Shown here: positions 1-64,000 of the stretch, piece by piece
Numbering within the stretch: the first letter of the stretch is position 1
How the letters are laid out: every line of letters starts with the position of its first letter
IMG/VR virus record: IMGVR_UViG_3300031576_000009
Span: 1-64,000 of that record
Source: a virus
Strand: one strand, 5' to 3'
Length of the DNA: 64,000 bases
Notes under the pieces: model-generated
Database searches by the model: none
The model's input: only the letters and a program-made list of their open reading frames with translations
What the model was told of the DNA's origin: nothing
Made by a program: the position numbers and the translations under genes

Positions 1-104
1 GGATCGGACTGGACGCGGGCGAGCTCGGCGAAGTCCTCAGTGCGTTCTTCGGAACGACTGCGACCGATGAATGCTACTGCTACAAGTGCTAGCAGGTGCC
101 ACAT
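1..104 (-). CDS. hypothetical protein with hydrophobic N-terminus (runs off window end)
   Basis: GGAGG RBS, ATG at 104; MWHLLALVAVAFIGRSRSEERTEDFAELARVQSD... open to position 1. Confidence 0.5.
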   Translation of the reverse strand, partial: MWHLLALVAVAFIGRSRSEERTEDFAELARVQSD

Positions 105-119
105 CGTCGACCTCCAGAC

Positions 120-149
120 AAAAAAAAGAGGGCCGCTTTCGCGACCCTC
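120..149 (-). terminator. intrinsic terminator
   Basis: minus strand GAGGGTCGC-GAAA-GCGGCCCTC followed by T8, just downstream of ORF 163..402. Confidence 0.9.
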
Positions 150-162
150 CCTTTCCCGCGGT

Positions 163-402
163 CTAGAGCAGGTCCTTCGCGCGGGCGAACCGTATGCCGG
201 CGTATCCGACTCCGGCTGCGGCGACGAGGCCCAGGACCACCTTCTTGTGATCCCAGACGACCTGGGCGCCAGCCTTGACGACGCGGAGCGCCGCCCGTCC
301 CGTGCGCCTGAAGTACCCGATCTGGGATTCTCCGGGAGCCTGGGCACCGTTCTCGGTCTGATCCTTCTCGATCTCGACTTCGACTGTGCTGTGATTGTTC
401 AT
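163..402 (-). CDS. small membrane protein (79 aa)
   Basis: AAGGAG RBS; C-terminal hydrophobic segment VVLGLVAAAGVGYAGI; flanked by a promoter-like motif and a terminator. Confidence 0.75.
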   Translation of the reverse strand: MNNHSTVEVEIEKDQTENGAQAPGESQIGYFRRTGRAALRVVKAGAQVVWDHKKVVLGLVAAAGVGYAGIRFARAKDLL

Positions 403-445
403 TCGTTTGCCCTCCTTAGGCAGTTGGTTGGTTTCTTACGCCTAT

Positions 446-474
446 AGTATCCCACCAAAGACACCAAATAGACC
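446..474 (-). promoter_or_regulatory. putative promoter GGTCTA-N17-GATACT (TGG before the -10 hexamer)
   Basis: motif repeated at 615..643 with identical spacing; lies between a terminator and an RBS. Confidence 0.6.
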
Positions 475-483
475 CTTCTAGAC

Positions 484-514
484 AAAAAAAAGGAGAGGCC
501 TACGGGGCCTCTCC
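484..514 (-). terminator. intrinsic terminator ending the late operon and small cassette
   Basis: minus strand GGAGAGGCC-CCGTA-GGCCTCTCC followed by T8. Confidence 0.9.
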
Positions 515-571
515 CTCAACCCTTAACGGCGGTTGGTACCGTTTGAACGGAAGCCTTAGAAACTGGGTCAT
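500..571 (-). CDS. putative 23-aa peptide MTQFLRLPFKRYQPPLRVEGEAP (or a small RNA)
   Basis: GAGAGGTGG RBS upstream of the ATG; between promoter 615..643 and terminator 484..514. Confidence 0.4.
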   Translation of the reverse strand: MTQFLRLPFKRYQPPLRVEGEAP

Positions 572-614
572 TGGCCACCTCTCGTTTTGTAGGCGAGTCA
601 TTTCGCCTACTAGG

Positions 615-643
615 AGTATCCCACTAGAAAGGTGGTTTGGACC
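615..643 (-). promoter_or_regulatory. putative promoter GGTCCA-N17-GATACT (TGG before the -10 hexamer)
   Basis: second copy of the 446..474 motif, immediately after the tail-tip gene stop. Confidence 0.6.
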
Positions 644-3600
644 TACGTGAGAAGCGGGACGACGACGAATCCTGCCGAGGTGAGCGGAGAGACAAGCCCA
701 CTGCGATCCCGGATGGCAAGCCAGTAGAGGTACGAGCGCCCGGTCTGTGGGAACTCGGTGTCCTCGATGGTGAGTGTGTGGCTGATCTTGTATGGCGCAG
801 AGAGCTGGCTCGGCTTGTAGGTCGCTTCGAACGTGGGCGACATGACGAGATTCCCGTCCGCGTCGGTAATCAGGCTCACTGAGGTCAATGGTGGCGAGCG
901 GAAGAGCAACAGCGCATCGAAGTCGGCTGGCAGCCGATTGAGCGTCTGGTGGTATGCATAGGCACGGGTCTTGGCCAATTTCACGTTCGAGGCCGGCGAG
1001 ACAACACTCAGGCCGATCCGCAAGGTGTTGATCGTCACGAAGTCCCACGGAAGCCCATCCGGGTCCTCCGTGATCGTATGGTAGATTGCGACCGGGTGCG
1101 CGTTGATGTCGTTTCCGAGCGTTGACTGGAAGAGCCCGTACCGACCAAGTGCCCCAGCAACACCGAGCTGCGCCAGCACACGCATCGTTGCCGCACCCGT
1201 CACACCAATCTTGTTCGTGATGAAGACGGCCACGACTGGACCGATATCACCTGAGCCTTGACCCTGCGGCGTCACGCCGTAGAGCTCGCGCTGTTCGGTC
1301 GCGCCGGCCGCGGACAGCACGTAGGTCGTGTTGAGCTCGTCAGCGACCTTGGGGAAGTGCGTCGTCGGTGATGCCGGTACGATCGTCGCGAATTCGGCGA
1401 GCACGTCTGAGGTCGGCATGAGCAGGATGCGCTGCACCAGACGGATCGTCGCCTGGTACGACGTGTCCGAAATCTGCTCCCCGCGCACGTAGGGAAACCA
1501 CCCACTGATGACCGGCACACCAAGCACGTCGGTTGGGGTCGGACCAGGCAACGCAGGGTTCACGGGCGCATCGTAGACGGTAGGATTGTACTGGAAGAGA
1601 TCGACACGATGCGAATCGATCGCCCGCTCCATCCGCGCAACCTGGTAGTACTGATCCGTGATCCCGAAGCGTGTGGCGCTGATCTTGATTAGCTGGCCGG
1701 GGACGATGTATCGCCCCGCCCGCTCGTCCACGAGCGCTGCCGCACGGTTATCGGCCGCGATAAGCTTCCGCACGTAGTACTGCAGGAAGACCGCAGCTCC
1801 CAGGTGATCGTAGAGCTGCGGCATGTCCAGCACCTCTTCCTTCCCACGTGACAGCACCGGCAGCGTCTGATGGAACTGGTAGATCACGATCTCGCCGCTC
1901 TCGGGGTCGCGCACCGGGCGGTAGCGGACCTTAATCGACTTGACCATGTCGCCGAGGTTCGCACGCACGCGGGGACGCAGGTCCGAGAGCTTCTTGCGGC
2001 CGGAGCGAAGCGTATCCGTCTCATCGCGCACGAACTGGAAGTTGGTGGCAATCAACGTGTCACGTGGCGTATCGATCTCGACCGTCCAGCCCTTGGTGAT
2101 CCGTCCACCACGGATGCGTAGCACCGCATCGAACACGTCCTTCACCGACTGCGATTCCAGGAGGGAGATTTCGATGGGAAGCCCGATACCGTTGTTGATG
2201 TCGTCCCAGTCGTCCTCGGCGGTCCCGAGAGCGTAGTTCGTGATGTTGAGCCGCTCGAAGAACTGACGCAGGAACGTGATACCGTTTCGCTTGAGCATCC
2301 GGTACTCACGGATCGAGGCGTTCTCCACGGCCGTCTCGGTGACCGCGGTGATGTCCTTGAAGTACATGTAGTCGATCGCGCCAAGCACGTAGCCAGGCGT
2401 CCCGGTGAGCGGTGGGACCTGCATGTCCACGCCGGCACTGTAGTCGACGAAGCTCGTGCCCAGGTCCTGACGATCGATCACCTGTCCGTTCGCGACTAGC
2501 AGCGCGAAGTAGTGCCCATTCGTGTGCTGGTACATCACGAGCGAGAGATCGTTGAACTCGTCGTACGCAAGCTCGGTCGCTTGCAGCGTAAAGGTCCCAC
2601 TCGGCATCTTGATCTGCCACTGGAAGAGGCAGCTGCCGGCGGCGACGTGCTTCAAAATCCATCCGTTCGTGACGGCGTGCGTTCCAACGTTAAAGTTGGA
2701 GTCGGGACCGAGCACCAGGATGAACGGAATGCCGCGCATCACCGAGTTGATGCGCACCACGATACGAAACACGAACCGTGCGCTCTGGAAGAAGCCGGAG
2801 CTGAAGGGAATCGCGACCGACTGGCCGACCCGGCTGAAAAGCAGTGCCGACTTACCGATCCCGATCATCCCAGCCGTGAAGTCACCGTCCTGAATCCCGG
2901 TTCCAGTCAGTGGGCGATGCCCGTCGAGCGCCGACCCGGTGGGCGGCTTTCCGGTATCACGTAGGTTACCGTTGAACTTCCATTCGCCACGGATGATCGG
3001 GAAGCCGTTAGCGTAGTCCGTCGTCTGCTCGTGCTTCGGGTAAAACGCCTCGATGTCAGCTGTGATTGAGTACGGTCGGTTATCACCGTCGACCTGCTCC
3101 TCGAAGAAGCGAATGACGGTGTAGCCGGGGTAGATGATCGTCGAGACCACGTACTGCGACTGCGCTTCGAAGCCGCCCTCCAACGTTACGGGACCATCGA
3201 AGAGTGCGAGCGCTCTGCGGAACGCTGGGCTAGCTCCTGCGTTGATGGTCAGATCGAATGCTTTATCCGTGAGCCCGACGCCGGCTGACGGCGGCCCGTA
3301 CACAGCGATCACGTACAGGAACATGATCGCCATCGATGGAACCGCCGACGGCGTCATAGGCGGGAGCGACGCATCAGACCCGATTCCGGACGAAGCCACC
3401 GGCACCGTGGTATCCTGACTCGTGATCCCATCGTAGTCGTACGCAGCGACGCCGGTCGCGGAGGAGTCAGGACAAGTAACCGTGATGGTATCGCTAGGCG
3501 CGAGCCCGATCACGTTAAACGCGGCCCAGACGGCGAAGGAGTCACCGTTCGCAACAATCTCCTGGATCAGGACGTACGTGTTGCCCTTCGAATCCATCAC

Positions 3601-4716
3601 GCTCGTCGGCGTGAGCAAGGAGTCACGATGGACGCTCACGAAGATCGTGTGGCCGGCGGTGACGGCATTGATTGAGGAGAGAACGATCGACGACGCCACG
3701 ACGGCGGCGGTCTTGATCGTACGGATATACTGCGCACCACCCGTCTTGGTACGGAAGATTTGCGCGATCCCCCACCAGAGCGGTGTCGCTTGCCCCGCTT
3801 CGACGATCACTGTCGCTGCCGCATCAAACGGCAAGGGATTCCCCTGCCCACTAACGACCGCGGAGACCGCACGTGGCGATCGCAGGTTCCCGCCCGCGTA
3901 GACGGACTGCACGCCGACGTTGCCGCGCGCCACGAGATAGTCAAAGACCGCCGGCGTGTCGGTCGGGTCGGTCAGCTTCGTCGAAGGAATGGTCTCACGG
4001 TAGATGCCGACGTACCGGCACGGCACGCGTTCGTGATAGCCGTAGTACTCAGGAATTGATGCACCGATCTCATCAGGCCAGGCGCTGGGGAACTCTTCGA
4101 GCGTGACGAACGTATCGGGAATCTGCTTCTGGAGCACATCGAGCTGGATGCTCGCGACCTCGATCAGGATATTTTCGGCTGGGTCAGTGAAGACGATCTC
4201 TCCATCGATCTCGATCACGTAGGTCCCGTTCGTCACGTCGTAGCGCACGATGCGGATCGTCGACCCACGGTAGTCTGCGGTCACCCACCCACTGAGCACT
4301 CCATCGGTGTTGTCGAGCTCGACCTGCCCGACCTCCGCGAGCACGATCCCGAAGAGCACATCGCTCCAGGTGAGCGTGACGCTCGGGCTGGTGAGCACGC
4401 GCTTGAGGTACTGTCCCTTGAGCCACGAGTAGTTCGGATCGTTGACTTCGGGGATCACGACCACCGAGCCGCCCGTACACCAACGCTCTGCCCCGTTCGG
4501 GCCGTTCACGTAGACGAGGATGCGAATCTCCTCACCCGTCACGATGAGAGGAACGAGCGCGGCCCCGTCGTCGACCCGAATCCGATCGATTGCGCGGACC
4601 ACCAGGCCGGTCTTCGCGAGGAGCCCGAAGAAGCTGTCGACAATGGTCAGCTCTTCGACCACGTTGATCCGCAACGCGGCGGACCCTTCGTCGAAGAGCA
4701 GTAGGATCGGAGGCAC
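643..4716 (-). CDS. tail tip / baseplate hub-host specificity protein (1357 aa) with inserted beta-sandwich/LamG-like domains
   Basis: second gene after tape measure; GAGGAGG RBS + GTG; hub-like C-terminal part (PGQLIKI...YYQVARME); LamG-like segment (EWKFNGNLRD...GAIDYM). Confidence 0.75.
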   Translation of the reverse strand: MPPILLLFDEGSAALRINVVEELTIVDSFFGLLAKTGLVVRAIDRIRVDDGAALVPLIVTGEEIRILVYVNGPNGAERWCTGGSVVVIPEVNDPNYSWLKGQYLKRVLTSPSVTLTWSDVLFGIVLAEVGQVELDNTDGVLSGWVTADYRGSTIRIVRYDVTNGTYVIEIDGEIVFTDPAENILIEVASIQLDVLQKQIPDTFVTLEEFPSAWPDEIGASIPEYYGYHERVPCRYVGIYRETIPSTKLTDPTDTPAVFDYLVARGNVGVQSVYAGGNLRSPRAVSAVVSGQGNPLPFDAAATVIVEAGQATPLWWGIAQIFRTKTGGAQYIRTIKTAAVVASSIVLSSINAVTAGHTIFVSVHRDSLLTPTSVMDSKGNTYVLIQEIVANGDSFAVWAAFNVIGLAPSDTITVTCPDSSATGVAAYDYDGITSQDTTVPVASSGIGSDASLPPMTPSAVPSMAIMFLYVIAVYGPPSAGVGLTDKAFDLTINAGASPAFRRALALFDGPVTLEGGFEAQSQYVVSTIIYPGYTVIRFFEEQVDGDNRPYSITADIEAFYPKHEQTTDYANGFPIIRGEWKFNGNLRDTGKPPTGSALDGHRPLTGTGIQDGDFTAGMIGIGKSALLFSRVGQSVAIPFSSGFFQSARFVFRIVVRINSVMRGIPFILVLGPDSNFNVGTHAVTNGWILKHVAAGSCLFQWQIKMPSGTFTLQATELAYDEFNDLSLVMYQHTNGHYFALLVANGQVIDRQDLGTSFVDYSAGVDMQVPPLTGTPGYVLGAIDYMYFKDITAVTETAVENASIREYRMLKRNGITFLRQFFERLNITNYALGTAEDDWDDINNGIGLPIEISLLESQSVKDVFDAVLRIRGGRITKGWTVEIDTPRDTLIATNFQFVRDETDTLRSGRKKLSDLRPRVRANLGDMVKSIKVRYRPVRDPESGEIVIYQFHQTLPVLSRGKEEVLDMPQLYDHLGAAVFLQYYVRKLIAADNRAAALVDERAGRYIVPGQLIKISATRFGITDQYYQVARMERAIDSHRVDLFQYNPTVYDAPVNPALPGPTPTDVLGVPVISGWFPYVRGEQISDTSYQATIRLVQRILLMPTSDVLAEFATIVPASPTTHFPKVADELNTTYVLSAAGATEQRELYGVTPQGQGSGDIGPVVAVFITNKIGVTGAATMRVLAQLGVAGALGRYGLFQSTLGNDINAHPVAIYHTITEDPDGLPWDFVTINTLRIGLSVVSPASNVKLAKTRAYAYHQTLNRLPADFDALLLFRSPPLTSVSLITDADGNLVMSPTFEATYKPSQLSAPYKISHTLTIEDTEFPQTGRSYLYWLAIRDRSGLVSPLTSAGFVVVPLLT

Positions 4717-5532
4717 TCAGGCCTCCTCTAGGACCATTCCCGTCTCGTACACCTGCCCGTCGATCGTGAAGGTGAACTCACCGACGCGGGTCACGAGCTC
4801 GACACGTGATGTATCGGTCGTCCGTACCGGGTTCGTGGGCGTGCGCAGGTTCTCGATGAAGAGGAACTTCTGATTCTCGTCGAGCTGCACGACTTGCCCC
4901 ATCCCCTCTTCGTCATCGATCGGCTGCGCCTGTCCTCCCCAGAGCACACGTATCCGGCGGCGACCGAGATTCACGATCCCGCGACCACCAGTATCGTACT
5001 CGAAGGCCTTATTCGGACGAAAGGGCGTGCGCACGAGCGGCAGTGTGTGTCCACCCGATGGGCTGATGACGGTTGAGAGCTTCGCGAGGATCAGCTCCTT
5101 GATCCCGTAGTAGGTAGCACCGCTGTCCGTGGCGCCCGTCACCTTCAGCTGCATGTAACGATGTACCCACGGCGAGAGCACCCACCAGCCCTTCCGAATC
5201 CCGATCGCCGTGTCCTTCTGGCACTCCAGTGTCGCGATGAGCGAGTAGCCCGATCCCTGCGTGTTCGAGCCGTAGATTTCGAAGTCCTTGAAGTTGGTGC
5301 CGTACAGATACAGGATCACATCTTCTGCGGTCGCGAGATCGAGGTAGAGCGGATCAGCACTGCCGCCCGTCGCCGTGGTGCGGAACTCGGTGTCCTGGTC
5401 CAGGTCCTGCACGTTGGTCTTCGGGTAGTCAGCGTTCGCCGCGAGTCCCTGCGCAACGATCGTGTAGGTCTTGAACGGCGGGATCGCGAACCGAACCTGG
5501 TAGGTTTGGTCGACTGGTTCAATGAAGCCCAT
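4717..5532 (-). CDS. distal tail (Dit)-like protein
   Basis: immediately downstream of tape measure, 271 aa, beta-rich; assignment by synteny. Confidence 0.6.
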   Translation of the reverse strand: MGFIEPVDQTYQVRFAIPPFKTYTIVAQGLAANADYPKTNVQDLDQDTEFRTTATGGSADPLYLDLATAEDVILYLYGTNFKDFEIYGSNTQGSGYSLIATLECQKDTAIGIRKGWWVLSPWVHRYMQLKVTGATDSGATYYGIKELILAKLSTVISPSGGHTLPLVRTPFRPNKAFEYDTGGRGIVNLGRRRIRVLWGGQAQPIDDEEGMGQVVQLDENQKFLFIENLRTPTNPVRTTDTSRVELVTRVGEFTFTIDGQVYETGMVLEEA

Positions 5533-8500
5533 CAGCGATTCACCACCCGTGCCCGACGGAACGACTCACGATGCTCCCCAAGCTGGAAGGAGCGCTTCAG
5601 GCGAGCCATGGTCAGATCGACGATCTCCGCGGCCTTGATGTCGCTCTTCGTCGTGACGTTCACCTCGATGTGCGGGTTGAAGGTGTTCGTCTCGCTGTTC
5701 GAGATCGCCTGTCCACCACGACCGACGCCCAGCGACGCGAGCGCCTTCTGGATTGTTGGTGCGAAGAGGTTGACCGTCCGGGGATCGTCGAGCGGTGCGA
5801 TGAGCTCCTTGCCACGCTCGGCCACGAGTGCCCGGAGCGGCGCAAGGGCGAGACCACCCGATGCAAGGGCGATCGGCGTTCCACCGAGCTTCTTCAGCAT
5901 CTGGTTCAGAATCTCGTTGGTTTTGTCCATCAGGAGCTTCTGCGCGTAGCCCGGCTCCGTCAGGAAACGGTTCAGGTCGCTGCCTGGCCCCAACAGGCTG
6001 ACGAGATCGCTCTGCAGCCCGTTGATGCGGTTCGTGTATGCCTGGTTGACAGCCAGGAGGAGGGGACCAAGTGTCCGCGCCTCTTCGAGCTGAATCGCCT
6101 CGATCTTCTTCCTCGTGTCATCGTCGATGATGCGTAGCTGATCGAGGAGCAGGTTACGATTCGTATCGAGGGTTTCGAGCCGCTTAAGGATCGCCTCGTC
6201 CTGCGCCGCCGCACCCTTGGTCGCCTTCTCGATCTCCTTGAGCCCGGCGACCACTTCCTTGAAGATCGGATCGCCGCGCTCGGTCCGGGCCCGGTCGAGA
6301 TCGGCGAAGAGCTTGTTCTCGATGTCCTGTCGCGCGCCCACGGTGATGCCAGGGAGCGACCGCAGCCGCTCGATCGCCGAGATGGTATCGCGGAACTTCT
6401 CGGCGAACTGCGGTCCCTGCCCCGCCGAGAGGAGCTGGTTGTACAGATCGGCGAGCTTCTGCCCCGACTCGGCCTTGTCGTTTCCGGTGAGGCTACGGAA
6501 ACGACCACGCTCCCGTGCGATCTCTTCGCGGATCGAGGCAACCCGCTGCGGTCCAGTGAGCTGGCTCAGACGCAGATCACGGAGGTTCGCTTCGACCGTC
6601 TTGTGGAGCTGCGCGAGCGCGGCCAGCTCGTTGTGCTGCCGCTGGAGAAGCGTGTTCTCCTTGTCGATCGCATCGAGGCGGTCCTGAATCGGCTTCTTCT
6701 GAATCTCGGCCGCGTGCTGTACCTCCTGAATGAGCGCCGAGTAGAACTGCTGTATCACACCGATCTGGTTCTTCAGCGCGTCGAGGCGATCCGCCGGGTT
6801 CTGTGCGAGCGCGACGGCCTGCTGAGACGCGTCGAGGAGCGGCTGGAAAATCTTCTCGATTGCGACCGGCGTGTTGCTCAAGTTGCCGATCAGGATCGAG
6901 AGATCGAGATTCGTCTGGAACTGCTCGTGCTGGAGATCGATGATCTGCTGCCGCAGCTGGAGCACGTTGTCGGCCCACTGCTTCGTCGCATCCGTCACCT
7001 TCTGGATGATCTCGGGGATGCGCTGCATCGCCTCCTTGAACTTCTTCCCATGGAGCTTCGGCAGCTTGTCGAGCTCTAGGGTGAGCGCAGCGAGTCCGCC
7101 CTTCTGCTCCCGCTGCGACTGCTCGATCGCGAAGACCAACTCGCGGCCCTCGAACTTCTTCTTCATCGCGTCGAAGAGGTTCAGGAACGACGCCTCAGCT
7201 TCGATTGCGATGGTGGCGACTCCCCGTTCCCGGCGACGGCGGCGTCCATGGAACTGACCGGTCCGATCGGCGATCTCGATCAGCCGTTCGTTGTCGATGT
7301 CGGGCAGCCCCTTCAACAGGAGGTCGACCTTGAGCTTCAGCGCGAACTGGAACCGGTCGACAGCATGCTTCACGCCCGACGCCATCACGTCGATGGCCAG
7401 CTGGATGACATCGACGAACTCGCCGAACTTCTTGTTGAACCGCCGCGTGAGGCCGAGGAACGGATCACCGATCTTGTTATCGAGCCGCTTGGTCAGTTCG
7501 AGGTTACCGGCCTGTACCTGCTCCAGGATGTCACCGCGCAACGCACGCTGGAACGGACGAATCTGAACGCCGCCTTGTGGGGTGGCGAACTGCTTCGCGA
7601 GCGCCGCGAGATCGATGCCGGGCAGGAACTTCTGGTACGCACGGGCGACCAGGTCGACCTGCTTGGCGGTCCGCTCGGCGTGCTTCTGGCCGTCCTGGAA
7701 GAGGCCGTTGACCGCACGCATTGCGGGGATCAGTGCGCTGGTCACGCCACGCACGATCTTGAAGAGCTCCTTCTGAACCTCCTCGATCGTCTTCTTCCCG
7801 CTCGCCAGGCTGTTCGCCAGGATCAAGAAGAAGCGACGGAGCCGATCCTCGTTCTCGGTCCCAGCACCGATGAGCCCCGAGACGAGCTGCGCGGTCAGGA
7901 ACGTATCGCCACGCAATGCCCCACCCTGGCGGAACGCCTGCAGGCTGTCTCGACGAGCGGTCCCGACGACGCCCTGCCCCAGGTACTTCGTCAGCTGCCG
8001 ATTGATCGTGACCTTCGGGCCGACGTACCGCTGCACCGTCTCGCCGAATATCTTGTCGAAGATCGTCTCGATGTTTGGGAGCTGCGGACTGATCGGCAGG
8101 CCACCACCAGTCGAGCCGGCGAGCTCACCGATGAGCGCCCCGATCGGGTTGAGCACCGTGAAGAGTATCCCGTACCACGACGTGGTGAGCTTCTCGCGCA
8201 CCTTCTTCTTCAGGTCCTCCTGCTTGAGCCCGGTCTTCAACGTCTCGGCGACGGCCTTGTTCGTCGCACCTGAGACAGCAGCGTTGACGGCGGTCGACAC
8301 CGCGGCACCAACAGCGGCACCAACGATCGCACCGATGAGCGCACCAGCGACAGTACCGATACCGGGTAGCGCCACGGTACCGAACGTCGCTCCGACCGCC
8401 ACACCAGCCGCAGCTCCTGCGCCGATTCCTCCCGCGAGCCCGACGGATGCAAGTGCAGTGTTCCGCCCCGCTGCCGGGTCGCCACGGAACAGTTGGTTCT

Positions 8501-11500
8501 GCGCCTTGTTCTGTCTGGCAATCCCGCGCGCTCCCTCTGCGATACCGTAAGCGGCGCCGGCCACCGCAAGAATAGCGCTGATCGTCGGCAGGATGTTCCC
8601 GAGTTGGCCTAGCAGGCTAGTCGGCTGATTGGCCAACAGACCAGCGGCTGCTTCGCCCGTCTGCGCGGTCGTTGCTGCAAAGGTCGCACTCGGGCCGGCG
8701 ATCTCGACGATCTGACCGCTCGCGGTGATCAGGTGGTTGCCGATAATGATTGCCGAGCCTGCCTGGGCCGATCCCAGGAAGTTCCGCCCGAGGTTGGCGG
8801 CGCTGACGACCCCCTGCGTCCCCGAGAAGGCTCGGTCGAGCGGGCTGCCCTTCGTCAGGCCCGCAAAGCCCCCCACCGCCCCCACGATGTTTCCCAGGAA
8901 ACGGACGGCCTTGACAACCCCTCCCACGATGCTGCTCAGACCGCCCAGGAGCCCGTTTGGGCCACTCAGGAAGCCAGATAGGGCCTGGACCCCCGGGATG
9001 CGCCCCAGAAGCCCTGTGGAGCTTCCCAGGTTAAAACCAAGGCCCAGCCCAGAGGCGACCAGGGAGCCGGTTCCGGTCCCTACAGTCTGCGCTGCCGCGG
9101 TGCCCCCACCGCCGATCCCGAGGAGCCCACCGACGAAGCCCAGGATGCCACCCCCGGTAGTCCCCCCACCGCCGATCCCGAGGACCTTCCCGATGACCCC
9201 CAGCACGCCGCTGATGATGCTGAGGAGCGAGTTGAAGGTGTTCTTGCCGATGTCGAGGATGAAGCCGAAGAAGTCGAACCATCCACCACGCGTGTCGTTC
9301 GCCGCCTGCAACGCCTTCTCGGCACCTGACGCGGCGGCAGCGGGCAGCTCTTGGTTGAATGCTTGCTTGCCGGAATCCCCGATGAGGCCGAACGCCTGCC
9401 CGAACATCTTCACGAGCCCGCCGGCATCCTCGAACAGGTTCTTCGAGACGATATCCTCGAAGCCGAGCTTGTTCGCGAAGGTGACCTTGAACGCGTTCTT
9501 CCAGGTGTCGACGAACGCATCGCCGAGCTTGTCGAAGTTGTCGGTGAAGTTCTTCGGGTCGAACAGGGTCTCTGCCCCGAACTCGGCGAACGCGTTTTCG
9601 AGGTCGCGGCCGATCTCCGCCTGTTCGAGGCCGATCTCTCGGACGAGCTCCAGCTCCTTCTCCAGCGCTGGGATGCGTGCCCTGGCTGCATCGAGATGCT
9701 TGGTCTCCAGCTGAAGCTGGAACTCTAGCTCGTCGGTCCCGTGACCCTTCGCCTTGGCGATCGCGACCTCGGCATTCAGGCGATCGATCGTGTTCTGAAT
9801 GCCCTGAAGATCGAGCTCGATGTCCCGTCGCTTGAGCGCGATGATCTGCCGCTGGATGTCCTGGCGCCGAGTGATCGAGTGCTCCTCTTCGAGCGACAGC
9901 TGCAGCGTCTCGATCTGCGAGTTGTTGATCGCCCGCTGCGTGTCGAGATCGGCATCCTTCAGCTGCTGCGCACGGTCGAGGGCACGAGTCTGGGCATCGA
10001 TCGAATCGGCTTGTGCCTTGTTGAGCGCCCGTTGACCGCTGATCTGTTGCCCGATGATGGCCGACTCGTTCTGTCGCGCCTGGATCACACGGTCGAGCTC
10101 TTCGACCCGACCCTGATCGCTTGCCGCTGCCGCCTCACGCTTCTGTACCGCCAGGTAGCGCAGCTCATTCTGGATATCCTGCTGGTCGAGCCCGAGCTTT
10201 TGGACACGCAGGGCGTTGATCTTCACGTCGATGTCGTGGATCGCCTGCTCGTTGTCGAGCCGGGACTTCTGCGCTTCGAGGTCCTGTTCCTGTCGATCGA
10301 GGCCCGCACGGGCGAGATCAGTCCGCTGCTTCAGCGTGGTGAGCGCCTCGCTGTCGTAATCGGAAAGTGTTTTTGCTTGAGCAGCTGATAGCTTGCGGTT
10401 CTCGACCTGCTCGCGCAGGGCATCGTTCTGGTCATGAATGCTCTTCGCGGCACGAATCTGCTCCACTACAGCCGCACGCTCAACGGCAAGACTGTCACGT
10501 TGTGACTGTACCCGGTTTACGAGCTCTCTCCGCGTGATGGGCAATGACTGTTGCAGAGATTCCACATACTGCTGCTGAAGGTACGCACGCGCGACGTCGA
10601 TCTCCTTGAGCCGTGTATTCAGCTCGACCAACTTCCTCGCGGTATCTGTCCCTTCCTGCTGCCGTGCTTTGTTGCTCTCCTGACGAATACGGATTTGCTG
10701 CGCTCGCAATGCGTTCTCGGCGCCGCCCACTGCCTCCAATACCTCCGCGGTCAGCTCCGCGTTGGTGTCCTTCATATCACTGACGAACGTCTTCGTGTCC
10801 TCGACGGTCCGACGAATCTCATCACGGAACCCACGGAAGATTCCCGCAAGACCGATCGTCTTCAGCGCATGCAGCTGATTCCTCATAGCCTCAACAGCCC
10901 GGGTCAGGCGCGCAGACTCAGCGGCAACCAACGCCTGGCTGGTTTTCATGATCGCCAAGTCGAGGTTGAAGAGCTTCGCGCCGACTGAGGTCTTCTGAAG
11001 TACGAGCCGTTGATCTTCGAACTTCTTCCGGGTCTCGTCGAGGCTAGTGACAACCTTGTCCTTCAGCGAGAGCGAGACCAGATCGAGCGCTCGCTGGAGC
11101 TGTTCTATCTCCTTCCGCTGATCGTCCGTACCGGCATTCTTAAAGAGCTCGTCGAGCTTGTACGCTGACGCGAATCTGGTCGCGGCCTCCTCACCCTCGG
11201 TGAGGGCGATCGAGGTCTTTGCGAGGTCCACAACCTGATCACGGATGTGATCGGTCGCCTTTTGAAACTCGTCGCCGAGCGTCTCCTGCCTGTGCCCTAA
11301 GTTCTCTGCCGCCTGTGCGCTATCGTCCGCGGCGGAGCCCCAGCCGAGCATGTGGGCGACACCACGCGCGAGTGCTGGTAACGAGAGCCCAATCGCCGCC
11401 ACCAGGCCGATCATCCCGAACCGGGCAAGGGTCAGGCGTGACGTGATGAACGTGAGCGGCGTCAGCAGGAAGGCGAACTGTGCACCGAGCTTCGTCACGA

Positions 11501-12944
11501 TGCTTCCGAGGATGCCACCCGCTGCACCGAGCTCGCCGAACACGATCCGCCCGGCCTTGTAGATGAAAATCCACTTGACGACCGTGCCGACGTTTTCGAG
11601 GATGCCGCCGGTCACCAGCTGAATCGTCGCCTTCAGCTCGCTCAGGAAGCCGACGTACTTGAGCAGCGTGGGGAAGCTGGCGAGGAGCGAGTACGCCGAG
11701 GCCTCCAGCTGCACCGAGAACTTCTGCGCCGCCGCTACACCTTCACCGAGAGCGATGTTGATGTTCTGCTGGGCGACCTGCACACGGATCAGGGCGCCGA
11801 AGTAGGTATCGTTCAGCGCCTTCGCGGACTGCCCGGTCGTGAACGCAAACTTCTCCAACAAGGCCAGGTACACCGCGTGGGCCTTCTCGACCTTGGTCAG
11901 CTCGTCGACCTGCTTGCCGAGGCTCTTCACGTACTCCAGCTGTGCGAGCTCAGTGCTGTCCAGCTGGATGCCGACGATCTGCAGGGTCTGCGAGTAGCCG
12001 CGGAACACGTTGTCGATACCGCGAACGACCGTGAAGAAGTCCTGGTCGGTAGCGGTGGCATAGTCGGCGGACGCCTTCACCAGCTCAGCGATCTGCTGCG
12101 CGTTCAGGCGCGTGACGCGCGAGAAGTCGAGGAGGGTGAGGATCGCCTGCGAGACCTGGCGACGAGCAAGACCGGTCGTGGACGCGATCTCGTTCGTGAG
12201 ATCGATAAACCGCTGCGCGTTCTGCGTCTCCCCGGTCGCCTCGTTGTAGCCCTGCACCGCGACCTTGAGACCGAACAGTGAGCGCTCCATCTCGACATAC
12301 TGCTCGGCGAGACGACTGTTCTTCTCCAGCTGCACTTCGGCCGCGTGCACGAGCCGCGCCCCGATCGCCTCGGTGAGTGCGCCGAGGACGGCGATGAGAC
12401 CGGAGACGATCCCGCTGACGCTCAGGAGCGAGGCACCGAACGCGCCGACCGGACCGGGTAGTGCTGCTGTTGCGACGCCGGCCGCGGCAGTAGCCGCGCT
12501 GAAGAGCCCCAGCTTCGTAACGTACTCACGGATGCGGCCGGACATCGCGAAGATGCCCACCTCACCGAGCTCGATCGCTTCAACGAGTTTGTGGAGCGCC
12601 TGCACGCCAACGCGGACGGCGGCTGAGAGGCCCCCACTGCCAGTCGCTACCGCCTTGAAGACGTTGGGGAGCTTCCCGGCGCTGATGAAGACCTTGTCGA
12701 TGATGCCGCGGAGCTTGTCGTAGTTCAGATACGCGACAACGGCAGCACCCGCCGCCCCCGCAACTCCGAGCGCTTTCCCGATCCCACCACTGACAGACGA
12801 AAGAAGGGAACTCGACCGAGCGACTGCCGCCATCTTGTCGATCAGCCGATCGAACGATTTCAACGCCTGGTCGACGTGCGCAAGCAACTGATCGACCGCG
12901 GCGTCGAAATCGAAACTGATCGTTCCGAGGTTATCGGTAGCCAC
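5532..12944 (-). CDS. tape measure protein (2470 aa)
   Basis: very long helical Ala/Leu/Gln-rich protein with Gly-rich hydrophobic blocks; C-terminal ASGG...VAERGKELIAPL motif; follows the tail chaperones. Confidence 0.93.
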   Translation of the reverse strand: MATDNLGTISFDFDAAVDQLLAHVDQALKSFDRLIDKMAAVARSSSLLSSVSGGIGKALGVAGAAGAAVVAYLNYDKLRGIIDKVFISAGKLPNVFKAVATGSGGLSAAVRVGVQALHKLVEAIELGEVGIFAMSGRIREYVTKLGLFSAATAAAGVATAALPGPVGAFGASLLSVSGIVSGLIAVLGALTEAIGARLVHAAEVQLEKNSRLAEQYVEMERSLFGLKVAVQGYNEATGETQNAQRFIDLTNEIASTTGLARRQVSQAILTLLDFSRVTRLNAQQIAELVKASADYATATDQDFFTVVRGIDNVFRGYSQTLQIVGIQLDSTELAQLEYVKSLGKQVDELTKVEKAHAVYLALLEKFAFTTGQSAKALNDTYFGALIRVQVAQQNINIALGEGVAAAQKFSVQLEASAYSLLASFPTLLKYVGFLSELKATIQLVTGGILENVGTVVKWIFIYKAGRIVFGELGAAGGILGSIVTKLGAQFAFLLTPLTFITSRLTLARFGMIGLVAAIGLSLPALARGVAHMLGWGSAADDSAQAAENLGHRQETLGDEFQKATDHIRDQVVDLAKTSIALTEGEEAATRFASAYKLDELFKNAGTDDQRKEIEQLQRALDLVSLSLKDKVVTSLDETRKKFEDQRLVLQKTSVGAKLFNLDLAIMKTSQALVAAESARLTRAVEAMRNQLHALKTIGLAGIFRGFRDEIRRTVEDTKTFVSDMKDTNAELTAEVLEAVGGAENALRAQQIRIRQESNKARQQEGTDTARKLVELNTRLKEIDVARAYLQQQYVESLQQSLPITRRELVNRVQSQRDSLAVERAAVVEQIRAAKSIHDQNDALREQVENRKLSAAQAKTLSDYDSEALTTLKQRTDLARAGLDRQEQDLEAQKSRLDNEQAIHDIDVKINALRVQKLGLDQQDIQNELRYLAVQKREAAAASDQGRVEELDRVIQARQNESAIIGQQISGQRALNKAQADSIDAQTRALDRAQQLKDADLDTQRAINNSQIETLQLSLEEEHSITRRQDIQRQIIALKRRDIELDLQGIQNTIDRLNAEVAIAKAKGHGTDELEFQLQLETKHLDAARARIPALEKELELVREIGLEQAEIGRDLENAFAEFGAETLFDPKNFTDNFDKLGDAFVDTWKNAFKVTFANKLGFEDIVSKNLFEDAGGLVKMFGQAFGLIGDSGKQAFNQELPAAAASGAEKALQAANDTRGGWFDFFGFILDIGKNTFNSLLSIISGVLGVIGKVLGIGGGGTTGGGILGFVGGLLGIGGGGTAAAQTVGTGTGSLVASGLGLGFNLGSSTGLLGRIPGVQALSGFLSGPNGLLGGLSSIVGGVVKAVRFLGNIVGAVGGFAGLTKGSPLDRAFSGTQGVVSAANLGRNFLGSAQAGSAIIIGNHLITASGQIVEIAGPSATFAATTAQTGEAAAGLLANQPTSLLGQLGNILPTISAILAVAGAAYGIAEGARGIARQNKAQNQLFRGDPAAGRNTALASVGLAGGIGAGAAAGVAVGATFGTVALPGIGTVAGALIGAIVGAAVGAAVSTAVNAAVSGATNKAVAETLKTGLKQEDLKKKVREKLTTSWYGILFTVLNPIGALIGELAGSTGGGLPISPQLPNIETIFDKIFGETVQRYVGPKVTINRQLTKYLGQGVVGTARRDSLQAFRQGGALRGDTFLTAQLVSGLIGAGTENEDRLRRFFLILANSLASGKKTIEEVQKELFKIVRGVTSALIPAMRAVNGLFQDGQKHAERTAKQVDLVARAYQKFLPGIDLAALAKQFATPQGGVQIRPFQRALRGDILEQVQAGNLELTKRLDNKIGDPFLGLTRRFNKKFGEFVDVIQLAIDVMASGVKHAVDRFQFALKLKVDLLLKGLPDIDNERLIEIADRTGQFHGRRRRRERGVATIAIEAEASFLNLFDAMKKKFEGRELVFAIEQSQREQKGGLAALTLELDKLPKLHGKKFKEAMQRIPEIIQKVTDATKQWADNVLQLRQQIIDLQHEQFQTNLDLSILIGNLSNTPVAIEKIFQPLLDASQQAVALAQNPADRLDALKNQIGVIQQFYSALIQEVQHAAEIQKKPIQDRLDAIDKENTLLQRQHNELAALAQLHKTVEANLRDLRLSQLTGPQRVASIREEIARERGRFRSLTGNDKAESGQKLADLYNQLLSAGQGPQFAEKFRDTISAIERLRSLPGITVGARQDIENKLFADLDRARTERGDPIFKEVVAGLKEIEKATKGAAAQDEAILKRLETLDTNRNLLLDQLRIIDDDTRKKIEAIQLEEARTLGPLLLAVNQAYTNRINGLQSDLVSLLGPGSDLNRFLTEPGYAQKLLMDKTNEILNQMLKKLGGTPIALASGGLALAPLRALVAERGKELIAPLDDPRTVNLFAPTIQKALASLGVGRGGQAISNSETNTFNPHIEVNVTTKSDIKAAEIVDLTMARLKRSFQLGEHRESFRRARVVNR

Positions 12945-13312
12945 TAGATGAAGCTCCCCTGTCCCGTTTCAATCAACCACTGCTTGTACTCATCGAAGGT
13001 CATCTGCCCGAACGGCTTCGGTGGTCGGATGACTTCATACTCATCTGCGCGACGGCTCTGTCGGCCCTGTGGAGCACCCCTCCCTCTCGACTTCTTGAGT
13101 TCTTCATTCTGCTGATGCGCGCGGAGGGCCGAAGCAGCGGCCAGGATCATCAGCTGGCCGTTACTGTACCGATCGATTAGCTCTGCGGGATGGGTTCCCC
13201 AGAACTCGGCAAGTCCGACAAGGAGACTGGACTGCCATCGGCCAGCTTTCTGAGGAGTTCTGCTGTTTGGAACAGCAGATGTGATACGAGCCGCCACTGA
13301 TGCAGCAAAAAA
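12944..13312 (-). CDS. tail assembly chaperone GT, C-terminal (-1 frame) portion
   Basis: -1 frame ORF overlapping chaperone G, entered at slippery T TTT TTG (13306..13312); ends at the tape measure start. Confidence 0.7.
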   Translation of the reverse strand, partial: FFAASVAARITSAVPNSRTPQKAGRWQSSLLVGLAEFWGTHPAELIDRYSNGQLMILAAASALRAHQQNEELKKSRGRGAPQGRQSRRADEYEVIRPPKPFGQMTFDEYKQWLIETGQGSFI

Positions 13313-13701
13313 TCGTCTTCTCGATTCAGCTCGACCTGGGTCATGACCGCGAGCTTGATCTGCCCGACCGCCATGGTCGTCTCGATCAGGTCGCGCGACA
13401 CGTCGGACCACGCGTAGTGGTCACCGAGCATCACGAGCGCATCAGTGTAGGCGTCACCCAGAATCTCCTCGATCCGTCCGAGCTTCACCTGCGCATTCTG
13501 CTTCTGCGCCTTCTCGTTCTCCTCCCTGACCTGCTGGATCATGGTCAGTGCACCGTTCACGTACGATGCGAGCTTCGTGGCCGGACGCTTCGGCAAGACC
13601 TTGACGTTCCGTTTCTTGCCGCAGACGTAAACCGGCCGCTCTTCGAGGCCGAAGAGGACCTTCTCTTCGGCCTCGGTCAACTGTTGCTCGTTCTCACTCA
13701 T
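13177..13701 (-). CDS. tail assembly chaperone G
   Basis: AGGAGG RBS, ATG at 13701 (MSENEQQ); lies between tail tube and tape measure. Confidence 0.8.
   Translation of the reverse strand: MSENEQQLTEAEEKVLFGLEERPVYVCGKKRNVKVLPKRPATKLASYVNGALTMIQQVREENEKAQKQNAQVKLGRIEEILGDAYTDALVMLGDHYAWSDVSRDLIETTMAVGQIKLAVMTQVELNREDDFLLHQWRLVSHLLFQTAELLRKLADGSPVSLSDLPSSGEPIPQS
13306..13312 (-). promoter_or_regulatory. programmed -1 frameshift slippery heptamer T TTT TTG
   Basis: X XXY YYZ pattern in frame with G (GAT TTT TTG); the -1 frame is open to 12944. Confidence 0.7.
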
Positions 13702-13748
13702 CTCTGCCCTCCTGGTTCCATCCAGTAGGCGAACCATTCGCTACTGGG

Positions 13749-14618
13749 TTACTGCTTCGGGAAGAAAAAGCGCTCTCCCACGACCAACTCAGCACTCGGG
13801 GTGCCGTAGAGCGCAGCAGCCACGGTGTACCCGAACAGGTTCCACTGGGTCGCGATCTGCGCTGCCGCGTCGGGACGAATCTGCTCGGTCCAGTCGCCGG
13901 CCGGAACCGCCTTCTGGAAGTCGTGCAGGACCTGCACGCCGTCGATGAAGTCGGCGACGCCGATGACGTGGAACGTGGGCAACTGCTTGGTGCCGAAGGG
14001 AATCCGGCTCATCGTCACCTTGGCGATCTTGTCGCTGGTGGTGAGGTTGCTGATGAAGCCGGGTGAGGTGAAGCTCAGCCAGCCGGGGGTCTCACCCGCG
14101 GCCGTGCCGATGCCGAAAATCTCACCCTCGTTGTCGCCACGGGTGAGATCGGTTGCGTTGATGCCGGCGGTGAGCCAGTCACCAATCACGAAGGAGGCAG
14201 CAGCGATGGTGCCGACGAACACCCTAGTCTTCGCGTTGTCGATCGAGGTGATCACGACCGCATTGCCGAAGGACCCGATGATCGTCTTGACCTGCTTCAC
14301 GCCTGCAGCCGAGAAGCGCGCCAGACGGTTCGCGTTGCTGTAGAACGTCACGCTGAAGGTGCCATCGATGCCGCGGATCGCCTCGTACTGCCGTACACGC
14401 GGGATGCCCGTCTGGAGCGTGTACTTCTCACGAGTCGTCTGCAGCTGTGGGGTGTCCTCGACCACGCACCCGGCGTAGAAGAAGCCGGCTGGCGGGGACG
14501 ATACGTCCACGCGCGTGGGCGAGAACGTGATGCCGGAGTCCGCGATCAGCAATCCTTCGATTGCAAGCGAGGTCTCCCGGACATGGATCAGGTTCTCTGC
14601 GGTACTCTGAATCGGCAT
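13749..14618 (-). CDS. major tail tube protein
   Basis: 289 aa beta-rich protein between tail terminator and chaperones. Confidence 0.75.
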   Translation of the reverse strand: MPIQSTAENLIHVRETSLAIEGLLIADSGITFSPTRVDVSSPPAGFFYAGCVVEDTPQLQTTREKYTLQTGIPRVRQYEAIRGIDGTFSVTFYSNANRLARFSAAGVKQVKTIIGSFGNAVVITSIDNAKTRVFVGTIAAASFVIGDWLTAGINATDLTRGDNEGEIFGIGTAAGETPGWLSFTSPGFISNLTTSDKIAKVTMSRIPFGTKQLPTFHVIGVADFIDGVQVLHDFQKAVPAGDWTEQIRPDAAAQIATQWNLFGYTVAAALYGTPSAELVVGERFFFPKQ

Positions 14619-14692
14619 GCCTGTTCTCCGTCAATCACGCCAGGACACGACCCTTAGCGCTCGAATTGAAAGATACGCGAGCGTTCCGTCGC

Positions 14693-15091
14693 TCACGGGG
14701 TTGGGTTCAAGTACACCGCGAAGTTCAGCGGGAAGACACGATTCTGATTCGCGTCTCGGTACATTGGCCCCGGAACGTGATCGGATACGAGTCGTGCCCT
14801 CACCGTCGTGAGGACGAGTACCTTCCCATCGAGGTAGTTCCAGAGTTGCTGCGCGAGCGTCATGCCAGGTTTGTAGTCACGTTCGCGCACCAGCAACTGG
14901 AGTGACAGACGGAGAACCGGTTCACTGGGGTCGGGCGTCGCGGAGTTCCCACCAGTCAGGATCACACCGATCGCACTGATGGGGCTGGCCGGGAGCTCAC
15001 CCTTGAAAATCGTCTTCTGTACCACACCATACTGCTTCGATGCGAGATGTACGGCGATCTCATCGAGCACAGTGATGGGATTGTACGACAA
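14693..15091 (-). CDS. tail terminator / tail completion protein (Minor_capsid_3-like)
   Basis: IFKGELP...TGG...LQLLVR...DANQNRVFPLNF pattern; GAGGAGG RBS + TTG start. Confidence 0.7.
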   Translation of the reverse strand: MSYNPITVLDEIAVHLASKQYGVVQKTIFKGELPASPISAIGVILTGGNSATPDPSEPVLRLSLQLLVRERDYKPGMTLAQQLWNYLDGKVLVLTTVRARLVSDHVPGPMYRDANQNRVFPLNFAVYLNPTP

Positions 15092-15092
15092 C

Positions 15093-15410
15093 CTACGATT
15101 CCTCCTCTAGTACCACCGTGGGGTCCGCCAGCTCCTCCAGCTTGCCACGCCGGATCAGCTGCACGAGCGCCATCGGCTCTTCAGGAGTACCAGTCTGCAG
15201 CTCACGAGCACGGACTTCGCTCACCCCAGCAGGCCAATCCGCGAGGAGGTCCTGCGCTTGCACGTCAGGAAGGCGTCGTTTTTCGATGATCTCGACGTAC
15301 ACGATGTTCCCGTGCTCGAATCGAATCGTGATCTCACCGTAGAAGTTCTCGTACGCAAAGTCGCTGATGAGCTTCCGCAACCTCCGCAGCTGTGAAGCGC
15401 GCTCAATCAC
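15093..15410 (-). CDS. hypothetical protein with DUF2292/YezD-like segment
   Basis: YGEITIRFEHGNIVYVEIIEKRRL; GTGA overlap with the upstream stop. Confidence 0.55.
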   Translation of the reverse strand: MIERASQLRRLRKLISDFAYENFYGEITIRFEHGNIVYVEIIEKRRLPDVQAQDLLADWPAGVSEVRARELQTGTPEEPMALVQLIRRGKLEELADPTVVLEEES

Positions 15411-18400
15411 AGAATCGCTTCTCCGATCCGATGGACAGTCAGCTGCTTGGCAAGCTCCTCCGCCTGCTTCACTGCCCATTCATTATACTCGTCCTTGGTT
15501 GAGAACCAACGCCTGGCGAGCTGTGGAGTGCTCTCCAAACCGCCGAAGGCACCACCGAGGGCCAGGGCGATCTCGAACGGGCACTGCAGGAGCTTGTCGT
15601 CGAACGGCGAGAGCCCGGCGGTGGAGATGATCTTCAGGGCCTCCTGATAGAAGGTCCAGCTGTACGCCCACCACCGACGCCGATACGAATCGTACTCGAA
15701 CGCTCTGAACACCGACCAGTAGATGTCGACTACCGTGCGGAAGTACATGAGCGCAGTGTCGTTCAGCTTCCCGCCGTTCGCGGCCAGATAGTACTGCCCG
15801 ATGTGGATGTAGTCCCGCTGCAGGAAGATCATGCCAACGTAGCGAGCCGGATACTTCTTCCGGTCGAGCGCGAGCAGTGGCAGGTTTCGCTTCACGCACT
15901 TCTCGCGGCGGATGGCCTCCGTCGGGTAGCCATGATGCTCGTACTCCACGTCCGGGAGCGTCAGCATCGGCTCCAATGGGCAGTTGATCTCGTGCTCGGG
16001 ATGCTCGTGAATCGAGCCGAAGAAGCGCACCGTGCCGTCGTTGCGGAACAACCGCACCGGATTGTCGGCTTGGTTATGCATGTCCAGCATCATGTGGACC
16101 TGCTTCAGGATGTAGCCGGGGAAGAGCACGCCGTGCGTGTACTTTCTGAGCGCATGGCCGTTCACTAGGCGCTCGTCCGCGTCCTGCCACATATCCCAGT
16201 CCCGATCGCCCGCGTGTGCGAGGGCCTGGTTGCGCGCCCAGTCGAAGCCCTCGTCGTCTCGCCACTCGCCACGAACGATCTTCACCTTCGGCATGAAGCG
16301 GTGCGCGGTGAGCGACTCGGCCAGCTCGACCGTGCGATCCTTCGAGCCGGTGTCGTAGATCACCAGCGTGTCGACGATCGGAAGGATCGGCTTGATGCAC
16401 CCGAGGATGTTGTCCTCCTCGTTCTTCACGATCACCGAGCAGGCGATCTTCTGGTACGGGCGACAGGTCTTCACCTTGTGCTCGTAGTCGATCTCGCCGA
16501 TCCCGCGCTTCGGATCGTTCACCCAGACCACGGTCCAGTTGCCGCAGAGCTCGCCACCGTGTGGGCTCACGTTGCCTGAGCCCGCGCCGGTCATGAACTC
16601 GAAGCCGAATTTCTTCTTTTCGCCGAAGAGATCGTACAGATCGCGCGCTATGAAGTGGTGCACATGCTCGCGGATGTACGCCTTCCTCTCCTCATGAAAG
16701 CTGATCGCCTCCCACGGACCGTAGGGTACGGTGAGGATGATCTTCCCGCCCGGCTTGCAGACCCGCTCCAGCTGGTCGACGAAGCCCTCCGTCTCGATGA
16801 TGTGTTCGAGCGTCTCGCAGCACGTCACCACGTCGTACTGCTCGGTCACGTCCTGTACACGCATGTTCCTCAGGATGAGCTGGCCCGGACGCTTCAGGTA
16901 CTTGGCAGCAAAGTCGCGCGCCTTGCGGATCAGGTCCTCGGACGAGTCGATGCCGGTCATGACCAGGTCGTCGCGCATCTTCTCGATCCAGGCGAAGAGC
17001 ATCCCGATGTTGCAGCCCACGTCGAGGAGCGTCTTGGCATCCTCAGGAACCTGCTTCGCGACGATCTCGAAGCGAGTGATCTGCTCCCACTGCTCGCCGA
17101 TCTGCTCGTCTTCCTTGAGCGAGTACCGCTCGGGCTCGGTGTAGGCGTTCTTCAGCAGCGTGTCGGTGAGCTCCAGCTCCTCGGCGAGCTCTTCTGGGTA
17201 CTCATGCGCGAGCTTGTTCGCAACGACGAGATCACTGTCGTAGATCAGCTTCTCGCAGATACGCTTCCGCTTGACGACGAACCGCTCCTCGAAGAACGCA
17301 TGGAAGAACTGATCCCACTCCTCCGCGACCTCGCGCCAGTCGAGTTGGGCCGCGCGCTCGTAGCCCCTCTTCTGCATCGCCTTGAACGCGCCGTCGTCGT
17401 GGACAATCTCCAACGTCTGCTTGATGAACTCCTCACGGTACTCGGCATCACGTGGACGACTGGGGATCAACCGAGCAGCATCCAGGCAGGTCTCCGGCAG
17501 TGCGAAGCCGTCAGTCGTGATCACCGGAGCACCGCACGCCATCGCCTCCACGACGGAGATGCAATTGTGTACCACCACACCGTTCACGATGAAGTTGTGA
17601 TCCGGCTCCACCTCCATACAATACACGTCTGCCGGCTCAGCAACATCGACTCCGACTACGACATGATTCGACGCGACACGTTTTTCCCAACGAGCACGGA
17701 CGCGGTCGCCAATCTGCAACTTTCCCGCTGGGCAGTACGTGCCGTTTCGGAGCATAACTTCATGGTCAGGCGTCAGCGTGAGCGTAACCTCTTTGCGTGT
17801 GTTGCATAGCCGTGCCTTGCCAGGACGCAGACGCAAGGTGATAACAGGCGCCTGCCGGCGTGTGCACACGATACGCTTCGCGCGCGAGACACCAAGTGTT
17901 CCATCAGGCCGACACGAGTAAATCTCGACTTCTCGCTCACCAACCATCGAATCGATCCGACGAGGACCTGCGAGAGTCTCGACAATAGTATCGCCGCGAA
18001 CAGGCGAAATCTCGGCGAAGTGGCACGGGTAGATCAGTGCCCTGGCCGATGCGAGCTCCTTGTACAGCTTCGCCTTGGTGAGCGCACCGAGGATGTGGAC
18101 GTTCTTCGACTCGGCCACAAGCTGATCGATGTAGGAGTAGAACTCCAACATGTGCTGCGGCATCTCCAGCCCGGTCATGTTGTACGTGCACAGGTGGAGT
18201 TCGAGATCGGGGTCCTGTTCGATGAGCTGCGGCCAGATGTCCTGCAGCAGGCCCTGCAGCCCACGCTCGGGGCGCGAGATGTAGATCAGCTTCTTCTTCT
18301 CGCGCCTGATCCCAACCGTCTCACTGCGGATCAGCTTGTTGTCGATCCCGTTCCGGCTGATGTACAGCAACGGATTGAGCCAGCCCTCGGGCAGTCCATC

Positions 18401-18820
18401 GCGGGCCTTGCCATACTGCTGAGCCTGGAACTGCGACTGGACGATGACCTTGTCCACGTTCCACAGGTACCGCACCAGGTCGTCGATCTTCTGAGGCGGC
18501 ATATCGTGGCACCAGAGCACGTTCATGTTCGAGTGGAACTTGGTGCACAGCTGCGGTGCCGACCGATTCGAGATCAGCACGTCGAACAGCATGGTCGCGG
18601 CCATCGGTCCCCACTGCGAGTGATCGTAGTAGGCGACGCCGTGTGCCTTCCCGTACTTGTCCCGTGCCTTGCAGCAGACCTTCACCTCGTGGCCCAGGTC
18701 GGCCAGGTGCCGCGCCATGTAGTAGAGCGCGGTCTCCGAGCCGCCCAACGACTGCTCACGAATGTCGGTCGTGCCCGACCACTCCAACCCTACGTCGAAG
18801 AAGCCTACTGTGAGCCTCAT
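15407..18820 (-). CDS. multidomain glycosyltransferase: GT4 (intein-containing) + class I SAM methyltransferase + GT2
   Basis: LGGSET and EIS|CISVVEAMACGAPVI (GT4); LDVGCNIG...CETLEH...KPGG (MTase); IVKNEE...DTGSKD...ARN...DADE (GT2). Confidence 0.9.
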   Translation of the reverse strand: MRLTVGFFDVGLEWSGTTDIREQSLGGSETALYYMARHLADLGHEVKVCCKARDKYGKAHGVAYYDHSQWGPMAATMLFDVLISNRSAPQLCTKFHSNMNVLWCHDMPPQKIDDLVRYLWNVDKVIVQSQFQAQQYGKARDGLPEGWLNPLLYISRNGIDNKLIRSETVGIRREKKKLIYISRPERGLQGLLQDIWPQLIEQDPDLELHLCTYNMTGLEMPQHMLEFYSYIDQLVAESKNVHILGALTKAKLYKELASARALIYPCHFAEISPVRGDTIVETLAGPRRIDSMVGEREVEIYSCRPDGTLGVSRAKRIVCTRRQAPVITLRLRPGKARLCNTRKEVTLTLTPDHEVMLRNGTYCPAGKLQIGDRVRARWEKRVASNHVVVGVDVAEPADVYCMEVEPDHNFIVNGVVVHNCISVVEAMACGAPVITTDGFALPETCLDAARLIPSRPRDAEYREEFIKQTLEIVHDDGAFKAMQKRGYERAAQLDWREVAEEWDQFFHAFFEERFVVKRKRICEKLIYDSDLVVANKLAHEYPEELAEELELTDTLLKNAYTEPERYSLKEDEQIGEQWEQITRFEIVAKQVPEDAKTLLDVGCNIGMLFAWIEKMRDDLVMTGIDSSEDLIRKARDFAAKYLKRPGQLILRNMRVQDVTEQYDVVTCCETLEHIIETEGFVDQLERVCKPGGKIILTVPYGPWEAISFHEERKAYIREHVHHFIARDLYDLFGEKKKFGFEFMTGAGSGNVSPHGGELCGNWTVVWVNDPKRGIGEIDYEHKVKTCRPYQKIACSVIVKNEEDNILGCIKPILPIVDTLVIYDTGSKDRTVELAESLTAHRFMPKVKIVRGEWRDDEGFDWARNQALAHAGDRDWDMWQDADERLVNGHALRKYTHGVLFPGYILKQVHMMLDMHNQADNPVRLFRNDGTVRFFGSIHEHPEHEINCPLEPMLTLPDVEYEHHGYPTEAIRREKCVKRNLPLLALDRKKYPARYVGMIFLQRDYIHIGQYYLAANGGKLNDTALMYFRTVVDIYWSVFRAFEYDSYRRRWWAYSWTFYQEALKIISTAGLSPFDDKLLQCPFEIALALGGAFGGLESTPQLARRWFSTKDEYNEWAVKQAEELAKQLTVHRIGEAIL
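17564..18004 (-). mobile_element. mini-intein (147 aa) starting with Pro and with Cys at block F4 (class-3-like)
   Basis: PVRGDTIVET... LTPDH ... VYCMEV ... NGVVVHN|C; removal restores the GT4 motif EISCISVVEAM. Confidence 0.88.
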
Positions 18821-19197
18821 GCTGCCATCGCCTCCTTCAAATATCTGATCGCTCGACGCATCAGTTTTGGGTTATCACCAAATACGCCGATGGCGACGTT
18901 GCAAGGGTGACAGAGTAGGCCCCGAACTTTATTAGTTAGATGACAGTGATCGACGAGCAATAGACCGCTGTAGTGGCCACGTGGCTTACCGCGGCAAATT
19001 TTGCATCGTCCATTTTGATCACGTACCATCACCAAGTACTGCTCCAGCGTTATGCCGTACTTTGTCCTCAGCCCTCGATCCCTCCGTTGATCTTTCGGAA
19101 GGTTTCGGTACCATTCGGCCATCGAGCGTAAGCAACGCTTCCGGTGTTTGTAGTAGTACTTCAACGCTCTCCGTCGAGCCTTCGACTTCGAATCCAT
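18817..19197 (-). CDS. endonuclease VII family (His-Me finger) free-standing endonuclease
   Basis: KYGIT...QNGRCKIC...VDHCH...VRGLLCHPCN...G; visibly more AT-rich than neighbours. Confidence 0.9.
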   Translation of the reverse strand: MDSKSKARRRALKYYYKHRKRCLRSMAEWYRNLPKDQRRDRGLRTKYGITLEQYLVMVRDQNGRCKICRGKPRGHYSGLLLVDHCHLTNKVRGLLCHPCNVAIGVFGDNPKLMRRAIRYLKEAMAA

Positions 19198-19203
19198 CGA
19201 TCG

Positions 19204-19665
19204 CTATCTCCTCAGTCCCCGTACCGCCCCGGACGCGTACAGTTTTCGGATTTCCTGCTTCACCCGCGCGCCCAAGAGCTTCCGCATGTCCTCGCGATGG
19301 TACGTAACGACGCGTGTGATGTACTTGTTTCCAACTCCCCCTTCAGGCTGCCCCGGCTGTTGCCGCGAAATCGGACCAAGATTGAACGTCTCCTCGTGCA
19401 CCCGCAGCGAGTAAATCTTGTCCGATCCGATCCTGACCGTTGCGCGCGAAGTGCCGCGAACCGATGGACCGCGCACATATAGACTCTCGCGCAACGCCCC
19501 CGTCAGGATGGGCGTGTTGACCTTGATCCGTTCGAGCAAGAAGCCCTGCGCGTACGTGTAGATTTGCAGCCCGATGAACTGCGTGATGCCCTTGCGCAGT
19601 ACGAGCATCCCGGCTTTCGCTTCCCGAAGGCCACGCATCGTCACCTTCACGTCGATGCCGGCCAT
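19204..19665 (-). CDS. neck / tail completion protein (HK97 gp10-like)
   Basis: TPILTGALRES...YSLRVHE...KY motif; ATG at 19665 by TGATG overlap. Confidence 0.75.
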   Translation of the reverse strand: MAGIDVKVTMRGLREAKAGMLVLRKGITQFIGLQIYTYAQGFLLERIKVNTPILTGALRESLYVRGPSVRGTSRATVRIGSDKIYSLRVHEETFNLGPISRQQPGQPEGGVGNKYITRVVTYHREDMRKLLGARVKQEIRKLYASGAVRGLRR

Positions 19666-20027
19666 CAGTCCACATTGGCCGCGTACACAAGGTACCCTTC
19701 CACGCCGCCCCGTCGAAAGGAGCGCCACGTTCGTACTTGAACGATTCGTGCTCGCTGGAAGATCAACTGATCCCGTTGGTCACGCGCATCAGCGAGCTCT
19801 ATGCCGATCTTGAACGCGAACGGGGTGGGTCCGAAGCTGACCAGGAAGTCCCAGGAGAGCGTCTCCGTGTTGCCCTGTGGCACGAAGCGGTGACCGCCAG
19901 ACTCGTCGACCAGACACGGCGCTCGCTTGTAGTACTCGGTCACGGCCGCGCCGTAGTCGTTGGTGTCGATTCGCTGCGCTACATCGACCCGATGGACGAA
20001 GCTGCGAAGGAGGTAGTCCTGATCCAT
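19665..20027 (-). CDS. head closure / head-tail joining protein
   Basis: position in the neck module; NDYGA..Y...CLVD pattern. Confidence 0.6.
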   Translation of the reverse strand: MDQDYLLRSFVHRVDVAQRIDTNDYGAAVTEYYKRAPCLVDESGGHRFVPQGNTETLSWDFLVSFGPTPFAFKIGIELADARDQRDQLIFQRARIVQVRTWRSFRRGGVEGYLVYAANVD

Positions 20028-20031
20028 CGCC

Positions 20032-20625
20032 TCATTCGTAGGCAGGGTCCGGGCCCGAACCACGAACCAGGCGAGGGGTGACGCGATAGTACCGCAGGAG
20101 ATCGAACGCGTCGGGATGGAGCTTCAACGCGATTCCTGCGTACGAGTAGCTCTCGCTGATTCCGGCTCTTCCGGTACTCTGCGATGCAAGACCAGTGAAC
20201 TGCGCTTCGCGATCGAGGTGTCTTCCCGCATTGCGAAGCAGATGGACGGCCTGGATCGCGCACGCGCGCATCACACGCCTGTGCTGCTTGTTCAGGTACT
20301 CGTCCTGTTCGAGGAAGTTGAAGAAGTTGGCGTCCGACTCGGTCGCGCCGGCTCCTGGTGCGTACGGACCATACGGATCGATTCCGATACCAGTCGGCAC
20401 ACGCGGGTACGCGAGCGCCTGACGGTAGAAGTACCGCTGCCCGTGCCAGTTCATGGTATCGATGTCGCGGGTCGCCTGCGCCAGCGCTCGTGTGCGCTGT
20501 TCGGTGTTCGCCTCTGCCCACGGCTTCGAGTCGAGGAACTCGTCCGTGATGAAGCTGTTGGCGTCAGCGAGCCCCGCGTAGACGTTCGCAGAGGCACTTC
20601 CCCAGGTTGGAATGAGCGTGAGCAT
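20032..20625 (-). CDS. head-tail adaptor (family often annotated DnaT-like ssDNA-binding)
   Basis: ANVYAGLADANSF...RALAQATRDID...WHG...QALAYPR...ISESY. Confidence 0.8.
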   Translation of the reverse strand: MLTLIPTWGSASANVYAGLADANSFITDEFLDSKPWAEANTEQRTRALAQATRDIDTMNWHGQRYFYRQALAYPRVPTGIGIDPYGPYAPGAGATESDANFFNFLEQDEYLNKQHRRVMRACAIQAVHLLRNAGRHLDREAQFTGLASQSTGRAGISESYSYAGIALKLHPDAFDLLRYYRVTPRLVRGSGPDPAYE

Positions 20626-20771
20626 CAGGTGCGACGGGCGAGAAGACTACGGATCGCCTCAGCGACCCGACGGATGAAGCTGATCGCATCCGGTGATTCG
20701 TCCTGAGCTTCGAGCAGTTTCGCTTGCTCGCTCTCCGGAGAGCGCAGCCGATCCGGGTTCTCCTGGATCAC
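20625..20771 (-). CDS. small hypothetical protein (48 aa)
   Basis: fills the gap exactly with GTGA and TGATG overlaps: MIQENPDRLRSPESEQAKLLEAQDESPDAISFIRRVAEAIRSLLARRT. Confidence 0.55.
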   Translation of the reverse strand: MIQENPDRLRSPESEQAKLLEAQDESPDAISFIRRVAEAIRSLLARRT

Positions 20772-21100
20772 GCCGCGGCGCTCCGGTACAGCAGCGGAAT
20801 CCGATCGATCGCGCCCTGCATGTCAGAGATGGCTCGACAAATCTCTCCGTGCCATTGGTCCTTCGTGGTGGCCTTGATCGGGTGCATGCGCGGATTGGTG
20901 TGCTCGATGTCCTTGCGGACGTTTTCCAGCCGACCGATCACCGCTGCCCCGGCCAGCCCGAGATCGCGAATGAGATCGTGAAGCTCCGACTTCGGGCGCT
21001 CGACGACTGTCGGGCTGGAGACGCCAGCATCGCGGACTGGCTCCACCACCGGAGCTTCGGTACCGCGGCCCGCACGCTTCTTCTTGGGTCGCTTTTTCAT
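20768..21100 (-). CDS. hypothetical protein with basic N-terminus
   Basis: AAGGACGAG RBS; directly downstream of the capsid gene. Confidence 0.65.
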   Translation of the reverse strand: MKKRPKKKRAGRGTEAPVVEPVRDAGVSSPTVVERPKSELHDLIRDLGLAGAAVIGRLENVRKDIEHTNPRMHPIKATTKDQWHGEICRAISDMQGAIDRIPLLYRSAAA

Positions 21101-21117
21101 ACGGTACTCGTCCTTTC

Positions 21118-21156
21118 GGAAAGTAGGAGGCGGGGCCAGGGGAGACCCCGCCTCCC
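21118..21156 (-). terminator. strong hairpin after the capsid gene (weak terminator or mRNA stabiliser)
   Basis: GGGAGGCGGGGTC-TCCCCT-GGCCCCGCCTCCT then ACTTT; poor U-tract. Confidence 0.55.
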
Positions 21157-21171
21157 AAATAAGATGGTTTG

Positions 21172-22308
21172 TTAGACCACCTTCCCCTGGACCATGCCTT
21201 CCTGGTTGAGGACCTCCATCGTGTACTCACCGAGGAGCATCCCCTTCGTGGCGTCACCGGTCTGTGCCACCGGCTGGAACTGGAACGACCGTCCCTGGAG
21301 CGGCATGACCCGCACCCGAGGCGTCGCGATGATGGCGAACCGGTTCGGAGGCATCCACCGCGTGAGGAGCAGCGGCAGGCTGCCGTAGGTGCACTCGAAC
21401 ACCGACACGAGCTCGGTGTACACGCCTTCCTGTCCCGTGCCCTGCACGGTCTGGATGCGCGTGTTGTTGAAGCCGTCGACCGTGTGCTTGATGGTGTCGC
21501 CGCACACGATGAGGTTCACGTCGGTGCCACCCTGATCCCAGGCCTTCTTGACGGACTGGGTGAGGTTCTCCGCCGTGAGCGTGCCCCACGAATCGACGTT
21601 GGTCGTGATCTGCTGCAGGAGTCCCGCCATCGTCCGATAGGCCGACGCGGAACCGATCGTGTTGCCCGAGAGACGCGACAGGATGACCTGCTTCTCCAGG
21701 TCGCGGAGAACCTCACGGGTCTTCTTCTGGACCTGATGATCCCACTCGTCCGTGATGCCGCCGAGCATCGAGACGGCGCGCACGGTGCCGGAGATGATCA
21801 CATCCTTCTTGACGATCATCGTGTAGTTCGTCTTGCGGGTCCGCGGACGGCTGGTGTCCACCGTCACGTCGGCACCGTCGAGAGCCGTGTCACCGATGAC
21901 CGAGTAGCTCGCACCGACCGCGACCGAGTTCGCGACCGTGCCACCGAAGGCCCGGCTGACCGTGATGGTGTTGCCGGCGATAGCGATGATCTGGAAGTAC
22001 TCGGCACCGCTTGCCTCCGGTCCACGGAGGATGGCACCAACCTGTAGGAACGTAGCCAGTCCGCCTGCGATTCCGATCTGCGTGTCGACCGTGGTCGAGG
22101 TGATTGCGGCGGACCCGACGATCGTGTTCGGGCCGAGACTGTCTTCCAGCCACTCGTGAAGAACCGAGCGAGCTGGGTACGGGGCATCGCCGAGTGCGGC
22201 GAGCAGCGGCGTCTCGAACGGCGAGATCATCGAGATGAGGTCGGAGACATCCTCCGCCACACCCGTCATCACACCGTTGTCATAGATCGCCCGTCCGGTG
22301 AAAGGCAT
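21172..22308 (-). CDS. major capsid protein, SU10/DUF5309 type, with inserted beta domain
   Basis: EDVSDLISMISPFETPLL...HEWLED...NYTMI...TMAGL...TGDATKGMLLGEYTMEV. Confidence 0.92.
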   Translation of the reverse strand: MPFTGRAIYDNGVMTGVAEDVSDLISMISPFETPLLAALGDAPYPARSVLHEWLEDSLGPNTIVGSAAITSTTVDTQIGIAGGLATFLQVGAILRGPEASGAEYFQIIAIAGNTITVSRAFGGTVANSVAVGASYSVIGDTALDGADVTVDTSRPRTRKTNYTMIVKKDVIISGTVRAVSMLGGITDEWDHQVQKKTREVLRDLEKQVILSRLSGNTIGSASAYRTMAGLLQQITTNVDSWGTLTAENLTQSVKKAWDQGGTDVNLIVCGDTIKHTVDGFNNTRIQTVQGTGQEGVYTELVSVFECTYGSLPLLLTRWMPPNRFAIIATPRVRVMPLQGRSFQFQPVAQTGDATKGMLLGEYTMEVLNQEGMVQGKVV

Positions 22309-22403
22309 GAGCTTCAGCTCCTATGACTCATCATCTTCTCCAGCTTGTCTGATGGAAGACATTGTTTCCGACCTTTCCCCCGAACGAGCGCTCTTCCGGT
22401 GAG

Positions 22404-23402
22404 CTACGCGCCGAGGCTCCCCTTTGCTTTCTGCTGCTGTTCCTTGGCCTCGCGAATCTGACGCTTCAGATTCTGGTACTCGGACACGTCAGACGGGCGT
22501 CCCGACTTCCGTGCACGTACTTCGGCGTCGGCGAGCTTCGCTTCGAGCCCCTTGATCTGCTGATCCGAAGGCGCTCCACGACCTCCACCGGAACCCGCAC
22601 CGCCGTCTCCATTGGCCGCTTCGACGAGGAAGGGCATCTTCTGGAGAGCGGCAGCAACGCCCTCCGCGATCGAGACGATCGAACCATCCTTCTGCCTGTA
22701 CACGAACGACTTCTGCTTATCGTCCCAGACAACGTTCTCGCGCAGGACCTTCACGCCGACTTCGAGGTCGACGCACCGATTCTTCTGCAGTGCGGTGGCG
22801 AGCTCGGTGTCCCGAATTGCCGACGCCCTGGCCGTATCGGCTTCCTGCCGGAGCTTGCGCTCCTCCACGACCATCTTCCTGGTCTCGTCGTTGTCCTTCT
22901 TCTGCTGGTCGAGCGCATCGATCGCGCTCTTCAGCTGCTTGCCCTGGATGAACTGCGCCTTCTTCCAGGCTCGGTACGCGGCCGGGTCCTTGATACCGTT
23001 CGGGATCGTCAGCTCACGCTCGAACTCTTCGAGCTCGGGGAATGGGCTGTCCTTTCCGTTGCCGGTACCGCTGCCCGCACCGTCCCCTTCGAGGTCGCCA
23101 GCGGCCTCTTCGAGGAGCTGCTTCAGCGTGGTGTAGTCGGTGTTGAGCGCATCGAACGCTTCGCGATCCTTCTCGCGAGCCGTACGCTCCGCCTTCAGCT
23201 TCGCCTCGTGCTTGTCGCTCTCACGCTTGATGATACTGTTGAGAAGCTCCTGCTGCTCGGTCGTGAAGACGACCTTCGGCTTCTCCCCGCTACCGTCTCC
23301 GGTACCGGTACCGGTTCCGCCCCCGGCGTCACCACCACCGTCGACTGAACAAAACCGTCCAACGAACACGAGATTCCCGTACTGGTCTCTTACGTACATC
23401 AC
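22404..23402 (-). CDS. capsid scaffolding protein
   Basis: Gly-rich N-terminus, FTTEQQELLN, coiled coil, PFLV...GAGSGG C-terminus; between portal and capsid. Confidence 0.8.
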   Translation of the reverse strand: MMYVRDQYGNLVFVGRFCSVDGGGDAGGGTGTGTGDGSGEKPKVVFTTEQQELLNSIIKRESDKHEAKLKAERTAREKDREAFDALNTDYTTLKQLLEEAAGDLEGDGAGSGTGNGKDSPFPELEEFERELTIPNGIKDPAAYRAWKKAQFIQGKQLKSAIDALDQQKKDNDETRKMVVEERKLRQEADTARASAIRDTELATALQKNRCVDLEVGVKVLRENVVWDDKQKSFVYRQKDGSIVSIAEGVAAALQKMPFLVEAANGDGGAGSGGGRGAPSDQQIKGLEAKLADAEVRARKSGRPSDVSEYQNLKRQIREAKEQQQKAKGSLGA

Positions 23403-25243
23403 TTCCCTCCTTTGTCACCCGCGGAGTCGCGGTTCTTGCCCTTCGCTTTCTTCGCGGAAGGTCGCTTCTCGCCCTTTTTAGGAGGAGCTGGTGCTTCCTC
23501 CTCGTCCTCGTTCGGAGTCAGCGGCGATCGACTGATCTCCTCTGCGGTAGCCGGCGTTGCTGCCGGCTGTTGCGTTGGGTCGAAGTACATCGGCCCAAAG
23601 CCTGTGATCACGAGCTCCGGCATCACCTCGATTTCGGCGCTGATGAACTGATTCAGCAACGGCGATGCGTTACGAAGCATCTTGCGCACGAGTCGCTTCT
23701 CCACCTCGCGCTTGAAGGTCGGCGACCGAATGGTCTGCTTCGCCTTCAGCACGATGTCGAGCTCATCCGCAAAAGACTCCACGCTGAAGTCATCCGGGTA
23801 GTCGACGGTGCCCTGCCACTCGATGCCAAGCCACGCATGCCAGATACGGTGAATCTGGTTCTCGGCCATCTCGATCTCGTCCGCATGCTCGGCCAAGGTT
23901 CGGTTCGTCTCGTTGAACTCGAATGCCTGGGCGATACCGGACGGGACCTTCTGCGGCTGTACCAGACCGAGACCGCCCCCGAGCTTCGCGAGGCGATACA
24001 CCTCGTCCCGCGCCCGATCGATCATGGAGGCGATGAACGCACCCGGATCGGTCGACGGGGCCAGGAAGAACGGAGCGGTCGTGCCTTCCCACTCCAGCAC
24101 GTTGTCGCTCCCGATCGTGACTTCCTGCTTCTGCTCACGATCACGCTGCATGCAGAGGATGTTCAGCGTCTTCTGGTAGACCTCTTCATCGACCAAGCTC
24201 GACCAGTTGAGGATCGCGATGTTGATCCGGCAGATGTCCGCGATGAGGGAGACGCCGAACGACGGGTACTGACTGTGCCGCTTGTTGAAGAGCGTCACGA
24301 CCGGCACGCGTCCACACGGGTGCGCGCCGCGACCGATCTCCTGTGCCTGCCCGTTCTCCACCTGATGAATGAACCACGCATCGCGTGTCCAGGTGCGATA
24401 GATACCGTCGACCCGTCCCATCGGCCGCTCAGGACCGACGTACCGACCAGGAGTCTGCCGTCCTGACGGACCGAAGCTGCCGACAAACGCCGAGGCGCCG
24501 TAGCGGGCGATCGGCGCTCCACCACGCGGCGAGAACGGATCATTCTTCTCGGGAAGCGGCTCGCGGAACCGGCACCACAGAAACTCGCCGTTCTCGTCCA
24601 CGCCCCAGTCCGGCATCTCGGACGGGAAGTAGGTGGTCAAGTACGGACGCTGTCCGTACTTCAGCCGATCGGCCTCGCTACGAATCGTCGCGCCCTCGGG
24701 CAGCCGGGGCATGTCGACGACGATGTACACGTGCCCGAATGTGAACGCGTAGCGTGCCGCATCGGCCATGTACCGATCGATCGAGTTCCCCTTTCGATCG
24801 ACGTTGCGCAGCCAGTTCGCCCATTCGCTGGCCTCGGGCGATTCCGGCATGTCGCCGAGTTCACTCAAGCTCCCGAGCCCGAGGTTTTCGAGCACGTCGC
24901 CTTCGTACGACGGTGTCCGCAGCAGCTCTTCCGGTGTCTCCTTCCGCACCACCGGCTTCGCGAAGATGTAGTGCGTGTAGAGATCGACGACTGGCTGGCA
25001 GTAATTCAGGTAGTAGAGCCGCAGCCGACGCATGTCGATCGACTTCTGGCTCTCGCGGAGATGCTGGAACAGGTACCGCTCCAGGTGCTCACCCTCGTAG
25101 CAGTCGATGAAGCGGGTCCAGCGCGGCAGGAACTCCTGGTAGCGCGGGTGCGAGTCCGTCAACGCCCGCAGCATCACCTCGCCCCCCGGAGGGCTGATCA
25201 CGCCTTGCTGTTGCTGGCGGCGGAGTTGGCGAATGACGGCCAT
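23399..25243 (-). CDS. portal protein (DUF4055/SPP1-like)
   Basis: YLNYCQPVVD, NVDRKGNSID, GHVYIVVDMP, RPYL, GRVPVV, SGIA, IDYP-like VDYPDDF; start by TGATG overlap. Confidence 0.9.
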   Translation of the reverse strand: MAVIRQLRRQQQQGVISPPGGEVMLRALTDSHPRYQEFLPRWTRFIDCYEGEHLERYLFQHLRESQKSIDMRRLRLYYLNYCQPVVDLYTHYIFAKPVVRKETPEELLRTPSYEGDVLENLGLGSLSELGDMPESPEASEWANWLRNVDRKGNSIDRYMADAARYAFTFGHVYIVVDMPRLPEGATIRSEADRLKYGQRPYLTTYFPSEMPDWGVDENGEFLWCRFREPLPEKNDPFSPRGGAPIARYGASAFVGSFGPSGRQTPGRYVGPERPMGRVDGIYRTWTRDAWFIHQVENGQAQEIGRGAHPCGRVPVVTLFNKRHSQYPSFGVSLIADICRINIAILNWSSLVDEEVYQKTLNILCMQRDREQKQEVTIGSDNVLEWEGTTAPFFLAPSTDPGAFIASMIDRARDEVYRLAKLGGGLGLVQPQKVPSGIAQAFEFNETNRTLAEHADEIEMAENQIHRIWHAWLGIEWQGTVDYPDDFSVESFADELDIVLKAKQTIRSPTFKREVEKRLVRKMLRNASPLLNQFISAEIEVMPELVITGFGPMYFDPTQQPAATPATAEEISRSPLTPNEDEEEAPAPPKKGEKRPSAKKAKGKNRDSAGDKGGK

Positions 25244-25488
25244 CAACGAATGAGCGCGTGTTCGTGCCGCATCAGATTGCAGGGACCACAGCGCCAGTGC
25301 CGGATGAGCCCGCGACGATTCGAGTGCACGACCTCCGAGTGCAGGACCATCGGGCCACCACACTGATCGCAGGTCTGCACAGCCACGGTGACCGGCTCGT
25401 GCTTCTCCTCGACCTGTCCAGGGAATGGCATCGCAGCGATCTCTGCGAGTGCTGCACAGAGATTGTCCAGGCCCTCAGTGGCTTGCAT
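25243..25488 (-). CDS. small Zn-ribbon protein
   Basis: CDQC...CGPC; overlaps both neighbours. Confidence 0.6.
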   Translation of the reverse strand: MQATEGLDNLCAALAEIAAMPFPGQVEEKHEPVTVAVQTCDQCGGPMVLHSEVVHSNRRGLIRHWRCGPCNLMRHEHALIR

Positions 25489-27869
25489 CAGTACAAACTC
25501 TCCATGCGTCGCGTGCGGACGGACGCGGCTCGCGTGCCGTAGCTGTACACGGCGTAGCGCAGGGCGTCGCTTGCGTGGTCGTTCTGCTTCACGATGACAT
25601 CCCGATTCGCGGTGCCGTCCCGTTCTACCTTGTGGCAGTACAAAGCACCGAGCTCTGCACGCAGTTTAGAACACCACTTGAAGATTCTCAATAGCGGCAG
25701 TTGCGTGGTCGGCTGCCGGCGGAACATGGCCTTCACCCGGTTGATTCCAGCGTAGACATCGTTGTTCGCTGGAATGAGGGATGGCCCGTTGTACCGACGC
25801 AAGTACTTCTGGAGATCGATGATCGCCTGCTTGCCGCTCGGGTCCGGGAACACCCACTCTTTCGAGCCGAAATCCGGGCTTGTACCGATCTGATCGGCGT
25901 GTCCTTCGAGTGGCCGGTCCTGATCACAGTAGTACTCGTGGTAGACGTACCAGGTCCCGCTGTGTGGATCGATGGCGCACTTCAGGTAGACGAAGTGCGA
26001 GCCGAAATCGATACCGGAGACGCGGGTCCAGTCGGCTGGGATTGGGAACGGATCACAGAGCCAAGGCTCCTCATCACGGAAGTGATCCCCGTACACGAGG
26101 ATCGCGCCGGAGGGGCGCAGATTCCGCCACTGCGTGTCCCAGGTATCCTTGTCGAGGAGCTGGACCTTCTTGACGAAGTCGTCGATCTTGTACCACCCGT
26201 CGCAGCTGTGGGCGATGCCGCCGCACATCTTCTCTTTGCGGCCATCCGGCATCAGCATCTCGTACGCCGGGCAGTCGCCGTACGTCTTGTCGCCCTGACA
26301 CTGACGCGTGCACTTCTCTAGCACCTCGAAGATGCACCACGAGTGGACCTTGATCTTCTTGTTGGCCGCCTCGTCGAGGAGCCGCTGCATCGTCCCCTTC
26401 TGGAACTTCCGGGTACTGGTCAGCGTGTCCTGGGCCTTCCATCCACCCTTCTCCATGGACATCTGCAAACCTTCTTGCAGCACGACCCACGGCATGAGCT
26501 CGATCTCGTCGCAGTTATGGACGAGGACGCCTTCTACGATGAAGCAGCGAACTCCGGGAACAGTCAGATCGTAAACAGGGCCGGTGGGTCCGCGATCAAC
26601 TGCAACAACCTCCACCACAGGTGCATGTGTTCGGTCCGTGCGTAGATCACGCGAAATCCCGTGGCTTCGAGCTCGATCTTCTTGCGTGCATCGCGCTCGA
26701 TCGATCGAGGCAAGTCGTGCCAGTACTGCCCGTGCACTTCGATCACTACGTTCCTGGTCAGGAGCACAAAATCGAGAATCCACTGCCTCCACACCACCTG
26801 ATGCTGAAAGGTCAAACCCCACAACCGAAGCAGCTCGATCATGCGATGCTCGGCTGATGAAACGAACCGTTTCGATCCTCGCCAACGCGCGGCGACCCGC
26901 TTCTCGTTCATCACCAGATGCGTACACTTCCGACAATGTTTCGTGTAACGCGTCGAGAGTGGTTTTCCACAACCTGGACACGGTTGCGGACGCCACCGAC
27001 TCGCTGCCTTCTCCAGCTTCCAACATTCGCGGCACAGATGTAGCCGCGTTGGTTGATGGCCATGAAGTTGCCGTTCGCACTTCGTACAGAAGTGAATCGC
27101 GAGCCGACGAACAGGGCCACGCCGTCCCAAGTTTGGTGCCAGCTTTGCAACGATCAGCGCGCAGCCACACTCCCTCGGCAGTGAGGAGACCGTGGTCTGG
27201 AGTACAGATGAGTGTTCGTCCGTTCGAGAGGTGGAGACGGATTGTCGCTTCAATTCCGGTTTGGCGAACTTCCGTGACATATCCGGTCGAAACGCGTTCG
27301 CCGGGGCGGATGAACTTGATCGCTTTGGTCGTGCCATCCGCCATCAATACACCACACTCCTCGAAAATGCAACGGAACTTGTTCGGGTGTGGTGAATTCA
27401 TACCATGATAGGTCCCCGCGATGATCTTCACCTTCGAGCCGTTCCAGAATTGGGTCTCCTTCATCAGCGGGCCACGCATGACCTGCTGGAAGAGGAGTCC
27501 TTCGTCGGTGAGGAATCGCATGAAGTACTCGTACCCACGATTCGCCTGCTCCATGATGGCGCCCGCAGAGCAGACTTCGACGCCTGGCTTGAAGAGCGCA
27601 TCGAGGATGTTGAGGATCGCGACCAGGAGCGTCTTGCCCCCACCGCGATTGGCGAATCCGATCGAGGTCCTGACCCGCTCGAAGAACTGATCAGAGAGGA
27701 AGTCCATCGGAGAGCAGTGCTGGGGGCATATCTTCTGTCGGGGCACACGGAAGCCGAAAAACTCCCAGACGAAGTCCCAGAGTTCGTCCTCCGTCCGCAG
27801 TCCGCGTTCGAGATGGTACTGGAACAGACTGCGACGGAGAACGTCCTTCGATGGAGCAGCGATTCCCAC
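25488..27869 (-). CDS. terL: terminase large subunit, intein-containing
   Basis: Walker A ANRGGGKT; Walker B KFR|CDEIE split by the intein; nuclease GIDFG...DPSG...NDHASDALRY. Confidence 0.95.
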   Translation of the reverse strand: MGIAAPSKDVLRRSLFQYHLERGLRTEDELWDFVWEFFGFRVPRQKICPQHCSPMDFLSDQFFERVRTSIGFANRGGGKTLLVAILNILDALFKPGVEVCSAGAIMEQANRGYEYFMRFLTDEGLLFQQVMRGPLMKETQFWNGSKVKIIAGTYHGMNSPHPNKFRCIFEECGVLMADGTTKAIKFIRPGERVSTGYVTEVRQTGIEATIRLHLSNGRTLICTPDHGLLTAEGVWLRADRCKAGTKLGTAWPCSSARDSLLYEVRTATSWPSTNAATSVPRMLEAGEGSESVASATVSRLWKTTLDALHETLSEVYASGDEREAGRRALARIETVRFISRASHDRAASVVGFDLSASGGVEAVDSRFCAPDQERSDRSARAVLARLASIDRARCTQEDRARSHGISRDLRTDRTHAPVVEVVAVDRGPTGPVYDLTVPGVRCFIVEGVLVHNCDEIELMPWVVLQEGLQMSMEKGGWKAQDTLTSTRKFQKGTMQRLLDEAANKKIKVHSWCIFEVLEKCTRQCQGDKTYGDCPAYEMLMPDGRKEKMCGGIAHSCDGWYKIDDFVKKVQLLDKDTWDTQWRNLRPSGAILVYGDHFRDEEPWLCDPFPIPADWTRVSGIDFGSHFVYLKCAIDPHSGTWYVYHEYYCDQDRPLEGHADQIGTSPDFGSKEWVFPDPSGKQAIIDLQKYLRRYNGPSLIPANNDVYAGINRVKAMFRRQPTTQLPLLRIFKWCSKLRAELGALYCHKVERDGTANRDVIVKQNDHASDALRYAVYSYGTRAASVRTRRMESLY
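26514..27371 (-). mobile_element. intein (286 aa) inserted in TerL Walker B
   Basis: C1 (CIFEECGVLMADG), block B ICTPDH, block F VYDLTV, block G VLVHN|C. Confidence 0.93.
26564..27337 (-). CDS. Zn-finger + Vsr/DUF559-type endonuclease nested in the +1 frame of the TerL intein (start uncertain)
   Basis: CTKC/CREC/CPGC/CRKC then SSAE...QVV...ILDF...VIEVHGQYWH...ERDARK...LEATGFRVI. Confidence 0.85.
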   Translation of the reverse strand: MARPKRSSSSAPANAFRPDMSRKFAKPELKRQSVSTSRTDEHSSVLQTTVSSLPRECGCALIVAKLAPNLGRRGPVRRLAIHFCTKCERQLHGHQPTRLHLCRECWKLEKAASRWRPQPCPGCGKPLSTRYTKHCRKCTHLVMNEKRVAARWRGSKRFVSSAEHRMIELLRLWGLTFQHQVVWRQWILDFVLLTRNVVIEVHGQYWHDLPRSIERDARKKIELEATGFRVIYARTEHMHLWWRLLQLIADPPALFTI

Positions 27870-28226
27870 TTACGGCTTCGGCTCCACCGCTCCCAGCGCT
27901 CCGTGCAGTGCGGTCGCTTCGCCATTGTCGACACGCGAGAAGAACGCGTTCATCGTGTCGAGCTGGTCCCTCAGATCGCGGAACTCGGGGCCAGAAACCA
28001 ACCGCTGTGGCAGGTCTGGATGCCCATCGTCACGGAGCTCGGCGTTTGCTGCGATCGATACCTGCAACAGACGCTCACGTCGCTCGTAGTCTACGATCGC
28101 TCGCTGAGCGACCTCCCGAGCCGTATTGATGTTCGTGCGCGCGAAGTCACGAGCACCTTCCAGCTCTTTCTGTACGACTTCGAGAGCAGCCTCCTGCTCC
28201 ACAATCGCATCCGTCGTTGCGCTCAT
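27870..28226 (-). CDS. hypothetical coiled-coil protein (in the terminase small subunit position)
   Basis: abuts the terL start; no HTH recognised. Confidence 0.6.
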   Translation of the reverse strand: MSATTDAIVEQEAALEVVQKELEGARDFARTNINTAREVAQRAIVDYERRERLLQVSIAANAELRDDGHPDLPQRLVSGPEFRDLRDQLDTMNAFFSRVDNGEATALHGALGAVEPKP

Positions 28227-28244
28227 CGATTGTCCCCGTGGTTG

Positions 28245-28589
28245 TTACGGCTTCGGAACAGCCACGCCGAGCCCACCACCCAGACTCACCGCGCGAGGAT
28301 TGCTGTAGTGCATCGTGACGGTGTCGTGGATGACCTCGTTCTGGTCTACGCCAGGGTCGGGGTTCGGATCACCGCCGATGTCGTACACTGTGTCGTCCGG
28401 CGTCGAGCCGGAGACCAGCATGACCTGGTGCACCGGATTTCCCGGGTCCTGTATGAACGTTCCCGATCCGCTGAGGACTGTGACCTGCAGCGCACCGTCG
28501 ATTGTGGCCGGAGCGCCCTTCTGGGTCTGCGGTGCCGCGTTGTACGGCACCATCTCCTCGATCGTGCAAGAACCTTCCAATGCTCCCAT
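28245..28589 (-). CDS. hypothetical beta-rich (Ig-like?) protein
   Basis: GGAGGGAAG RBS; acidic, beta-strand-rich. Confidence 0.6.
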   Translation of the reverse strand: MGALEGSCTIEEMVPYNAAPQTQKGAPATIDGALQVTVLSGSGTFIQDPGNPVHQVMLVSGSTPDDTVYDIGGDPNPDPGVDQNEVIHDTVTMHYSNPRAVSLGGGLGVAVPKP

Positions 28590-28607
28590 CGTCTCTTCCC
28601 TCCTCTC

Positions 28608-28970
28608 TTATGCACCGAACTGGCCGGTACTTGATGTCTGTCTCGCCTCCGCGTCCTGACTCACCTTCGCGATCCAGAGAGTTCCTCCCGCTGCATCCTG
28701 AATCGCGGAAACGAAGCTGAAATCTCCGGTGAAGAACACCATGGGTATCTTCGCCGGGATGAACAGATCATTCGCTGCGACTGCTGCCACCGCGTTGTTG
28801 TACCCAAACTTGATGTGGGCATCCGTTGTCGCGATCAGGAGATACGGCGTATTCCTGGCCAACACGGTACTGACACCCGCAGTGGCGGTGTACGCGACCT
28901 TCTGCACGTTCGCAGGATCGACCACACCGCCGAGGGCCAGCAGCTGCCACAGAAGGTCTCGTACCGACAT
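28608..28970 (-). CDS. hypothetical virion-associated protein
   Basis: GGAGG RBS; short beta-sandwich type sequence (LIATTDAHIKFG...GTLWI). Confidence 0.6.
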   Translation of the reverse strand: MSVRDLLWQLLALGGVVDPANVQKVAYTATAGVSTVLARNTPYLLIATTDAHIKFGYNNAVAAVAANDLFIPAKIPMVFFTGDFSFVSAIQDAAGGTLWIAKVSQDAEARQTSSTGQFGA

Positions 28971-28982
28971 CGTTTACCTCCC

Positions 28983-29156
28983 TCAGGTGTTGTCGACGCA
29001 GTCTCGTCCGCGGTGCATGACGCCTGCCGTGTCCTTGAACTGGAACCGACAGACAGCACCACGCGTGGAGCTGACCGTCACGGATGTTCCGAGCCGGCTA
29101 TCGCTGCACGAATCGCCAGCCTTGATCTCTTTGCCGTTCTTGTCGATGCAGGCCAT
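28983..29156 (-). CDS. small hypothetical protein (57 aa)
   Basis: GGGAGG RBS; MACIDKNGKEIKAGDSC...CVDNT. Confidence 0.6.
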   Translation of the reverse strand: MACIDKNGKEIKAGDSCSDSRLGTSVTVSSTRGAVCRFQFKDTAGVMHRGRDCVDNT

Positions 29157-29167
29157 ACATCCTCCCT

Positions 29168-29449
29168 TTACTGCTTCCTGTTGAGCTGATCGCGCACCGA
29201 CTTCCCAATCTGCGCGCCCGCGACGCCCAGCGCGGGCGACAGTGCGATGACTTCGGGAGTCGCACCGGCCATCGATGTTCCGATACCTGCGATGATGGCA
29301 CCCAGGATGCCATTGACGAGCGGCACCACGGGATTCGGCAGCTTCCCGAAGGCCTGCTCACTTCCCTTCTTGACCACCGCGGTCAGGAGTGGGCTGAAGG
29401 ATGAGAGCAGGATAGGGATCAACGGAGTGAAGAAAGCAGACCAGTCCAT
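29168..29449 (-). CDS. putative holin
   Basis: 93 aa with 2-3 hydrophobic segments and a basic C-terminus, near the endolysin; GGAG RBS. Confidence 0.65.
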   Translation of the reverse strand: MDWSAFFTPLIPILLSSFSPLLTAVVKKGSEQAFGKLPNPVVPLVNGILGAIIAGIGTSMAGATPEVIALSPALGVAGAQIGKSVRDQLNRKQ

Positions 29450-29463
29450 GATTCGTCTCCAAT

Positions 29464-29577
29464 TCACTCTCTGATTCGGAACAACCGACCGCACTGCACG
29501 CACTTCACGATGCCCATCAATCGATCGATGATGAGGCACTTGAACGAAGCGCACTTGGGATCGGGGCAACGGATCAT
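29464..29577 (-). CDS. 37-aa Zn-ribbon peptide
   Basis: MIRCPDPKC...KCVQCGRLF; GGAGG RBS and ATGA overlap. Confidence 0.55.
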   Translation of the reverse strand: MIRCPDPKCASFKCLIIDRLMGIVKCVQCGRLFRIRE

Positions 29578-30020
29578 GGATGTACCTCCTCAGGAAGAAC
29601 AGGCCACCGGTACACAAGCACGCGATGAATCGGGAACGTGGCGATCGAGACCGCATCCCCCTGATTGCCGCCCAGGAGCCACAATCGACCCTTCTCGTCC
29701 CTGTCGATCAGGAAGCCAACATGTCCCCGCGTAGTCGAATCCCCGCGGCTGAGTACCACGATCGAACCGTACTGAATCGTCTCCGGCGGCTTGCCCCATG
29801 CTGCCCACGAGCGCGCTGCCGCCGAACGCGTGCTCTTGATGCCGGCTCGCTCCATCACCCAGCAGGCGAATGCCGAACACCACGCGACCTCGTCATACGT
29901 GGCCTTGAGCGTCGTTTCCTGATGATAGGCCACGATGCGAGGATTGTCGCCCGAACCGACGATCTCGCGAACGCCGAGCTCATTCAGCGCTTCCCACATC
30001 CAGGGCGCAGACTGGCTCAC
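29574..30020 (-). CDS. endolysin / cell-wall peptidase, TIGR02594 (NlpC/P60-CHAP-like)
   Basis: PWM..A..ELGVREI.G..NPRI...DEVAWCSAF...SAAARSW...GHVGF...LGGNQ. Confidence 0.9.
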   Translation of the reverse strand: MSQSAPWMWEALNELGVREIVGSGDNPRIVAYHQETTLKATYDEVAWCSAFACWVMERAGIKSTRSAAARSWAAWGKPPETIQYGSIVVLSRGDSTTRGHVGFLIDRDEKGRLWLLGGNQGDAVSIATFPIHRVLVYRWPVLPEEVHP

Positions 30021-30322
30021 GCGTCCTCCGGGTCCGTCCCGCGGCCGTAGATCACGTCCGCTACCGAGTCGAACTTCGCCACATCGATCAGTCCCGTCTT
30101 GATCAACTCCAGGAGCCCGATCGCCTGAGGAAGGTCACAGCCGCTCGCGATCACGTCTGGGCACTCGTTGTCGTGGATCATGACGACCATGACCTTCTTG
30201 ATGCAGTTCCGGCGAGCGATGAGGTAGTCGAGTACATCAAACACACCCGAGCTCGGCAACAGGCGAATCTTCGCCAGTAGCTGCTGCGTCGGTGCCTTCT
30301 TCTTGCTCGCTGTCTTGCTCAT
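30017..30322 (-). CDS. hypothetical protein
   Basis: ATGA/GTGA overlaps at both ends. Confidence 0.6.
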   Translation of the reverse strand: MSKTASKKKAPTQQLLAKIRLLPSSGVFDVLDYLIARRNCIKKVMVVMIHDNECPDVIASGCDLPQAIGLLELIKTGLIDVAKFDSVADVIYGRGTDPEDA

Positions 30323-32412
30323 GGAACGCTCGCGATGGTCAGGCACTTCTTTGCTCCTGCAGTGTCCAGGAAACAGATTTTGCCGCCGGGAGGCACACAC
30401 CATTCCCCGATACCACACCGTGTGAGCTTCGTGTCCGTCGGACCAGTACCCGGCCCAGTTTCGATCCCCGGAGGGTCGCTCGGCTTGGTGAGCGCCACGA
30501 CCGGATGATCGATGACCATCTGGTTCTGCGGGCTCCACGGCCCGTAGACGACCGGACGCCCGTCACACACACCGCCCTGAGGTTGATAGCCGGGGGCTCG
30601 CCAGTCCGCGATCGCATAGTAGCGCTCCTGACAGGCGCCCGGAGGCGCGGCGACGGCCTCGGTGATGTGCGTGAAGCCAGCACGCTCGACGCAGATGCGG
30701 ATCGTGCCGGTCTCGTCCATGGTGCAGGAACGACGGTTGTCCATGCGCCACACCGGAGGCATCGGCCCCCATTTCGCGCACGCCTGGTGTGTCATGTAGT
30801 CGCAGTTCTCGCCCTCGGCGTCGCAGTTGGTGCCGACCGTCTTGTAGTAGTTGCCGTTACCCGGACCGTTCTTCGGCTCGACCGGGTGCCCCACACAGGT
30901 CTGCTCTCCGGGCTTCCAGTAGACCCCCATGCCGAACATCGAGCCGCGCAGGCTCAAGAGCTGATAGCCGCTGTAGTCCTTGTGACTCTCGGTCTCGACC
31001 TCACCGGCTGTATCGAAGACCTGCACGACCTGGCTGGGCTTCGCCAACTCCAGCACGCGCCAGGAGTAGTAGTCGCTCCCGATGTTCAGCACCATGCGCG
31101 CGTTGTTCCGGTAGGTGCACTTCTGCGGCGCGGGGCATTGGCTGTCGAGCGTGCAGGGCACGTTCTGGAAAAGGTTGTCCTGACAGATGCCGTTGGGCGC
31201 GCTCACCTCGAAGGCACAGCCCCAGGTCGGGTTGGCGGGGTCCTTCGCCGGGCACTGCACCTTGCGTACGAGTCGGTTGATGCCAGGCACCTTGGCACCC
31301 TGCGAGATGCCGCCGTTGTCGGGGTTCTTCTGCGAGAGCGAGAACTCGAAGCCCCAACCCGGAGGGAACTTCCCCTTCGGGCTCAGATAGGCGCGTACCT
31401 TCGGCTTCGTCTTCGGTGCGCCCAGACCCCACGAGCGCATGACGAAGCTCGGAGCATAGCCGAAGTCAGGCATCTCCAGGTTGCCGCGATCGGTGCGACC
31501 ATCAGCCATGCCGTGGATGGCGAAACTGTACCACCCCACGGGATCGCCGTCCTCGTAGCCACGATCCACGAGAAAGCTCTCCTGCCCATTGTCCCCGAAG
31601 TTGTTGCGCTGCGTCGGTCGGTTCAGGGAGTAGTTGCCGAACTCCACGTCGCTCTGATTCTGCGTGGCAGTCCAGCCTCCCAGGCGGAGCACTGCCGTAC
31701 CGTCGGGAATGCCGGCTTCCAGCTCCGCACGGGGAAAGGCGACAGCCGTCCAGATACAGGTACCATCCTGTACACTACCACCGATCCACGGCCAAGATGG
31801 TTCCGGTTCACCGGTCGTGCAGGCGGTATTAGTTCGGAAGGCGGGCTCGTAGTAGCCGTAGGCACGGATGATCCGCGCGCCCGCGGGGTAACTTGCCTCA
31901 GTCTCCCAGAGCGTCGGGATGGCGAGCGGCTGCACCGTACCGGTCGTGCCGGCGGTCTTTACGAGGATGTCGAAACCGATCATCGGCTTTGCGCGGTACT
32001 GATCACCCACCTTCACCGCCGTGTTGCGCGGGATGTCGGGCAGCATGCCGTGGCGTACCACGCCATCGTTGGAGACGCCTGCGATCCAGCGCCCCTGAGA
32101 GTTCACGATCCCGAGGACGGGGAAGCCAGGACCTGCCTGGTTCGGCGAGATGCGGAGAAGGTCCGCTGGGCCGCCACCGCTTGGCGGACAGGCCGGGCAG
32201 ACACCCGGATCACCCTTCGACCCCTGTGCACCTGTGAGCCCGGTGTCACCCTTCGGCCCTACGGGACCAGGCGGGCAGGTTGGTGGACAGGTTGTCGGAA
32301 GACAGGCACGAATCTTCGTGCAGCAATTCGTGAGCCTGTTACAGTCGAACGGAGCGGCATCGACCTGCCCATGGGTCAGCCCGAGCGCGAGTAGCGCTAG
32401 CAGTAGTCGCAT
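30319..32412 (-). CDS. secreted Cys-rich protein with collagen-like repeat (697 aa)
   Basis: signal peptide MRLLLALLALGLTHGQVDA; GPVGPKGDTGLTGAQGSKGDPG; many Cys. Confidence 0.8.
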   Translation of the reverse strand: MRLLLALLALGLTHGQVDAAPFDCNRLTNCCTKIRACLPTTCPPTCPPGPVGPKGDTGLTGAQGSKGDPGVCPACPPSGGGPADLLRISPNQAGPGFPVLGIVNSQGRWIAGVSNDGVVRHGMLPDIPRNTAVKVGDQYRAKPMIGFDILVKTAGTTGTVQPLAIPTLWETEASYPAGARIIRAYGYYEPAFRTNTACTTGEPEPSWPWIGGSVQDGTCIWTAVAFPRAELEAGIPDGTAVLRLGGWTATQNQSDVEFGNYSLNRPTQRNNFGDNGQESFLVDRGYEDGDPVGWYSFAIHGMADGRTDRGNLEMPDFGYAPSFVMRSWGLGAPKTKPKVRAYLSPKGKFPPGWGFEFSLSQKNPDNGGISQGAKVPGINRLVRKVQCPAKDPANPTWGCAFEVSAPNGICQDNLFQNVPCTLDSQCPAPQKCTYRNNARMVLNIGSDYYSWRVLELAKPSQVVQVFDTAGEVETESHKDYSGYQLLSLRGSMFGMGVYWKPGEQTCVGHPVEPKNGPGNGNYYKTVGTNCDAEGENCDYMTHQACAKWGPMPPVWRMDNRRSCTMDETGTIRICVERAGFTHITEAVAAPPGACQERYYAIADWRAPGYQPQGGVCDGRPVVYGPWSPQNQMVIDHPVVALTKPSDPPGIETGPGTGPTDTKLTRCGIGEWCVPPGGKICFLDTAGAKKCLTIASVP

Positions 32413-32672
32413 CAGTTGTCCCTCCCGCGACCCTGCTGCTTCTCCAGCTTCTTCACCTGACCCGCAGGCATCTTGCGCGCTTCGTCCAGCACGTCACGCA
32501 TCTCCTCACCCTTTGGCTGGCGCCCATGCTGCTTGACGAACTCCTCCTCGGCGGCGCGCAGCTTCCGCTGCATGCCCATGAGCGTCGTGCTCGTACTCGT
32601 ACTCGTCGTAGTGCTCGTCTCGGCGAGTGCCGACGACACGAGTACCAATACGCACAACAGGATGCGGATCAT
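32412..32672 (-). CDS. small secreted protein with Thr/Ser tract
   Basis: MIRILLCVLVLVSSALA|ETSTTTSTSTSTT; GGAGG RBS. Confidence 0.7.
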   Translation of the reverse strand: MIRILLCVLVLVSSALAETSTTTSTSTSTTLMGMQRKLRAAEEEFVKQHGRQPKGEEMRDVLDEARKMPAGQVKKLEKQQGRGRDN

Positions 32673-32890
32673 GAACCCCTCCTCCGGGCAGTACCCTGCA
32701 GCACAGCCGTGGCGGTCGCGTATGCCCGGGACTTTGACCACCGCGGGTTCTTCTTCATCAGCTTGATCGCCAAGGTCTCCCGCGCGATCCGCGCGGTCGA
32801 TCCTTTGTTGAAGTGTGCTCCACGACGTACCGCACTTTTTCCCCGATGAATCACCGCGCGCTGTGCGCTCTGACTTCGTGGAACTGGCAT
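32669..32890 (-). CDS. small basic protein (degenerate motif SAQRAVI)
   Basis: TGATG/ATGA overlaps; Arg/Lys-rich. Confidence 0.6.
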   Translation of the reverse strand: MPVPRSQSAQRAVIHRGKSAVRRGAHFNKGSTARIARETLAIKLMKKNPRWSKSRAYATATAVLQGTARRRGS

Positions 32891-33216
32891 CACTCTGCTC
32901 CCAGTTGCACCGGCCATCGTGGGCGGAACGTTCCTTCCGGCTCCGACACGTCACGAATGTTGCCGGCGATGAACGAATGAATCTGTCCCGCGCCGTGCAG
33001 CGTATCGCTCGCGTACACCATGAGTCGCCCGGAGGTCCGGTGCGGTTTGATCTCATACGGTCTGATCTCCCGTTCGACAACACTCCCGTCCTTCTTCCGG
33101 TACTCGATCGTGACCCGCTGCGGCGGCTCCATCCCACCCGCATGCTCGATCGCGTCGAGCTCATGCCGCTGCCGCACGCGAACAAAGGCGGAGACGAGGC
33201 GCTTCGAGAAGGTCAG
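32890..33216 (-). CDS. stand-alone WYL-domain protein (start uncertain: CTG 33216 or GTG 33177)
   Basis: VTIEYRKKDGSVVEREIRPYEI...VYA.D......HSFIAGNI. Confidence 0.75.
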   Translation of the reverse strand: MTFSKRLVSAFVRVRQRHELDAIEHAGGMEPPQRVTIEYRKKDGSVVEREIRPYEIKPHRTSGRLMVYASDTLHGAGQIHSFIAGNIRDVSEPEGTFRPRWPVQLGAE

Positions 33217-34394
33217 AGCTTCCTCCCGTACAGGCGATAGAACTCCTCGACGGCTGCCGTCTCAGGATGGTTCGCACGGCGCAAGCGCCGGATGAGGGAC
33301 GTAGGGTTTGAGGCTGCCCTGCCGTAACGTGTGAGTGGAACGTTCATACCACCAAACGACCACGGGGATTCGGTCGCCCGGCGATAGACCGTCTTCCGCT
33401 CTCCGAGATCGATCTCCCTGTAGTTGACACGCTTGATCCGCGACAGGATTGCCGCCGGCTTCGACGCCTTGCTGATTGCCACCTTAGTGGTCGTCGCTCG
33501 CTGCACACTGCGCGACGGCAAGGCGATGCGTTCGCGGGGAATGGTACTTGTACGTTGAAGCTCACGCAGAACAGTCCGGTGTCGTTCCGTAATACTCGGA
33601 GCTGACGAGATGGTGCGAAGATGCTGTACTGTATCAACTAGCCGAGCAGGAACACGATAATACATGCGTCCCTCTTTCTCAAACCGTGGTAGCCCACGGC
33701 GCACACCGGACAGCATCTGACCCACGGCGCGGCGCTCTCGCTCGATGATCGCCGGCAGTCCTCGCCCCTTGAAAACGATCGAGGGATTGGTCGTGATCTG
33801 CTTCGGTATTCCCCGCCGTCCCTCCAGTGCACGGCTGCCCAGCAGGGCGATCGGACCGCCCGCCACGTAGCCAAGCATCCCATGCACGCGCGTGAGCGCG
33901 GCCATGTTGGGCACCATGTAGAGCGAGCGACCACCGGGCCACATATCACCGGGGTAATCGGTACCAAGCCGGCGAGTTACTGCACGGCCGACCCGCTTGA
34001 CCAACTCGTTCGTCTGCCCTGAGAGCGCGCCCTGCTGCAGCGCGGTCCGCTTGCGTCCGAGCCAGCCACGGTAGGCCTGCTTCGCAAGCTCCTTTCCTTC
34101 ATCCGTCGTGCGGCGGATGCGCTTATCGAGGAAGAGGTGGAAGTCACCGACGAACTCGGTGAGCGGGCGCTTCACGTTGACGAAGCGGTTGACGAGTGAG
34201 CTGACCCGTACGCCCTTGACCGGACCACCGATTAGCATCCGCGCCAGGGACATCGATCCCGCTCGGCGCGCTCCCGCTCGCGCAAGGACGGCGCTGGAGT
34301 ATGCAGACTTCGCCCAGATCGCTCGCCACTGCGCCGCCGTCAGGCGGCGGTGCCGCGAAAGCATACGCTGGGTCCGTGAGAGTACCGCCATCAT
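33213..34394 (-). CDS. Arg-rich protein, motif family (QWRAIWAK)
   Basis: 393 aa, very basic; motif near the N-terminus; coupled overlaps. Confidence 0.75.
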   Translation of the reverse strand: MMAVLSRTQRMLSRHRRLTAAQWRAIWAKSAYSSAVLARAGARRAGSMSLARMLIGGPVKGVRVSSLVNRFVNVKRPLTEFVGDFHLFLDKRIRRTTDEGKELAKQAYRGWLGRKRTALQQGALSGQTNELVKRVGRAVTRRLGTDYPGDMWPGGRSLYMVPNMAALTRVHGMLGYVAGGPIALLGSRALEGRRGIPKQITTNPSIVFKGRGLPAIIERERRAVGQMLSGVRRGLPRFEKEGRMYYRVPARLVDTVQHLRTISSAPSITERHRTVLRELQRTSTIPRERIALPSRSVQRATTTKVAISKASKPAAILSRIKRVNYREIDLGERKTVYRRATESPWSFGGMNVPLTRYGRAASNPTSLIRRLRRANHPETAAVEEFYRLYGRKL

Positions 34395-35131
34395 AGCGAC
34401 GACTTCCGGTAGTTCCTCCGCGCCACCTGAAAGGTGCGCGCGAGCTCCAGGCGCCGAGACCGAATGCGGTTCACAACCGCCCGCTTTAGTGCCCGACGGG
34501 CACGATCATCAATCGTGATCCGACTGATCGCACTCTCCATTGGCGGCACTACCCCACGCCATTGTCCTGCTGCCCGCCGTACGGAGTCGGCCGAGATGCG
34601 AAAGTGCCGCATCACTTCCGCCTGTGTGTCGCTCAGCGGGCTACCGAACGCCGCACTGCGGATCGCCTTCGCGATCGGGCGCGAGGCCTTGTTGATGGCT
34701 GTCTTTCCGAACTGATAGGCGGCCTTCTGCGCATCGTCGGCCATCGATTCGAGTGGACGCTCGACATCGAGTGGCGAGGCGCGCTTGTGGAGCTTCCACC
34801 ACGGGGCAGTCGGATCGCCGGGGATCGCCTCCTTGGCGAACTTCCGACGAAGCACGTCGTGGAGAAGCTTCTTCAGCTTCCCAACGAGCACATCCTGTGT
34901 CCGCCAAGGCTCATTCGCCTCGAAGTGCTGGGTGAAGCCGACGACACGCTTCCCACCTTCGAAGTTCGGACGGACCGCTTCACCCAGACCGCTGGAGATA
35001 CCGGTGAACTTCTCCTTCGCCACGCCAACGATCGCGGCGACACGACCGTAGCGCGCGACACGCTGCGCAGCCTTGGCGAAGATAGCCCGCCACTGCTGAC
35101 GCGTGATCAGATGTCGGGCAGCGCTGAGCAT
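34391..35131 (-). CDS. Arg-rich protein, motif family (QQWRAIFAK)
   Basis: 246 aa; N-terminal motif. Confidence 0.75.
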   Translation of the reverse strand: MLSAARHLITRQQWRAIFAKAAQRVARYGRVAAIVGVAKEKFTGISSGLGEAVRPNFEGGKRVVGFTQHFEANEPWRTQDVLVGKLKKLLHDVLRRKFAKEAIPGDPTAPWWKLHKRASPLDVERPLESMADDAQKAAYQFGKTAINKASRPIAKAIRSAAFGSPLSDTQAEVMRHFRISADSVRRAAGQWRGVVPPMESAISRITIDDRARRALKRAVVNRIRSRRLELARTFQVARRNYRKSSL

Positions 35132-35134
35132 CGA

Positions 35135-35836
35135 TCAGTCGACGCGCTCCCGCGCCCGTGTAGCCCGCTGCCGTTCGAGCTCGCGAGCGATCCGCCGGTA
35201 CTCACTCTTATAGTGCGCGAGCTGCATCCCGCCCTCGTTCTCCATCGTCTTCAGGAGGTTGGTCATGTGCTCGGCCATGATCGCCTGCCCGAGCGGCGAA
35301 TTTTCCTGGCCGATGCGGCGGAGATTGTCGCGGAGCGACTTCACCTCGCTCAGGATGTGCTCGCGTTCGAAGCCGCGGCGGAGCTTGCTCCGCCGCTCGA
35401 TCGGATTCGTGAGCAGGCCCATGCGAGGCTCACCGCCCGTGATAATGGTCTGGATCGCCCCGAGGGGACGACGCAGACGCTTCCGCAGCGCCTCTTCGCG
35501 GGCAACGCTGCGCTCTGCGAGATGGCGCTCGGCCTCCCGTGCGAGATAGTCGAGCCCCCAGGAGATTGGGAGCTCAGTGACCTTCGCGGCCGTCGAGGCG
35601 ATCCGGGTCGCAACATCCGACACGTCCGCTGCCGCCACGCGCGCTTTGGCCTTCTCCTTCTGCATGGCGGCGTACCGCTTCGCACCACCAGGCGCTCCCA
35701 AGATGTACTTGCCGCCTCTGGCTGCGGTGCGACCGACGGCCGCGGCGCTCACACGAATCGGCACGGCGATACGACGCCCGCCGTGCCGAATGGTTCGCCA
35801 GATGACTCCCTCTCGCTTGGTCGACTCGTCTGCCAC
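35135..35836 (-). CDS. Arg-rich protein with N-terminal WRTIRHGGRRIAVPI motif
   Basis: AGGAG RBS + GTG; 233 aa. Confidence 0.7.
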   Translation of the reverse strand: MADESTKREGVIWRTIRHGGRRIAVPIRVSAAAVGRTAARGGKYILGAPGGAKRYAAMQKEKAKARVAAADVSDVATRIASTAAKVTELPISWGLDYLAREAERHLAERSVAREEALRKRLRRPLGAIQTIITGGEPRMGLLTNPIERRSKLRRGFEREHILSEVKSLRDNLRRIGQENSPLGQAIMAEHMTNLLKTMENEGGMQLAHYKSEYRRIARELERQRATRARERVD

Positions 35837-35845
35837 AGTAGACTC

Positions 35846-36535
35846 CTAATAGTCGTGCTGCCGCTGGATCACTCCGGCGACGCGCGGATCGTACGTGGGG
35901 CGATGTGGACGGCTGACGACCACCGGCGCCGAGTACTGTTCGATGCCGCGCTGCAGCTGCGTCCGATGGCGTACCTTCGAGCGCGCACGCGTGTAGAGCC
36001 TGTAGCCGATGTGTCCGGCACCGATGACCGGCAGTGCGGTTGCGGCGAATCCGGCTGCTCCGCGCACGCGGCGCAGGTATGTGAACGCGGACTGCATCGC
36101 TTCGCGCCCTCCTCCAGGAGCAATGAACGCCCGGTGGATGGAGGCCTTCCCCTGCCACGCCCGCTTCGCGGCCAGCATGGCGGCATGTGTTGCCGTGTTC
36201 GCAGTGTCGCCTACACGAGCGGCGCCAACGGCTTCGTAGAGCGATCGCGCGATCCGCGGAGCGCGCATGGTCGCGACATACGTCTTGCGCAGAACCTGCG
36301 TCCGTCCCCGGAACGTTCGGGACAGCCGATGCGCCCCATAGGCAGCGAGCCCGTATCGCGCCGCGATGGGCACTTCCGGATAGTCCCGGTCCGGGTTGGC
36401 GGCGATGAGCCCGACTGTTCCGATGGCCACGCGCCGATGCACGGTCGGTGAGCGCACGAAGCCGCCGAACTTCTCCCGTGCCAGCCGGAGTGCGATCGCA
36501 ACCGCAGCTCTTTGTTGTTGGTTCACGAATCGCAT
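35846..36535 (-). CDS. Arg/Ala-rich protein, motif family (QQQRAAVAI)
   Basis: GAGG RBS; hydrophobic Gly/Ala segments. Confidence 0.75.
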   Translation of the reverse strand: MRFVNQQQRAAVAIALRLAREKFGGFVRSPTVHRRVAIGTVGLIAANPDRDYPEVPIAARYGLAAYGAHRLSRTFRGRTQVLRKTYVATMRAPRIARSLYEAVGAARVGDTANTATHAAMLAAKRAWQGKASIHRAFIAPGGGREAMQSAFTYLRRVRGAAGFAATALPVIGAGHIGYRLYTRARSKVRHRTQLQRGIEQYSAPVVVSRPHRPTYDPRVAGVIQRQHDY

Positions 36536-36538
36536 GCG

Positions 36539-36805
36539 TTACCTCACGTGCACCACTGGTGCGCGGACCTTCTGGAACGGCCGCTGGAAGCGGAACAGCC
36601 GCTCCCGAAGTATTCTACTCACTCGCCGGATTGTTAGCACGTCGCCCATCCGAGCTCCGAGACGGATGATAGGATGTCGCAGCACACGAGCAGCGACAAC
36701 CGCAGCCCCAAGGCTCGCGAGCTTGATGTTCCGACGGCGCCGGGCTCGTCGATTACGGATCGAGGCCATCACAGCCCGACGCTGTTCATCCGAAGTGAAG
36801 CGCAT
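36539..36805 (-). CDS. Arg-rich protein, motif family (DEQRRAVMAS)
   Basis: TGATG overlap; RNRRARRRR tract followed by a hydrophobic stretch. Confidence 0.7.
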   Translation of the reverse strand: MRFTSDEQRRAVMASIRNRRARRRRNIKLASLGAAVVAARVLRHPIIRLGARMGDVLTIRRVSRILRERLFRFQRPFQKVRAPVVHVR

Positions 36806-36975
36806 CACGGACCTGTACGGAACCGTTCTGGCATTCCCGATGCGAATGCCGTGCGATTAGCTCCTTTCATCACCGAGGGCCCACTGGTACGGAATAGCGG
36901 CTTCGCCTTCTTGGGACCCGATTGCTTGCGTCGGATCGTCTTGATCGAGGTCATGTACTTCCGTGGCGTGAACAT
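36805..36975 (-). CDS. 56-aa basic protein
   Basis: MFTPRKYMTSIKTIRRKQSGPKKAKP...; TGATG overlaps at both ends. Confidence 0.55.
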   Translation of the reverse strand: MFTPRKYMTSIKTIRRKQSGPKKAKPLFRTSGPSVMKGANRTAFASGMPERFRTGP

Positions 36976-36994
36976 CAGCGTCCCACCCTCGTCT

Positions 36995-37597
36995 TCATGC
37001 CGCTCTCCTCATCTTCGCGAACTCACTCACGGTGACGTACTGATTCAACCGCTTGATTGCCCGCTGTTGAATCTTCTTAATGCGCAACGGCTTCATACGC
37101 AACCGCTGGGCGACGGCCTTCGCGGGCAAATCCTGCAGCACTCGGAGTTGCAGTACTCGCCGTTCTTGGAGTGGGAGACGGCGCAGGAGCTGCTGCACGT
37201 GCACGCGGGACTCGACCGCACCGATCCCACCATCATCGGCGTGGCGTCCGCCGTGCACCTCGGGAGCAAACTCGACAGTCGACGGGAGCGGGCCAAGCGC
37301 CGCGAGCTTCTTGATGTGCCGCTCCGGGACGCGTACGGTCGTCTTCTGAATCTCGCGCAGGACCCGATTGCGGATCGCGATTACCGCCCCGGTCGAGAAG
37401 CGCGTGCTCCGGCGTGGGTTGTAGCGGCGGGCGAACTCCAAGAGCCCCACATTTCCGGCCGAGATCAGGTCTTCGCGCATGCCCTCGATACGTGGGCCGA
37501 ACTTGCGCATGTGCTGCCCCACGACCTTGTGGACGAGCCCCTGGTTATGCTCCGCCAGGCGGGCGAATATGGCCCGACGCTGCCGATCGGACATCAT
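36995..37597 (-). CDS. sigma70-family sigma factor (regions 2 and 4) with N-terminal QRRAIFARL motif; may start at GTG 37654
   Basis: HNQGLVHKVV...EDLISAGNVGLLEFARRYNP...RFST; region 4 LPLQERRVLQLR...AVAQRL...IQQRAIKRL. Confidence 0.88.
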   Translation of the reverse strand: MMSDRQRRAIFARLAEHNQGLVHKVVGQHMRKFGPRIEGMREDLISAGNVGLLEFARRYNPRRSTRFSTGAVIAIRNRVLREIQKTTVRVPERHIKKLAALGPLPSTVEFAPEVHGGRHADDGGIGAVESRVHVQQLLRRLPLQERRVLQLRVLQDLPAKAVAQRLRMKPLRIKKIQQRAIKRLNQYVTVSEFAKMRRAA

Positions 37598-37650
37598 CTT
37601 CCGACGACCGAGCCGGCGTGCTCCCATACGGCGAATGGCGGCCTGGCGTC

Positions 37651-37845
37651 TCACGTCTTGTCCTTCTTCTCCTCCGGCGGAGGGTGCTCCGTGAGCAAAC
37701 GCTCCAGCTGCGCGATCTGCGCCATCTCGATCCGCACGTTCATGCGATTGATCAGTTTGATCGCGATCGGCTTGCCGACGTGCTTCGCCACGCGATTGAA
37801 GTGGATCGCACGGAGTAGGTTTGATCGGTGTGGTTCGTTCATCAT
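37651..37845 (-). CDS. hypothetical protein (64 aa)
   Basis: GAGGTGG RBS, ATGA overlap. Confidence 0.55.
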   Translation of the reverse strand: MMNEPHRSNLLRAIHFNRVAKHVGKPIAIKLINRMNVRIEMAQIAQLERLLTEHPPPEEKKDKT

Positions 37846-38267
37846 GATCCACCACCTCGACGATCACGCTCGTGTCGCTCTCGATCTGCTTTCTGCAAAT
37901 TCTCCAGGCGATCCACGAAACGCTCCATGCCCAACTGGGTCCGATTGTGAAAGTCGCGATCCTGCTCTTCGTGCATCGTCTGTCGAGTTTCCTGCTTGAT
38001 CATCCGACCATTCAGTTTCGCCATCTCGGTCTGTACTTCACCAATCTTCATCTCGATGCCGGACAGATCGCGACGGTGATCGGCACGAAAGAGATCGAAC
38101 TCCTGCTTGTTCTCCTTGCGGAGCTCCAAGATCGATCCCTGCATCGCTGACTGGCTATGATCGATCTTCGAACGCAGCTGTCGCGCCATGCGCAGCATGC
38201 CGACGAAGCCCGTCGTCATGAAGAACAAGATCAGCCCACTTAGGACTTCGCCCCAGTTGATCGACAT
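37842..38267 (-). CDS. membrane-anchored coiled-coil protein
   Basis: N-terminal TM (WGEVLSGLILFFMTTGFVGML) followed by a coiled coil; GGAG RBS. Confidence 0.7.
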   Translation of the reverse strand: MSINWGEVLSGLILFFMTTGFVGMLRMARQLRSKIDHSQSAMQGSILELRKENKQEFDLFRADHRRDLSGIEMKIGEVQTEMAKLNGRMIKQETRQTMHEEQDRDFHNRTQLGMERFVDRLENLQKADRERHERDRRGGGS

Positions 38268-38548
38268 GCGTTCTCCATACGCTTGATCGCCCGAGCTAGA
38301 TGGCAGAACTGTGAACGATTGAACTGTCGGTTTTGCAGAATCTCCTGCCGGTTCCTCTGTGACTGTTTGGCGAGCTCCTCCGGCGGATAGGTAACCCGCA
38401 GTCCCGTAAGCGTCGCAACAATAATCAACACGGAGGCGCACGCGATGACGATGATGGTCCAGATCACCACCCGCTCGCCGGTCAGCGGGCGCCAACGTCG
38501 CGCTACCCCTGGCTCTGCCAACGATGCGCTTCCAGGCTCTTCTTCCAT
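38240..38548 (-). CDS. single-TM membrane protein (start uncertain)
   Basis: VVIWTIIVIACASVLIIVATLTGL then a helical domain. Confidence 0.55.
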   Translation of the reverse strand: MEEEPGSASLAEPGVARRWRPLTGERVVIWTIIVIACASVLIIVATLTGLRVTYPPEELAKQSQRNRQEILQNRQFNRSQFCHLARAIKRMENACRSTGAKS

Positions 38549-39336
38549 GCCTCGAATCCCGGTGGGAGGTCGATGTCGATCGGAAAGCGCTGGCCGCTGA
38601 TCTCCATGTGCCAGCAGAACATCCGCGTATCGACGAGGAAGGGGAACCGCTTCGTGACGAGCGACTTCCATCGCGTCTTGGCCAATGCCTTCGACTCGAT
38701 GACTCTGGTACAGAAGTTCAGGTCCTCGGTGCCGACCTGCCGTGCCCACATTCCCGTCTCGGGATCACAGAACGTGGCCCGCGGCGTGATGAACACCTGA
38801 CGGACCTCGCTGCGATCGGACAGGCGAATCTTCGACGCCTTCTTCGCCATCGCTATCAGGAGCTCGCGATGAATCATGGTGAAGCCCATGCCCATTCCAT
38901 CGCACCACACCTGGTCACCGAGCTTGAAGTCCCGGAACGCCCCGTTGCCGCGCCCGCGGTAGATGAGCGGCTCCGCCGGGTAGCTCTTGGTGTAGTACAG
39001 ACCGGCGATGATCGGCGTGGGAGGCTTCCGCATGAACTCGTCCGCCCAGATGAACGTGTTCGGAGGACAGAGCACGTCGTGATCGAGGAAGAAGAGCCAC
39101 TCCCGTCCGTTCTGCAGGAAGGTACGCACCAGCAGATTGCGCGCCTCGGCGACGCTGTAGCCCAGCGTCGAGGAAGTCAGCTGGGCCGTGTGCGTCGACT
39201 CCCAGTTGGTCGGGATAATGATGCCCGAGTTGGCCAGATGCCACTCGTACCGAATGACGCCCGTCGTCGGGATGCAGAGATGCACCCGTGGCCGATGCGG
39301 CGTCTTGTTCACCTTCAGGTCGAGTACTTTTCCCAT
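38503..39336 (-). CDS. GT-A fold (GT2-like) glycosyltransferase
   Basis: VAEARN...WLFFLDHD...GMGFTMIHR...GTEDLNFC. Confidence 0.85.
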   Translation of the reverse strand: MGKVLDLKVNKTPHRPRVHLCIPTTGVIRYEWHLANSGIIIPTNWESTHTAQLTSSTLGYSVAEARNLLVRTFLQNGREWLFFLDHDVLCPPNTFIWADEFMRKPPTPIIAGLYYTKSYPAEPLIYRGRGNGAFRDFKLGDQVWCDGMGMGFTMIHRELLIAMAKKASKIRLSDRSEVRQVFITPRATFCDPETGMWARQVGTEDLNFCTRVIESKALAKTRWKSLVTKRFPFLVDTRMFCWHMEISGQRFPIDIDLPPGFEAWKKSLEAHRWQSQG

Positions 39337-39364
39337 CGGTACCTCTACAGACGGAAGCCACTCA

Positions 39365-39751
39365 TCAGTAACCTCGCCGCTGAATGCGCTGTGCGACCCG
39401 GCGTTGAATGTCCCGACCGCGCGCCCGTGCGATGAGGCCCACGCGCCGCGTCCGCGCCTGAGCAACGACCGTTCGCGCGCCGCGCGCTGCGCTGGACATA
39501 CCGAACTTGAGCCCGCTCGTGATCGCCTTCGAGATGCCGAGTCGTGACGCTGCTGCGCCGCCGAGCACTCCTGCGCCCAGAACCCCAGCTGCAAGGAGGC
39601 CGTATCCGGCCACCCTCCCGGCCCGGCCGAGATCACGATATGTTGCTCCACTCTTCGTCCGCTTCGTCCCACGGCCACTGCCGCTCTTACCCTCGTTCAG
39701 CCGAGCGAACATGGCAGCGCGCTGCTGCGGAGACATACGAGTAACGGGCAT
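39365..39751 (-). CDS. basic protein with Gly-zipper TM segment, motif family (QQRAAMFARL)
   Basis: AGGAG RBS; GYGLLAAGVLGAGVLGGAAA. Confidence 0.75.
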   Translation of the reverse strand: MPVTRMSPQQRAAMFARLNEGKSGSGRGTKRTKSGATYRDLGRAGRVAGYGLLAAGVLGAGVLGGAAASRLGISKAITSGLKFGMSSAARGARTVVAQARTRRVGLIARARGRDIQRRVAQRIQRRGY

Positions 39752-39753
39752 GA

Positions 39754-40341
39754 TCAAATCTCCTGTGATCCCTTCTGCGCGATATTGACCTTACGTTTCA
39801 CGCCGACCTTGAGGAGCTTCTTCAAGAGCTCCGGCTCCTTCACGACACGCATGATGACTTCCATGTTGCCGACCACGTTCCATTCCAGCCGCTCCAGGAA
39901 GAGCGGCGGTGGCTCGTAAATGCGGTACAGGATGTTCGGCTGACCGTTCTGTGGGCGTGGATCGAAGTACTGCCAGGTGGCCTCGTTGAACCCCGGTCGC
40001 GTGTGCGTCGGGTCCTGGTAGGCACCGAACGAGCCTGCGTACGGTACCGAGATCAGCACCTGACAGCCATGCTTCCCGACCCGGTAGATTTCGGCCATGA
40101 CCGCGAGGAAGTTCCGCGGATCGATGTGCTCCAGGATATGGCTGGCGAGGATCGTGATGCAGCTGTCATTCGGGATCGGCCACGGCATCTTCTCCAAATC
40201 GTGGATGAAGTCCGCTTCGGGGATCGGACGCTTGTCCATCCCAACGTAGCCCTGCTGCTTCGCCCGACCACAGCCGATGTCGAGCTGGATGCCGCCCTTC
40301 TCATCGAGCAGCTTCTGCAGTTCGTCGTGTGCGACGGCCAT
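39754..40341 (-). CDS. class I SAM-dependent methyltransferase (type 11-like)
   Basis: LDIGCG...HDLE..PWP...SHILEH...EIYRV...DPTH. Confidence 0.88.
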   Translation of the reverse strand: MAVAHDELQKLLDEKGGIQLDIGCGRAKQQGYVGMDKRPIPEADFIHDLEKMPWPIPNDSCITILASHILEHIDPRNFLAVMAEIYRVGKHGCQVLISVPYAGSFGAYQDPTHTRPGFNEATWQYFDPRPQNGQPNILYRIYEPPPLFLERLEWNVVGNMEVIMRVVKEPELLKKLLKVGVKRKVNIAQKGSQEI

Positions 40342-41067
40342 TCACGTACTCCTCTGTCGACGACGATCCCGAATCCGCTGCCAGAAGGACAGCGTCGGTG
40401 ACGCCGTGATGTGGTACAGTCTGCGAATCTGGTGCGCCTGGCGCGTGGCAGGCAACGCAGTCGACGCGAGCGTGCCGGCCGCGAAGAGGATCGCACCCTT
40501 CCCGGAAACCTTTGGCTGCTCCTCGATGAGCCGCGGCTGACTCCGATGGTGCTGGAGCTTGATGCCGGTGTACGCCGTACCGACAGCTGCCGCCGCGAGC
40601 GGGACGACATGCCCGAGCAGAAAGCCCATGCGGGTGCTGGTCAGATTATTGCGCGACCATATCCGCTTCGGCGTGTAGATCGGAATCGAGTGGACGAGCG
40701 CGCGTTCACCTAGAAAGCTGCTGACGCCCAGCAGGGCTTGCCCCAAGAGCGCCTTCTTCTTCGTCCGCACGGTCTCGGAGGCCGGCTTCCCCCGGAACTT
40801 CTGAGCAAAAATTGTGCCAATTACCGGTGCGGCGGCGTAGGCGGCCACATACGGACCCCATGCCTTGGGGAACTTCCGCAGGGGGACGTGGGAGACACTC
40901 TCACGGATCGCAAAACCACCCGCCAGGAGGCTCCCAGAGCCCACCAGAGCCATTTGCACGCCGGGGGATAGCTTCCCCCACCGACGCTTCACGACACGGG
41001 CTCCTCTGCGGACCTGACGCAGCCGAGCGAACATCGCCCGCCGCTGGTCGTCCGGGATGAGCCTCAC
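40342..41067 (-). CDS. basic multi-TM protein, motif family (DDQRRAMFARL)
   Basis: several hydrophobic segments; GTGA overlap. Confidence 0.75.
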   Translation of the reverse strand: MRLIPDDQRRAMFARLRQVRRGARVVKRRWGKLSPGVQMALVGSGSLLAGGFAIRESVSHVPLRKFPKAWGPYVAAYAAAPVIGTIFAQKFRGKPASETVRTKKKALLGQALLGVSSFLGERALVHSIPIYTPKRIWSRNNLTSTRMGFLLGHVVPLAAAAVGTAYTGIKLQHHRSQPRLIEEQPKVSGKGAILFAAGTLASTALPATRQAHQIRRLYHITASPTLSFWQRIRDRRRQRST

Positions 41068-41549
41068 AGGCGGAGCCTCGCCCGGAAGAGCCGCTGGACC
41101 CGGCCACTCGACCCGATGAGCCCTCCGATGAGCTGCGGCCCGACCTTCTCGATCTTCTGACGCTCTGTGCGGCGCCCGAGGATTGTCCGGCGGATGAGGT
41201 AATCCCCAAGCACGTAGGCCGGAATCTCGACCGCGGCCGTACGCAGGATGTTTCCCGCGAGTACGCGCCCACGTACGCGTGTGCGAAAGAGCTTCGTCCC
41301 GCGGCCCACGGCCCGCGCGGAGGCGCGCACGCCGAAGCGGCCGAAGAACTTGGTCACCGGGCGTGCAGCGCCGAGCCTGCTAGTCAGGTAGCCACCCACG
41401 GCGAAGGCCGGAATCGCGATCGCGGTCTCGGTCACGTACGGATGGCGCTGATAGAACGAACGAGCGATTGCCTGACCTCGTGCGATGGGTCGAGCTCCAC
41501 GGAGCCGAGCGAAGATTGCACGACGCTGTTGTTCGTTCTGGAAGGTCAT
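41064..41549 (-). CDS. basic membrane-type protein, motif family (EQQRRAIFARL)
   Basis: ATGA overlap at 41549. Confidence 0.75.
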   Translation of the reverse strand: MTFQNEQQRRAIFARLRGARPIARGQAIARSFYQRHPYVTETAIAIPAFAVGGYLTSRLGAARPVTKFFGRFGVRASARAVGRGTKLFRTRVRGRVLAGNILRTAAVEIPAYVLGDYLIRRTILGRRTERQKIEKVGPQLIGGLIGSSGRVQRLFRARLRL

Positions 41550-42085
41550 GTGAGAAGCTTCAGTACAGGTTGGGTCTTCGCCATCCACACACGCATATTT
41601 CGCATGCGGGCCGCAGGCGTGTAGGTTGGTGCGAAGGTCCGCTTCAGCACCGATCTCATTTTCGCACTCGCTGACCACATCTTTGGGCGAACGCTTCGCG
41701 TGACAACACGAACGACGTTCCGAATACCTCCCGGCCCGAGAGCAGCGATCGGGAGTGAGGCAAGTCCGCCGACAACAAAACCAGCACTCTGCTGCATCGT
41801 CGACTTCGTGCTCTTTTGCTTATCGACATTGAATCTATTCACGCCGCTGAGCGCAAGTGCCGTACCGGTAAGGAATCGCGACATCGACATCCTGGACAAC
41901 ACGACTGGAGCACCGCCGCGCCGCCGCCGAGCGGACATCATGGCCCGCGCGTTCCCACGCACGAGTATTCCCGTACCGGCTCCATACATCACCCCAGCAC
42001 TGAAGCCCTTGCCGAAGGGGGTTGTCCCACGCAGCCGGGCGAACATGGCGCGGCGCTGTCGGTCATCTCGTCGTATGGTTCTCAT
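41546..42085 (-). CDS. basic protein with hydrophobic segments, motif family (DRQRRAMFARL)
   Basis: ATGA overlap. Confidence 0.75.
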   Translation of the reverse strand: MRTIRRDDRQRRAMFARLRGTTPFGKGFSAGVMYGAGTGILVRGNARAMMSARRRRGGAPVVLSRMSMSRFLTGTALALSGVNRFNVDKQKSTKSTMQQSAGFVVGGLASLPIAALGPGGIRNVVRVVTRSVRPKMWSASAKMRSVLKRTFAPTYTPAARMRNMRVWMAKTQPVLKLLT

Positions 42086-42303
42086 CCGCGGCTCGTGCCT
42101 GGATTGTGGAACTTGCGGACAGCACGGTTGATCATGGTGTAGGCGATGTCGCGTGGTTCAGCAGAACGTGCCATCCGTCGACGATGCTGCTTGCGTCGCT
42201 GCTTGTAGGCCTGCTTTTGCGCAGGGGTCATCGGCTGACGACGCCGTTGAGAAGCGATGGCTGGAGGGCGACGAGTCGTTGTGGCGGATGTGACCCGTCT
42301 CAT
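42082..42303 (-). CDS. protamine-like small basic protein
   Basis: GGAGGG RBS; KQRRKQHRRR tract. Confidence 0.65.
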   Translation of the reverse strand: MRRVTSATTTRRPPAIASQRRRQPMTPAQKQAYKQRRKQHRRRMARSAEPRDIAYTMINRAVRKFHNPGTSRG

Positions 42304-42337
42304 CGCTCACCGCCCTCCAGCCCTGTCCAACAGGACA

Positions 42338-42898
42338 TCACGATACCCGCAGCTCGTACGTGGCGTTGACGTTCTGATCCGAGGTCCACTGCGAAGTCGG
42401 GTACGTCGCAGCGCACAGCATGCTGCCACCCGACGAGGTGTTGAACGCGGCGATCGCGCCGATCGTCTTCGGACTGTCGGTTCCGAGATCGGCGCCGGCC
42501 CACGACGCGATCATCTGCAAGGTGCCCACCGAGGCGAGCAGCTTGCGGTTCGATCCAGTATCGGTCGTGTCGTTCAGGAGCTTGCGGCCCCCGAACTCTC
42601 CCTGCACAGAAGTATCAGCGGCGGCAGGGGCGGTCGTCTGCGTGGCGATCGCCAGGTGTGACACCGTCTTGTTGGCAGCGATGCCACCGATCGAGCGGAC
42701 GATATACACGTCCTTCCCGTGATTGGTGACCTGGTTCTTGCGATAGCCGGAGTCGCCGAGAATCTCGCCGTTGCGCGCATCCGTGAGCTGCACACGCATG
42801 AAGCCACGAATGCCGACGAGATCGACGTAACGGCCGGCACGACGGCGTGATCGCGATGCGGTGCGCCTGGATACGGGTTGCTTCTTGACACGAGCCAT
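42338..42898 (-). CDS. virion structural protein (tail-collar/fibre-attachment-like fold) with basic N-terminal extension
   Basis: NQVTNHG...AIAT.TTAPAAADT..GE...RK pattern typical of phage structural proteins. Confidence 0.65.
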   Translation of the reverse strand: MARVKKQPVSRRTASRSRRRAGRYVDLVGIRGFMRVQLTDARNGEILGDSGYRKNQVTNHGKDVYIVRSIGGIAANKTVSHLAIATQTTAPAAADTSVQGEFGGRKLLNDTTDTGSNRKLLASVGTLQMIASWAGADLGTDSPKTIGAIAAFNTSSGGSMLCAATYPTSQWTSDQNVNATYELRVS

Positions 42899-43095
42899 CA
42901 GCCACTCACCTTCTTCCCTGCAGGAGGAGTCGCTGGACTGAGCCCAATGGTCACGGCGTCAGTCACGGATGTGTAGTCATCGGCGGTCGGCTTCTCCTTA
43001 AGCCCAAGGGCTTCCAGGAGCCGATCGCGAACCTCCGCAGGGAGCGCATCCAGCGCTGCCTGATCCAGGACGAGTGCCTTCCCAGTTTTCGCCAT
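42898..43095 (-). CDS. hypothetical protein (65 aa)
   Basis: TGATG overlaps at both ends. Confidence 0.6.
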   Translation of the reverse strand: MAKTGKALVLDQAALDALPAEVRDRLLEALGLKEKPTADDYTSVTDAVTIGLSPATPPAGKKVSG

Positions 43096-43454
43096 CAGAT
43101 TCTCGGGAGGATGAAGATTTCGATGCGCGTGTCTCCATTGGGAAACGATGACTCCAGACCGGACGGATCGTTAGCGTAGAACACGGCGAGGTATTTGCCC
43201 GGATCGTCCGTGTTGGTGACCGCCCAGGCATAGACGAGTTGACCGCTGGTTCTCGGTAAGATGAAAGCGGCCGTCACCAGGGAGAGCGTCGACACCGTCT
43301 GGTCCTCTTTCCGCATGCTGAAGCGCGGATTCGTCCAGTCGGTGAAATTGAAGGGCAGCCCCGTGCTCTCCTTGATCACGGTCGCCACCAACACCGGGAG
43401 CCGATTGCCGGCGGTCAGAAAGGCCCGAGGAGTTCGTCCGCCGCTGATGGTCAT
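43095..43454 (-). CDS. BppU N-terminal-like beta-sandwich structural protein
   Basis: GNRLPVLVAT...PFNFT...GQLVYAW...DDPGKY.A.F...SFPN. Confidence 0.65.
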   Translation of the reverse strand: MTISGGRTPRAFLTAGNRLPVLVATVIKESTGLPFNFTDWTNPRFSMRKEDQTVSTLSLVTAAFILPRTSGQLVYAWAVTNTDDPGKYLAVFYANDPSGLESSFPNGDTRIEIFILPRI

Positions 43455-44539
43455 GCCGCGAGGATTTCCATCGGTTTGTCATGGTACATCACGCTCGGCA
43501 CGTCGTCGTACCAGATCACGTCCCCCAACACGTCTTGCCAGCTCACGTTCACGTGGACTTGGTCGTTCGGGATCGTACCGATCAGCATGGCAATTATATC
43601 AGCCAAACCGACGTTCTCAACCGCCTGGATGGTGAGGACCGGTACGAATATCTTCAGGTTGTTCAGCAGGTCCTGTACCGTCATCGTCTCGGCCTTGTTG
43701 ATCAGCAGCGGATTCAGGAAGAGCCGGGTGATCGCATCTTGTACCGAAACATTTTCCTGTAACCGGACGACGAGCGGGTTCACCAGGAGCTTGGTCACCA
43801 CATCGGTTGGCGTCACGCTCTCCTGCAGCGCGATGCGCAGGGGATCGATGAAGAGCTTCGTCACCACATCGGCGAAGCTGAGCGTGTCGCTGACCCGGAT
43901 CACGAGGCCGATCGAGATGATCAGGAAGTCGGCGACCGTGACCGACTCCGCTCGATTGATAATGAGTGGGTTGATGAGGACGCGGACGACCGCATCCTGG
44001 AACACGGGCGAATCGGAGACCGCGATCAGGAGCGGGCTCACGAAGAGCCTCGACACCACATCCGTCAGCGTCGCGGTATCGGAGACCCGAATGCGCAGCG
44101 GCTCGACGAAGAGCTTCAGGACCGCATCAGCGATCGCCGGAGTCTCATTCGCCCGCACGAGGAGCGGGTTGATGATCAGCTTGACGACGGCGTCCTGGAT
44201 ACCCTGGTTCTCGATCGCCTGGAGCAGGAGCGGGCTCTCGAAGATGCGCACCAGGACATCTGTGATCGTCGCGGTATCGTTCGAGCGAATGATGAGTGGG
44301 GTGATGACCTCCTTCACCAGCTGATCGGTGAGGGTGGGATTCTCCATGGCCTGGACGATCAACGGATTGATCACCACCTTCACCACCATGTCGCTCGTCG
44401 TGATGGTGTCGTTGGTGCTGATCCGCAGCGGCGAAGCGAAGAGCTTCACCAGCTGGTCCACAGCCGTCGCGTTCTCCGCGGCGTTGACTATCAACGCCGT
44501 GATGAGCTGCTGCGGAACGAAGAAGAGGAACCAGCTCAT
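43451..44539 (-). CDS. tandem-repeat protein (about 14 x 22-aa repeats), probable fibre/whisker
   Basis: PLx[IV]xxx[ED]xxxxxDx[VL]x[KR][LV][FI]xx repeated. Confidence 0.8.
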   Translation of the reverse strand: MSWFLFFVPQQLITALIVNAAENATAVDQLVKLFASPLRISTNDTITTSDMVVKVVINPLIVQAMENPTLTDQLVKEVITPLIIRSNDTATITDVLVRIFESPLLLQAIENQGIQDAVVKLIINPLLVRANETPAIADAVLKLFVEPLRIRVSDTATLTDVVSRLFVSPLLIAVSDSPVFQDAVVRVLINPLIINRAESVTVADFLIISIGLVIRVSDTLSFADVVTKLFIDPLRIALQESVTPTDVVTKLLVNPLVVRLQENVSVQDAITRLFLNPLLINKAETMTVQDLLNNLKIFVPVLTIQAVENVGLADIIAMLIGTIPNDQVHVNVSWQDVLGDVIWYDDVPSVMYHDKPMEILAA

Positions 44540-44940
44540 TGACTACCGGTTCTCTTCTTCAGCTTCTTCGTATCGAGATCGAAGATATAGGACGCCGGCA
44601 CAGTCTTCTTCTCCTTCGTCACGCGTGCGGCGATCTGATCGAACTGTCCCTGCAGCTCCTGTAGACGACGCTGGTTCGGCGTCTGGCACTCGACAATCCT
44701 TCGCTTGAGGAGCTCCGCCTCCAGGACGATATTGGTCAACTTCAACTGATCGACCTCAGAGAGGTCAATCTCCGCCGGCCCTGGCAGGGTGGTAGTTGTC
44801 GACGATACCGGGTCTGTTGTCGTACTCGCAATATTCGTCTTGACCGTTGTCATTGTGGTGGAAACTTCCGCCGATTCGCTCGGGCGTCCGCCACCCGATC
44901 CAAGAACCAGCAGCATCACAATCACTTGGTACTGTCTCAT
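44536..44940 (-). CDS. exported protein with Thr-rich linker and coiled coil
   Basis: hydrophobic N-terminus, STTTTLP, helical C-terminus. Confidence 0.65.
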   Translation of the reverse strand: MRQYQVIVMLLVLGSGGGRPSESAEVSTTMTTVKTNIASTTTDPVSSTTTTLPGPAEIDLSEVDQLKLTNIVLEAELLKRRIVECQTPNQRRLQELQGQFDQIAARVTKEKKTVPASYIFDLDTKKLKKRTGSQ

Positions 44941-45105
44941 TGTACCTCTTCCTTGTCTCTGTACTTGTACATCATGTTATCGAGTACGGCTTCGGTGGGG
45001 GTTAATGCTCGGCACCGCTCCCACCGTTGTTCACGCCCGTCGCCCGAGCCGCCGATGGTATTAATCCAGCAGCAGGGCGCAGAGGATGCCGCCCCAGACA
45101 CGGCC

Positions 45106-45336
45106 TCACGGCATGACTCCGACCTGCAGCTCCTCGGGCAGTGTGGTCGTGGTGGTGGTCGAGGTCGGCGGTGTCACCGCAGGCGGCAAGGAACACGCCC
45201 ACATCAGGCGTCGATCCGCCTGCACGTGCATGCACATCAGCACCTGCTGGGCGTGCCACGAGGTGAACATCGCGTAGGCGAGCCCCATGGTGGCGAGCAA
45301 CCCGATCGCTCCGAGTCCGACGTACATCCACTTCAC
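45106..45336 (-). CDS. small membrane protein with Thr tract
   Basis: N-terminal TM; PPTSTTTTTTLP. Confidence 0.65.
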   Translation of the reverse strand: MKWMYVGLGAIGLLATMGLAYAMFTSWHAQQVLMCMHVQADRRLMWACSLPPAVTPPTSTTTTTTLPEELQVGVMP

Positions 45337-45347
45337 TCTGATCTCCC

Positions 45348-47552
45348 TCAGAACGCCGTGATGATGACGATGACGCCATCGGCGCCGTTGCCGCCGTTGT
45401 TGATCGCATCACCGCTACCCCCACCACCACCTCCGCCGGGGAAGCCGCCATTGCCACCCGCACCGACGTCGCCACCGCCTCCACCAGAACCCCCGAGGGT
45501 GCTGATTCCCGTCGCGGTCGCGCTGCCGTCCTCCACACCGCCCGCCCCAGCCCCACCGCCGACCCCACCGACACCCGCAGCGCCCGAAACGGTCCCACCA
45601 CCTCCTCCACCACCGCCGTAATTCGAGGTGCCGCCCGTGCCGGCATTGTTCGCCCCGAGGTTTCCCGCACCGCCGGCTGCACCACCGAAGTCTGCGCGAC
45701 CTCCCGGATTCTGCGTTGTCGAAGCGGAAGCTGTCGTGGGCGCACCACCGCCCATACTGCCGCTCCCCTGACAGGCGTTAAGTGTCTGACAGGCGGTGTT
45801 GGAAAGGGCCGTCGGGAGACTCTGCACACTGCCGCCTGCCCCACCATCGCCCGAGTCGTTATTCGCGCCATCCACACCAGCCGACCCGAGATTCGCAGAC
45901 AGGATGACGATACCGTTGTTCGTCACCGTGCTTGAAGTCGCCGCAGACTTCGTAGCACCACCGATGCCACGGACCCCGACGCTGAGAGTCAACGTGCTTT
46001 GAAGCTCGGAGGCCAGGAACATCGCCCGTTGGTAGGCGCCGCCGCCGCCGCCGCCGCCCCCAGCAGCGGTCCCTGTTGTGTTCCCTGCTCCACCACGACC
46101 GCCAGCACCGAGCATCACGATGTCGACGTGCTTCGCTCCTTGCGGCTTGACCCACGTGTCGGCCCCCCCGCCACGGAACATCTGGACGTCGGGCGTACGT
46201 GGTGTCTGTGAGATCACCTGCGCAGCGGTCGCCGTCCAGGTGTTCACCTGGGCAAGCGCGATCGTGATATAGGCTTCTGCGGTGCTCGTCACGGTGCCAG
46301 TGGTCGCACCGAGATCACCCGCAGCGGTGTAGAAGCCGGTGAGGATCATAATCCCACCACCGTCCCCATCCGCCGTGCTCGCATCGAACCGCTCAGTGAG
46401 CGTCGCGAGTTGCGCGTTCGCCTGCGACGAGTATTGCGCGCCAGTGCCTCCGTCCACCGCGTGCGCCGCAACCTGCACAATCATCAAGTTGTCGTAGGGC
46501 ACACGACCACCAGGGATAGTCATGCTCGTACTTGCTGTCTCTTTGACTCCCGACGAGATGAAGATGGTCGGGTCACCGGCGGCAGCGACGCCGCGGAACG
46601 ACGCGATGACGACGTAGGTATGATCGCCCGAGTCCGCAACGGTCGGGACGGACTCCGCGCCGCTTGAGCGCTTCCAGCAGAGTGTGAGACGAGTCGTTCC
46701 TGCGGCCTTCGCAATCCCGAATCCTGTCTGCGGACCGCGCGTTGTATAGCCAGCCGGGCACGTCGCTGGATCGTTCTCCGTCTGGATCGCCAGGAGCAGC
46801 AGATCGCCAGAGATATTCGTCGGGAGCGTGAGCCCCTGAGCCGACCCGACGGTGCCCGTCCCGCTGCCCGCTGCCCCGACGCCGATAAAACTCGATGCCG
46901 TGCAGCCGGTCGCGGTCGATCCGCACCCTGTCCGGTACGCGCTCCCGTACGTCTCGAACGCACCGTCGCTGCCGAAGCCAAAGCGCCGCGTGTACAGCGT
47001 CGCACCCGTGATGCTCGACCACGCCGTGCAGGTGATGCCGTAGCTCGCGGTCCACGTCTCTGAGGAGTAGCACTCCCAAGCGTACCCGCCCTCGTTCGCC
47101 GCGCCTGGTTGCGGATCACGCATGACGCCGGCACCCTGCCCAGTAATGAAGAATGTCCCCATGGTCTGTCCACTCTGGACGTTCGTCGGGTTGCGCGCGT
47201 CGTCTCCGCCACCACGGCGAAGCCCCATCACGGAGTCAGGGCCAATACTCGACGAGTGTGTCTCCAGTGCAAGACTCGCAACGTTCGAACCACCGTGCTC
47301 CACGGCATAGAAGCTCGCCGTCAGTCCCCATACGGATGGCTCCAGTGAGGACGACGTGAACATGGCTCCGTAGAAGCTATGGACGGGAACAGTCCTCCCC
47401 GACGAGTCCGCACCCATATTCCGTTGGACATACCGCGGGTAGAAGCGACCAACCGGCGAGCCCGGCATGTCCTCCGACGACTGGGCTGCGCCACGTCCGG
47501 CACACAAGGCAAACACGAGTACGAGGACCGCACGCATCAGAAGGTCCCGCAA
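45348..47552 (-). CDS. tail fibre-like protein with C-terminal Gly-rich domain and N-terminal signal peptide
   Basis: TWVKPQGAKHVDIVMLGAGG...GGNGADGVIVIITAF (phage Gly-rich fibre domain); signal VLVLVFALCAGRGAA. Confidence 0.75.
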   Translation of the reverse strand: MRDLLMRAVLVLVFALCAGRGAAQSSEDMPGSPVGRFYPRYVQRNMGADSSGRTVPVHSFYGAMFTSSSLEPSVWGLTASFYAVEHGGSNVASLALETHSSSIGPDSVMGLRRGGGDDARNPTNVQSGQTMGTFFITGQGAGVMRDPQPGAANEGGYAWECYSSETWTASYGITCTAWSSITGATLYTRRFGFGSDGAFETYGSAYRTGCGSTATGCTASSFIGVGAAGSGTGTVGSAQGLTLPTNISGDLLLLAIQTENDPATCPAGYTTRGPQTGFGIAKAAGTTRLTLCWKRSSGAESVPTVADSGDHTYVVIASFRGVAAAGDPTIFISSGVKETASTSMTIPGGRVPYDNLMIVQVAAHAVDGGTGAQYSSQANAQLATLTERFDASTADGDGGGIMILTGFYTAAGDLGATTGTVTSTAEAYITIALAQVNTWTATAAQVISQTPRTPDVQMFRGGGADTWVKPQGAKHVDIVMLGAGGRGGAGNTTGTAAGGGGGGGGAYQRAMFLASELQSTLTLSVGVRGIGGATKSAATSSTVTNNGIVILSANLGSAGVDGANNDSGDGGAGGSVQSLPTALSNTACQTLNACQGSGSMGGGAPTTASASTTQNPGGRADFGGAAGGAGNLGANNAGTGGTSNYGGGGGGGGTVSGAAGVGGVGGGAGAGGVEDGSATATGISTLGGSGGGGGDVGAGGNGGFPGGGGGGGSGDAINNGGNGADGVIVIITAF

Positions 47553-47992
47553 ATCGCCACGACGTTGATGACCTCGCTCGTCAGTGCATTGGTGAACGTT
47601 GCTTGCAGCTCGTCACCGTTCTCAAGATAGAAGTATGGGTTACCCTGGCCGTCGATGGGCAGACCGGGCCACGCACTGCCGCTCATGAAATTCACCGCGG
47701 GAATAGCGGTAGTGAACCCGGAGCTGGCGGGCACACTGATCGTTACGCCACCCACCTTCGTCGCACCCTTCTGAATCTGGACCGTCACCGGGTTGGCGGC
47801 GTTGTCGTTCGATGTGACGTAGAGGCCGACGCACTTTACCGTGTTCGTCACGGTGCCCACGACATCGACGTAGGTGCCGGGGCTGGTAGTCATCTGCACT
47901 GCGTAGAGCTTTGGCGTGCCCAGGTAGATCGGCGCAGTGGCCGCATGCGCCAGGGTGGACAGGAACAATAGGACCAAGACGAGACGCTTCAT
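47537..47992 (-). CDS. secreted beta-sandwich structural-like protein
   Basis: MKRLVLVLLFLSTLAHA| signal; YLENGDELQA motif. Confidence 0.75.
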   Translation of the reverse strand: MKRLVLVLLFLSTLAHAATAPIYLGTPKLYAVQMTTSPGTYVDVVGTVTNTVKCVGLYVTSNDNAANPVTVQIQKGATKVGGVTISVPASSGFTTAIPAVNFMSGSAWPGLPIDGQGNPYFYLENGDELQATFTNALTSEVINVVAICGTF

Positions 47993-47995
47993 AAA

Positions 47996-49105
47996 TCAGA
48001 CTCCTCCGAGAAGGGCATGTTGCAGAACCTGGACTTCGACGGACGACACGAGTGTCCCCGCGCCGCTGGTGGGCATGGCGAGTAGGCTACCATTGTTGCA
48101 GACTTCCATGGTGTCGGTAGACCGATCGGCATACTGCGCCCAGGACTCCCCCAACGAACAGCCGGCGCTCGGAGTCGAGAGCGTGAAGTCGAGGAACCCG
48201 GCACTCGCCTCGTGCGCACCAGCCGTCTTGTCGCCGATGTTGAGCGACTCGATGGACGCCGTGCGCGTCTCCAAGTAGTCGGTCGGGTCGCCGGGATCAC
48301 CGATGCGCGCACCCTTGCTAGTGCTCGACACCTTGAGGTGACCCGTGGAGACCACGAGGTTGTCCGTGATGTTCGTGTTGCCCGACCCATCAATTACGAT
48401 GCGGTTCTCCGGCACCGTCTCGCCGTTCTGCACCGTACCGATCGTCAAGCCGGTTCCACGATCGCTGCCGGTCCATCCGCTGCCCGCCGTGACCGACCAC
48501 TCGATGTAGCCGCCGCTCGCGCCCACAGTGCCATCGTGGCCCACCGCCTGGATCGTCATGATGTTGGTATTGAGGGCAATCGCGCTCTCGCTGCCGTGTG
48601 TACCACCAGTCCGGTAGCCCTGAAGGATGGCCGAGTTGCCCGTGCCGGTGCTGTGACTGTGGATCGTGATGGAGCCCTGGCCTGCACCGGGCAGCTCGAC
48701 GTTGAGTACGCCCGTGTTGGCGGTGCAGCCGGCCTGACCGATCCCCAGGCAGTTGCCCGACGCATCCCACAGCAGCGCGCTGTCAGCCGCGATAGAGCCA
48801 GTGCCAGCCCAGTACGTTACCTGCCCAGCCACCCCGGTGAGCGAAATCCACGTATCGGGGCCCGTGCGGGTCGGGATGCCATTGCCGAGCCCGGCGATCG
48901 CGACGAGGTCCGCGTCGAGGGCAACCACGCACCGTCCGCCGGACTTCGTCGCACCGATTGCTGGGGCGTCAAAATCGAGGACGCAGCCCGAGCTCACCAA
49001 CGCGTTGTCCTGGCGCACCTCGGCGTCGTGCACTTCCCCAGCCATGTGCGCGTGTGCAAGCGACGCTATGAGTACCAGTACTCCGACTACACTCCACAGG
49101 CCCAT
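47996..49105 (-). CDS. fibre-like protein with signal peptide
   Basis: VLVLIASLAHA|; LDADLVAIAGL, LLWDASGNCLGIG and RIVIDGSGN fibre-type motifs. Confidence 0.7.
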   Translation of the reverse strand: MGLWSVVGVLVLIASLAHAHMAGEVHDAEVRQDNALVSSGCVLDFDAPAIGATKSGGRCVVALDADLVAIAGLGNGIPTRTGPDTWISLTGVAGQVTYWAGTGSIAADSALLWDASGNCLGIGQAGCTANTGVLNVELPGAGQGSITIHSHSTGTGNSAILQGYRTGGTHGSESAIALNTNIMTIQAVGHDGTVGASGGYIEWSVTAGSGWTGSDRGTGLTIGTVQNGETVPENRIVIDGSGNTNITDNLVVSTGHLKVSSTSKGARIGDPGDPTDYLETRTASIESLNIGDKTAGAHEASAGFLDFTLSTPSAGCSLGESWAQYADRSTDTMEVCNNGSLLAMPTSGAGTLVSSVEVQVLQHALLGGV

Positions 49106-49812
49106 AGCGATACGTTCCCAGATGAGATCGCCGTGAGCCGAATCTTCGCTCCCAGCGAGGCGCGGGTCTGAGTGGAGATAAGACGACCGTGGTAATAGTT
49201 CGTCTCCTCAGTTCCCACGCCTTGCGCACCCACGTTATCGGGGGTGCGCGATACATCCATGAACCGGATCGCTTTGCGGAAGGCCGGGCTTGCCGCAAGG
49301 GTACGTGCATAGTCGTACAGTGCGACGACGAAGTCGCAGGTAGCACCGCTCGCCGAATACTCGGTCTTCACCAAGAGCTCGGAGAGCCGGAAGAGCTCGA
49401 CCAACAGGAGATATCCATCGCCAGTCGACGGCGTGTTCGGGAGCGCGCGGTTGAGGGTCATGGTCCGGCTCGCACCGTGCGTGATGATCCGCCGTGTCTC
49501 GCCGATGTTGCCGGCGGTTCCGCTGATCATGTGGAGCAGCAGACCCTCGGCATTCGCCGGAAGGCCCGCCGTCACGTTGTCGAGCTGGACGATGGTCGCC
49601 GACGTGACCGTATCGAGCAGCCCGTCCCCATCATACGGATAGTCTCGATCGATCGTAGTCACCTGTGAGGCAATCTTGATGAAGTTCGCCGGAGCACCGA
49701 AGGGCGCGACGTGTGCCGACTTGAAGGTCTGCGGGTTGCCCTCGATGTAGTCATCGCTGGAGATGATCCCGACGGTCTCGGCGCTTGCGGTGGACGCTGT
49801 TCCCTTGGCCAT
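49087..49812 (-). CDS. structural protein, paralogue family A
   Basis: DDYIEG...YPYDG...GETRRI..H...AISSGNVSLWACG; homologous to 52715..53422 and 53422..54150. Confidence 0.75.
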   Translation of the reverse strand: MAKGTASTASAETVGIISSDDYIEGNPQTFKSAHVAPFGAPANFIKIASQVTTIDRDYPYDGDGLLDTVTSATIVQLDNVTAGLPANAEGLLLHMISGTAGNIGETRRIITHGASRTMTLNRALPNTPSTGDGYLLLVELFRLSELLVKTEYSASGATCDFVVALYDYARTLAASPAFRKAIRFMDVSRTPDNVGAQGVGTEETNYYHGRLISTQTRASLGAKIRLTAISSGNVSLWACGV

Positions 49813-49819
49813 CGATCCC

Positions 49820-50809
49820 TCAGTGCAACGTGCTCAGGTACGGCGGCCGGTCTATGGTCTGCTCGTACCAGATGTAATCGATGTCCCAGGCACGCTCGCT
49901 CGCGTCCTGTGAACGCACCATCAGGCCCCAGTGCCAGGGTTGCCCATCGTCCTCGACGTTGGATGACTTGAGGCAGCACCCTGTGTTACAGCCCACGCTG
50001 GCGGGGCAGGCCGCGTTGTCGATCTGACACTTGACGACGCCGACGCTCACGAGCTCGACGCGGAAGCGATACGAGGTCCCAATCACGGGGAGGATGTTCA
50101 AATCCGAACCGCTGCACGCGTTGTCGCCACAGGTGTAGCACTGGAACTTCCCGCTATTCTCGGCCCCATCATGCCGAATCCAGATCGCGCCGTTCGGGCA
50201 GCTATCCGGGTTGCTGCCACCAGTACAGATGTCGATGCCCCAGTTCATCCGATTGTTGGTGAACGGTGATCCGAGCGCAGCAGGATTCTCGGGCTTGACC
50301 ACGGACTCCAAGAACCACCCCACCGTGTTACTGAGTCCGTAGAGTGGCATCCCTCCATCACTGTGTTCCAGCTGCGCGGTCGTGTTCGCACTACTCACGC
50401 GATGAAAGGACGTGTTGAACGAGGTCGCGACCCGCTGCCCTGAACCCGTGACAGCACTCCCACTGACGACCATGGCGTACGGAGCCCCCTGGACGCCATG
50501 GTCGTACGCCTGCAGCAGATCGTCGAAGGCGATCACCCGTGCAGAGGGATTGAGCGAGCTCCCGCCCGCAATAGTCGCCATCCGCATCTTGCAGGAGCTC
50601 GCACCACCGAGCGCAGAGGTTTGCCCTTTGAAGTTGAGGATGCGCACCAACCCGCGAGAAGTCGAGCCTGCGAGGCATTCGATCCGCGGGCGCTGACCTA
50701 GTTGCGGCTGCGCGGAAGCGAAGGACGCGACGATGATGATGCCGATCATCGTCAAGCCGAACAGCACGATCCCAATCTTCACTACGTCTTTCAGAAAGGT
50801 TCGATTCAT
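49820..50809 (-). CDS. exported Cys-rich LamG/lectin-like protein, paralogue family B
   Basis: signal/TM then ASA|Q; CYTC...CSG...IDYIWY. Confidence 0.7.
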   Translation of the reverse strand: MNRTFLKDVVKIGIVLFGLTMIGIIIVASFASAQPQLGQRPRIECLAGSTSRGLVRILNFKGQTSALGGASSCKMRMATIAGGSSLNPSARVIAFDDLLQAYDHGVQGAPYAMVVSGSAVTGSGQRVATSFNTSFHRVSSANTTAQLEHSDGGMPLYGLSNTVGWFLESVVKPENPAALGSPFTNNRMNWGIDICTGGSNPDSCPNGAIWIRHDGAENSGKFQCYTCGDNACSGSDLNILPVIGTSYRFRVELVSVGVVKCQIDNAACPASVGCNTGCCLKSSNVEDDGQPWHWGLMVRSQDASERAWDIDYIWYEQTIDRPPYLSTLH

Positions 50810-51741
50810 CGGCTCACGTTCGCGCTATACCAGGCGTAGTCGACGCTGAGGCCGCGGATGCTGGCCGAGAGCGGCTGCACGGCAAGGTACGAGTTGAAGA
50901 CCACCGAACTCGCCGGAAGGTTCGTCGTATGCGTCACGACCTCCCCGTCGATGTTGCATCGCAAGGTGGACGTGTTCTGCATGTCGATACGCACCTTCAT
51001 GTACGTACCAGTACTCGGAACGTAGCTTGACGCCGTTCCTGAGCACGTGCTGCTCGCGCAGGCGTAACACCGGACCGTAGAGCCAAGCGACGTATCGAAG
51101 AGCACACCGATGAAGTCCGCTGGCGCCAAGGTGTTGTACGGCGTATCGGCGGTGTCCGGCATGTTGCCGTACATCCCGGCCATGATGCGCACCGTCGTCG
51201 TGTTCTGGCGTGGCGCGAACATCCACTCCATGAACCAGTTGCCTGCTTGCCCGGTCAGACCGAAGAACGGATTCGGCACGACACGCGTGTTCTGATCGCG
51301 CAGTCCGAGTGTGTGAATGATTTTGGCTGCGTTGAGCGTCGCGGGAGTATCCATGAACACGAGGCCGGGATGGTTGTAGTTCGACCCGTCGATACCAGTA
51401 CAACCCGAACCCGCTCCACCCGCTCCTGTACAGGACCACCCACCATCCGTGTCGTAGTCCCGATCACCGATTCCTTGCGTAATGAACTCTTCGTACAGGT
51501 CGACCTTCGTGATCGGATCGAACGTGAATGTACAGTTGCAGGTTCCGCCGACCGTGCATCCAGCCGCTGCCAGCCCGAGGTTGAAGTCCATGCGGTTGCA
51601 GTCGGCGACCTTCGCGCCGGCTGAACGCACATCGATCCCCCGCGGGGCACCTGGCGTACGTGGTGCCGGCGGGCCGATGAACGGTGGATCGGCGAAGGCA
51701 GTGCTGACGAAGAGCAGAACGGCAAGCAGTGATCGAATCAT
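50806..51741 (-). CDS. exported Cys-rich LamG/lectin-like protein, paralogue family B
   Basis: MIRSLLAVLLFVSTAFA|; CYACASSTCSG...HTTNLP...VDYAWY. Confidence 0.75.
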   Translation of the reverse strand: MIRSLLAVLLFVSTAFADPPFIGPPAPRTPGAPRGIDVRSAGAKVADCNRMDFNLGLAAAGCTVGGTCNCTFTFDPITKVDLYEEFITQGIGDRDYDTDGGWSCTGAGGAGSGCTGIDGSNYNHPGLVFMDTPATLNAAKIIHTLGLRDQNTRVVPNPFFGLTGQAGNWFMEWMFAPRQNTTTVRIMAGMYGNMPDTADTPYNTLAPADFIGVLFDTSLGSTVRCYACASSTCSGTASSYVPSTGTYMKVRIDMQNTSTLRCNIDGEVVTHTTNLPASSVVFNSYLAVQPLSASIRGLSVDYAWYSANVSR

Positions 51742-52718
51742 CGGCTCACCGTGGCGTGGTACCAGACGTAATCGATGTGCAGCGGCTTCTCTGCCGTCGT
51801 CTTCGTCCAGGCACCGAGGCCCATGGTCAAGGCGATGTTGGACGGCAGGTTCGTGCTCTTTGTCACGGCGGTCGTCGCGTCGATCTGGCCACGCAGGTTG
51901 CTGCTATCGCTCATATCGAGCGTGAACTTGTACCAGGTGTTTGCCGCTACCGTGACGGCGGTGATGTCCGTTCCGCTACATGTGCTCGCCGAGCAACTGT
52001 ACAGCTGAATGCGCGAGCTCGCGGATGCTTCGTACCGAAACCCGATGAAGTCGACGGGCGTGAAGAGCGTGGAGATGCAGTTCCGGCTCCCACACACAGC
52101 GAGCGTGGCCTCGCTCGTGAACCCCATCAGGTAGATGGAGTTCGTCAGATCGCCGAGCTGTACGGCGAAGGTGAGTTTCCAGCCGGTCGTGTTCGCGAGC
52201 GCGTAGAAGGCACGCGGATTATGGGTATGACTGCCGACGTTGCCCTGGATGTGCAGGAGCATGCAGCCCTTGTTGGTCTCATTGCAGGGCGTGATGACCT
52301 GGACACCAGGACGATCGAACTCAGTCGCGTTAATCCCACGACTGTTGGTCCGTGAGCAACAGACGGTCCCGCCACCGGTCGCGGTCGCAACTCCTGTGAA
52401 GGCGTACTCTGTACCGCTACGCTCTTCAGAAGCAACGCTGCCCCAGAAGTCCTCGAAGTAGTCGATCGTGGTGGACGGCGCGAGTCCTCCACTGCACGAG
52501 CAGGTACCGTCGATGTCGCAGGCATCACCGTTCCGTGTTGCGGTGAGGTTCGAACCGAACGCGAGCGAGGCACATGGCCGCTGAAAGACCCCGTTCGAGG
52601 ACACGCGCGGGAAACTCCCGACGCCTGGAGGCAACGGGTCATCACCGAAGGCGTTGATCACCTGGCAGATGAGCAGGAACGGGACGAGGAAGACGAGCAA
52701 TCGATCCTGCCACTTCAT
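51738..52718 (-). CDS. exported Cys-rich LamG/lectin-like protein, paralogue family B
   Basis: signal peptide; YSCSASTCSG...KSTNLP...IDYVWY. Confidence 0.75.
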   Translation of the reverse strand: MKWQDRLLVFLVPFLLICQVINAFGDDPLPPGVGSFPRVSSNGVFQRPCASLAFGSNLTATRNGDACDIDGTCSCSGGLAPSTTIDYFEDFWGSVASEERSGTEYAFTGVATATGGGTVCCSRTNSRGINATEFDRPGVQVITPCNETNKGCMLLHIQGNVGSHTHNPRAFYALANTTGWKLTFAVQLGDLTNSIYLMGFTSEATLAVCGSRNCISTLFTPVDFIGFRYEASASSRIQLYSCSASTCSGTDITAVTVAANTWYKFTLDMSDSSNLRGQIDATTAVTKSTNLPSNIALTMGLGAWTKTTAEKPLHIDYVWYHATVSR

Positions 52719-53422
52719 GTGCCACCCGCCCACAGGCTCGTGGTGCCGGCAGAGATCGCCTTCAGGTAGACCTTCCCGCCAACCGCCCCACGCGAGGCGA
52801 GCGAGTAGCCCTGCACGTGCGAGAACGCCGCCTTGGTTACACCGACCGAGTATCCGAGGTTCATCAGGCGCACCGGGGCATCCTGGATACGGCGCGGGCC
52901 ACGCGTCCCGACGATCGGTACATCGAAGAGGGTCATGACGATGTCCAGGTAGTCGGTCTCGTTCACGTTCGAGTGCTCGGCCTTCAGCATCATCTGGTTC
53001 AGCTTGAAGAGGTCGAGCAGCAGGACGTAGTTGACCGTTCCCGTCGGCGTCGTCGTCCAGTTGCGATTGAGGGTCATCACCTGACCAGAGTGCGAGACGA
53101 TTCGGCGGACCTGTCCGATCCCGGTCGAGGCTGCGGTGATCGCGACCAAGAGCCCATCGATGTCGATGTTAGTGAGCGGCACCGAGGTCGTGGTGATCGT
53201 CCCAGCGGCAACACCCGCCGCGACACCGGTCCCGTCATCCGGGTATTCCTTCACGGTGTTCACCGCATCGGCGATGCACTGCAGGGAAAGAGGGCTGCCG
53301 TACTGCCCAATGAGCTCGTGCTGAACGCTGGTCGTTCCCTCGATCTCGTCGTCGTACTGGAGAGTGCCCCACAGCTGGGACCCACCAGGATCGACGCGGC
53401 TGACGGTTGATCGCGACGGCAT
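52715..53422 (-). CDS. structural protein, paralogue family A
   Basis: WGT..DDEIEGT...GQVRRI...DLFK...NETDY...SLWAGG. Confidence 0.75.
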   Translation of the reverse strand: MPSRSTVSRVDPGGSQLWGTLQYDDEIEGTTSVQHELIGQYGSPLSLQCIADAVNTVKEYPDDGTGVAAGVAAGTITTTSVPLTNIDIDGLLVAITAASTGIGQVRRIVSHSGQVMTLNRNWTTTPTGTVNYVLLLDLFKLNQMMLKAEHSNVNETDYLDIVMTLFDVPIVGTRGPRRIQDAPVRLMNLGYSVGVTKAAFSHVQGYSLASRGAVGGKVYLKAISAGTTSLWAGGT

Positions 53423-54150
53423 CAGAAGCCTCCGGCCCAGAGCACCACAGAACCTCCCGAGATCGTGTGCGCGTAGACCTTGGCCCCGAAGCACCCATGC
53501 GTCAGGAGCTCGTAGCGATCCCCGTGCGAGTAGGACGCCTTGGTCACGCCGACCTGGTTGGCACGGTTGGTGAGCCGAATACGCCGGTCGACGAACGGTC
53601 TCGATCCTCGCACGGTCTCCTGCGGCGTGTCATACAGATACACGTGGATGTCGACGTAGTCCGTCTCGTTGTTGGTAGAGAACTCCGCCTTGATACCGAG
53701 ATGCGCGTACTTGAACAAATCGATGAGGAGCGCGCAGATGCTCCCATCATCTGGGCGAGGGTTGTAGACGGGCGTGACCAGCAACGTGTGGAATGGAATG
53801 GCGCCGATCGTGGCCTTGAGCCCGGTGACCCGACGCACCTGTCCAAGTCCCGGCCCGACCTGTACCACGAGAAGCATGTCTGCGTAGTCGACGAGCACGT
53901 TTGAGCCCATCGTCGGGATGTAGACCTGCGCAGACGTGGCTGCTTCCACTCCTCCGGTCCCGTTGTCGGGGTATAGCGTCCCAGCAACGACCGGGTCACC
54001 GATGCACTGGAGGCGCATCGGCTGGCCCACCTGTCCGTAGATTTCGTGGTGGACGTTACTGGTACCTTCGATCTCATCGTCGAACTTGTAGGTCCCCCAC
54101 TTCTGTGGGCCGGTCCCGGCGTCCTTCCGTGTGGCGGTCGCACGGCTCAT
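53422..54150 (-). CDS. structural protein, paralogue family A
   Basis: WGTYKFDDEIEGT...GQVRRV...DLFK...NETDY...VLWAGG. Confidence 0.75.
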   Translation of the reverse strand: MSRATATRKDAGTGPQKWGTYKFDDEIEGTSNVHHEIYGQVGQPMRLQCIGDPVVAGTLYPDNGTGGVEAATSAQVYIPTMGSNVLVDYADMLLVVQVGPGLGQVRRVTGLKATIGAIPFHTLLVTPVYNPRPDDGSICALLIDLFKYAHLGIKAEFSTNNETDYVDIHVYLYDTPQETVRGSRPFVDRRIRLTNRANQVGVTKASYSHGDRYELLTHGCFGAKVYAHTISGGSVVLWAGGF

Positions 54151-54575
54151 GCCGCGTGCAAGTACTCCACGAGCTGGTACTCGGTGGTGGGAACCTGCTT
54201 CTCGGCCAGGAGCGTCCGGAAGTCGTCAGGCATCCGCCCGATCATGACCTTCAGCACGGCCCCGGGAATACCGTGGAGGATCACCCGACGCACGCAGTCG
54301 GGATGCAGGCCCAGGTGCGCACAGAGCAGATCGAAGTCGTACCCCCGGACCAGGTCGATCTGTTCAGCGCCCAGGAGCCAGACGAGGTCGTGCCACCATT
54401 GCCGGTACATGCTCGACCCTTTCATCTGCTTCGGCTGCCAGAGGAACCGCTTGGCATCCTCCAGGATGGCCTGTAGCAGGCTGTACTCGCACCGATGGTA
54501 GTTGGCATGACGCGGTTCGAAGGTCGCAGCAACCGAGGGATCGTTGTACCAAATCTCTTCCTCGATGGAGACCAT
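54147..54575 (-). CDS. conserved hypothetical helical protein
   Basis: LLQAILEDA...WL...FDLLCAHLGLHPDCVRR; GGGGAGGG RBS. Confidence 0.65.
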   Translation of the reverse strand: MVSIEEEIWYNDPSVAATFEPRHANYHRCEYSLLQAILEDAKRFLWQPKQMKGSSMYRQWWHDLVWLLGAEQIDLVRGYDFDLLCAHLGLHPDCVRRVILHGIPGAVLKVMIGRMPDDFRTLLAEKQVPTTEYQLVEYLHAA

Positions 54576-54591
54576 CTGTGCACCCTCCCCC

Positions 54592-54783
54592 CTACGCGAT
54601 TCTTTCGGTAGGGAAGTTCACGCACTCCGTGACGTGATCGACGTACTCGGAGGTGCCAATGATGAACCCGACCACAGGTACGTCCTCGTCGCTCTCTGGG
54701 ATTGCGATGTCCCAGCCGAGCTCTAGGCACGCAGAGATAATCTGCTCGATGGCGGTTTCCGCCGAGCTGCGAGTCTCACTCAC
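54592..54783 (-). CDS. small acidic hypothetical protein
   Basis: GTG start; LGWDIAIP...GFIIGT. Confidence 0.55.
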   Translation of the reverse strand: MSETRSSAETAIEQIISACLELGWDIAIPESDEDVPVVGFIIGTSEYVDHVTECVNFPTERIA

Positions 54784-54800
54784 GTTTGTACCTGATCGAT

Positions 54801-55034
54801 TCAAACGAGCCGCTTCTCTTCCGCTAGCCACCGCGGAATGATCAGAACACCGTTCGTGTCTCGCTTATACACCTCGGAGTCGTCATGGATCAAGGACTTG
54901 GGAATCCAGTACCCATGTCCATCGATCATGACCCGGATCGCGAGCTGGCTTTCCCCCACACACACCGAATCAGGGAACTCGACGAGCTCATTGCCATCTT
55001 CGCGCTTGTCCTCATCCCGATTGTAATCTACCAT
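54801..55034 (-). CDS. small hypothetical protein (WIPKS family)
   Basis: GGGAG RBS; WIPKS.I...IPRWLAEEK. Confidence 0.7.
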   Translation of the reverse strand: MVDYNRDEDKREDGNELVEFPDSVCVGESQLAIRVMIDGHGYWIPKSLIHDDSEVYKRDTNGVLIIPRWLAEEKRLV

Positions 55035-55059
55035 GTTCGCTCCCTGCTGTTAGAAAGGT

Positions 55060-55162
55060 GACGAGTGGAGGCCAATCCTCCACCCGCCGGTCCTGCCGGA
55101 CTGTTTACCCCAACATACTGAATGGACTCAAAAGAGACCAGAGTGTGTTGCAGCCGGCAGGA
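55060..55162. other. structured intergenic region (two hairpins; candidate ncRNA or regulatory RNA)
   Basis: 55060-71 pairs with 55077-88; 55091-99 pairs with 55154-62, enclosing further stems. Confidence 0.45.
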
Positions 55163-55447
55163 TTACTGTCGTGGGATAGGAACCTTCCAGTCCTCCGGGA
55201 GATCACGCTCGGGCTGCCCCGCCTCGATCCACTTGAGCAGATCGTGCTGGGCGTAGGCGGTGGCGATGATCAGGTTCATCGGATTCGAGTTCACGCCGTT
55301 CATGTTGGCGCAGACGACGGCACCCTCGACCGTGATCATCCCCATGGAGATCGCTACGATGTCGCCCATCTCGACCCGCTCCAGGAGGGAGCGGATCATC
55401 TGAATCAACTTCGCCCGAGACCGCTCCTCTTCCTCCTTGCTAGCCAT
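55163..55447 (-). CDS. hypothetical protein
   Basis: GGAGG RBS, MASKEEE. Confidence 0.6.
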   Translation of the reverse strand: MASKEEEERSRAKLIQMIRSLLERVEMGDIVAISMGMITVEGAVVCANMNGVNSNPMNLIIATAYAQHDLLKWIEAGQPERDLPEDWKVPIPRQ

Positions 55448-56039
55448 GTACCACATCCTCCAGGTTCGGCGCAGCAGCCTGATCGATCCAGGCCCGCCAA
55501 TCCCAGTAGTACAGAATCTCTTCGATACGTGTCGCGACCCGCACGTGCGGGCGCATGCGCGTGGACCACTCTGCATCCTCACCGGCGTTCAGCGCCTTGA
55601 AGGGCTCTCGTAGGGCGAGCTCCCGGCGCCAGACGCTCGTGTGTTGCGGTACTTCTCCCGTCTTGGTGTTGAAGTCGTAGCGTGTGATCGCTGGCTCCTG
55701 GTACTTCCCCCGTCCGTCCGGCAACCACTCCTGGCTCTGCATAGTGATGCCGCACACGTCGACCGCCATCGTCGAGACCTTGTTGCGGATCAGCTCCACG
55801 TAGTTCGGCGCGACATGATCATCATCGTCGATGAAGGAGATGTAGTATCCCTTCGCAAGCTGGACCAGAGCGTTCCGCTTCGAGCCGATCGAGCGCTTCT
55901 GGTTGTCGAAAAGCATCAGGACCTCGACCTCGGGATACGCACTCGCCTGCTGACAAAGGTCGCGCATCAGCTTCGGCATGTACAGCTCCAACCGATTCGG
56001 GATGCTGCACACCAGGATCGACCAAAGGATGTTCATCAT
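55440..56039 (-). CDS. GT2 glycosyltransferase
   Basis: SIGSKRNALV..AKGYYISFIDDDD...GEDAEW. Confidence 0.88.
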   Translation of the reverse strand: MMNILWSILVCSIPNRLELYMPKLMRDLCQQASAYPEVEVLMLFDNQKRSIGSKRNALVQLAKGYYISFIDDDDHVAPNYVELIRNKVSTMAVDVCGITMQSQEWLPDGRGKYQEPAITRYDFNTKTGEVPQHTSVWRRELALREPFKALNAGEDAEWSTRMRPHVRVATRIEEILYYWDWRAWIDQAAAPNLEDVVHG

Positions 56040-57238
56040 GGAGTCAGCGGCTTCGTGAGGTACTGCGCGCCCGTGTAGGCGTAACAGTCGGCGATCTTTT
56101 CGGTACACCCACGGCAGGGCAGCCGTCCTTTGAAGTTCGACCAGAAGTTCGCGACGAAGTGCCAAAACTGGTGCTCACCATTCCGGCGCACACTACAGCC
56201 CCAGAGTCCGAGCTTCTGCGCTTCGTCCCAACGCTCGTGCGCGATGTGCTGACGCGTCGAGATCGGACACTTCTGCGCGACTGGGACCTTCTTGTGCCAC
56301 TTCCCACTGAACGGATCGATGTGTCGACAGTGCCGCTCTCGTTCACACTGCTCGGGCGTCATCCCCACCTTGCACGCGAAGTCTTCGTACATCATGTGTC
56401 GCGCGTGTACTGCTGGGCGCAACAATCCGGCGTAGAAGATCGGCGCAGGAGCTGGCCCCTGCCCACAGTTGGCGAGATGTTGCTGGTGATGCACCTGGTC
56501 GGTCGCTTCGAGGAGGGCAAGATCGTTCGCGTCGAGCTTCGAGGGACACTTGATCCGTGCGTCGATCTTCCCCACCTGATTGGCGCCCGGTCCTGTACTC
56601 GCATAAACCTTCGGCCGCTTCGGTGAGATCACGAAGGCGGCGGGCCACTCACAGCGCTTGATTCCATCCGTTCCGGTCACGACCCGATGATCGAGGAAGT
56701 CCCGCTGATCGTCAGTGAGCGGGTAGGCCGCACAGGCTCGCTTTGCTGCATCGTTCATTGTGGACGTGTTGCTCATGATCGTGTGCGCGGTACGGATACG
56801 AAAGTAGAGCGTCGCCGCCGCCTGGAGGGTGACCACCCAATCGTCGAGACAGGCTGGCGCTGCACTTAGTTCGCACCCACACCCACAGGGGTCCTTGTAC
56901 GGCTTGCAACAGTCGAAGCGGGTCTCGACCTCGGTGACGAAGCCGTCGAACTTGCTGACAGGGAATGAGCTCGCACACGCAGGGATCGACTGGCAGTACT
57001 CCATGAGCTCGAAGACGTAGACCATCTCCATCTGGACCACGAGGTCCATCTCGGTCTGCGACATCTGCCGATCCTGGATGAACTTCAGGATGGTGTCGTC
57101 CGACACGAACCGGTGCGCCATGTCCCGTCCGTTGGGACGACAGGCACCCTTTGGATTGCAGTAGGAGTTGTACTGTGCGTTCGCAGTACCGATGCTCATC
57201 ATGCAGATCAGTACTGCCACGATCGCCCTCATTGTCAT
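56036..57238 (-). CDS. secreted Cys-rich protein (about 400 aa)
   Basis: MTMRAIVAVLICMMSIGTANA|Q; many Cys; AGGAG RBS. Confidence 0.75.
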   Translation of the reverse strand: MTMRAIVAVLICMMSIGTANAQYNSYCNPKGACRPNGRDMAHRFVSDDTILKFIQDRQMSQTEMDLVVQMEMVYVFELMEYCQSIPACASSFPVSKFDGFVTEVETRFDCCKPYKDPCGCGCELSAAPACLDDWVVTLQAAATLYFRIRTAHTIMSNTSTMNDAAKRACAAYPLTDDQRDFLDHRVVTGTDGIKRCEWPAAFVISPKRPKVYASTGPGANQVGKIDARIKCPSKLDANDLALLEATDQVHHQQHLANCGQGPAPAPIFYAGLLRPAVHARHMMYEDFACKVGMTPEQCERERHCRHIDPFSGKWHKKVPVAQKCPISTRQHIAHERWDEAQKLGLWGCSVRRNGEHQFWHFVANFWSNFKGRLPCRGCTEKIADCYAYTGAQYLTKPLTP

Positions 57239-57405
57239 TCCTCTCCTGCCACCGGGAGCTTGTGGAAGTACTTGTTCCAGTACTCCTGTTGCGCGACGCG
57301 TGTCTGCAGGCTGATCCCCCAAGAGATCAGCCCTGTGAGAAAGCCGAGGATCGCGAGGATCGGCGTCACGTACGACAACCACTTGGGCATTCCATCTTTG
57401 GCCAT
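57235..57405 (-). CDS. small single-TM protein
   Basis: ILAILGFLTGLISWGI; overlaps at both ends. Confidence 0.6.
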   Translation of the reverse strand: MAKDGMPKWLSYVTPILAILGFLTGLISWGISLQTRVAQQEYWNKYFHKLPVAGEE

Positions 57406-57674
57406 CAGAACCTCTGTACAGTTCCGCAGTTCGGGCAGTACATCCCGCCCGGGGTGACGAAGAATAGATCGCAGCCACAATGGCAGGTCCAGTGCTCTGC
57501 CTTTTCGATCTCGCAATAGTTCACGTAGCGACCTCGCAGCAGCAAGCAGCTTGGACATGCCAGCCAGACTGTACCGACTGGCGAGACGGCCGCCCACTGG
57601 TGCTGGCAGGACAGACAGCGCGCTGTACCAGAGAGGTGTGGACGCTGCGCATCGAGATAGACAACCTTCCCCAT
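57405..57674 (-). CDS. double Zn-ribbon protein
   Basis: CLSC, CPSC, CHCG, CPNC. Confidence 0.7.
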   Translation of the reverse strand: MGKVVYLDAQRPHLSGTARCLSCQHQWAAVSPVGTVWLACPSCLLLRGRYVNYCEIEKAEHWTCHCGCDLFFVTPGGMYCPNCGTVQRF

Positions 57675-57856
57675 CAGGAGTCGAGGACTTGATTGGGGGC
57701 TGGGCGGCATTCGTGAATGTCCATCCAACCGATCACCTCGGGGGGCGCCTGCTTGGTCTTCGCGACCTCTGCGAAGTACTGCGACAGTTTCAGGAAGCCG
57801 TCGACCTCGTCCTCGGCGAAGAAGTGGAAGTCACCACAAAAGTGTACGCGGATCAT
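57674..57856 (-). CDS. small hypothetical protein
   Basis: ATGA/TGATG overlaps. Confidence 0.55.
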   Translation of the reverse strand: MIRVHFCGDFHFFAEDEVDGFLKLSQYFAEVAKTKQAPPEVIGWMDIHECRPAPNQVLDS

Positions 57857-59145
57857 CGTCCCAGCCTCAGCACTTCGATGTCGTCGGACCAGTCGCACAT
57901 CACTCCCCAGGGATCGATCACGACCGAGCCCTTCGGATAGGCAGACTCCAGGAAGAGACGATGCGGCATGGCGAGGACGTAGATCGCCGGCTTGTAGTAG
58001 CACTTGTCGTTGAACAAGTAGTACTTGTTGTGCCCCTCCACGTACGGATCGAAGAGCTCAGCATGGATGCCACGCTCACGGAGTAGCTCGTTCAGCAACA
58101 GGCTAGAACTGCCCACGGTGAGCCCGATGTCGGGCTTGTAGGCAAGCCCCAAGATCACCACCGGGAGCTCGGTGCGATCCACCGTCTGGGCCACGATGTT
58201 CGCGAGCCAATCAGTCTGCCGCTCCCGCGCCTTCATGATCGCATCGAAGAGGTCGAAGGAGAGATGATGCGTCCGCGCGAGGTAGCTCATCGCGATGTTG
58301 TCGCGCGGGTGGCAGCCCCCGCCGTCCCCCATGCCCGCCTTCAGATAGCGATCGCTGATCACCCGCGCAGTGGCCTGGCCGAGCACGTACGTGACCCGGT
58401 CGACGTTACCCCCGATCTTGTGAGTGATCTCCCGCAAGGTGTTCGCGAACACGATCTTCATGCCGATGAACGTGTTGTATGCGACCTTGGTGAGCTCCGC
58501 TTCCTCGATGCCCATCGTGAACGTTGGAACACGATCAACCCCGTAAATCTTCGCGTAGAAGTCGTAATAGAAACGGCAGATTGGTTGCGGTGTGAGGTTT
58601 GGATCGTCGGTCCCGATCAGCACGAACTCGGGAAACAGGAAGTCCGGGATCGTCGTCCCCATCGCGATGAAGAACGGGTTGTAGACAGTCTCGATCCCAC
58701 GATCCTGAAGGATGGGCAGAATCTCGCGCCGTATGGTGCCCGGGAGCACCGTCGAGATAACCGCCACCATGGGCGAGACGGTATGCTTCCGTGCCGCCTC
58801 GGCGATCTGCAGCGCGGCCACCTTCAGGAACGTGTAGTCGAAGTCTTCTCGATCGTGCGGCAGCCGCGAGATGCCCTCGAACTTCTCCTTGTGCGGCGTT
58901 TGTACCGCCACGAAGACGAGATCACTCTGAGCAACGACATCAGCCACGGCAGGGACGACGTGGATGGTATCCCCATGCTCCAGGTACTCGTTCATCAGCG
59001 CTTCCTGGAAGGGGATGTGCTTGGCTCGCAAGTACTCCTGGACGGCCGTGTTGGTATCCGTCCCGATGACGGCGTAGCCCTCGTGCGCGATCGCCAGCGC
59101 ACACGGGAGGCCCAGCTTCCCCAACCCAATGAATCCGATGTTCAC
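57853..59145 (-). CDS. ugd: UDP-glucose/GDP-mannose 6-dehydrogenase family
   Basis: GLGKLG Rossmann motif, VQTP, STVLPG, AELTKVAYN, catalytic GGGCHPRD, LGLAYKP. Confidence 0.92.
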   Translation of the reverse strand: MNIGFIGLGKLGLPCALAIAHEGYAVIGTDTNTAVQEYLRAKHIPFQEALMNEYLEHGDTIHVVPAVADVVAQSDLVFVAVQTPHKEKFEGISRLPHDREDFDYTFLKVAALQIAEAARKHTVSPMVAVISTVLPGTIRREILPILQDRGIETVYNPFFIAMGTTIPDFLFPEFVLIGTDDPNLTPQPICRFYYDFYAKIYGVDRVPTFTMGIEEAELTKVAYNTFIGMKIVFANTLREITHKIGGNVDRVTYVLGQATARVISDRYLKAGMGDGGGCHPRDNIAMSYLARTHHLSFDLFDAIMKARERQTDWLANIVAQTVDRTELPVVILGLAYKPDIGLTVGSSSLLLNELLRERGIHAELFDPYVEGHNKYYLFNDKCYYKPAIYVLAMPHRLFLESAYPKGSVVIDPWGVMCDWSDDIEVLRLGR

Positions 59146-59342
59146 GGTGCCTCCCGTGCGACGGACTCGGTCACGACCATCCGAAAGCGGGACCAGTCGT
59201 TATGCCTGAGCTTCTGTACCTCCGCATCGATCGTCGCCGCGAGCATGTTGAGATCGTGCTGCCCGAGCTTGATCTCCTTCGCACCCTGGAGGATGCCGCG
59301 ACTCCGTAGGAATACCTGCAAGATGCTCTGCCCGATCTTCAT
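59142..59342 (-). CDS. small hypothetical protein
   Basis: AGGAGG RBS, overlaps. Confidence 0.6.
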   Translation of the reverse strand: MKIGQSILQVFLRSRGILQGAKEIKLGQHDLNMLAATIDAEVQKLRHNDWSRFRMVVTESVAREAP

Positions 59343-59962
59343 ATGGCCTCCTGTACGGAACGCCAGTCTGCTTGCATCTTAGCGAGCGTCCCGACGCGAT
59401 CGCGCGTGTAGTGGTGATGGATGATGTGCGCCGCGCTCTTCGGAATCTCGTTGCGCACCTGCGGAGACCAGTTCATGGCGTTCTCCAACACCGGTTGAAA
59501 GCGCTGGCGGTAGAAGGTCTCGTTCAAGATGCGCTGAGTGGCACCCCAGTCGTCGCCATCATCGACGCGGGCGAGCTCACTCAGCATGTAATGCATCACG
59601 TCTGCTTCGGTACTCCGCCCCACGTAGACCACACCCCCATTCAGAAGCGGCTCAGGATCGGTGTACCAGAACAACTGCATCCCGAGACGGCTGAACATGG
59701 GCGTCGGCTTCACGCAGATCACATCAGGCGAAACGATCAGGACGTTGTGCCCGTGCTTCCAGAGCTCAGCGACCCGACGGAACTGATGCTCGATGGCCCG
59801 GTGCCAGGAGCGCGGTGGGGCATCACGCAGGGTCCCGACCAGCAGGAACTCCCAGTCCCCGAGGAGGAAGCGTCGGAAGCTGTCCATGCAGACCAGGCGC
59901 ATCTGGTCGAGGCGCTCCTTCGGGTCGTCGAAGGTGAACCGTTCGAGCATGACGAAGTTCAT
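59339..59962 (-). CDS. nucleotide-diphospho-sugar transferase-like (GT-A) protein
   Basis: NVLIVSPDV...LNGGVVY...TQRILN...IIHH; DxD degenerate (SPD). Confidence 0.6.
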   Translation of the reverse strand: MNFVMLERFTFDDPKERLDQMRLVCMDSFRRFLLGDWEFLLVGTLRDAPPRSWHRAIEHQFRRVAELWKHGHNVLIVSPDVICVKPTPMFSRLGMQLFWYTDPEPLLNGGVVYVGRSTEADVMHYMLSELARVDDGDDWGATQRILNETFYRQRFQPVLENAMNWSPQVRNEIPKSAAHIIHHHYTRDRVGTLAKMQADWRSVQEAI

Positions 59963-60147
59963 GACTTCACCAGCTCGGCATCCACATTAACGAAGGCATA
60001 GAAATCGACATGCGATCCGTCGCTCAGCTGTAGGCGGTGGAGATGTCGCTTCGGGACAATGGCTTCGACCACAATGCCGATAGCCTGACCAACCCGCATC
60101 TTGTCTTCTGGATTGGTGATGGTCTTATAGAGCTTCTCCAGCGTCAT
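59959..60147 (-). CDS. small hypothetical protein
   Basis: ATGA overlaps at both ends. Confidence 0.55.
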   Translation of the reverse strand: MTLEKLYKTITNPEDKMRVGQAIGIVVEAIVPKRHLHRLQLSDGSHVDFYAFVNVDAELVKS

Positions 60148-60929
60148 CGACGCACCAGCGTGGTGAATAGGTATCGATCGTCGTAGGTGATGTAGTCGCA
60201 GGACCTGACCCGGAGGAAGTCTCCGAAGCGGTGTTGGAGCTTGTCGGCGTTGTACCAGTCCGCATAGTGCCCCACGGAATCGAAGGCCCGCACGAAGCGG
60301 CTGAACGCTGGGTGATCACGCACATCGTCCTCGACGGGCGGCACGGGGGCTTCCGCATACTTCGCCCACCCACGATCCGAGTACAGCATCAATCGGATTT
60401 CGCTCTCTTCGTCCAGGTAGTTCTTGGCAACGAACCGCAACAGGTCCGCGGCATAGGGGAAGTGATGCAGGACACCTGAGGCGTGGAAGATCGAGCAAGT
60501 TGTACTGATACTGCTGAAGAATGGGGCCTTCTGCCCTAACGCCATCTCCCGCACGAGGAGGCTTTCGAGTGGCTGCCACCCGTAGACGGCGAAGACACGA
60601 CGAGCCAGGTACAGCGTGTCCTGCCTGATGTCGGCCTGTACGACCCGGTGCCCGTGCAGGCGGTACTCCAGGCCCTCGATACCGATTCCGCAGCCGAAGT
60701 CCAGGACCCAGTTCCGCGGCTCGTCATCGTAGTGCGCATGCCACACCCACTTGTTCTCCCAGTTTCGCCACCCGTGCGGATTGAAGCGTGTCTGACGCAT
60801 CCGCTCCACACGTTCCCAGAGCTGGTTCGGGTGGAGTGCAGCGAGCTCGGCAGGCAAGAAGTACCCTTCATCGTCGATCGGGACGCGGGACCACTCTGCG
60901 ACGTGGTCTACGAAGCTGTACTCGGTCAT
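60144..60929 (-). CDS. class I SAM-dependent methyltransferase
   Basis: VLDFGCGIG...ADI...GVLHH. Confidence 0.85.
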   Translation of the reverse strand: MTEYSFVDHVAEWSRVPIDDEGYFLPAELAALHPNQLWERVERMRQTRFNPHGWRNWENKWVWHAHYDDEPRNWVLDFGCGIGIEGLEYRLHGHRVVQADIRQDTLYLARRVFAVYGWQPLESLLVREMALGQKAPFFSSISTTCSIFHASGVLHHFPYAADLLRFVAKNYLDEESEIRLMLYSDRGWAKYAEAPVPPVEDDVRDHPAFSRFVRAFDSVGHYADWYNADKLQHRFGDFLRVRSCDYITYDDRYLFTTLVRR

Positions 60930-61693
60930 GTTGGGGTACTTCCGTACTTCCGCTTTAACTCTTCCCCCCGAGCGGCTTCCTGCTGCTTGATGAACGACTG
61001 GAGCTTCTCCGCATCGGCTCGACGCAGTGGTGCAGTACTGTGCCACTTCTCATCGATGCGGAACTGCACCCGACGGGCACGTTGTTCATCATGCGTGGCG
61101 TCCCGAGGTGACTTCCCGCTGGACGCATGCAGGTGCTCGGTTTCGAGGTCCGGAATGAAGTGCTTGCGCCCGATGATCTCCGAGACCTCGTGCAGCCAGG
61201 AGTCGTTGCAATCGGCCTCGAAGAGGGGCGGCACGAAGTATCCGACCGTATCCACCCAGTGTTTGTGGATCGCGCCATGGGTCCCGAGCGCTTCGTTCTG
61301 GATGCTGTCACGCCCGTACACGAATGCGATCCGGTCCGGGTACAAGTAGAAGGCTTCGCGCAGCATCTCGTCCCATCGTGGGGAACGGAAGACGAGATCG
61401 TCGGCCCCCATCATGAAGATTTCCGCCTGTGCGTGGGCAGCACCCCAGCACTCGTTCCAGAGGTTGCTGAGACAGAGATCGCGCGGACCGACCAGGAGCG
61501 TGAACGCCGGTATCTGCCGCGGGCCAAGGACGGCTTCGAGCTCGCGATAGCCCCCGAGCTGCTCGTCATCCAGATCGACCCTGGCGATGATCTCACACTT
61601 GTCGGGACGGACGGCGTGATGGAACGCGCTGTCGTAGAAGCGCAGCAGGTCCATCGGCCGTCCACGAGAGGGAGCGAGGAGTGCGATCCTCAT
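60926..61693 (-). CDS. GT2-like glycosyltransferase
   Basis: PSRGRP...D.DD...MGADD...WD...VGYF.PP...CNDSW...EHLH. Confidence 0.85.
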   Translation of the reverse strand: MRIALLAPSRGRPMDLLRFYDSAFHHAVRPDKCEIIARVDLDDEQLGGYRELEAVLGPRQIPAFTLLVGPRDLCLSNLWNECWGAAHAQAEIFMMGADDLVFRSPRWDEMLREAFYLYPDRIAFVYGRDSIQNEALGTHGAIHKHWVDTVGYFVPPLFEADCNDSWLHEVSEIIGRKHFIPDLETEHLHASSGKSPRDATHDEQRARRVQFRIDEKWHSTAPLRRADAEKLQSFIKQQEAARGEELKRKYGSTPT

Positions 61694-61948
61694 TGCTTCA
61701 CCGGCACGTTCTGGTCGACAGCAAGGGCATCGAGCATATCGTCATCGTACCCTCCTTGGTGTTCTCAGGCGTGGCCTGGTGTTTCACTGGGCAAGGAGGG
61801 CTCTATGCACAGAGCCAAAACCCCCGTTGCAGCATCTCGCTGCACACCATAGCCAGGCCACGCCCAAGCCTATTGTACGAGTACTTTGTCCTTCTCCAAG
61901 GCTTCTCCAATCGCGGCAGGGACTCACGAAGCGCCTCCTCGATCTTCG

Positions 61949-62518
61949 TCAGTCCAGGCCCGGCATCTGGTACCGGTACAGGTCCTCGTCCAGGTAGACG
62001 TAGGTGTTCACCATCATCTCCGTCTCCAGTTGCCACTGCAGTTCCTCCATCCGGCTCATGTCGGAGAAGAGGGCGTTCCGTACGAGTGCACGCTGCCACA
62101 CCGACGTATGTTGCGGACGCTTCCACTGGACGCCAGGAAAGCGCTCTTCCGTCTGTTGTTGCCGCCAGCGTGGATGGTATCGGTACCGCAGCTCGTTGTT
62201 CGTGAGCAGCCGAGGCCCAACGAGGTTGAAGCAGACGAGGTCGACGCCTGGGTGATCGCGCAGCGCGCGGTGGATGAGGCGGACGTACTGGTCCGTGACA
62301 TCGTCATCGTCGTCTACGAATGAGATGTACTCGCCGCGGGCACAATTCACAAGCCGATTGCGCTTCGCGCCCGTGCTCATCCGTTGGTTGTCGTACAACA
62401 GCTGCACTTCGACATCACGAAATCCGGCAGAAAGCTCGCACAACTTGTGGAACACCGGCATGCGAGCACCCTGGTCCATGCGCTGCGGAAGACCGCAGAG
62501 GAGAATCGACCAGCGCAT
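61949..62518 (-). CDS. GT2 glycosyltransferase (paralogue of 55440..56039; may start at 62593)
   Basis: MRWSILL...STGAKRN.LV..ARGEYISFVDDDD...PQHTSVW. Confidence 0.85.
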   Translation of the reverse strand: MRWSILLCGLPQRMDQGARMPVFHKLCELSAGFRDVEVQLLYDNQRMSTGAKRNRLVNCARGEYISFVDDDDDVTDQYVRLIHRALRDHPGVDLVCFNLVGPRLLTNNELRYRYHPRWRQQQTEERFPGVQWKRPQHTSVWQRALVRNALFSDMSRMEELQWQLETEMMVNTYVYLDEDLYRYQMPGLD

Positions 62519-62585
62519 GGACACCAACTCCTTCGGCTGCACCGCTGCGCGCGGGAAGCCGGCACCCAGATCGAAGACGACACCC

Positions 62586-62927
62586 TTACTCATGACGGAG
62601 CAGGCGGCCGATGATCCCAAGGTGGTGTGAGCGGCGAATCCTGGCCAGGCTCTCAAAGTACTCGGCACGTGTCCACCCCACCCAACAACGTGCCCGCTCT
62701 GTTTCGAGTTCCTCCGCCATGATCTTGATCAACTCACGGATGTCGCTGGCCAGCGTCGACAAGAGACGCATGTCTCCCCAAACATCCCTGTCGAACTCGG
62801 TCAGGCACAACATCGCGTCCTGCACACTGATCGGCTCACGTTCAGGTCTGGCCTCCTCGTGCGGAGGACGATTCGGGGTGCCGCTTGCAGGCGGGGCACT
62901 TCCCGTCCCCGGTCGCGTGCAGCTCAT
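62586..62927 (-). CDS. hypothetical protein
   Basis: GGGAGGAG RBS. Confidence 0.55.
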   Translation of the reverse strand: MSCTRPGTGSAPPASGTPNRPPHEEARPEREPISVQDAMLCLTEFDRDVWGDMRLLSTLASDIRELIKIMAEELETERARCWVGWTRAEYFESLARIRRSHHLGIIGRLLRHE

Positions 62928-62956
62928 GTATACTCCTCCCGACGACGTACTAGTAC

Positions 62957-64000
62957 CTATTGGCATACACCGCGGACCTGCCATCGATTCGGCCGGACGC
63001 ACACGCGAGAGCAACAGCCTTTCTTGCGCATGCACCGACTCCCTGGTCCCTTGCAGTTGGCCAGCGTCGTCGTGGTCGTTGTCGTGGTGGATGGAACACT
63101 GGTAGTCGGGGGATGCGTGGTCGTGGTTGGGACGATGGTTGTGGTGGGTGGGCTGGTCGTTGTGGAGGGACGCGTCGTGGTGGACGACGCGGTGATCGGA
63201 GTCAGGCAGTGTACCGCCGACACTTCCCGAAGAACATGACCGACGACGGCCGGCATGAAGAGGAGATCGATGTTGCTGAGCCCACCGGGGCAGAGGTGAC
63301 AGTAGGACATGATCGCCCCCCGCGAGCAAGCGACCGATCCCGAGTAACAACCCTGTTCCCTGTTGTAGCAGGCGTTGAGCGGTGGACTGTAGCAGTGCTC
63401 GTGTTCACTGCCGAAGTTGTGTCCGAGCTCGTGGGCGACGACCATCACGTCCCAGATCGCCCGAGGATCAGAGAGGTCGAACGTTCCCCCCAACTGGACC
63501 ACGGAGTAGCCGTACTGCAGATCACAGAGCGCATTGAGCCAGGCGATCCCGCCCGTGACCGTCTTTCCAGAAAGGAACTGCGTCGTGGCACGGGGTACGG
63601 TGGTCAACCCGTGGCTCGGCGTGGTCCAGTACGACTGCACTTCATCGAGAGCATCACTCGTGCTCGTGGCCGTCCACGGATCACTTGTGGTGGCCCAGAG
63701 CTTCAGGTAGCCGATCTGCAACGTCACGCCGATGTCCCGCTGGTAGAAGCTCGATACGGCAGCGAAGAGGGCACCGATGTAGTCGCGGGTCTCTTCATCG
63801 GTTCCGAACTTCACCCAGAGCTCGTGATCCGTCTCGATGGCGATCGTCGCGGTCGCTGGCACGGTCACGGCGAGGGTAGGAAGACGATGGGGACGTGGAG
63901 GCGGTGTGCGCACATCGTTCTCCAACGAGAACCCCGGTGGCGGATGATCGAGATCGCGCTGGTAGAAGCGTCCAGTCCGTCCAGCGCCGATCAACGACAT
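62957..64000 (-). CDS. M12B/reprolysin-like Zn metalloprotease with Thr-rich linker and C-terminal knottin-like domain (5' truncated)
   Basis: IAIETD, GGIAWL..LC, HELGHNFGSEH, Met-turn IMSYCH; TTTTTTTT; C-x6-C-x5-CC-x3-C-x11-C. Confidence 0.9.
   Translation of the reverse strand: MSLIGAGRTGRFYQRDLDHPPPGFSLENDVRTPPPRPHRLPTLAVTVPATATIAIETDHELWVKFGTDEETRDYIGALFAAVSSFYQRDIGVTLQIGYLKLWATTSDPWTATSTSDALDEVQSYWTTPSHGLTTVPRATTQFLSGKTVTGGIAWLNALCDLQYGYSVVQLGGTFDLSDPRAIWDVMVVAHELGHNFGSEHEHCYSPPLNACYNREQGCYSGSVACSRGAIMSYCHLCPGGLSNIDLLFMPAVVGHVLREVSAVHCLTPITASSTTTRPSTTTSPPTTTIVPTTTTHPPTTSVPSTTTTTTTTLANCKGPGSRCMRKKGCCSRVCVRPNRWQVRGVCQ

Follow-up and report, generated by a model that had tools for sequence, protein, structure and literature searches.

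The large terminase gene (terL) of this uncultured phage carries a contiguous intein, and a separate homing-endonuclease gene is overprinted in the +1 reading frame of that intein, with both frames being maintained. This arrangement is supported by codon statistics, by conservation compared frame by frame, by two structure models and by 13 contigs that share it. To the explanation as a whole, namely a mobile terL intein within which a free-standing +1 homing-endonuclease gene is nested, we assign a probability of about 80%. The window referred to below is the entire stretch of 64,000 nucleotides that was analysed (positions 1 to 64,000 of IMG/VR record IMGVR_UViG_3300031576_000009), and its relevant features are as follows:

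25488..27869, minus strand: large terminase gene (TerL precursor, 793 aa, GTG start), an ORF with no stop across the intein
27372..27869, minus strand: N-extein, 166 aa, last residues ...HPNKFR, aligned to intein-less homologues
26514..27371, minus strand: class-1 intein, 286 aa (Pfam Intein_splicing, E=3.9e-10; boundaries via intein-less homologues)
27117..27371, minus strand: N-terminal Hint part, intein aa 1-85 (model, all beta strands)
26625..27116, minus strand: intein-frame linker, aa 86-249, predicted to be disordered
26514..26624, minus strand: C-terminal Hint part, aa 250-286, with blocks F and G (model)
26564..27337, minus strand: homing-endonuclease ORF in the +1 frame of the intein, 257 aa, from ATG 27337 (a candidate start only) to TGA 26564-26566
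26924..27088, minus strand: two zinc ribbons, nuclease aa 84-138, presumed DNA-binding module (invariant Cys; model)
26600..26896, minus strand: Vsr/EDxHD nuclease domain, aa 148-246 (DUF559, 3R3P, Foldseek)
26588..26624, minus strand: the only stretch in which two folded parts share DNA (conservation and models)
25488..26513, minus strand: C-extein, 341 aa plus stop, beginning CDEIELMPW in the Walker B region (alignment; PHROG match)

The intein and its nested nuclease

The identity of the host gene is indicated by the C-extein, which has its matches among the TerL families of PHROG (best E=3.2e-12); the gene next downstream (23399..25363) encodes the portal protein (E=7e-59). The sequence-only reading had placed an intein at 26514-27371 in TerL, and two intein-less TerL relatives, L002 and L003 (61-65% identical to the window TerL), now give this placement exact boundaries at aa 167-452. 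The insertion point is NKFR|CDEIE, in the Walker-B coding site; in the alignment, the corresponding junction reads ...NKFR|CDEIELMPW... in L002 and ...NKTR|VDEIELMAW... in L003, and the precise intein-less terL junction is ...AAGTTCCGT|TGCGACGAGATC... Excising aa 167-452 yields ...NKFR-CDEIELMPW..., which is the same as L002 at the junction and restores a colinear host protein. The lack of the intein in the two nearest TerL relatives is what one would expect if the element is mobile.

Intein_splicing is the sole Pfam match in TerL (aa 198-452, 40.2 bits against a cut-off of 35.8). The intein begins with Cys1 (CIFEECGVLMADG), contains CTPDH in block B (T57 and H60) and VYDL in block F, and ends in VHN, after which comes the +1 Cys of CDEIE. 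Residues C1, T57, H60, D268, V284, H285 and N286 are invariant across 12 related inteins and are all found in the window intein together with the +1 Cys, so that, as far as can be judged from the sequence, the residues expected to confer splicing competence are all intact. In the AlphaFold model, mean pLDDT per 10-residue block is 89-97 over intein aa 1-80, the C-terminal Hint part is all-beta with pLDDT 88-96, and the linker has pLDDT 33-53. By this model the intein amounts to a mini-intein, the Hint fold of which is predicted to be assembled from aa 1-85 and 250-286. The linker is the frame-0 read-through of the nuclease gene, and its sole constraint is the lack of stop codons. Its description at the outset as a featureless stretch rich in Ala, Arg and Ser agrees with the absence of any Pfam match other than Intein_splicing and with its composition (Ala 25, Ser 23 and Arg 23 of the 171 aa counted for the intein-frame middle).

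A profile search of both frames, which the sequence-only reading had proposed as a check, returned Intein_splicing in frame 0 and DUF559 in +1 (E=5.3e-9, 36.4 bits against a cut-off of 20.6). This bears out the further claim that the +1 ORF (26564..27337) encodes four CxxC pairs followed by a Vsr/DUF559-type nuclease. The pairs are C84/87, C102/105, C120/123 and C135/138; C105, C120, C123, C135 and C138 are invariant in the homologue alignment, and C102 is nearly so. The window nuclease has two zinc ribbons, versus three to five in most relatives. The first 70 residues of the ORF, lying over the N-terminal part of the intein, are predicted to be disordered. The nuclease has 721 homologues (best non-self E=1.1e-37), and the zinc-ribbon module is common to hundreds of its closer homologues. 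The public protein for this contig comprises residues 166-257 of the nuclease only.

The prototype of the EDxHD family, I-Bth0305I (Taylor et al. 2011, PMC3239194; PDB 3R3P), is the best match of the nuclease domain in both sequence (profile E=3.2e-15; single sequence E=2.9e-6) and fold, with 3R3P as the top Foldseek hit of the nuclease model (TM 0.74, E=2.6e-5), followed by the Vsr structures 1CW0 and 1VSR; identity to I-Bth0305I is about 27-33% and extends across roughly 90 residues only. The model has pLDDT >90 for aa 80-250, and 78-95 in the zinc ribbons. E163, D189, E200, H207 and D216 align to the catalytic Asp196/His213/Asp222 and conserved acids of I-Bth0305I, and H202 aligns to its Asn208, equivalent to Vsr His64. 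Among 18 homologues, D189 and H207 never vary, and E163, E200 and D216 hardly do. Both proteins have the DNA-binding part N-terminal and the nuclease C-terminal. However, a recA group I intron encodes I-Bth0305I, which contacts DNA via a NUMOD/helix-turn-helix region, whereas the nuclease gene in the window lies within an intein, and the N-terminal part of its product lacks a NUMOD/HTH region and has CxxC zinc ribbons instead.

At its 3′ end, the nuclease gene runs into the C-terminal part of the intein. Its C-terminal helix MHLWWRLLQ, in which H239 and W241 are invariant, is encoded by the same DNA as APVVEVVAVD, the beta strand with which the C-terminal part of the intein opens. The stop codon lies within block F (VYDL|TV), as had been read from the letters alone, and is 17 codons ahead of the intein end. 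The C-terminal tails STTS, FMT and FTI of database homologues suggested a +1 reading of the block F motif 'VYD', which was confirmed on related loci.

Selection on two frames and recurrence in other phages

Frames 0 and +1 are without stops across the intein, and frame +2 has about 17. That both coding frames are stop-free had already been remarked on, and codon shuffling shows that this goes beyond chance: when the synonymous codons of the nuclease were shuffled and intein-frame stops counted, 4.2 stops were expected in the window against 0 observed, and the frame was open in only 0.28% of shuffles (P=0.0028). Seven relatives likewise have 0 intein-frame stops, where 7-27 are expected (P<=1.5e-4), and the third frame of the nested loci contains 9-28. 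The codon choice responsible is visible directly, in that none of the 1038 at-risk codons in the 14 nested genes ends in T, versus 23.2% elsewhere; for the window alone the figures are 0 of 45 at-risk codons and 20% of other codons. A frame-0 stop needs a T at the third position of a nuclease codon, and since any NNT codon can be exchanged for its synonym NNC, stops can be purged while leaving the nuclease protein unchanged. Such silent purging, deduced here from the genetic code, may be a reason why the nuclease is always found in +1; indeed, the distance from intein start to nuclease start, modulo 3, equals 1 in the window and in every relative examined.

Conservation and base composition give a concordant picture. 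The 14 nested copies share 37% identity when compared in the nuclease frame and 19% in the intein frame, as in the non-coding third frame. In TerL codons 326-400, GC content at codon position 1, which equals position 3 of the +1 frame, is 0.68-0.80, and at position 3 it is down to 0.30-0.50, as compared with 0.7-0.9 in the exteins. The double coding is thus genuine and selectively maintained: protein-level selection acts on the nuclease frame, and the intein frame is held open by selection. Upstream of this region, over the N-terminal part of the intein, the openness of the +1 frame is within chance (0 stops observed, 1.85 expected), and the extension of the +1 ORF across that part was accordingly rejected as meaningful.

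The same layout, an intein-bearing TerL or portal-MuF/MuF ORF with the nuclease in +1, was found at 17 of the 160 fetched loci (13 distinct contigs). These loci range from 26 to 67% in GC content, come from unrelated samples and represent four insertion sites, distributed over TerL and MuF proteins. Pairwise identities of Hint and nuclease correlate (r=0.48, Mantel p=0.012). Members of the same nuclease family also occur antisense in MuF inteins (L007, L027, L032, L043 and L061), and in-frame DUF559 endonuclease domains lie within inteins of MuF proteins at eight loci (L018, L026, L029, L034, L035, L045, L067 and L070). L086, which is almost identical to L085 (11 differing sites, the only pair this close), has a single TAG in its linker, implying that one base separates the contiguous intein from the split, or 'fractured', state. 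Single-protein scans of viral and metagenome contigs detected no close relative (>50% identity), the nearest nuclease being that of L084 at 47%, and a scan of genome contigs with query A2 gave no match. Eleven of 16 long antisense ORFs across the nuclease were discarded as GC-rich chance ORFs, the other five being real antisense genes in inteins, and the single '+2' case (L097) was likewise a GC-rich chance ORF.

Expression of the nuclease and alternative explanations

The proposed mechanism is that a free-standing endonuclease gene, on the same strand and in +1, would occupy the usual place of the in-frame endonuclease domain. Ribosomes translating TerL would pass straight through it in frame 0, the terminase frame being kept open purely through the codon choice of the nuclease, and the TerL precursor would then be spliced, as its intact splicing residues suggest. 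The nuclease would be made as a separate protein via internal initiation. By analogy with its family, its predicted role is to cleave intein-less terL alleles close to the insertion point upon co-infection, and repair of the cut allele would copy intein and nuclease together.

The sequence-only reading had the nuclease made separately, either by internal initiation or by a +1 frameshift. The former is favoured, on sequence grounds, because relatives carry GGAG or GGAGG 6-9 nt ahead of a nuclease-frame ATG, while nothing was found to support the latter. Most relatives have a Shine-Dalgarno (SD) sequence and an ATG for the nuclease: GGAGG lies 6 nt ahead of the ATG in L004, GGAG 7 nt ahead in L085, L088 and L092, AGGAGG 9 nt ahead in L091, and (G)GGAG or AGGAG 9 nt ahead in L008 and L013. 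These signals are not visible in the window copy. Where five relatives start with ATG (in S-[DN]-G codons about seven codons before block B), the window has ACG, and it has CTC CAC where those relatives carry GGAG. Its candidate starts are ATG 27337, ATG 27280 and TTG 27130, and before none of them was an SD sequence above background found; the best value, -5.3 kcal/mol, is matched by 25% of random ATGs, in keeping with the initial remark that no strong ribosome-binding site is visible. The SD energy of the phage's own genes has a median of -6.0, versus a background of -3.0. A promoter and terminator scan of 26300-28000 found nothing.

These observations could also mean that the layout is real but inherited, and that the window copy has lost its start and ribosome-binding site, is no longer expressed and represents the decay phase of the homing cycle, with the intein persisting by vertical descent only. 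The ACG codon and the missing GGAG, the failure of every candidate start to rise above background in a phage that does use SD sequences, and the absence of a promoter-like site would all fit such a silenced copy, as would the smaller number of zinc ribbons than in relatives and the only weakly significant stop-freedom of the +1 frame in the window given the intein-frame peptide (P=0.06). We nevertheless consider this unlikely, since all family-invariant and catalytic residues are intact in a reading frame of 257 codons with no frameshift or stop, the GC3 signal still tracks the +1 frame, the structure model is confident over the entire functional part, and the three candidate codons are still available as starts. 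Moreover, homing endonucleases are typically made at low level from poor expression signals.

The lack of a visible independent start in the window, together with a +1 frame whose stop-free stretch begins 10 codons inside the intein, might instead point to a programmed +1 frameshift, generating a fusion of the N-extein, the N-terminal part of the intein and the nuclease that would end at the block F TGA. This seems very improbable, for the TerL frame at the junction contains neither a stop nor a known shift-prone motif, the upstream openness is no greater than chance allows, and in relatives such a fusion is excluded by nuclease-frame stop codons just upstream of the gene's own SD sequence and ATG. 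The record being a metagenome assembly, and in-frame DUF559 endonuclease domains being present in MuF inteins, one may also ask whether the window shows an artefact or a dead gene, in which an in-frame Vsr-type intein endonuclease has been shifted by two compensating indels. Compensating indels are effectively excluded by the recurrence of the same +1 layout in a further 13 distinct contigs, obtained from unrelated samples, the nuclease ORFs of which begin at starts of their own and terminate at stops of their own within block F. In addition, indel errors would yield neither a stop-free intein frame where 4-27 stops are expected nor the complete avoidance of T-ending at-risk codons.

Relation to known systems and significance

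Intein endonucleases in alternative frames and in antisense have already been published (bioRxiv 10.1101/2025.01.02.630785; bioRxiv 10.64898/2026.09.14.751524), and the concept of an out-of-frame intein endonuclease is credited, as cited in both preprints, to Gorbalenya 1998. The overlapping +1 intein nuclease described here is a variant of that published layout and involves no new principle. The non-canonical inteins of actinobacteriophages (Gosselin, Arsenault & Gogarten, bioRxiv 10.1101/2025.01.02.630785) are similar in being contiguous phage inteins, in genes that include those for TerL and minor-capsid/MuF proteins, with the endonuclease as a separate ORF, in having an intein-frame middle without recognisable structure, and in their proposed origin from a mini-intein invaded by a free-standing endonuclease gene. 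In that set, however, Vsr-like endonucleases are antisense only, and the same-strand out-of-frame case is endonuclease VII-like and in frame 3, whereas the present family combines zinc ribbons with a Vsr/EDxHD domain in a sense-strand +1 gene, occupies four insertion sites and comes from uncultured phages outside the actinophage databases. Phillips 2026 (bioRxiv 10.64898/2026.09.14.751524) likewise describes a sense-strand ORF overlapping an intein, with purifying selection on the endonuclease frame, relaxed selection on the overlapped intein frame and a proposed secondary invasion of a mini-intein; that case is a LAGLIDADG '+2ORF' in a bacterial chromosomal gene, unlike the Vsr/EDxHD +1 genes found here in phage structural and packaging genes.

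In the fractured genes of Dassa et al. (2009, PMC2677866), a Vsr-like endonuclease is also located between the N and C parts of an intein in phage genes including terminase, and the 3′ end of the endonuclease overlaps the intein C-part by 6-69 bp, as it also does here, with about 50 nt left to the intein end. The host gene is there divided into two ORFs, so that trans-splicing is needed, whereas the window TerL is one uninterrupted ORF of 793 codons, and the intein is contiguous because the host frame crosses the endonuclease gene without a stop; the broken state was seen only in L086, a variant of the relative L085. The ShiLan domain (Arsenault et al. 2025, PMC11855218) resembles the present case in having an endonuclease ORF out of frame within a stop-free host-frame insertion, in a phage methylase, but it is of the HNH type, lacks a splicing domain and is retained as a loop, whereas what is inserted here is a bona fide intein, which would be expected to splice out.

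The present locus and its 13 independent relatives add a well-supported case to a small and recent literature on overlapping-gene intein endonucleases and broaden the Vsr/EDxHD family by a +1 arrangement on the same strand. They also provide a clean natural example of a second reading frame kept open by synonymous codon choice alone. Since gene callers miss or truncate nested ORFs, inteins of this kind are likely to have been mislabelled as decaying inteins or mini-inteins. Among the 160 loci, one nuclease family is seen in five states, that is, free-standing, antisense, +1 sense or in-frame inside an intein, and one base away from a split intein, which makes the model of an endonuclease invading a mini-intein directly testable. 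We suggest, tentatively and as a reading that may well prove too broad, that the sense +1 layout could be no accident of invasion but a stable arrangement favoured by an extensive family of phage intein-nuclease composites, most of them unannotated, which move between genes (the TerL Walker B site, a second TerL site and MuF), with +1 being preferred as the only phase in which silent NNT-to-NNC changes can remove every host-frame stop, and that it could be an intermediate of the free-standing, split and in-frame states. If this is true, all of these states would be observable for a single nuclease family, and the +1 layout would be the long-sought intermediate.

The intein and the nested nuclease gene

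The window belongs to a 101.7-kb IMG/VR viral contig and carries a gene for the large terminase, TerL. The C-terminal portion of this gene product hits terminase-large-subunit PHROGs, at best with E=3.2e-12, and the gene that follows it downstream encodes a portal (E=7e-59). A shorter TerL, 61-65% identical, is encoded in two viral contigs (L002, 509 aa; L003, 516 aa). These proteins read ...HPNKFR-CDEIELMPW... at the point where the window TerL has 286 additional residues, and the insert therefore corresponds to TerL aa 167-452. The relevant features are as follows.

25488..27869, minus strand: TerL ORF, 793 codons
27371..26514, minus strand: intein
27371..27117 and 26624..26514, minus strand: folded intein parts
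27337..26564, minus strand: nuclease ORF, 257 aa, in the +1 frame relative to TerL and intein
about 27100..26588, minus strand: folded nuclease
26588..26624, minus strand: DNA common to folded nuclease and folded intein, about 37 nt

The insert lies in the Walker-B coding region, begins with Cys (CIFEECGVLMADG) and ends in VHN, after which comes a Cys. Its block B reads CTPDH and its block F reads VYDL, and Pfam assigns it to Intein_splicing (E=3.9e-10, over the cut-off). The nuclease has four CxxC pairs (C84/87, C102/105, C120/123, C135/138) followed by a DUF559 domain (E=5.3e-9), with weaker matches to MTES_1575 and Vsr. Against PDB 3R3P, the catalytic domain of the homing endonuclease I-Bth0305I, the family profile gives E=3.2e-15 and the single window sequence E=2.9e-6. 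With 18 homologues as input, AlphaFold models residues 80-250 confidently (pLDDT mostly >90) and leaves residues 1-71 disordered; in a fold search the model comes closest to 3R3P (TM 0.74), with E. coli Vsr next. D189, H207, D216, E163 and E200 are all present, aligning to D196, H213 and D222 of I-Bth0305I and to conserved acids. The sequence-only reading had described a TerL intein at 26514-27371, the coordinates also obtained from the intein-less genes, with four CxxC pairs and a Vsr/DUF559 nuclease in the +1 frame; given these boundaries, domain matches and catalytic residues, that observation is confirmed in every detail.

A public 92-aa gene call (P0001), apparently from the same contig, is identical to nuclease residues 166-257 (window 26567..26842, minus strand), so that automatic annotation caught just the tail of the nested gene.

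Recurrence of the layout and selection on the two frames

HMMER, run in full against 1.84 billion representatives, found 721 homologues of the nuclease, each a stand-alone protein of 80-380 aa. Among 160 related loci fetched as DNA from viral and metagenome collections, the nuclease lies in the +1 frame of a much longer ORF, open throughout, in 17 (13 distinct); it is a stand-alone ORF in 111, shares its frame with a long ORF in 15 and is overlain by a long antisense ORF in 16. No real +2 case occurs in the 160 loci, the one match being a 72%-GC chance ORF. The products of the long host ORFs match Pfam inteins and are either TerL or portal-MuF/MuF proteins, and the nested inteins occupy four insertion sites (L numbers denote the fetched loci).

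Insertion sites of the nested inteins (the slash marks the insertion point)
R/CDE, TerL: window, L006, L085, L088, L090
DE/CDE, TerL, three residues downstream of R/CDE: L004, L005, L084, L091
EW/C, elsewhere in TerL: L008, L013
T/C, MuF: L017, L053

In all four groups the nuclease ORF ends 7-33 codons ahead of the intein end, its stop usually being made from block F codons. GC across the nested loci ranges from 26% (L005) to 67% (L088), and two compensating sequencing errors cannot account for recurrence over 13 distinct loci, four sites and this range of composition. Pairwise identities of the Hint part and the nuclease are correlated (r=0.48, Mantel p=0.012, related sequences not being independent), which fits inheritance as one unit. 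The +1 nested nucleases in portal-MuF and MuF-like proteins (L017:1128-3863 and L053:426-3983) are much richer in zinc ribbons. The L017 nuclease frame stays open over 482 codons within a 557-aa intein, and ahead of its zinc ribbons there is no ATG, only a TTG with GGAGG.

No close relative suited to dN/dS was found in the viral and metagenome collections. The exteins show a GC of 0.7-0.9 at their third codon positions; in mid-intein the high-GC position shifts to the first position of the TerL codons, corresponding to position 3 in the +1 frame. Codon-by-codon alignment of 14 nested copies gives 37% identity in the nuclease frame and 19% in the intein frame, the latter equal to the non-coding third frame; the sole 'conserved' intein-frame linker residues, Leu-Ala, simply reflect the invariant Tyr-Trp-His codons of the nuclease. 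The intein model has a Hint fold at aa 1-85 and 250-286 (pLDDT 88-97) and no structure at aa 87-249 (pLDDT 33-53). The linker is thus free of amino-acid-level constraint.

Constraint against stops is strong. When synonymous codons were shuffled with nuclease protein and codon usage held fixed, the window acquired a mean of 4.2 intein-frame stops and stayed open in 0.28% of shuffles; seven relatives acquired 7-27 and stayed open in no more than 0.015%. None of the eight actual sequences has an intein-frame stop, while their third frame has 9-28 stops. An intein-frame stop arises only where a nuclease codon ends in T and the next two bases are AA, AG or GA, and none of the 1038 codons at risk in 14 nested genes ends in T, compared with 23.2% elsewhere (window, 0/45 versus 20%). 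Because each NNT codon has an NNC synonym, the genetic code implies that a +1 overlap would allow every host-frame stop to be purged silently.

The folded nuclease and the folded intein parts share DNA only at 26588..26624, where the conserved nuclease C-terminal helix MHLWWRLLQ, with invariant H239 and W241, overlies the first strand of the intein C-terminal part. Outside this stretch one frame is functional and the other merely kept open.

Start of nuclease translation

Most relatives have a good Shine-Dalgarno (SD) sequence ahead of a nuclease-frame ATG.

Start signals in relatives
L004: GGAGG-6-ATG
L085, L088, L092: GGAG-7-ATG
L084: GGAGG, then ATG/GTG
L091: AGGAGG-9-ATG
L008, L013: GGGAG or AGGAG-9-ATG

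Among the TerL Walker-B loci the signals are embedded in intein codons, GGAG in Leu-Glu (CTG GAG) and ATG in Ser-Asp/Asn-Gly (GAT GG or AAT GG), the ATG lying some seven codons ahead of block B. At the corresponding site the window has CTC CAC and AAC GGA, the latter giving ACG in the nuclease frame. None of its candidate starts (ATG 27337, ATG 27280, TTG 27130) has an SD above background, in agreement with the earlier remark that no strong ribosome-binding site is visible, yet this phage does rely on SD sequences for its genes (median -6.0 versus -3.0 kcal/mol background). No promoter-like site was found at the locus. The long upstream stretch of the ORF is no more open than chance would allow and is predicted to be disordered; the functional nuclease probably begins near residue 70-80. 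For the family, internal initiation, one of the two routes that the sequence-only reading had proposed, is thus well supported; for the window copy, which lacks the relatives' signals, it is a candidate route. That the window copy is a freshly silenced relic, as the ACG might suggest, we consider unlikely; its nuclease frame is open over all 257 codons, and the catalytic residues are in place.

Known systems and other states of the nuclease

The window nuclease is a member of the Vsr-like EDxHD family, which I-Bth0305I defines, but has zinc ribbons instead of NUMOD motifs (PMC3239194). Dassa et al. 2009 described this family as free-standing between split-intein halves in phage genes, including a terminase, the 3′ end of the nuclease gene extending into the intein part that follows it (PMC2677866); in the window, by contrast, the host frame is unbroken. 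In L086, from another metagenome and near-identical to L085 (11 differences in 2409 nt), a C-to-T change at L086:1023 (cf. L085:3072) turns CAG into TAG in the linker of the TerL/intein frame and leaves the +1 nuclease protein unaffected; the change could be an error, mark a dead allele or represent a natural transition in which a contiguous intein becomes 'fractured' (split).

Gosselin et al. reported actinophage inteins with antisense LAGLIDADG, antisense Vsr-like and frame-3 endonuclease-VII-like genes and credit the first out-of-frame cases to Gorbalenya 1998 (bioRxiv 10.1101/2025.01.02.630785). Phillips et al. described an out-of-frame LAGLIDADG gene in a dnaX intein with frame-specific selection (bioRxiv 10.64898/2026.09.14.751524), and Arsenault et al. 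a hidden HNH gene inside a non-splicing insertion (PMC11855218). Out-of-frame intein nucleases are already published; neither the papers cited here nor full-text literature searching yielded a sense-strand +1 Vsr/EDxHD gene in contiguous TerL or MuF inteins.

Related nucleases also occur in other layouts. An antisense zinc-ribbon/Vsr nuclease lies within MuF-like head-morphogenesis inteins with visible boundaries (C...HN/C) in L007, L027, L032, L043 and L061, which is the actinophage arrangement of Gosselin et al. Intein_splicing and DUF559 share a single ORF, mostly of MuF-type proteins, in L018/L019, L026, L029 (with an ADP-ribosyltransferase domain as well), L034, L035, L045, L067 and L070 by Pfam scan, and probably in L044, L047 and L072, of the same locus class. 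With in-frame, +1, antisense and stand-alone loci all found, all four states exist for related nucleases.

Follow-up and report, generated by a model that had tools for sequence, protein, structure and literature searches.

Nine genes of an uncultured phage carry the same N-terminal peptide

The window, a stretch of 64,000 nucleotides (positions 1 to 64,000 of IMG/VR record IMGVR_UViG_3300031576_000009), belongs to the 102-kb genome of an uncultured phage (101,720 bases, 79% complete). Between 33.2 and 42.1 kb, nine genes, all on the minus strand, encode, among the first 30 residues of their products, the motif Q-[RW]-[RA]-A-[MIV]-[FWMA]-A, whose Q lies at residue 5-22 of each ORF. The genes of this array are clustered and translationally coupled, and genes without the motif, enzymes among them, are interspersed. 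The array lies upstream of the terminase-portal-scaffold-capsid genes on the same strand. The features are as follows.

41546..42085, minus strand: p1, 179 aa, pI 12.0; DRQRRAMFARL, core QRRAMFARL at 42032-42058; one Gly/Ala-rich hydrophobic segment
41064..41549, minus strand: p2, 161 aa, pI 12.0, 18% Arg; EQQRRAIFARL, core QRRAIFARL at 41502-41528
40342..41067, minus strand: p3, 241 aa, GTG start, pI 12.0; DDQRRAMFARL, core QRRAMFARL at 41020-41046; two hydrophobic segments
39754..40341, minus strand: SAM-dependent methyltransferase, interleaved, without the motif
39365..39751, minus strand: p4, 128 aa, pI 12.0; PQQRAAMFARL, core QRAAMFARL at 39698-39724; independent gene call P0010
37842..39339, minus strand: two interleaved genes without the motif, for a protein of about 278 aa and one of 217 aa
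36995..37597, minus strand: p5, sigma-70 family, 200 aa, regions 2 and 4; DRQRRAIFARL, core QRRAIFARL at 37556-37582
36539..36805, minus strand: p6, 88 aa, 26% Arg; DEQRRAVMASI, core QRRAVMASI at 36758-36784; independent gene call P0005
35846..36535, minus strand: p7, 229 aa; QQQRAAVAIAL, with QRAAVAIAL, the most divergent copy, at 36488-36514
35135..35836, minus strand: Arg-rich 233-aa protein without the motif
34391..35131, minus strand: p8, 246 aa; RQQWRAIFAKA, core QWRAIFAKA at 35069-35095 (W sub-variant); independent gene call P0007
33213..34394, minus strand: p9, 393 aa; AAQWRAIWAKS, core QWRAIWAKS at 34305-34331
21172..27869, minus strand: head module, downstream of the array, comprising the next four features
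25488-27869, minus strand: large terminase
23399-25363, minus strand: portal
22404-23402, minus strand: acidic coiled-coil scaffold, without the motif
21172-22308, minus strand: major capsid protein

All nine gene starts and peptide strings listed in the first-pass annotation were present as written, and in 9/9 motif genes codon usage favoured the annotated frame over the other five. The start of p2 overlaps the stop of p1 by 4 nt, and p2 was also found in an independent gene call (P0003). A public gene call for p9 is 346 aa long, starts at Met48 and omits the motif; the longer form is favoured because of its ATGA overlap with the stop of the upstream gene p8. A search of 5.8 billion proteins returned no homologue of p9 other than itself, the ESM Atlas gave sub-threshold leads only, and the Atlas model of p9 is of low confidence. 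No match was found for p3 among annotated phages, or above threshold in any family for the interleaved protein of about 278 aa.

Each of the nine motif proteins has a pI of 11.5-12. Four of them contain hydrophobic segments that are Gly/Ala-rich and lie downstream of the motif, the single segment of p4 being glycine-zipper-like; judging by these segments, the four could be membrane proteins of the infected cell. One hydrophobic segment is also present in the interleaved 217-aa protein. The sigma factor p5 scored above the Pfam cut-offs for both Sigma70_r2 (32.0 bits, cut-off 24) and Sigma70_r4 (28.5 bits, cut-off 24.1). Its closest solved relatives are FliA and RpoS, with the alignment beginning at residue 13, and the motif is placed directly N-terminal of region 2.1. 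Promoter-like patterns were seen only at positions 474 and 643, with no link to the array.

When all six frames of the entire 101,720-base genome were scanned with a regex, exactly nine copies of the motif were located, those of the array, and none elsewhere. By chance, a mean of 0.005 copies would be expected from amino-acid shuffles of the six-frame translation (0.013 analytically), and the probability of all nine lying so close to the start of their respective proteins, in the first 30 residues, is approximately 6e-8. The copies are not of equal quality. The peptide of p7, correctly singled out beforehand as the most divergent, is the weakest of the nine and matches about half of the consensus, which makes the membership of p7 in the set doubtful. 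The two QW copies (p8 and p9) are adjacent, and their W sub-variant had no counterpart among those seen in other phages. The AVMA sub-variant of p6 does occur in other phages, for example as QRKAVMAKL in loci L006, L019 and L030.

Codon differences in the nine-codon core of the five best copies were 35 synonymous against 10 non-synonymous. The strings CAG CGC CGC GCC ATG TTC GCC CGG, CAG CGG CGG GCG ATG TTC GCT CGG and CAG CGT CGT GCA ATC TTC GCT CGG, quoted in the first-pass annotation, are correct. No upstream DNA common to the motif genes was found when the five best copies were compared. Since synonymous differences dominate and no flanking DNA is in common, selection acts on the peptide and not on a DNA repeat, as had been proposed. 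The bodies of the nine proteins are dissimilar, again as described: once the motif was removed, no similar pair was found (blastp E >= 0.37; phmmer E >= 0.003 with a 10-sequence database). No longer common domain encloses the motif, and paralogy of that kind had been set beforehand as speaking against a tag.

The motif in other phages

Searched against 1.84 billion cluster representatives, a motif profile matched 177 protein clusters (E <= 1e-3), and across this family the consensus is [ST]-[DE]-x-Q-R-[RK]-A-[MIV]-[FM]-A-[RK]-[LM], with the second Arg usually a Lys. Of 151 proteins, 118 have their first copy no more than 60 residues from the N-terminus. Among bacterial genome contigs, 20 of the 23 true matches came from MAGs of the PVC superphylum, and a Mu-like portal, prohead-protease or capsid gene is located within 8 kb in 18 of the 23 true loci. 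The profile search had been suggested as a check on N-terminal position and linkage to head genes, and it bore out both; the motif is concentrated in head-morphogenesis modules and not at random positions in non-phage proteins. Peptidase-like ORFs of Catenulispora (L028, L029), an endonuclease-III-like N-terminus (L060) and several wrong-frame matches were treated as chance.

Of 102 motif carriers, 19 belong to the Mu-like prohead protease-scaffold proteins (PF10123, Mu-like_Pro), in which the motif comes directly after the protease domain, outside the match to the Pfam model. Other domains among the 102 were SNase (six carriers), ArdA (one) and InPase (one). Large proteins encoded nearby have the motif at the N-terminus, several together with a staphylococcal-nuclease domain, and genes for giant multi-motif proteins immediately follow the portal gene; a single protein can contain as many as five copies. 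A glycine run usually follows the motif, an arrangement that corresponds to a docking peptide on a flexible tether. Upstream of the motif, the Mu-like carriers have a conserved hydrophobic-x-N-[RAG]-x-P element similar to the end of the protease domain, and 22 of 28 internal copies have Met at position -4. The PHROG labels 'DarB-like antirestriction', 'endolysin', 'minor head protein' and 'virion structural protein' do not represent separate cargo types; all derive from one domain of P0054.

None of the Pfam, NCBIfam and PHROG models aligned across the motif, and we found no paper covering it, so that, as far as this can be tested, the tag is undescribed, in agreement with the first-pass annotation. 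We found the motif in no cultured phage. Akkermansia phage DTMo-2021a, the only phage of Verrucomicrobia among those annotated, is without it in the 18 kb examined. The nuclease-type carrier P0053 had no match in annotated phages, and P0001 was not found in viral contigs.

The window phage stands apart from the other carriers. Searches of viral contigs by sigma factor or portal revealed no relative, and no similar array was found in metagenome contigs with the strict motif pattern. No other detectable protein is common to the window phage and the motif-bearing Mu-like phages. Its portal and capsid had no match to profiles built from the portals and capsids of those phages, and the portal families differ (phrog_145 in the window phage, PF06074 in the Mu-like phages). 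Mu-like_Pro (PF10123) matched neither the nine motif proteins nor any other ORF of the window genome.

A putative capsid-targeting tag

The motif is real, selected as a peptide and N-terminal, its carriers have unrelated bodies, and elsewhere it is tied to head-assembly genes. Because the same peptide occurs elsewhere almost only in head-assembly genes belonging to phages of Verrucomicrobia and related bacteria, it is probably an undescribed head-loading tag. We tentatively favour the reading, at a little under even probability, that it is a capsid-targeting tag for cargo loading, functionally comparable to the capsid targeting sequence of T4. The presence of the motif in protease-scaffold proteins supports head targeting, since such proteins must enter the procapsid. 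The address tag proposed in the first-pass annotation is supported in part: head-module context, protease-scaffold, nuclease and ArdA-type carriers and the parallel with T4 now stand beside it, and the role as virion cargo is putative. Weighing against head targeting are the window scaffold, which is without the motif, the enzymes of the array that also lack it, and the differing portal and capsid families.

Mechanistically, the motif would act as a transferable docking peptide, probably folded as a single short amphipathic helix, that may bind a procapsid component such as the scaffold, the inner capsid face or the portal. Unrelated proteins would thereby be recruited inside the assembling head. 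In the window phage the tag is at the extreme N-terminus of eight very basic proteins of no known family and of one sigma factor, and these nine may be packaged with the DNA and probably ejected into the next host. The wider proposal, that this is a general transferable tag in several unrelated PVC phage lineages and that the window phage packages and injects a sigma factor together with protamine-like basic proteins, is in our estimate unlikely. Were it true of the sigma factor, the injected genome would bring along a subunit of its own to set the promoter specificity of the host RNA polymerase.

Several known systems offer comparison. The internal proteins of T4 are diverse and have only the capsid targeting sequence in common, carriers of this tag enter the head via the scaffolding core and are injected along with the DNA, and a foreign protein, staphylococcal nuclease, has been packaged artificially with it (PMC3012670). 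Here, SNase domains are found in natural motif carriers. As with IPI, IPII, IPIII and Alt, a short N-terminal peptide is the sole feature common to diverse carriers, in our case as read from sequence. Small basic proteins likewise recur, accompanied in T4 by Alt, a tag carrier and an enzyme acting on host transcription. Unlike in T4, no prohead protease was detected in the window phage, the hosts are PVC bacteria and not enterobacteria, and the peptide is also found inside protease-scaffold proteins, in up to five copies per protein and with glycine-run tethers. By inspection, no sequence resemblance to the T4 tag is apparent.

Encapsulin cargo-loading and microcompartment encapsulation peptides are short, have a flexible Gly-rich linker and dock cargo inside an HK97-fold or other shell. 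The motif is similarly short and glycine-linked, and its docking to a shell is putative; encapsulin peptides, in contrast, are usually C-terminal and have another consensus. Proteins of the SPP1 gp7/Mu gpF family and the Dar proteins of P1 are internal to the head, encoded beside the portal, and carry enzymes or anti-restriction functions into the host. The giant multi-motif proteins resemble gp7 and gpF in being encoded directly after the portal, and no MuF domain was matched in them in the libraries searched; the likeness to Dar comes down to a single DarB-like PHROG match, to one common domain in one protein (P0054).

If confirmed, this would be the second capsid-targeting tag after that of T4, unrelated to it in sequence, known from phages of a bacterial superphylum that has been little studied, and identifiable by sequence alone. 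Virion cargo, here nucleases, an ArdA-type protein and a sigma factor, could then be predicted directly from metagenomic phage genomes, foreign proteins could be packaged into such phages by means of the tag, and the injection of a sigma factor by a phage would become a testable idea.

Alternative explanations

The peptide may instead bind a PVC-specific host component or nucleic acid and act in the infected cell, in localisation, stabilisation or takeover, with no part in head assembly; we hold this to be a minority possibility. A conserved peptide with non-homologous head partners needs explaining, and a host factor is the simpler explanation: a conserved host partner would account for a near-identical peptide in two phage lineages that have no other detectable protein in common and differ in portal and capsid families. 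The predominance of PVC MAGs among the genome matches, the basic character of the peptide, the pI near 12 of the nine proteins and the presence of a sigma factor, which must bind host RNA polymerase, are all consistent with such a role. Carriers elsewhere are, however, overwhelmingly head-module proteins, including prohead protease-scaffold proteins, which takeover leaves unexplained, and the restriction to PVC bacteria may simply reflect module exchange among phages within a common host range. Even with a host factor as partner, the conservation of a 12-residue peptide in unrelated phages with a common host group would point to a specific new interaction.

Somewhat less probable, and improbable in absolute terms, is a head-maturation element, either a docking or cleavage signal for the prohead protease or a part of the scaffold, as distinct from a cargo-delivery tag. 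The position of the motif in Mu-like phages, directly after the protease domain and behind the hydrophobic-x-N-[RAG]-x-P element, fits this, as does the Met at -4, given that examples of scaffold genes nested in frame in the protease gene are known among Mu-like phages (PMC2628397). In the window phage, however, the N-x-x-P element is missing upstream of all nine copies, and no Mu-like or S78/HK97-type prohead protease was detected in the 79%-complete genome, nor any protease gene between portal and capsid. A maturation role would in any case be compatible with the capsid-targeting tag, since in T4 the prohead protease cleaves off the targeting sequence.

An export or membrane-targeting signal is very improbable. 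In twin-arginine (Tat) signals, an invariant R-R leads straight into a hydrophobic region, beyond which lies an A-x-A cleavage site. A-[MI]-F comes after R-R in five window copies, so that R-R-A-M-F fits R-R-x-hydrophobic-hydrophobic, and four carriers have Gly/Ala-rich hydrophobic segments downstream. Sequence features largely refute this reading and membership among Tat signals: Lys usually takes the place of the second Arg across the family, the residues directly after the motif form a glycine run or a charged sequence and not a hydrophobic region, and among the carriers are proteins that function in the cytoplasm, namely a sigma factor and prohead protease-scaffold proteins. Equally remote is a mere remnant of repeated duplication of gene starts with no common function, which the clustering and translational coupling of the genes and the adjacency of the two QW copies might suggest, but which is at odds with the mostly synonymous changes and with the lack of common upstream DNA or downstream protein, and is contradicted by the same peptide in 177 clusters from unrelated phages.

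Motif copies in the window phage

The record is a single contig of 101,720 bases with an estimated completeness of 79%, the window being its first 64 kb, and nearly all genes of the phage lie on the minus strand. A six-frame scan of all 101,720 bases found the motif Q-[RW]-[RA]-A-[MIV]-[FWMA]-A exactly nine times, in the nine minus-strand array genes p1 to p9 (33213-42085), against expectations of 0.005 copies from shuffling and 0.013 from composition. The gene starts and peptide strings listed in the first-pass annotation were all present, and the codon strings it quoted were correct; codon differences between the five best copies were mostly synonymous (35, against 10 non-synonymous). Its two claims about placement and independence also held, as every copy lies within the first 30 residues of its ORF (p approximately 6e-8 under random position) and the protein bodies, once the motif was removed, had no mutual similarity. 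No conserved DNA was found upstream of the array genes.

All nine proteins have a pI of 11.5 to 12 and an arginine content of 12 to 26%, and four contain Gly/Ala-rich hydrophobic segments. Codon usage ranked the annotated frame best of six for each gene, and several genes overlap the preceding stop by 4 nt. Only p5 belongs to a family, with sigma-70 regions 2 and 4 above the Pfam cut-offs; its motif ends where region 2.1 starts. The copy in p7 (gene start 36535) matches half of the consensus only, and the two QW copies (p8, start 35131, and p9, start 34394) are a sub-variant seen in this phage only. A public gene call for p9 has Met48 as its start and leaves out the motif.

Genome context of the array

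The following head and tail genes were recognized in the window.

25488-27869, large terminase
23399-25363, portal
22404-23402, acidic coiled-coil scaffold
21172-22308, major capsid protein
14693-15091, minus strand, tail terminator domain (PF12691)
5532-12944, minus strand, 2470-aa protein with a glycine-zipper segment
643-4716, minus strand, 1357-aa protein

The major capsid protein is 29% identical to its best match among cultured phages, and no relatives of the phage were found in any collection searched. Since a tail terminator is present, the phage is long-tailed. By position, the 2470-aa and 1357-aa proteins look like a tape measure and a tail-tip protein, and a tail terminator upstream of both points to a non-podovirus tail that is very long, with a tape measure of exceptional length.

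Four further minus-strand genes were noted. PHROG matches give two glycosyltransferase-like regions and one methyltransferase-like region in a 1137-aa protein (15407-18820) located between the head genes and the tail genes. Between the array and the terminase lie a lysozyme-like domain protein (29574-30020; PHROG baseplate hub/tail lysozyme, E 9e-34) and a Cys-rich 697-aa protein with a short collagen-like G-x-y stretch (30319-32412). At the downstream end of the array, a 95-aa ORF (32890-33177) gave a sub-threshold WYL-domain match (19.5 bits versus a cut-off of 21.8).

Distribution of the motif in other phages

A back-translated pattern located three copies in a viral contig (L006), two of them inside a Mu-like protease-scaffold protein and the third at the N-terminus of the next gene, which encodes a 710-aa protein between the Mu-type portal and the capsid gene; this protein resembles carriers with a staphylococcal-nuclease (SNase) domain and has no Pfam match of its own. 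A pattern search across prokaryotic genomes, one for each species, yielded 35 loci, 23 with a true in-frame copy, and 20 of these 23 were in PVC-type MAGs (Verrucomicrobiota, Kiritimatiellia, Lentisphaerae, Planctomycetota or 'PVC group'). Of the 23, 18 had a gene for a Mu-like portal, protease or capsid within 8 kb; the head-gene linkage is based on these genome loci and two viral loci. Searching 1.84 billion representatives with a profile of 58 copies, which are mostly Mu-like and bias it accordingly, returned 177 clusters at E <= 1e-3. Of 151 proteins, 118 had their first copy no more than 60 residues from the N-terminus, positions that are approximate because protein starts are uncertain in metagenomic gene calls; the remainder were mostly multi-copy proteins or protease-scaffold proteins whose copy lies at roughly residue 150-250.

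Among 102 motif proteins scanned, 19 were Mu-like prohead proteases, six had a staphylococcal-nuclease domain, one carried InPase and one ArdA (P0072, confirmed against PDB 2W82). One gene order recurs: portal, a motif protein that is small or giant, a protease followed in the same protein by motif, glycine run and coiled coil, then a large N-terminal-motif protein (often with SNase), two small proteins and the capsid. The giant proteins (about 1100-1200 aa, three to five copies) directly follow the Mu-like portal gene (L030:3992-7636, minus strand; L019:1-2328, minus strand; P0001, P0012 and P0013). A word-indexed profile search had turned up multi-copy proteins, P0001 among them (1128 aa, four or five copies). 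Internal copies in the giant proteins are typically preceded by [LI]-A-N-A-G-P-M, and these proteins may be polyproteins, or may each represent several nested products read in frame.

In its extended form the consensus reads hydrophobic-x-N-[RAGW]-x(1-8)-[PQ]-M-[ST]-[DE]-x-Q-R-[KR]-A-M-F-A-[RKH]-[ML], usually with a glycine run after it. The two alanines are invariant, and the Q and first R nearly so; an AVMA sub-variant, the form present in p6, recurs across several lineages. The [ST]-[DE]-x-Q element and the amphipathic stretch suggest one short, N-capped helix. Judged from the residues, two invariant small positions at i and i+3, a Met/Phe/Leu face and a glycine tether to any body are the arrangement of a putative docking peptide.

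The motif was not found in cultured phages, and it was absent from the 18 kb examined of Akkermansia phage DTMo-2021a, which is Mu-like with a Verrucomicrobium host. No curated model in Pfam, NCBIfam or PHROG covers the motif itself and its strings were not found in the literature searched, so the peptide appears to be undescribed.

Candidate function of the motif

The first-pass annotation proposed an address tag that loads cargo into the procapsid or onto the portal or scaffold. Independent head-gene context supports this proposal in part. The carriers in the Mu-like phages are proteins for which a place inside the procapsid is either required or plausible. T-even internal proteins are a highly diverse set whose only common feature is a capsid targeting sequence that loads them into the scaffolding core (PMC3012670). 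The array follows the same logic. Given this context and this parallel, we tentatively take capsid targeting as the best explanation. The tag would then load its carriers into the procapsid, and the sigma factor p5 would be packaged and injected. T4 Alt is packaged and acts on the host RNA polymerase, a notable parallel if capsid targeting is true.

Against capsid targeting, blastp found no proteins common to the window phage and the Mu-like carriers, the portal families differ, and the portal and capsid proteins of the window did not match the portal and capsid profiles of those carriers. The window scaffold lacks the motif. The failure to detect a Mu-like or HK97-type protease in the window phage counts on this side too, as does the absence of the motif from cultured phages and from the examined part of DTMo-2021a. 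The peptide is strongly conserved across non-homologous head proteins, so its target could be host-shared; a less likely alternative, in our assessment, is binding to a host factor or nucleic acid. The Mu-like data also fit a peptide that serves in protease recognition or as a scaffold element: an N-x-x-P element is conserved ahead of the motif, 22 of 28 internal copies have Met at -4, and Mu-like phages have nested scaffold genes (PMC2628397). We consider such a role improbable, since no Mu-like or HK97-type protease was detected in the window phage and a phage without protease is left unexplained. Sequence features largely exclude a Tat-like signal and a simple relic of duplication.

Similar peptides in other settings

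A different family of about 190 aa, in six AT-rich viral and metagenome contigs (L002, L003, L005, L048, L049 and L053), has QRRAMFASL internally, some 60 residues before the C-terminus, preceded by a '...YAA.NEFGGPF' block that we take to be reminiscent of Mu G/tail-completion proteins. This may be the same peptide in a different setting, or the likeness may be due to chance. In a Thermoplasmatota (archaeal) MAG contig of 34% GC, a 138-aa protein (L022:1662-2078, plus strand) begins MNKKMTDEQRKAMFAK, a full N-terminal motif outside the PVC group, and adjoins a small ribbon-helix-helix-like ORF. Another ORF N-terminus, QQRRAIFARLRAANPDPKSEL (L060:1092-1120, plus strand), looks like the start of an endonuclease III, which shows that unrelated proteins can come to contain the core RRAIFARL.

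Follow-up and report, generated by a model that had tools for sequence, protein, structure and literature searches.

A tagged sigma factor gene in the structural block of an uncultured siphovirus: possible virion cargo

The stretch of viral DNA analysed here (the window: 64,000 nucleotides, positions 1 to 64,000 of IMG/VR record IMGVR_UViG_3300031576_000009) carries a sigma-70-family gene on its minus strand at 36995..37654, with 219 codons from a GTG at 37654 and a stop codon at 36995-36997. Ahead of it lies a 64-aa ORF (37651..37845, minus strand) for which no family match was found and whose product is a possible co-factor of the sigma. Tail-fibre-like genes are located upstream, and the genes for TerL, portal, scaffold, capsid, adaptor, neck and tape-measure proteins follow downstream on the same strand, in line with the first-pass annotation, which had placed the sigma among late genes. 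The block also holds untagged accessory genes, namely glycosyltransferase-like and methyltransferase-like ORFs. The capsid protein matches the SU10 family, a 2470-aa ORF has its matches among tape-measure proteins, and the genome also has adaptor and Neck1 genes. An SU10/phiEco32-like podovirus with a gp36-type sigma was considered and is ruled out by the tape-measure, adaptor and Neck1 genes and by the lack of phiEco32 similarity. The phage represents an uncultured siphovirus lineage that probably infects bacteria of the PVC group (Planctomycetes-Verrucomicrobia-Chlamydiae; here of the Verrucomicrobia/Planctomycetes type), and no cultured relative was found among 50,697 phage records. No phage RNA polymerase was detected in the genome; a virion RNA polymerase that would make a packaged sigma needless was rejected for the same reason. 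Neither PF10123 nor PF04586 gave a match to a prohead protease in the genome, no protease PHROG was found among the head genes, and the scaffold is encoded by a separate gene that does not bear the tag described below.

The ORF at 36995-37654 is a genuine sigma-70-family protein, as the first-pass annotation had called it: the Pfam domains for regions 2 and 4, PHROG 351, TIGR02937, the AF2 model and Foldseek all agree. It matches Sigma70_r2 (PF04542) with 32 bits (cut-off 24; 33.8 bits in a six-frame search) at 37340..37558 on the minus strand, a region found both by Pfam and by the six-frame search, and Sigma70_r4 (PF04545) with 28.5 bits (cut-off 24.1) at 37046..37189, also on the minus strand. 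It further matches PHROG 351 'RNA polymerase sigma factor' (1.6e-24) and PHROG 1740 of the same name, and the NCBIfam profile TIGR02937 over residues 11-187 (78 bits, cut-off 42.9). The AF2 model (pLDDT 89.6) is all-helical, with a sigma2 domain, a disordered linker (residues 109-120) and a sigma4 domain. A non-sigma fold would have spoken against the assignment; in a Foldseek search of the PDB with this model the top matches were all sigma factors (SigB, sigmaS, sigma32, SigA, WhiG and the ECF sigma SigH, with E values of 4e-6 and weaker). Region 3 had been described as short, and the model bears this out, as only its first helix is there. The protein is a member of no named cellular subfamily (FliA/WhiG, SigB/F/G, RpoS or RpoH), the scores lying far below the cut-offs for FliA/WhiG TIGR02479 (53 vs 189.6 bits), for SigB/F/G TIGR02980 (55 vs 234) and for a third named subfamily, RpoS and RpoH having been tested (40 vs 379 bits). 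A tblastn search against the 50,697 phage records returned only weak region-2 matches to other sigmas, and scans of IMG/VR with the sigma and with an alignment of its clade returned distant sigmas only, all without the tag.

Where the protein begins deserves some attention. Translation from the GTG at 37654 gives 219 aa and places an Arg-rich leader of about 20 residues (37595..37654, minus strand) ahead of MSDRQRRAIFARL, whereas ATG codons at 37597 and 37594 would give 200 and 199 aa; the public gene call (P0002, 199 aa) uses the ATG at 37594. We favour the start at 37654 because the GTG overlaps the TGA stop of the 64-aa ORF as GTGA, because AAGGA precedes it by about 7 nt, and because six relatives (P0004, P0005, P0003, P0008, P0006 and P0007) have Arg-rich leaders with which this one aligns. 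The protein had earlier been said to begin with MSDRQRRAIFARL; the peptide is indeed there, but the coordinates and the text of that description disagree, since a start at 37654 puts the 20-residue leader first.

Both promoter-contacting strings that had been quoted were read from the DNA: FSTGAVIAIR of region 2.3/2.4 at 37370-37399 (minus strand) and MKPLRIKKI, the recognition-helix string of region 4, at 37070-37096. In the former, Gly (Gly69) occupies the position of sigma-70 Y430, and Ile and Ala those of W433 and W434, so that Y425, Y430, W433 and W434 are replaced by Thr, Gly, Ile and Ala. The earlier statement that canonical melting residues are lacking thus holds for the replacements themselves, but not all of them carry the same weight. 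Columns W433 and W434 vary across the 87 nearest homologues and, going by these, absence of the tryptophans is ordinary among alternative sigmas. The Y430 column, on the other hand, is aromatic in 72 of the 87 (Y 43, F 27, W 2; otherwise G 6, L 4), an aromatic residue there being typical of the sigma-70 family though not defining for it. Gly at this position appears unusual (6 of 87): in these alignments it is confined to the closest clade, where it is conserved, and shows no link to the tag, two tagged relatives having kept Tyr and others having Leu. Region 4.2 differs from that of sigma-70, as had been pointed out, but it does so as in any alternative sigma; Arg171 (equivalent to R586) is conserved, and no residue is more frequent than Pro in the column of Pro169 among the 87 homologues. 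Within the clade, conservation is highest in segment 2.3-3.0, which contacts DNA; F66, T68, G69, A70, A73, I74 and the string TVRVPE are invariant in the five closest members. This pattern of conservation suggests that sigma function is probably retained rather than decayed, and promoter recognition kept.

The sigma bears a short N-terminal tag, SDRQRRAIFARL (37556..37591, minus strand), which is predicted to form a helix at residues 3-16 of P0002 and follows the consensus S-D-x-Q-R-(R/K)-A-(I/M)-F-A-(R/K)-L. The pattern [QE]-x-[RK]-A-x-x-A occurs near the N-terminus of eight minus-strand ORFs between 34311 and 42058, and a ninth carrier, with PQQRAAMFARL, starts at 39751; in all, nine tagged ORFs, the sigma and eight very basic neighbours, lie between 33213 and 42085. 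The array is far above chance, because the same regular expression gave a single match in other high-GC phage loci, about 500 kb in total, used as a control. The neighbours, all on the minus strand, comprise four Arg-rich proteins at 41546..42085 (DRQRRAMFARL, pI 12), 41064..41549 (EQQRRAIFARL), 40342..41067 (DDQRRAMFARL, with Gly/Ala-rich hydrophobic segments) and 39365..39751 (the carrier of PQQRAAMFARL), an 89-aa protein with 26% Arg at 36539..36808 (DEQRRAVMASI), a protein with a weaker copy of the motif at 35846..36535 (QQQRAAVAIAL), another at 34391..35131 (RQQWRAIFAK) and a 393-aa protein at 33213..34394, in which AAQWRAIWAK follows a 20-aa leader. The Atlas model of the last is disordered, and an Atlas search with it gave no usable lead. 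The tagged proteins of this phage have a pI of 11.5-12, 12-26% Arg and few acidic residues. The copies of the tag are conserved as protein and differ at synonymous sites in the DNA, which rules out a repeat maintained at the DNA level. A Tat or Sec signal was also rejected, given that the S/T-R-R-x-F-L-K spacing misfits and no hydrophobic segment follows the tag in the sigma.

The sigma had been described as carrying a cargo motif, and the peptide proved to be conserved well beyond this phage: it is found on 9 of the 12 nearest sigma homologues, the L040 protein counted in, and is kept on the clade across about 50% sequence divergence (P0003-P0008, P0011 and the L040 sigma). The tagged clade has a pI of 11.2-12.0, as compared to a median of 9.4 in the other homologues. 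In a profile alignment the tag falls opposite the stretch of RpoD that immediately precedes region 2.1, and its helix is modelled confidently; it may belong to the sigma2 fold instead of forming a free handle. Genomic context for the tagged relatives comes from one contig of the metagenome scan (L040), in which the gene of the tagged sigma, flanked on each side by one for another tagged protein, lies immediately ahead of a TerL gene whose product shares 50-53% identity with the TerL of the window. The L040 block also includes an Acb2/Tad1-type anti-defence domain.

Elsewhere the tag is found on Mu-like head protease/scaffold polyproteins and on neighbouring staphylococcal-nuclease proteins of about 750 residues, mostly in PVC-group genomes. 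Fourteen of the 19 tag-bearing genome loci come from PVC-group assemblies, and among the 37 tag-bearing protein clusters PF10123 (protease) is present in 13 and PF00565 (nuclease) in 9. The Mu-like prophages in question belong to Verrucomicrobiota, Kiritimatiellia, Lentisphaerae and Planctomycetota and encode the tagged nucleases between the portal and capsid genes; in one locus (L006) a Mu portal gene is followed by a Mu-like protease with two copies of the tag and by a tagged 710-aa protein, while two polyproteins (P0152 and P0156) have several copies each. The sequence after the tag in the Mu-like polyproteins consists of poly-Gly linkers and of scaffold domains that are acidic or neutral, and is not Arg-rich. 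The tag helix is a portable peptide module. Its association with protein types of the prohead interior (PF10123 protease/scaffold) is one seen across phages, not within this one, and no gene common to both types of tag-using phage, the tag aside, and no shared receptor gene was detected by sequence. A pattern search of IMG/VR for DEQRKAMFA gave no match.

A near-consensus promoter of the sigma-70 type, TTGAGA-16 nt-TATAAT with an upstream TG, lies at 43593..43620 on the minus strand, that is, on the coding strand 1.5 kb upstream of the tag array. It is the only one in the 101.7-kb genome (one site scoring at least 10/12, versus about 5 in shuffled sequences), and the presumed early region at 83-101.7 kb contains no sigma-70-consensus promoter, compared with 4.3 expected. 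No family of cognate promoters emerged from counts of exact k-mers, from repeat families, from k-mers enriched in intergenic DNA or from word pairs of two blocks; all that these searches showed were terminator T-runs, Shine-Dalgarno sequences and one three-copy element, GGTC[CT][AT]-17 nt-GTGGGATACT, with the look of a TG-extended -10. Judging by its sequence, this element may well be a promoter for a host sigma, and hence we did not assign it to the phage sigma.

How can these observations be brought together? Our preferred reading, to which we give a probability of roughly 0.4, is that this is a real sigma carried in the virus particle by means of its tag, as virion cargo. The tag would most likely address proteins to the procapsid interior, because protease and scaffold, on which it occurs in the Mu-like phages, work there. 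The sigma would then enter heads along with the other tagged proteins and be ejected together with the DNA upon infection; in the cell it would associate with the core RNA polymerase of the host and initiate at phage promoters of non-host specificity. Both region 4.2 and region 2.3, the latter non-aromatic, depart from sigma-70. The place of the gene within a siphovirus structural block would be odd for a sigma that switches that block on, and natural for a component of the virion. The broader claim, namely that this would be the first virion-delivered sigma and that a lineage of PVC-group phages loads its own specificity subunit into the head through a portable address peptide, is a speculative one that we hold to be rather unlikely for now. 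On that view the peptide would be a label common to scaffold/protease pieces and to cargo nucleases of Mu-like phages infecting the same hosts, the injected DNA would be transcribed early on without need of the host's sigma factors, from the first minute, and the Gly-for-Tyr exchange in region 2.3 would reflect promoters being opened or read in an unusual manner, perhaps with the help of a partner delivered or translated together with the sigma.

Other observations touch on carriage in the particle from both sides. We counted in its favour that the pI of the sigma clade (11.2-12.0) matches the value of about 12 of the other tagged proteins, as well as the failure to detect a phage RNA polymerase, the lack of a consensus promoter at 83-101.7 kb and the L040 synteny. 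Against it we counted the lack of a detectable prohead protease and of a candidate family of cognate promoters, and the strong host-type promoter at 43593-43620 just upstream, from which the sigma could be made early by host polymerase. With regard to delivery, expulsion or degradation is the normal fate of scaffold and protease pieces, and the tag could thus mark transient residents of the procapsid instead of delivered cargo. As no gene besides the tag was detected in both types of tag-using phage, what the tag binds could be a host factor or DNA instead of a head protein.

An ordinary alternative sigma, made during infection, left unpackaged and turning the host's core polymerase towards phage promoters of the middle or late phase, is a serious possibility to which we would give somewhat worse than even odds. 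This is how all known phage sigmas act, and the host-type promoter 1.5 kb upstream on the same strand could allow the host holoenzyme to transcribe the block early. The block, moreover, is not purely structural, considering its glycosyltransferase-like and methyltransferase-like ORFs and the Acb2/Tad1-type domain in L040, and the helix of the tag has a native counterpart in RpoD, ahead of region 2.1, with which it aligns. The peptide might then serve in docking on a common partner from host or phage, in tethering to phage DNA or assembly sites, or in the control of stability. However, its presence on head protease/scaffold polyproteins and head-module nucleases would be left unexplained, and so would the high basicity of the clade and the position of the sigma gene beside TerL in two divergent relatives. 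Alternatively, and rather improbably in our view, the tag is a handle that binds or condenses nucleic acid, the Arg-rich tagged proteins, the sigma among them, coating phage DNA and any presence of theirs in the capsid being a by-product. The composition of these proteins (pI 11.5-12, 12-26% Arg, few acidic residues), the predicted disorder of the 393-aa protein and the absence of a head protein detectably shared by both types of tag-using phage would fit such a role, but poly-Gly and acidic or neutral scaffold domains after the tag in the Mu-like polyproteins would not, and the A-M-F-A core with basic flanks and an acidic N-cap appears to resemble a protein-binding amphipathic helix. Finally, the first-pass annotation had also raised a melting-deficient decoy. 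Such a protein would bind host core through regions 2.1/2.2 and 4, open no promoter and in this way shut off host transcription; it could account for the replacement of Y425, Y430, W433 and W434 by Thr, Gly, Ile and Ala, all the more as even the very divergent phiEco32 gp36 keeps fork-junction aromatics (W90, Y83; PMC12276001), but we consider it highly improbable, given that a core-binding decoy would need neither the conservation of segment 2.3-3.0 nor the invariant Gly of the five closest members, that tagged relatives with Tyr or Leu in the Y430 column show the loss not to define the family, that W433/W434 are normally absent among the 87 homologues, and that blocking the core would block a phage in which no RNA polymerase was found.

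What is new here is that nine of the twelve nearest homologues of the sigma share its tag, that a tagged sigma lies by TerL in L040 and that the tag sits on head-module proteins elsewhere. Phages are known to bring along whole RNA polymerases (N4, phiKZ-type) or polymerase modifiers (T4 Alt), and a delivered sigma subunit is undescribed; we know of no packaged sigma factor, and literature searches found no precedent for one. If the tag is an address for the head interior, it would provide a simple and testable way to predict which proteins are packaged as cargo by phages of Verrucomicrobiota, Planctomycetota and related hosts, whose phage biology is almost unknown, and a short peptide usable for loading proteins into capsids. 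The clade would furthermore be one that works without the usual aromatic residue of region 2.3, which bears on promoter melting. Should the tag turn out to serve some other purpose, these sigmas would still form a new and well-defined phage clade with a conserved module at the N-terminus, and a peptide common to unrelated phages of one host group would still need explaining.

Among known systems, the phage sigmas phiEco32 gp36 (with its partner gp79), T4 gp55, SPO1 gp28 and gp33/34 are made after infection and redirect the host core, and to our knowledge they carry no shared tag. The present protein resembles phage-encoded sigmas in being a small sigma2-like plus sigma4-like protein (PHROG 351/1740) of a phage in which no polymerase of its own was detected, and differs in that its gene lies in the structural block. 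With phiEco32 gp36, a phage sigma that retains the aromatic fork-junction residues W90 and Y83 (PMC12276001), it has no detectable sequence relationship, and this clade has Gly/Ile/Ala at the matching positions of sigma-70. Cellular group 3 and group 4 sigmas are similar in their profile scores (TIGR02937 78, SigBFG 55, FliA_WhiG 53 bits), in being without the W433/W434 pair, and in fold, with matches to SigB, sigmaS, WhiG and SigH; the phage sigma stands apart by its extreme basicity, its Arg-rich leader and tag, and Gly in the Y430 column.

Other comparisons concern delivery. In N4, with its vRNAP, and in phages with phiKZ/AR9-type virion RNA polymerases, an activity for early transcription is brought in the particle (PMC4496689, PMC5449584). 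Those are complete polymerases, whereas here the specificity subunit alone would be carried and the host core still needed. The Mu gpI/gpZ-type protease-scaffold and the 'polyvalent' head-delivered proteins offer a parallel in the PVC prophages, where multiple copies of the tag lie in PF10123 polyproteins and the N-terminus of adjacent SNase proteins bears it too; the phage of the window differs from these prophages in its untagged scaffold gene, in being without a PF10123 protease and in having no other gene in common with them. In T4, the internal proteins IPI-III and Alt, packaged and then injected, carry a capsid-targeting sequence (CTS) that is removed by the gp21 prohead protease; Alt is a CTS cargo that modifies host RNA polymerase on entry. 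The T4 sequence is unrelated, no protease was found here, and packaging in the present phage is a proposal. The likeness lies in a short N-terminal peptide on otherwise unrelated proteins that are encoded together and, by analogy, T4 CTS/Alt is the closest functional counterpart of what would be a delivered transcription reprogrammer.

We identified the minus-strand ORF ending at 36995 as the only sigma factor gene in the genome. The sigma70-family assignment of the first-pass annotation was upheld by every test run (Pfam, PHROG, NCBIfam, profile, model and fold). Indeed, Pfam regions 2 and 4 both scored above their cut-offs, PHROG 351 was matched at 1.6e-24 and TIGR02937 at 78 bits, and a profile of the clade matched structures of RpoD/SigA, RpoS, FliA, SigB and SigF with E values of 1e-28 to 1e-21. 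In the AlphaFold model (pLDDT 89.6), sigma2 and the opening helix of region 3 are connected to sigma4 by a disordered linker (109-120), and the best Foldseek matches of the model in the PDB were all sigma factors. Every score for the named sigma subfamilies fell far under its cut-off; the protein therefore belongs to none of them and represents a new clade within a known kind. Its start had been placed at 37654 with a protein beginning MSDRQ, which is inconsistent, since a start at 37654 puts residues ahead of the tag, a short N-terminal peptide of the [QE]-x-[RK]-A-x-x-A type common to the sigma and eight neighbouring basic proteins. GTG 37654 overlaps the TGA stop of an upstream 64-aa ORF as GTGA, AAGGA lies ~7 nt upstream of it, and the longer form adds 20 Arg-rich residues that align with the leaders preceding the tag in relatives. 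We therefore take the gene as 36995-37654, with the tag near the N-terminus and not at the very end; ahead of ATG 37597/37594 a spaced ribosome-binding site is absent. The 64-aa ORF (37651-37845, minus strand), translationally coupled to the sigma gene through the GTGA overlap, had no family match; speculatively, its product could be a partner, helper or regulator of the sigma.

The strings said to set this protein apart, FSTGAVIAIR in region 2.3 (37370-37399) and MKPLRIKKI in region 4.2 (37070-37096), are present, and when the sigma was aligned with its 86 nearest homologues, drawn from 1.84 billion representatives, they turned out to be partly ordinary. The W433 and W434 columns vary throughout the homologues, so that the absence of these residues is ordinary among alternative sigmas, and the claimed lack of canonical melting residues is unusual at Y430 only. 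In that column, across the sigma and its homologues, Tyr or Phe occurs in 70 sequences, Trp in 2 and Gly in 6, the six with Gly all belonging to the closest clade. That Gly is confined to this clade, and that F66, T68, G69, A70, A73, I74 and the subsequent TVRVPE string are invariant in its five closest members, argues for a selected feature, not decay. Tag and Gly are independent traits, since tagged relatives with Leu (homologue P0006) or Tyr (P0011 and the sigma of the related metagenome contig L040) exist in this column. Even in phiEco32 gp36, very divergent as it is, W90 and Y83 remain stacked on the fork junction (PMC12276001), whereas region 2.3 of the closest clade has Gly, Ile and Ala at the Y430, W433 and W434 positions; it is genuinely atypical and may need a helper. 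As for region 4.2, conservation extends to Arg171 (R586), and Pro is more frequent than any other residue in the column of Pro169, while Lys168 and Leu170 are rare in theirs; a different -35 specificity is indicated, and nothing further.

Between 33213 and 42085, nine ORFs of the minus strand have the tag inside their first 30 residues, as (D/Q)-Q-R-R-A-(I/M)-F-A-R-L or a weaker version. All carriers in the window are very basic (pI 11.5-12, Arg 12-26%), the copies differ at synonymous sites, and a control regex search gave a single match in ~500 kb of DNA from other high-GC phages. The sigma had been described as carrying the cargo motif, and this extends to its relatives: the tag lies ahead of region 2 in P0003-P0008 and P0011, and the L040 sigma is tagged as well. 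L040, whose TerL is 50-53% identical to that of the window and has no intein, is the contig of a related phage. Only residues 9-166 and 454-604 of the window TerL are matched by that of L040, so that ~287 residues are inserted in the former, bearing out the intein there. The gene layout is the same in both, L040 reading tagged protein, two untagged ORFs, tagged sigma, one untagged ORF, second tagged protein and TerL. One of the untagged ORFs between the first tagged protein and the sigma (L040 1205-1672, plus strand) has a hairpin domain (52.9 bits) of Acb2/Tad1, an anti-CBASS/anti-Thoeris sponge family.

Elsewhere, the tag was sought with one degenerate DNA pattern and two profile searches. 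Among prokaryote assemblies it occurs at 19 loci, 14 of them from Verrucomicrobiota, Lentisphaerae, Tepidisphaeraceae or 'PVC group' assemblies, and among proteins in 37 clusters, with PF10123 (Mu-like protease) in 13 and PF00565 (staphylococcal nuclease) in 9; the names given to some of them are 'phage protease' and 'thermonuclease' of Kiritimatiellia. The IMG/VR contig L006 encodes a Mu-type portal, a Mu-like protease with two tag copies in its extension and a 710-aa protein that has the tag at its start; scaffold-like and capsid genes come next. In the prophages (L049-L067, and likewise L006; proteins P0152, P0156 and P0160-P0195) the tag forms a stereotyped joint: hydrophobic-x-Asn-(Ala/Arg/Ser/Gly), 2-8 residues, (Pro)-Met-(Ser/Thr)-Asp-Glu-Gln-Arg-Lys-Ala-Met-Phe-Ala-(Arg/Lys/His)-(Met/Leu) and poly-Gly. 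Found in Mu-like prophages of Verrucomicrobiota, Kiritimatiellia, Lentisphaerae and Planctomycetota, this joint recurs up to four times per protease-scaffold polyprotein (as in P0152 and P0156) and also heads a conserved ~750-aa staphylococcal-nuclease protein. Its Met is nearly invariant, and its recurring x-Asn-Arg context is also seen, without the tag, in an Akkermansia phage, where it belongs to the protease/scaffold protein. The x-Asn-Arg context may mark cleavage sites, or the Met internal starts; in both cases a new N-terminus would be created at the tag or close to it. No other genes common to the tagged prophage loci and the window phage were detected. Three IMG/VR contigs of unrelated low-GC phages (L002, L003 and L005; GC 42-47%) have QRRAMFASL internal to a conserved ~185-aa protein, in the context NEFGGPFTDxQRRAMFASLR; this string may be akin to the tag or coincidental. 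A string search of 8.4 million papers found no description of the tag motif. Nor did we find a prior description of a sigma joined to a head-module peptide that is conserved in the clade and syntenic with TerL; such a sigma is a new variant.

The window is the leading 64 kb of a record of 101,720 bp. Although the public collection describes this record as linear and 79% complete and gives no end repeats for it, we found a direct terminal repeat of 197 bp (window 1-197, genome 101524-101720) containing a terminator-like hairpin. Nearly all genes lie on the minus strand. In transcription direction the window holds tail-fibre-like genes (minus strand), then the very basic block (42085 to 33213, minus strand), a Cys-rich protein that looks secreted, a protein with a CHAP domain and the intein-bearing TerL (25488-27869, minus strand). 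Next come portal (23399-25363), scaffold (22404-23402), a capsid protein of the SU10 family (21172-22308), the genes for a head-tail adaptor and Neck1, an intein-containing glycosyl/methyl-transferase and a 2470-aa tape-measure-like protein (5532-12944, minus strand), whose length would predict an exceptionally long tail. A 1357-aa ORF without family match (643-4716) adjoins the tape-measure gene. On these annotations the phage is a long-tailed siphovirus; an SU10-like podovirus was rejected from gene content (adaptor, Neck1 and tape-measure protein). No close cultured relative was found in the phage records searched.

No cognate promoter of the sigma could be defined in the genome. The element GGTC[CT][AT]-17 nt-GTGGGATACT occurs three times, at 446-474, at 615-643 (minus) and, in the early region beyond the window, at genome 92997-93025 (9997-10025, minus, of L046, a piece of the same genome). 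All copies lie on the coding strand ahead of short units ending in strong intrinsic terminators, suggesting three small transcription units, possibly small RNAs. Because GTGGGATACT resembles a TG-extended -10 element, the host primary sigma may read it, and no link between these copies and the sigma protein was found. Near-consensus sigma-70-type sites are rarer in the genome than in shuffles (1 vs ~5).

The anatomy of sigma and tag is solid; what the tag does is a matter of probabilities. Protease and scaffold work inside the procapsid, while the nuclease and the sigma would act on nucleic acids in the cytoplasm, and the simplest reading of a peptide common to all of them would be an address for the procapsid interior. 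The model for such an address is the capsid-targeting sequence of T4, whose cargo includes Alt, a polymerase-modifying protein. We consider a packaged and delivered sigma the single most likely reading, at a probability of roughly 40%, based on the distribution of the tag, the position of the gene inside the structural block in a pair of divergent relatives, the extremely basic character of the tagged clade, and the fact that neither a phage RNA polymerase in the genome nor sigma-70-type promoters in the presumed early region were found. Against it, scaffold pieces normally exit the head, and the tag might have DNA or a protein of the host as its receptor. Also against it, searches with PF10123, PF04586 and, for the head genes, PHROG found no prohead protease in the window phage, and the tag helix lines up with the part of native sigma sequence that precedes region 2.1. 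Nearly as likely is a conventional, non-packaged phage sigma whose tag has another function: the sole near-consensus sigma-70-type promoter of the 101.7-kb genome (TTGAGA-16 nt-TG-TATAAT, 11/12; 43593-43620, minus strand), inside the 3' end of ORF 43451-44539 and 1.5 kb upstream of the tag array, could drive its ordinary de novo synthesis. The melting-deficient decoy of the first-pass annotation is highly improbable, because it is precisely the DNA-contacting segment that is conserved in the clade, and a phage in which no RNA polymerase was found needs a working host enzyme.
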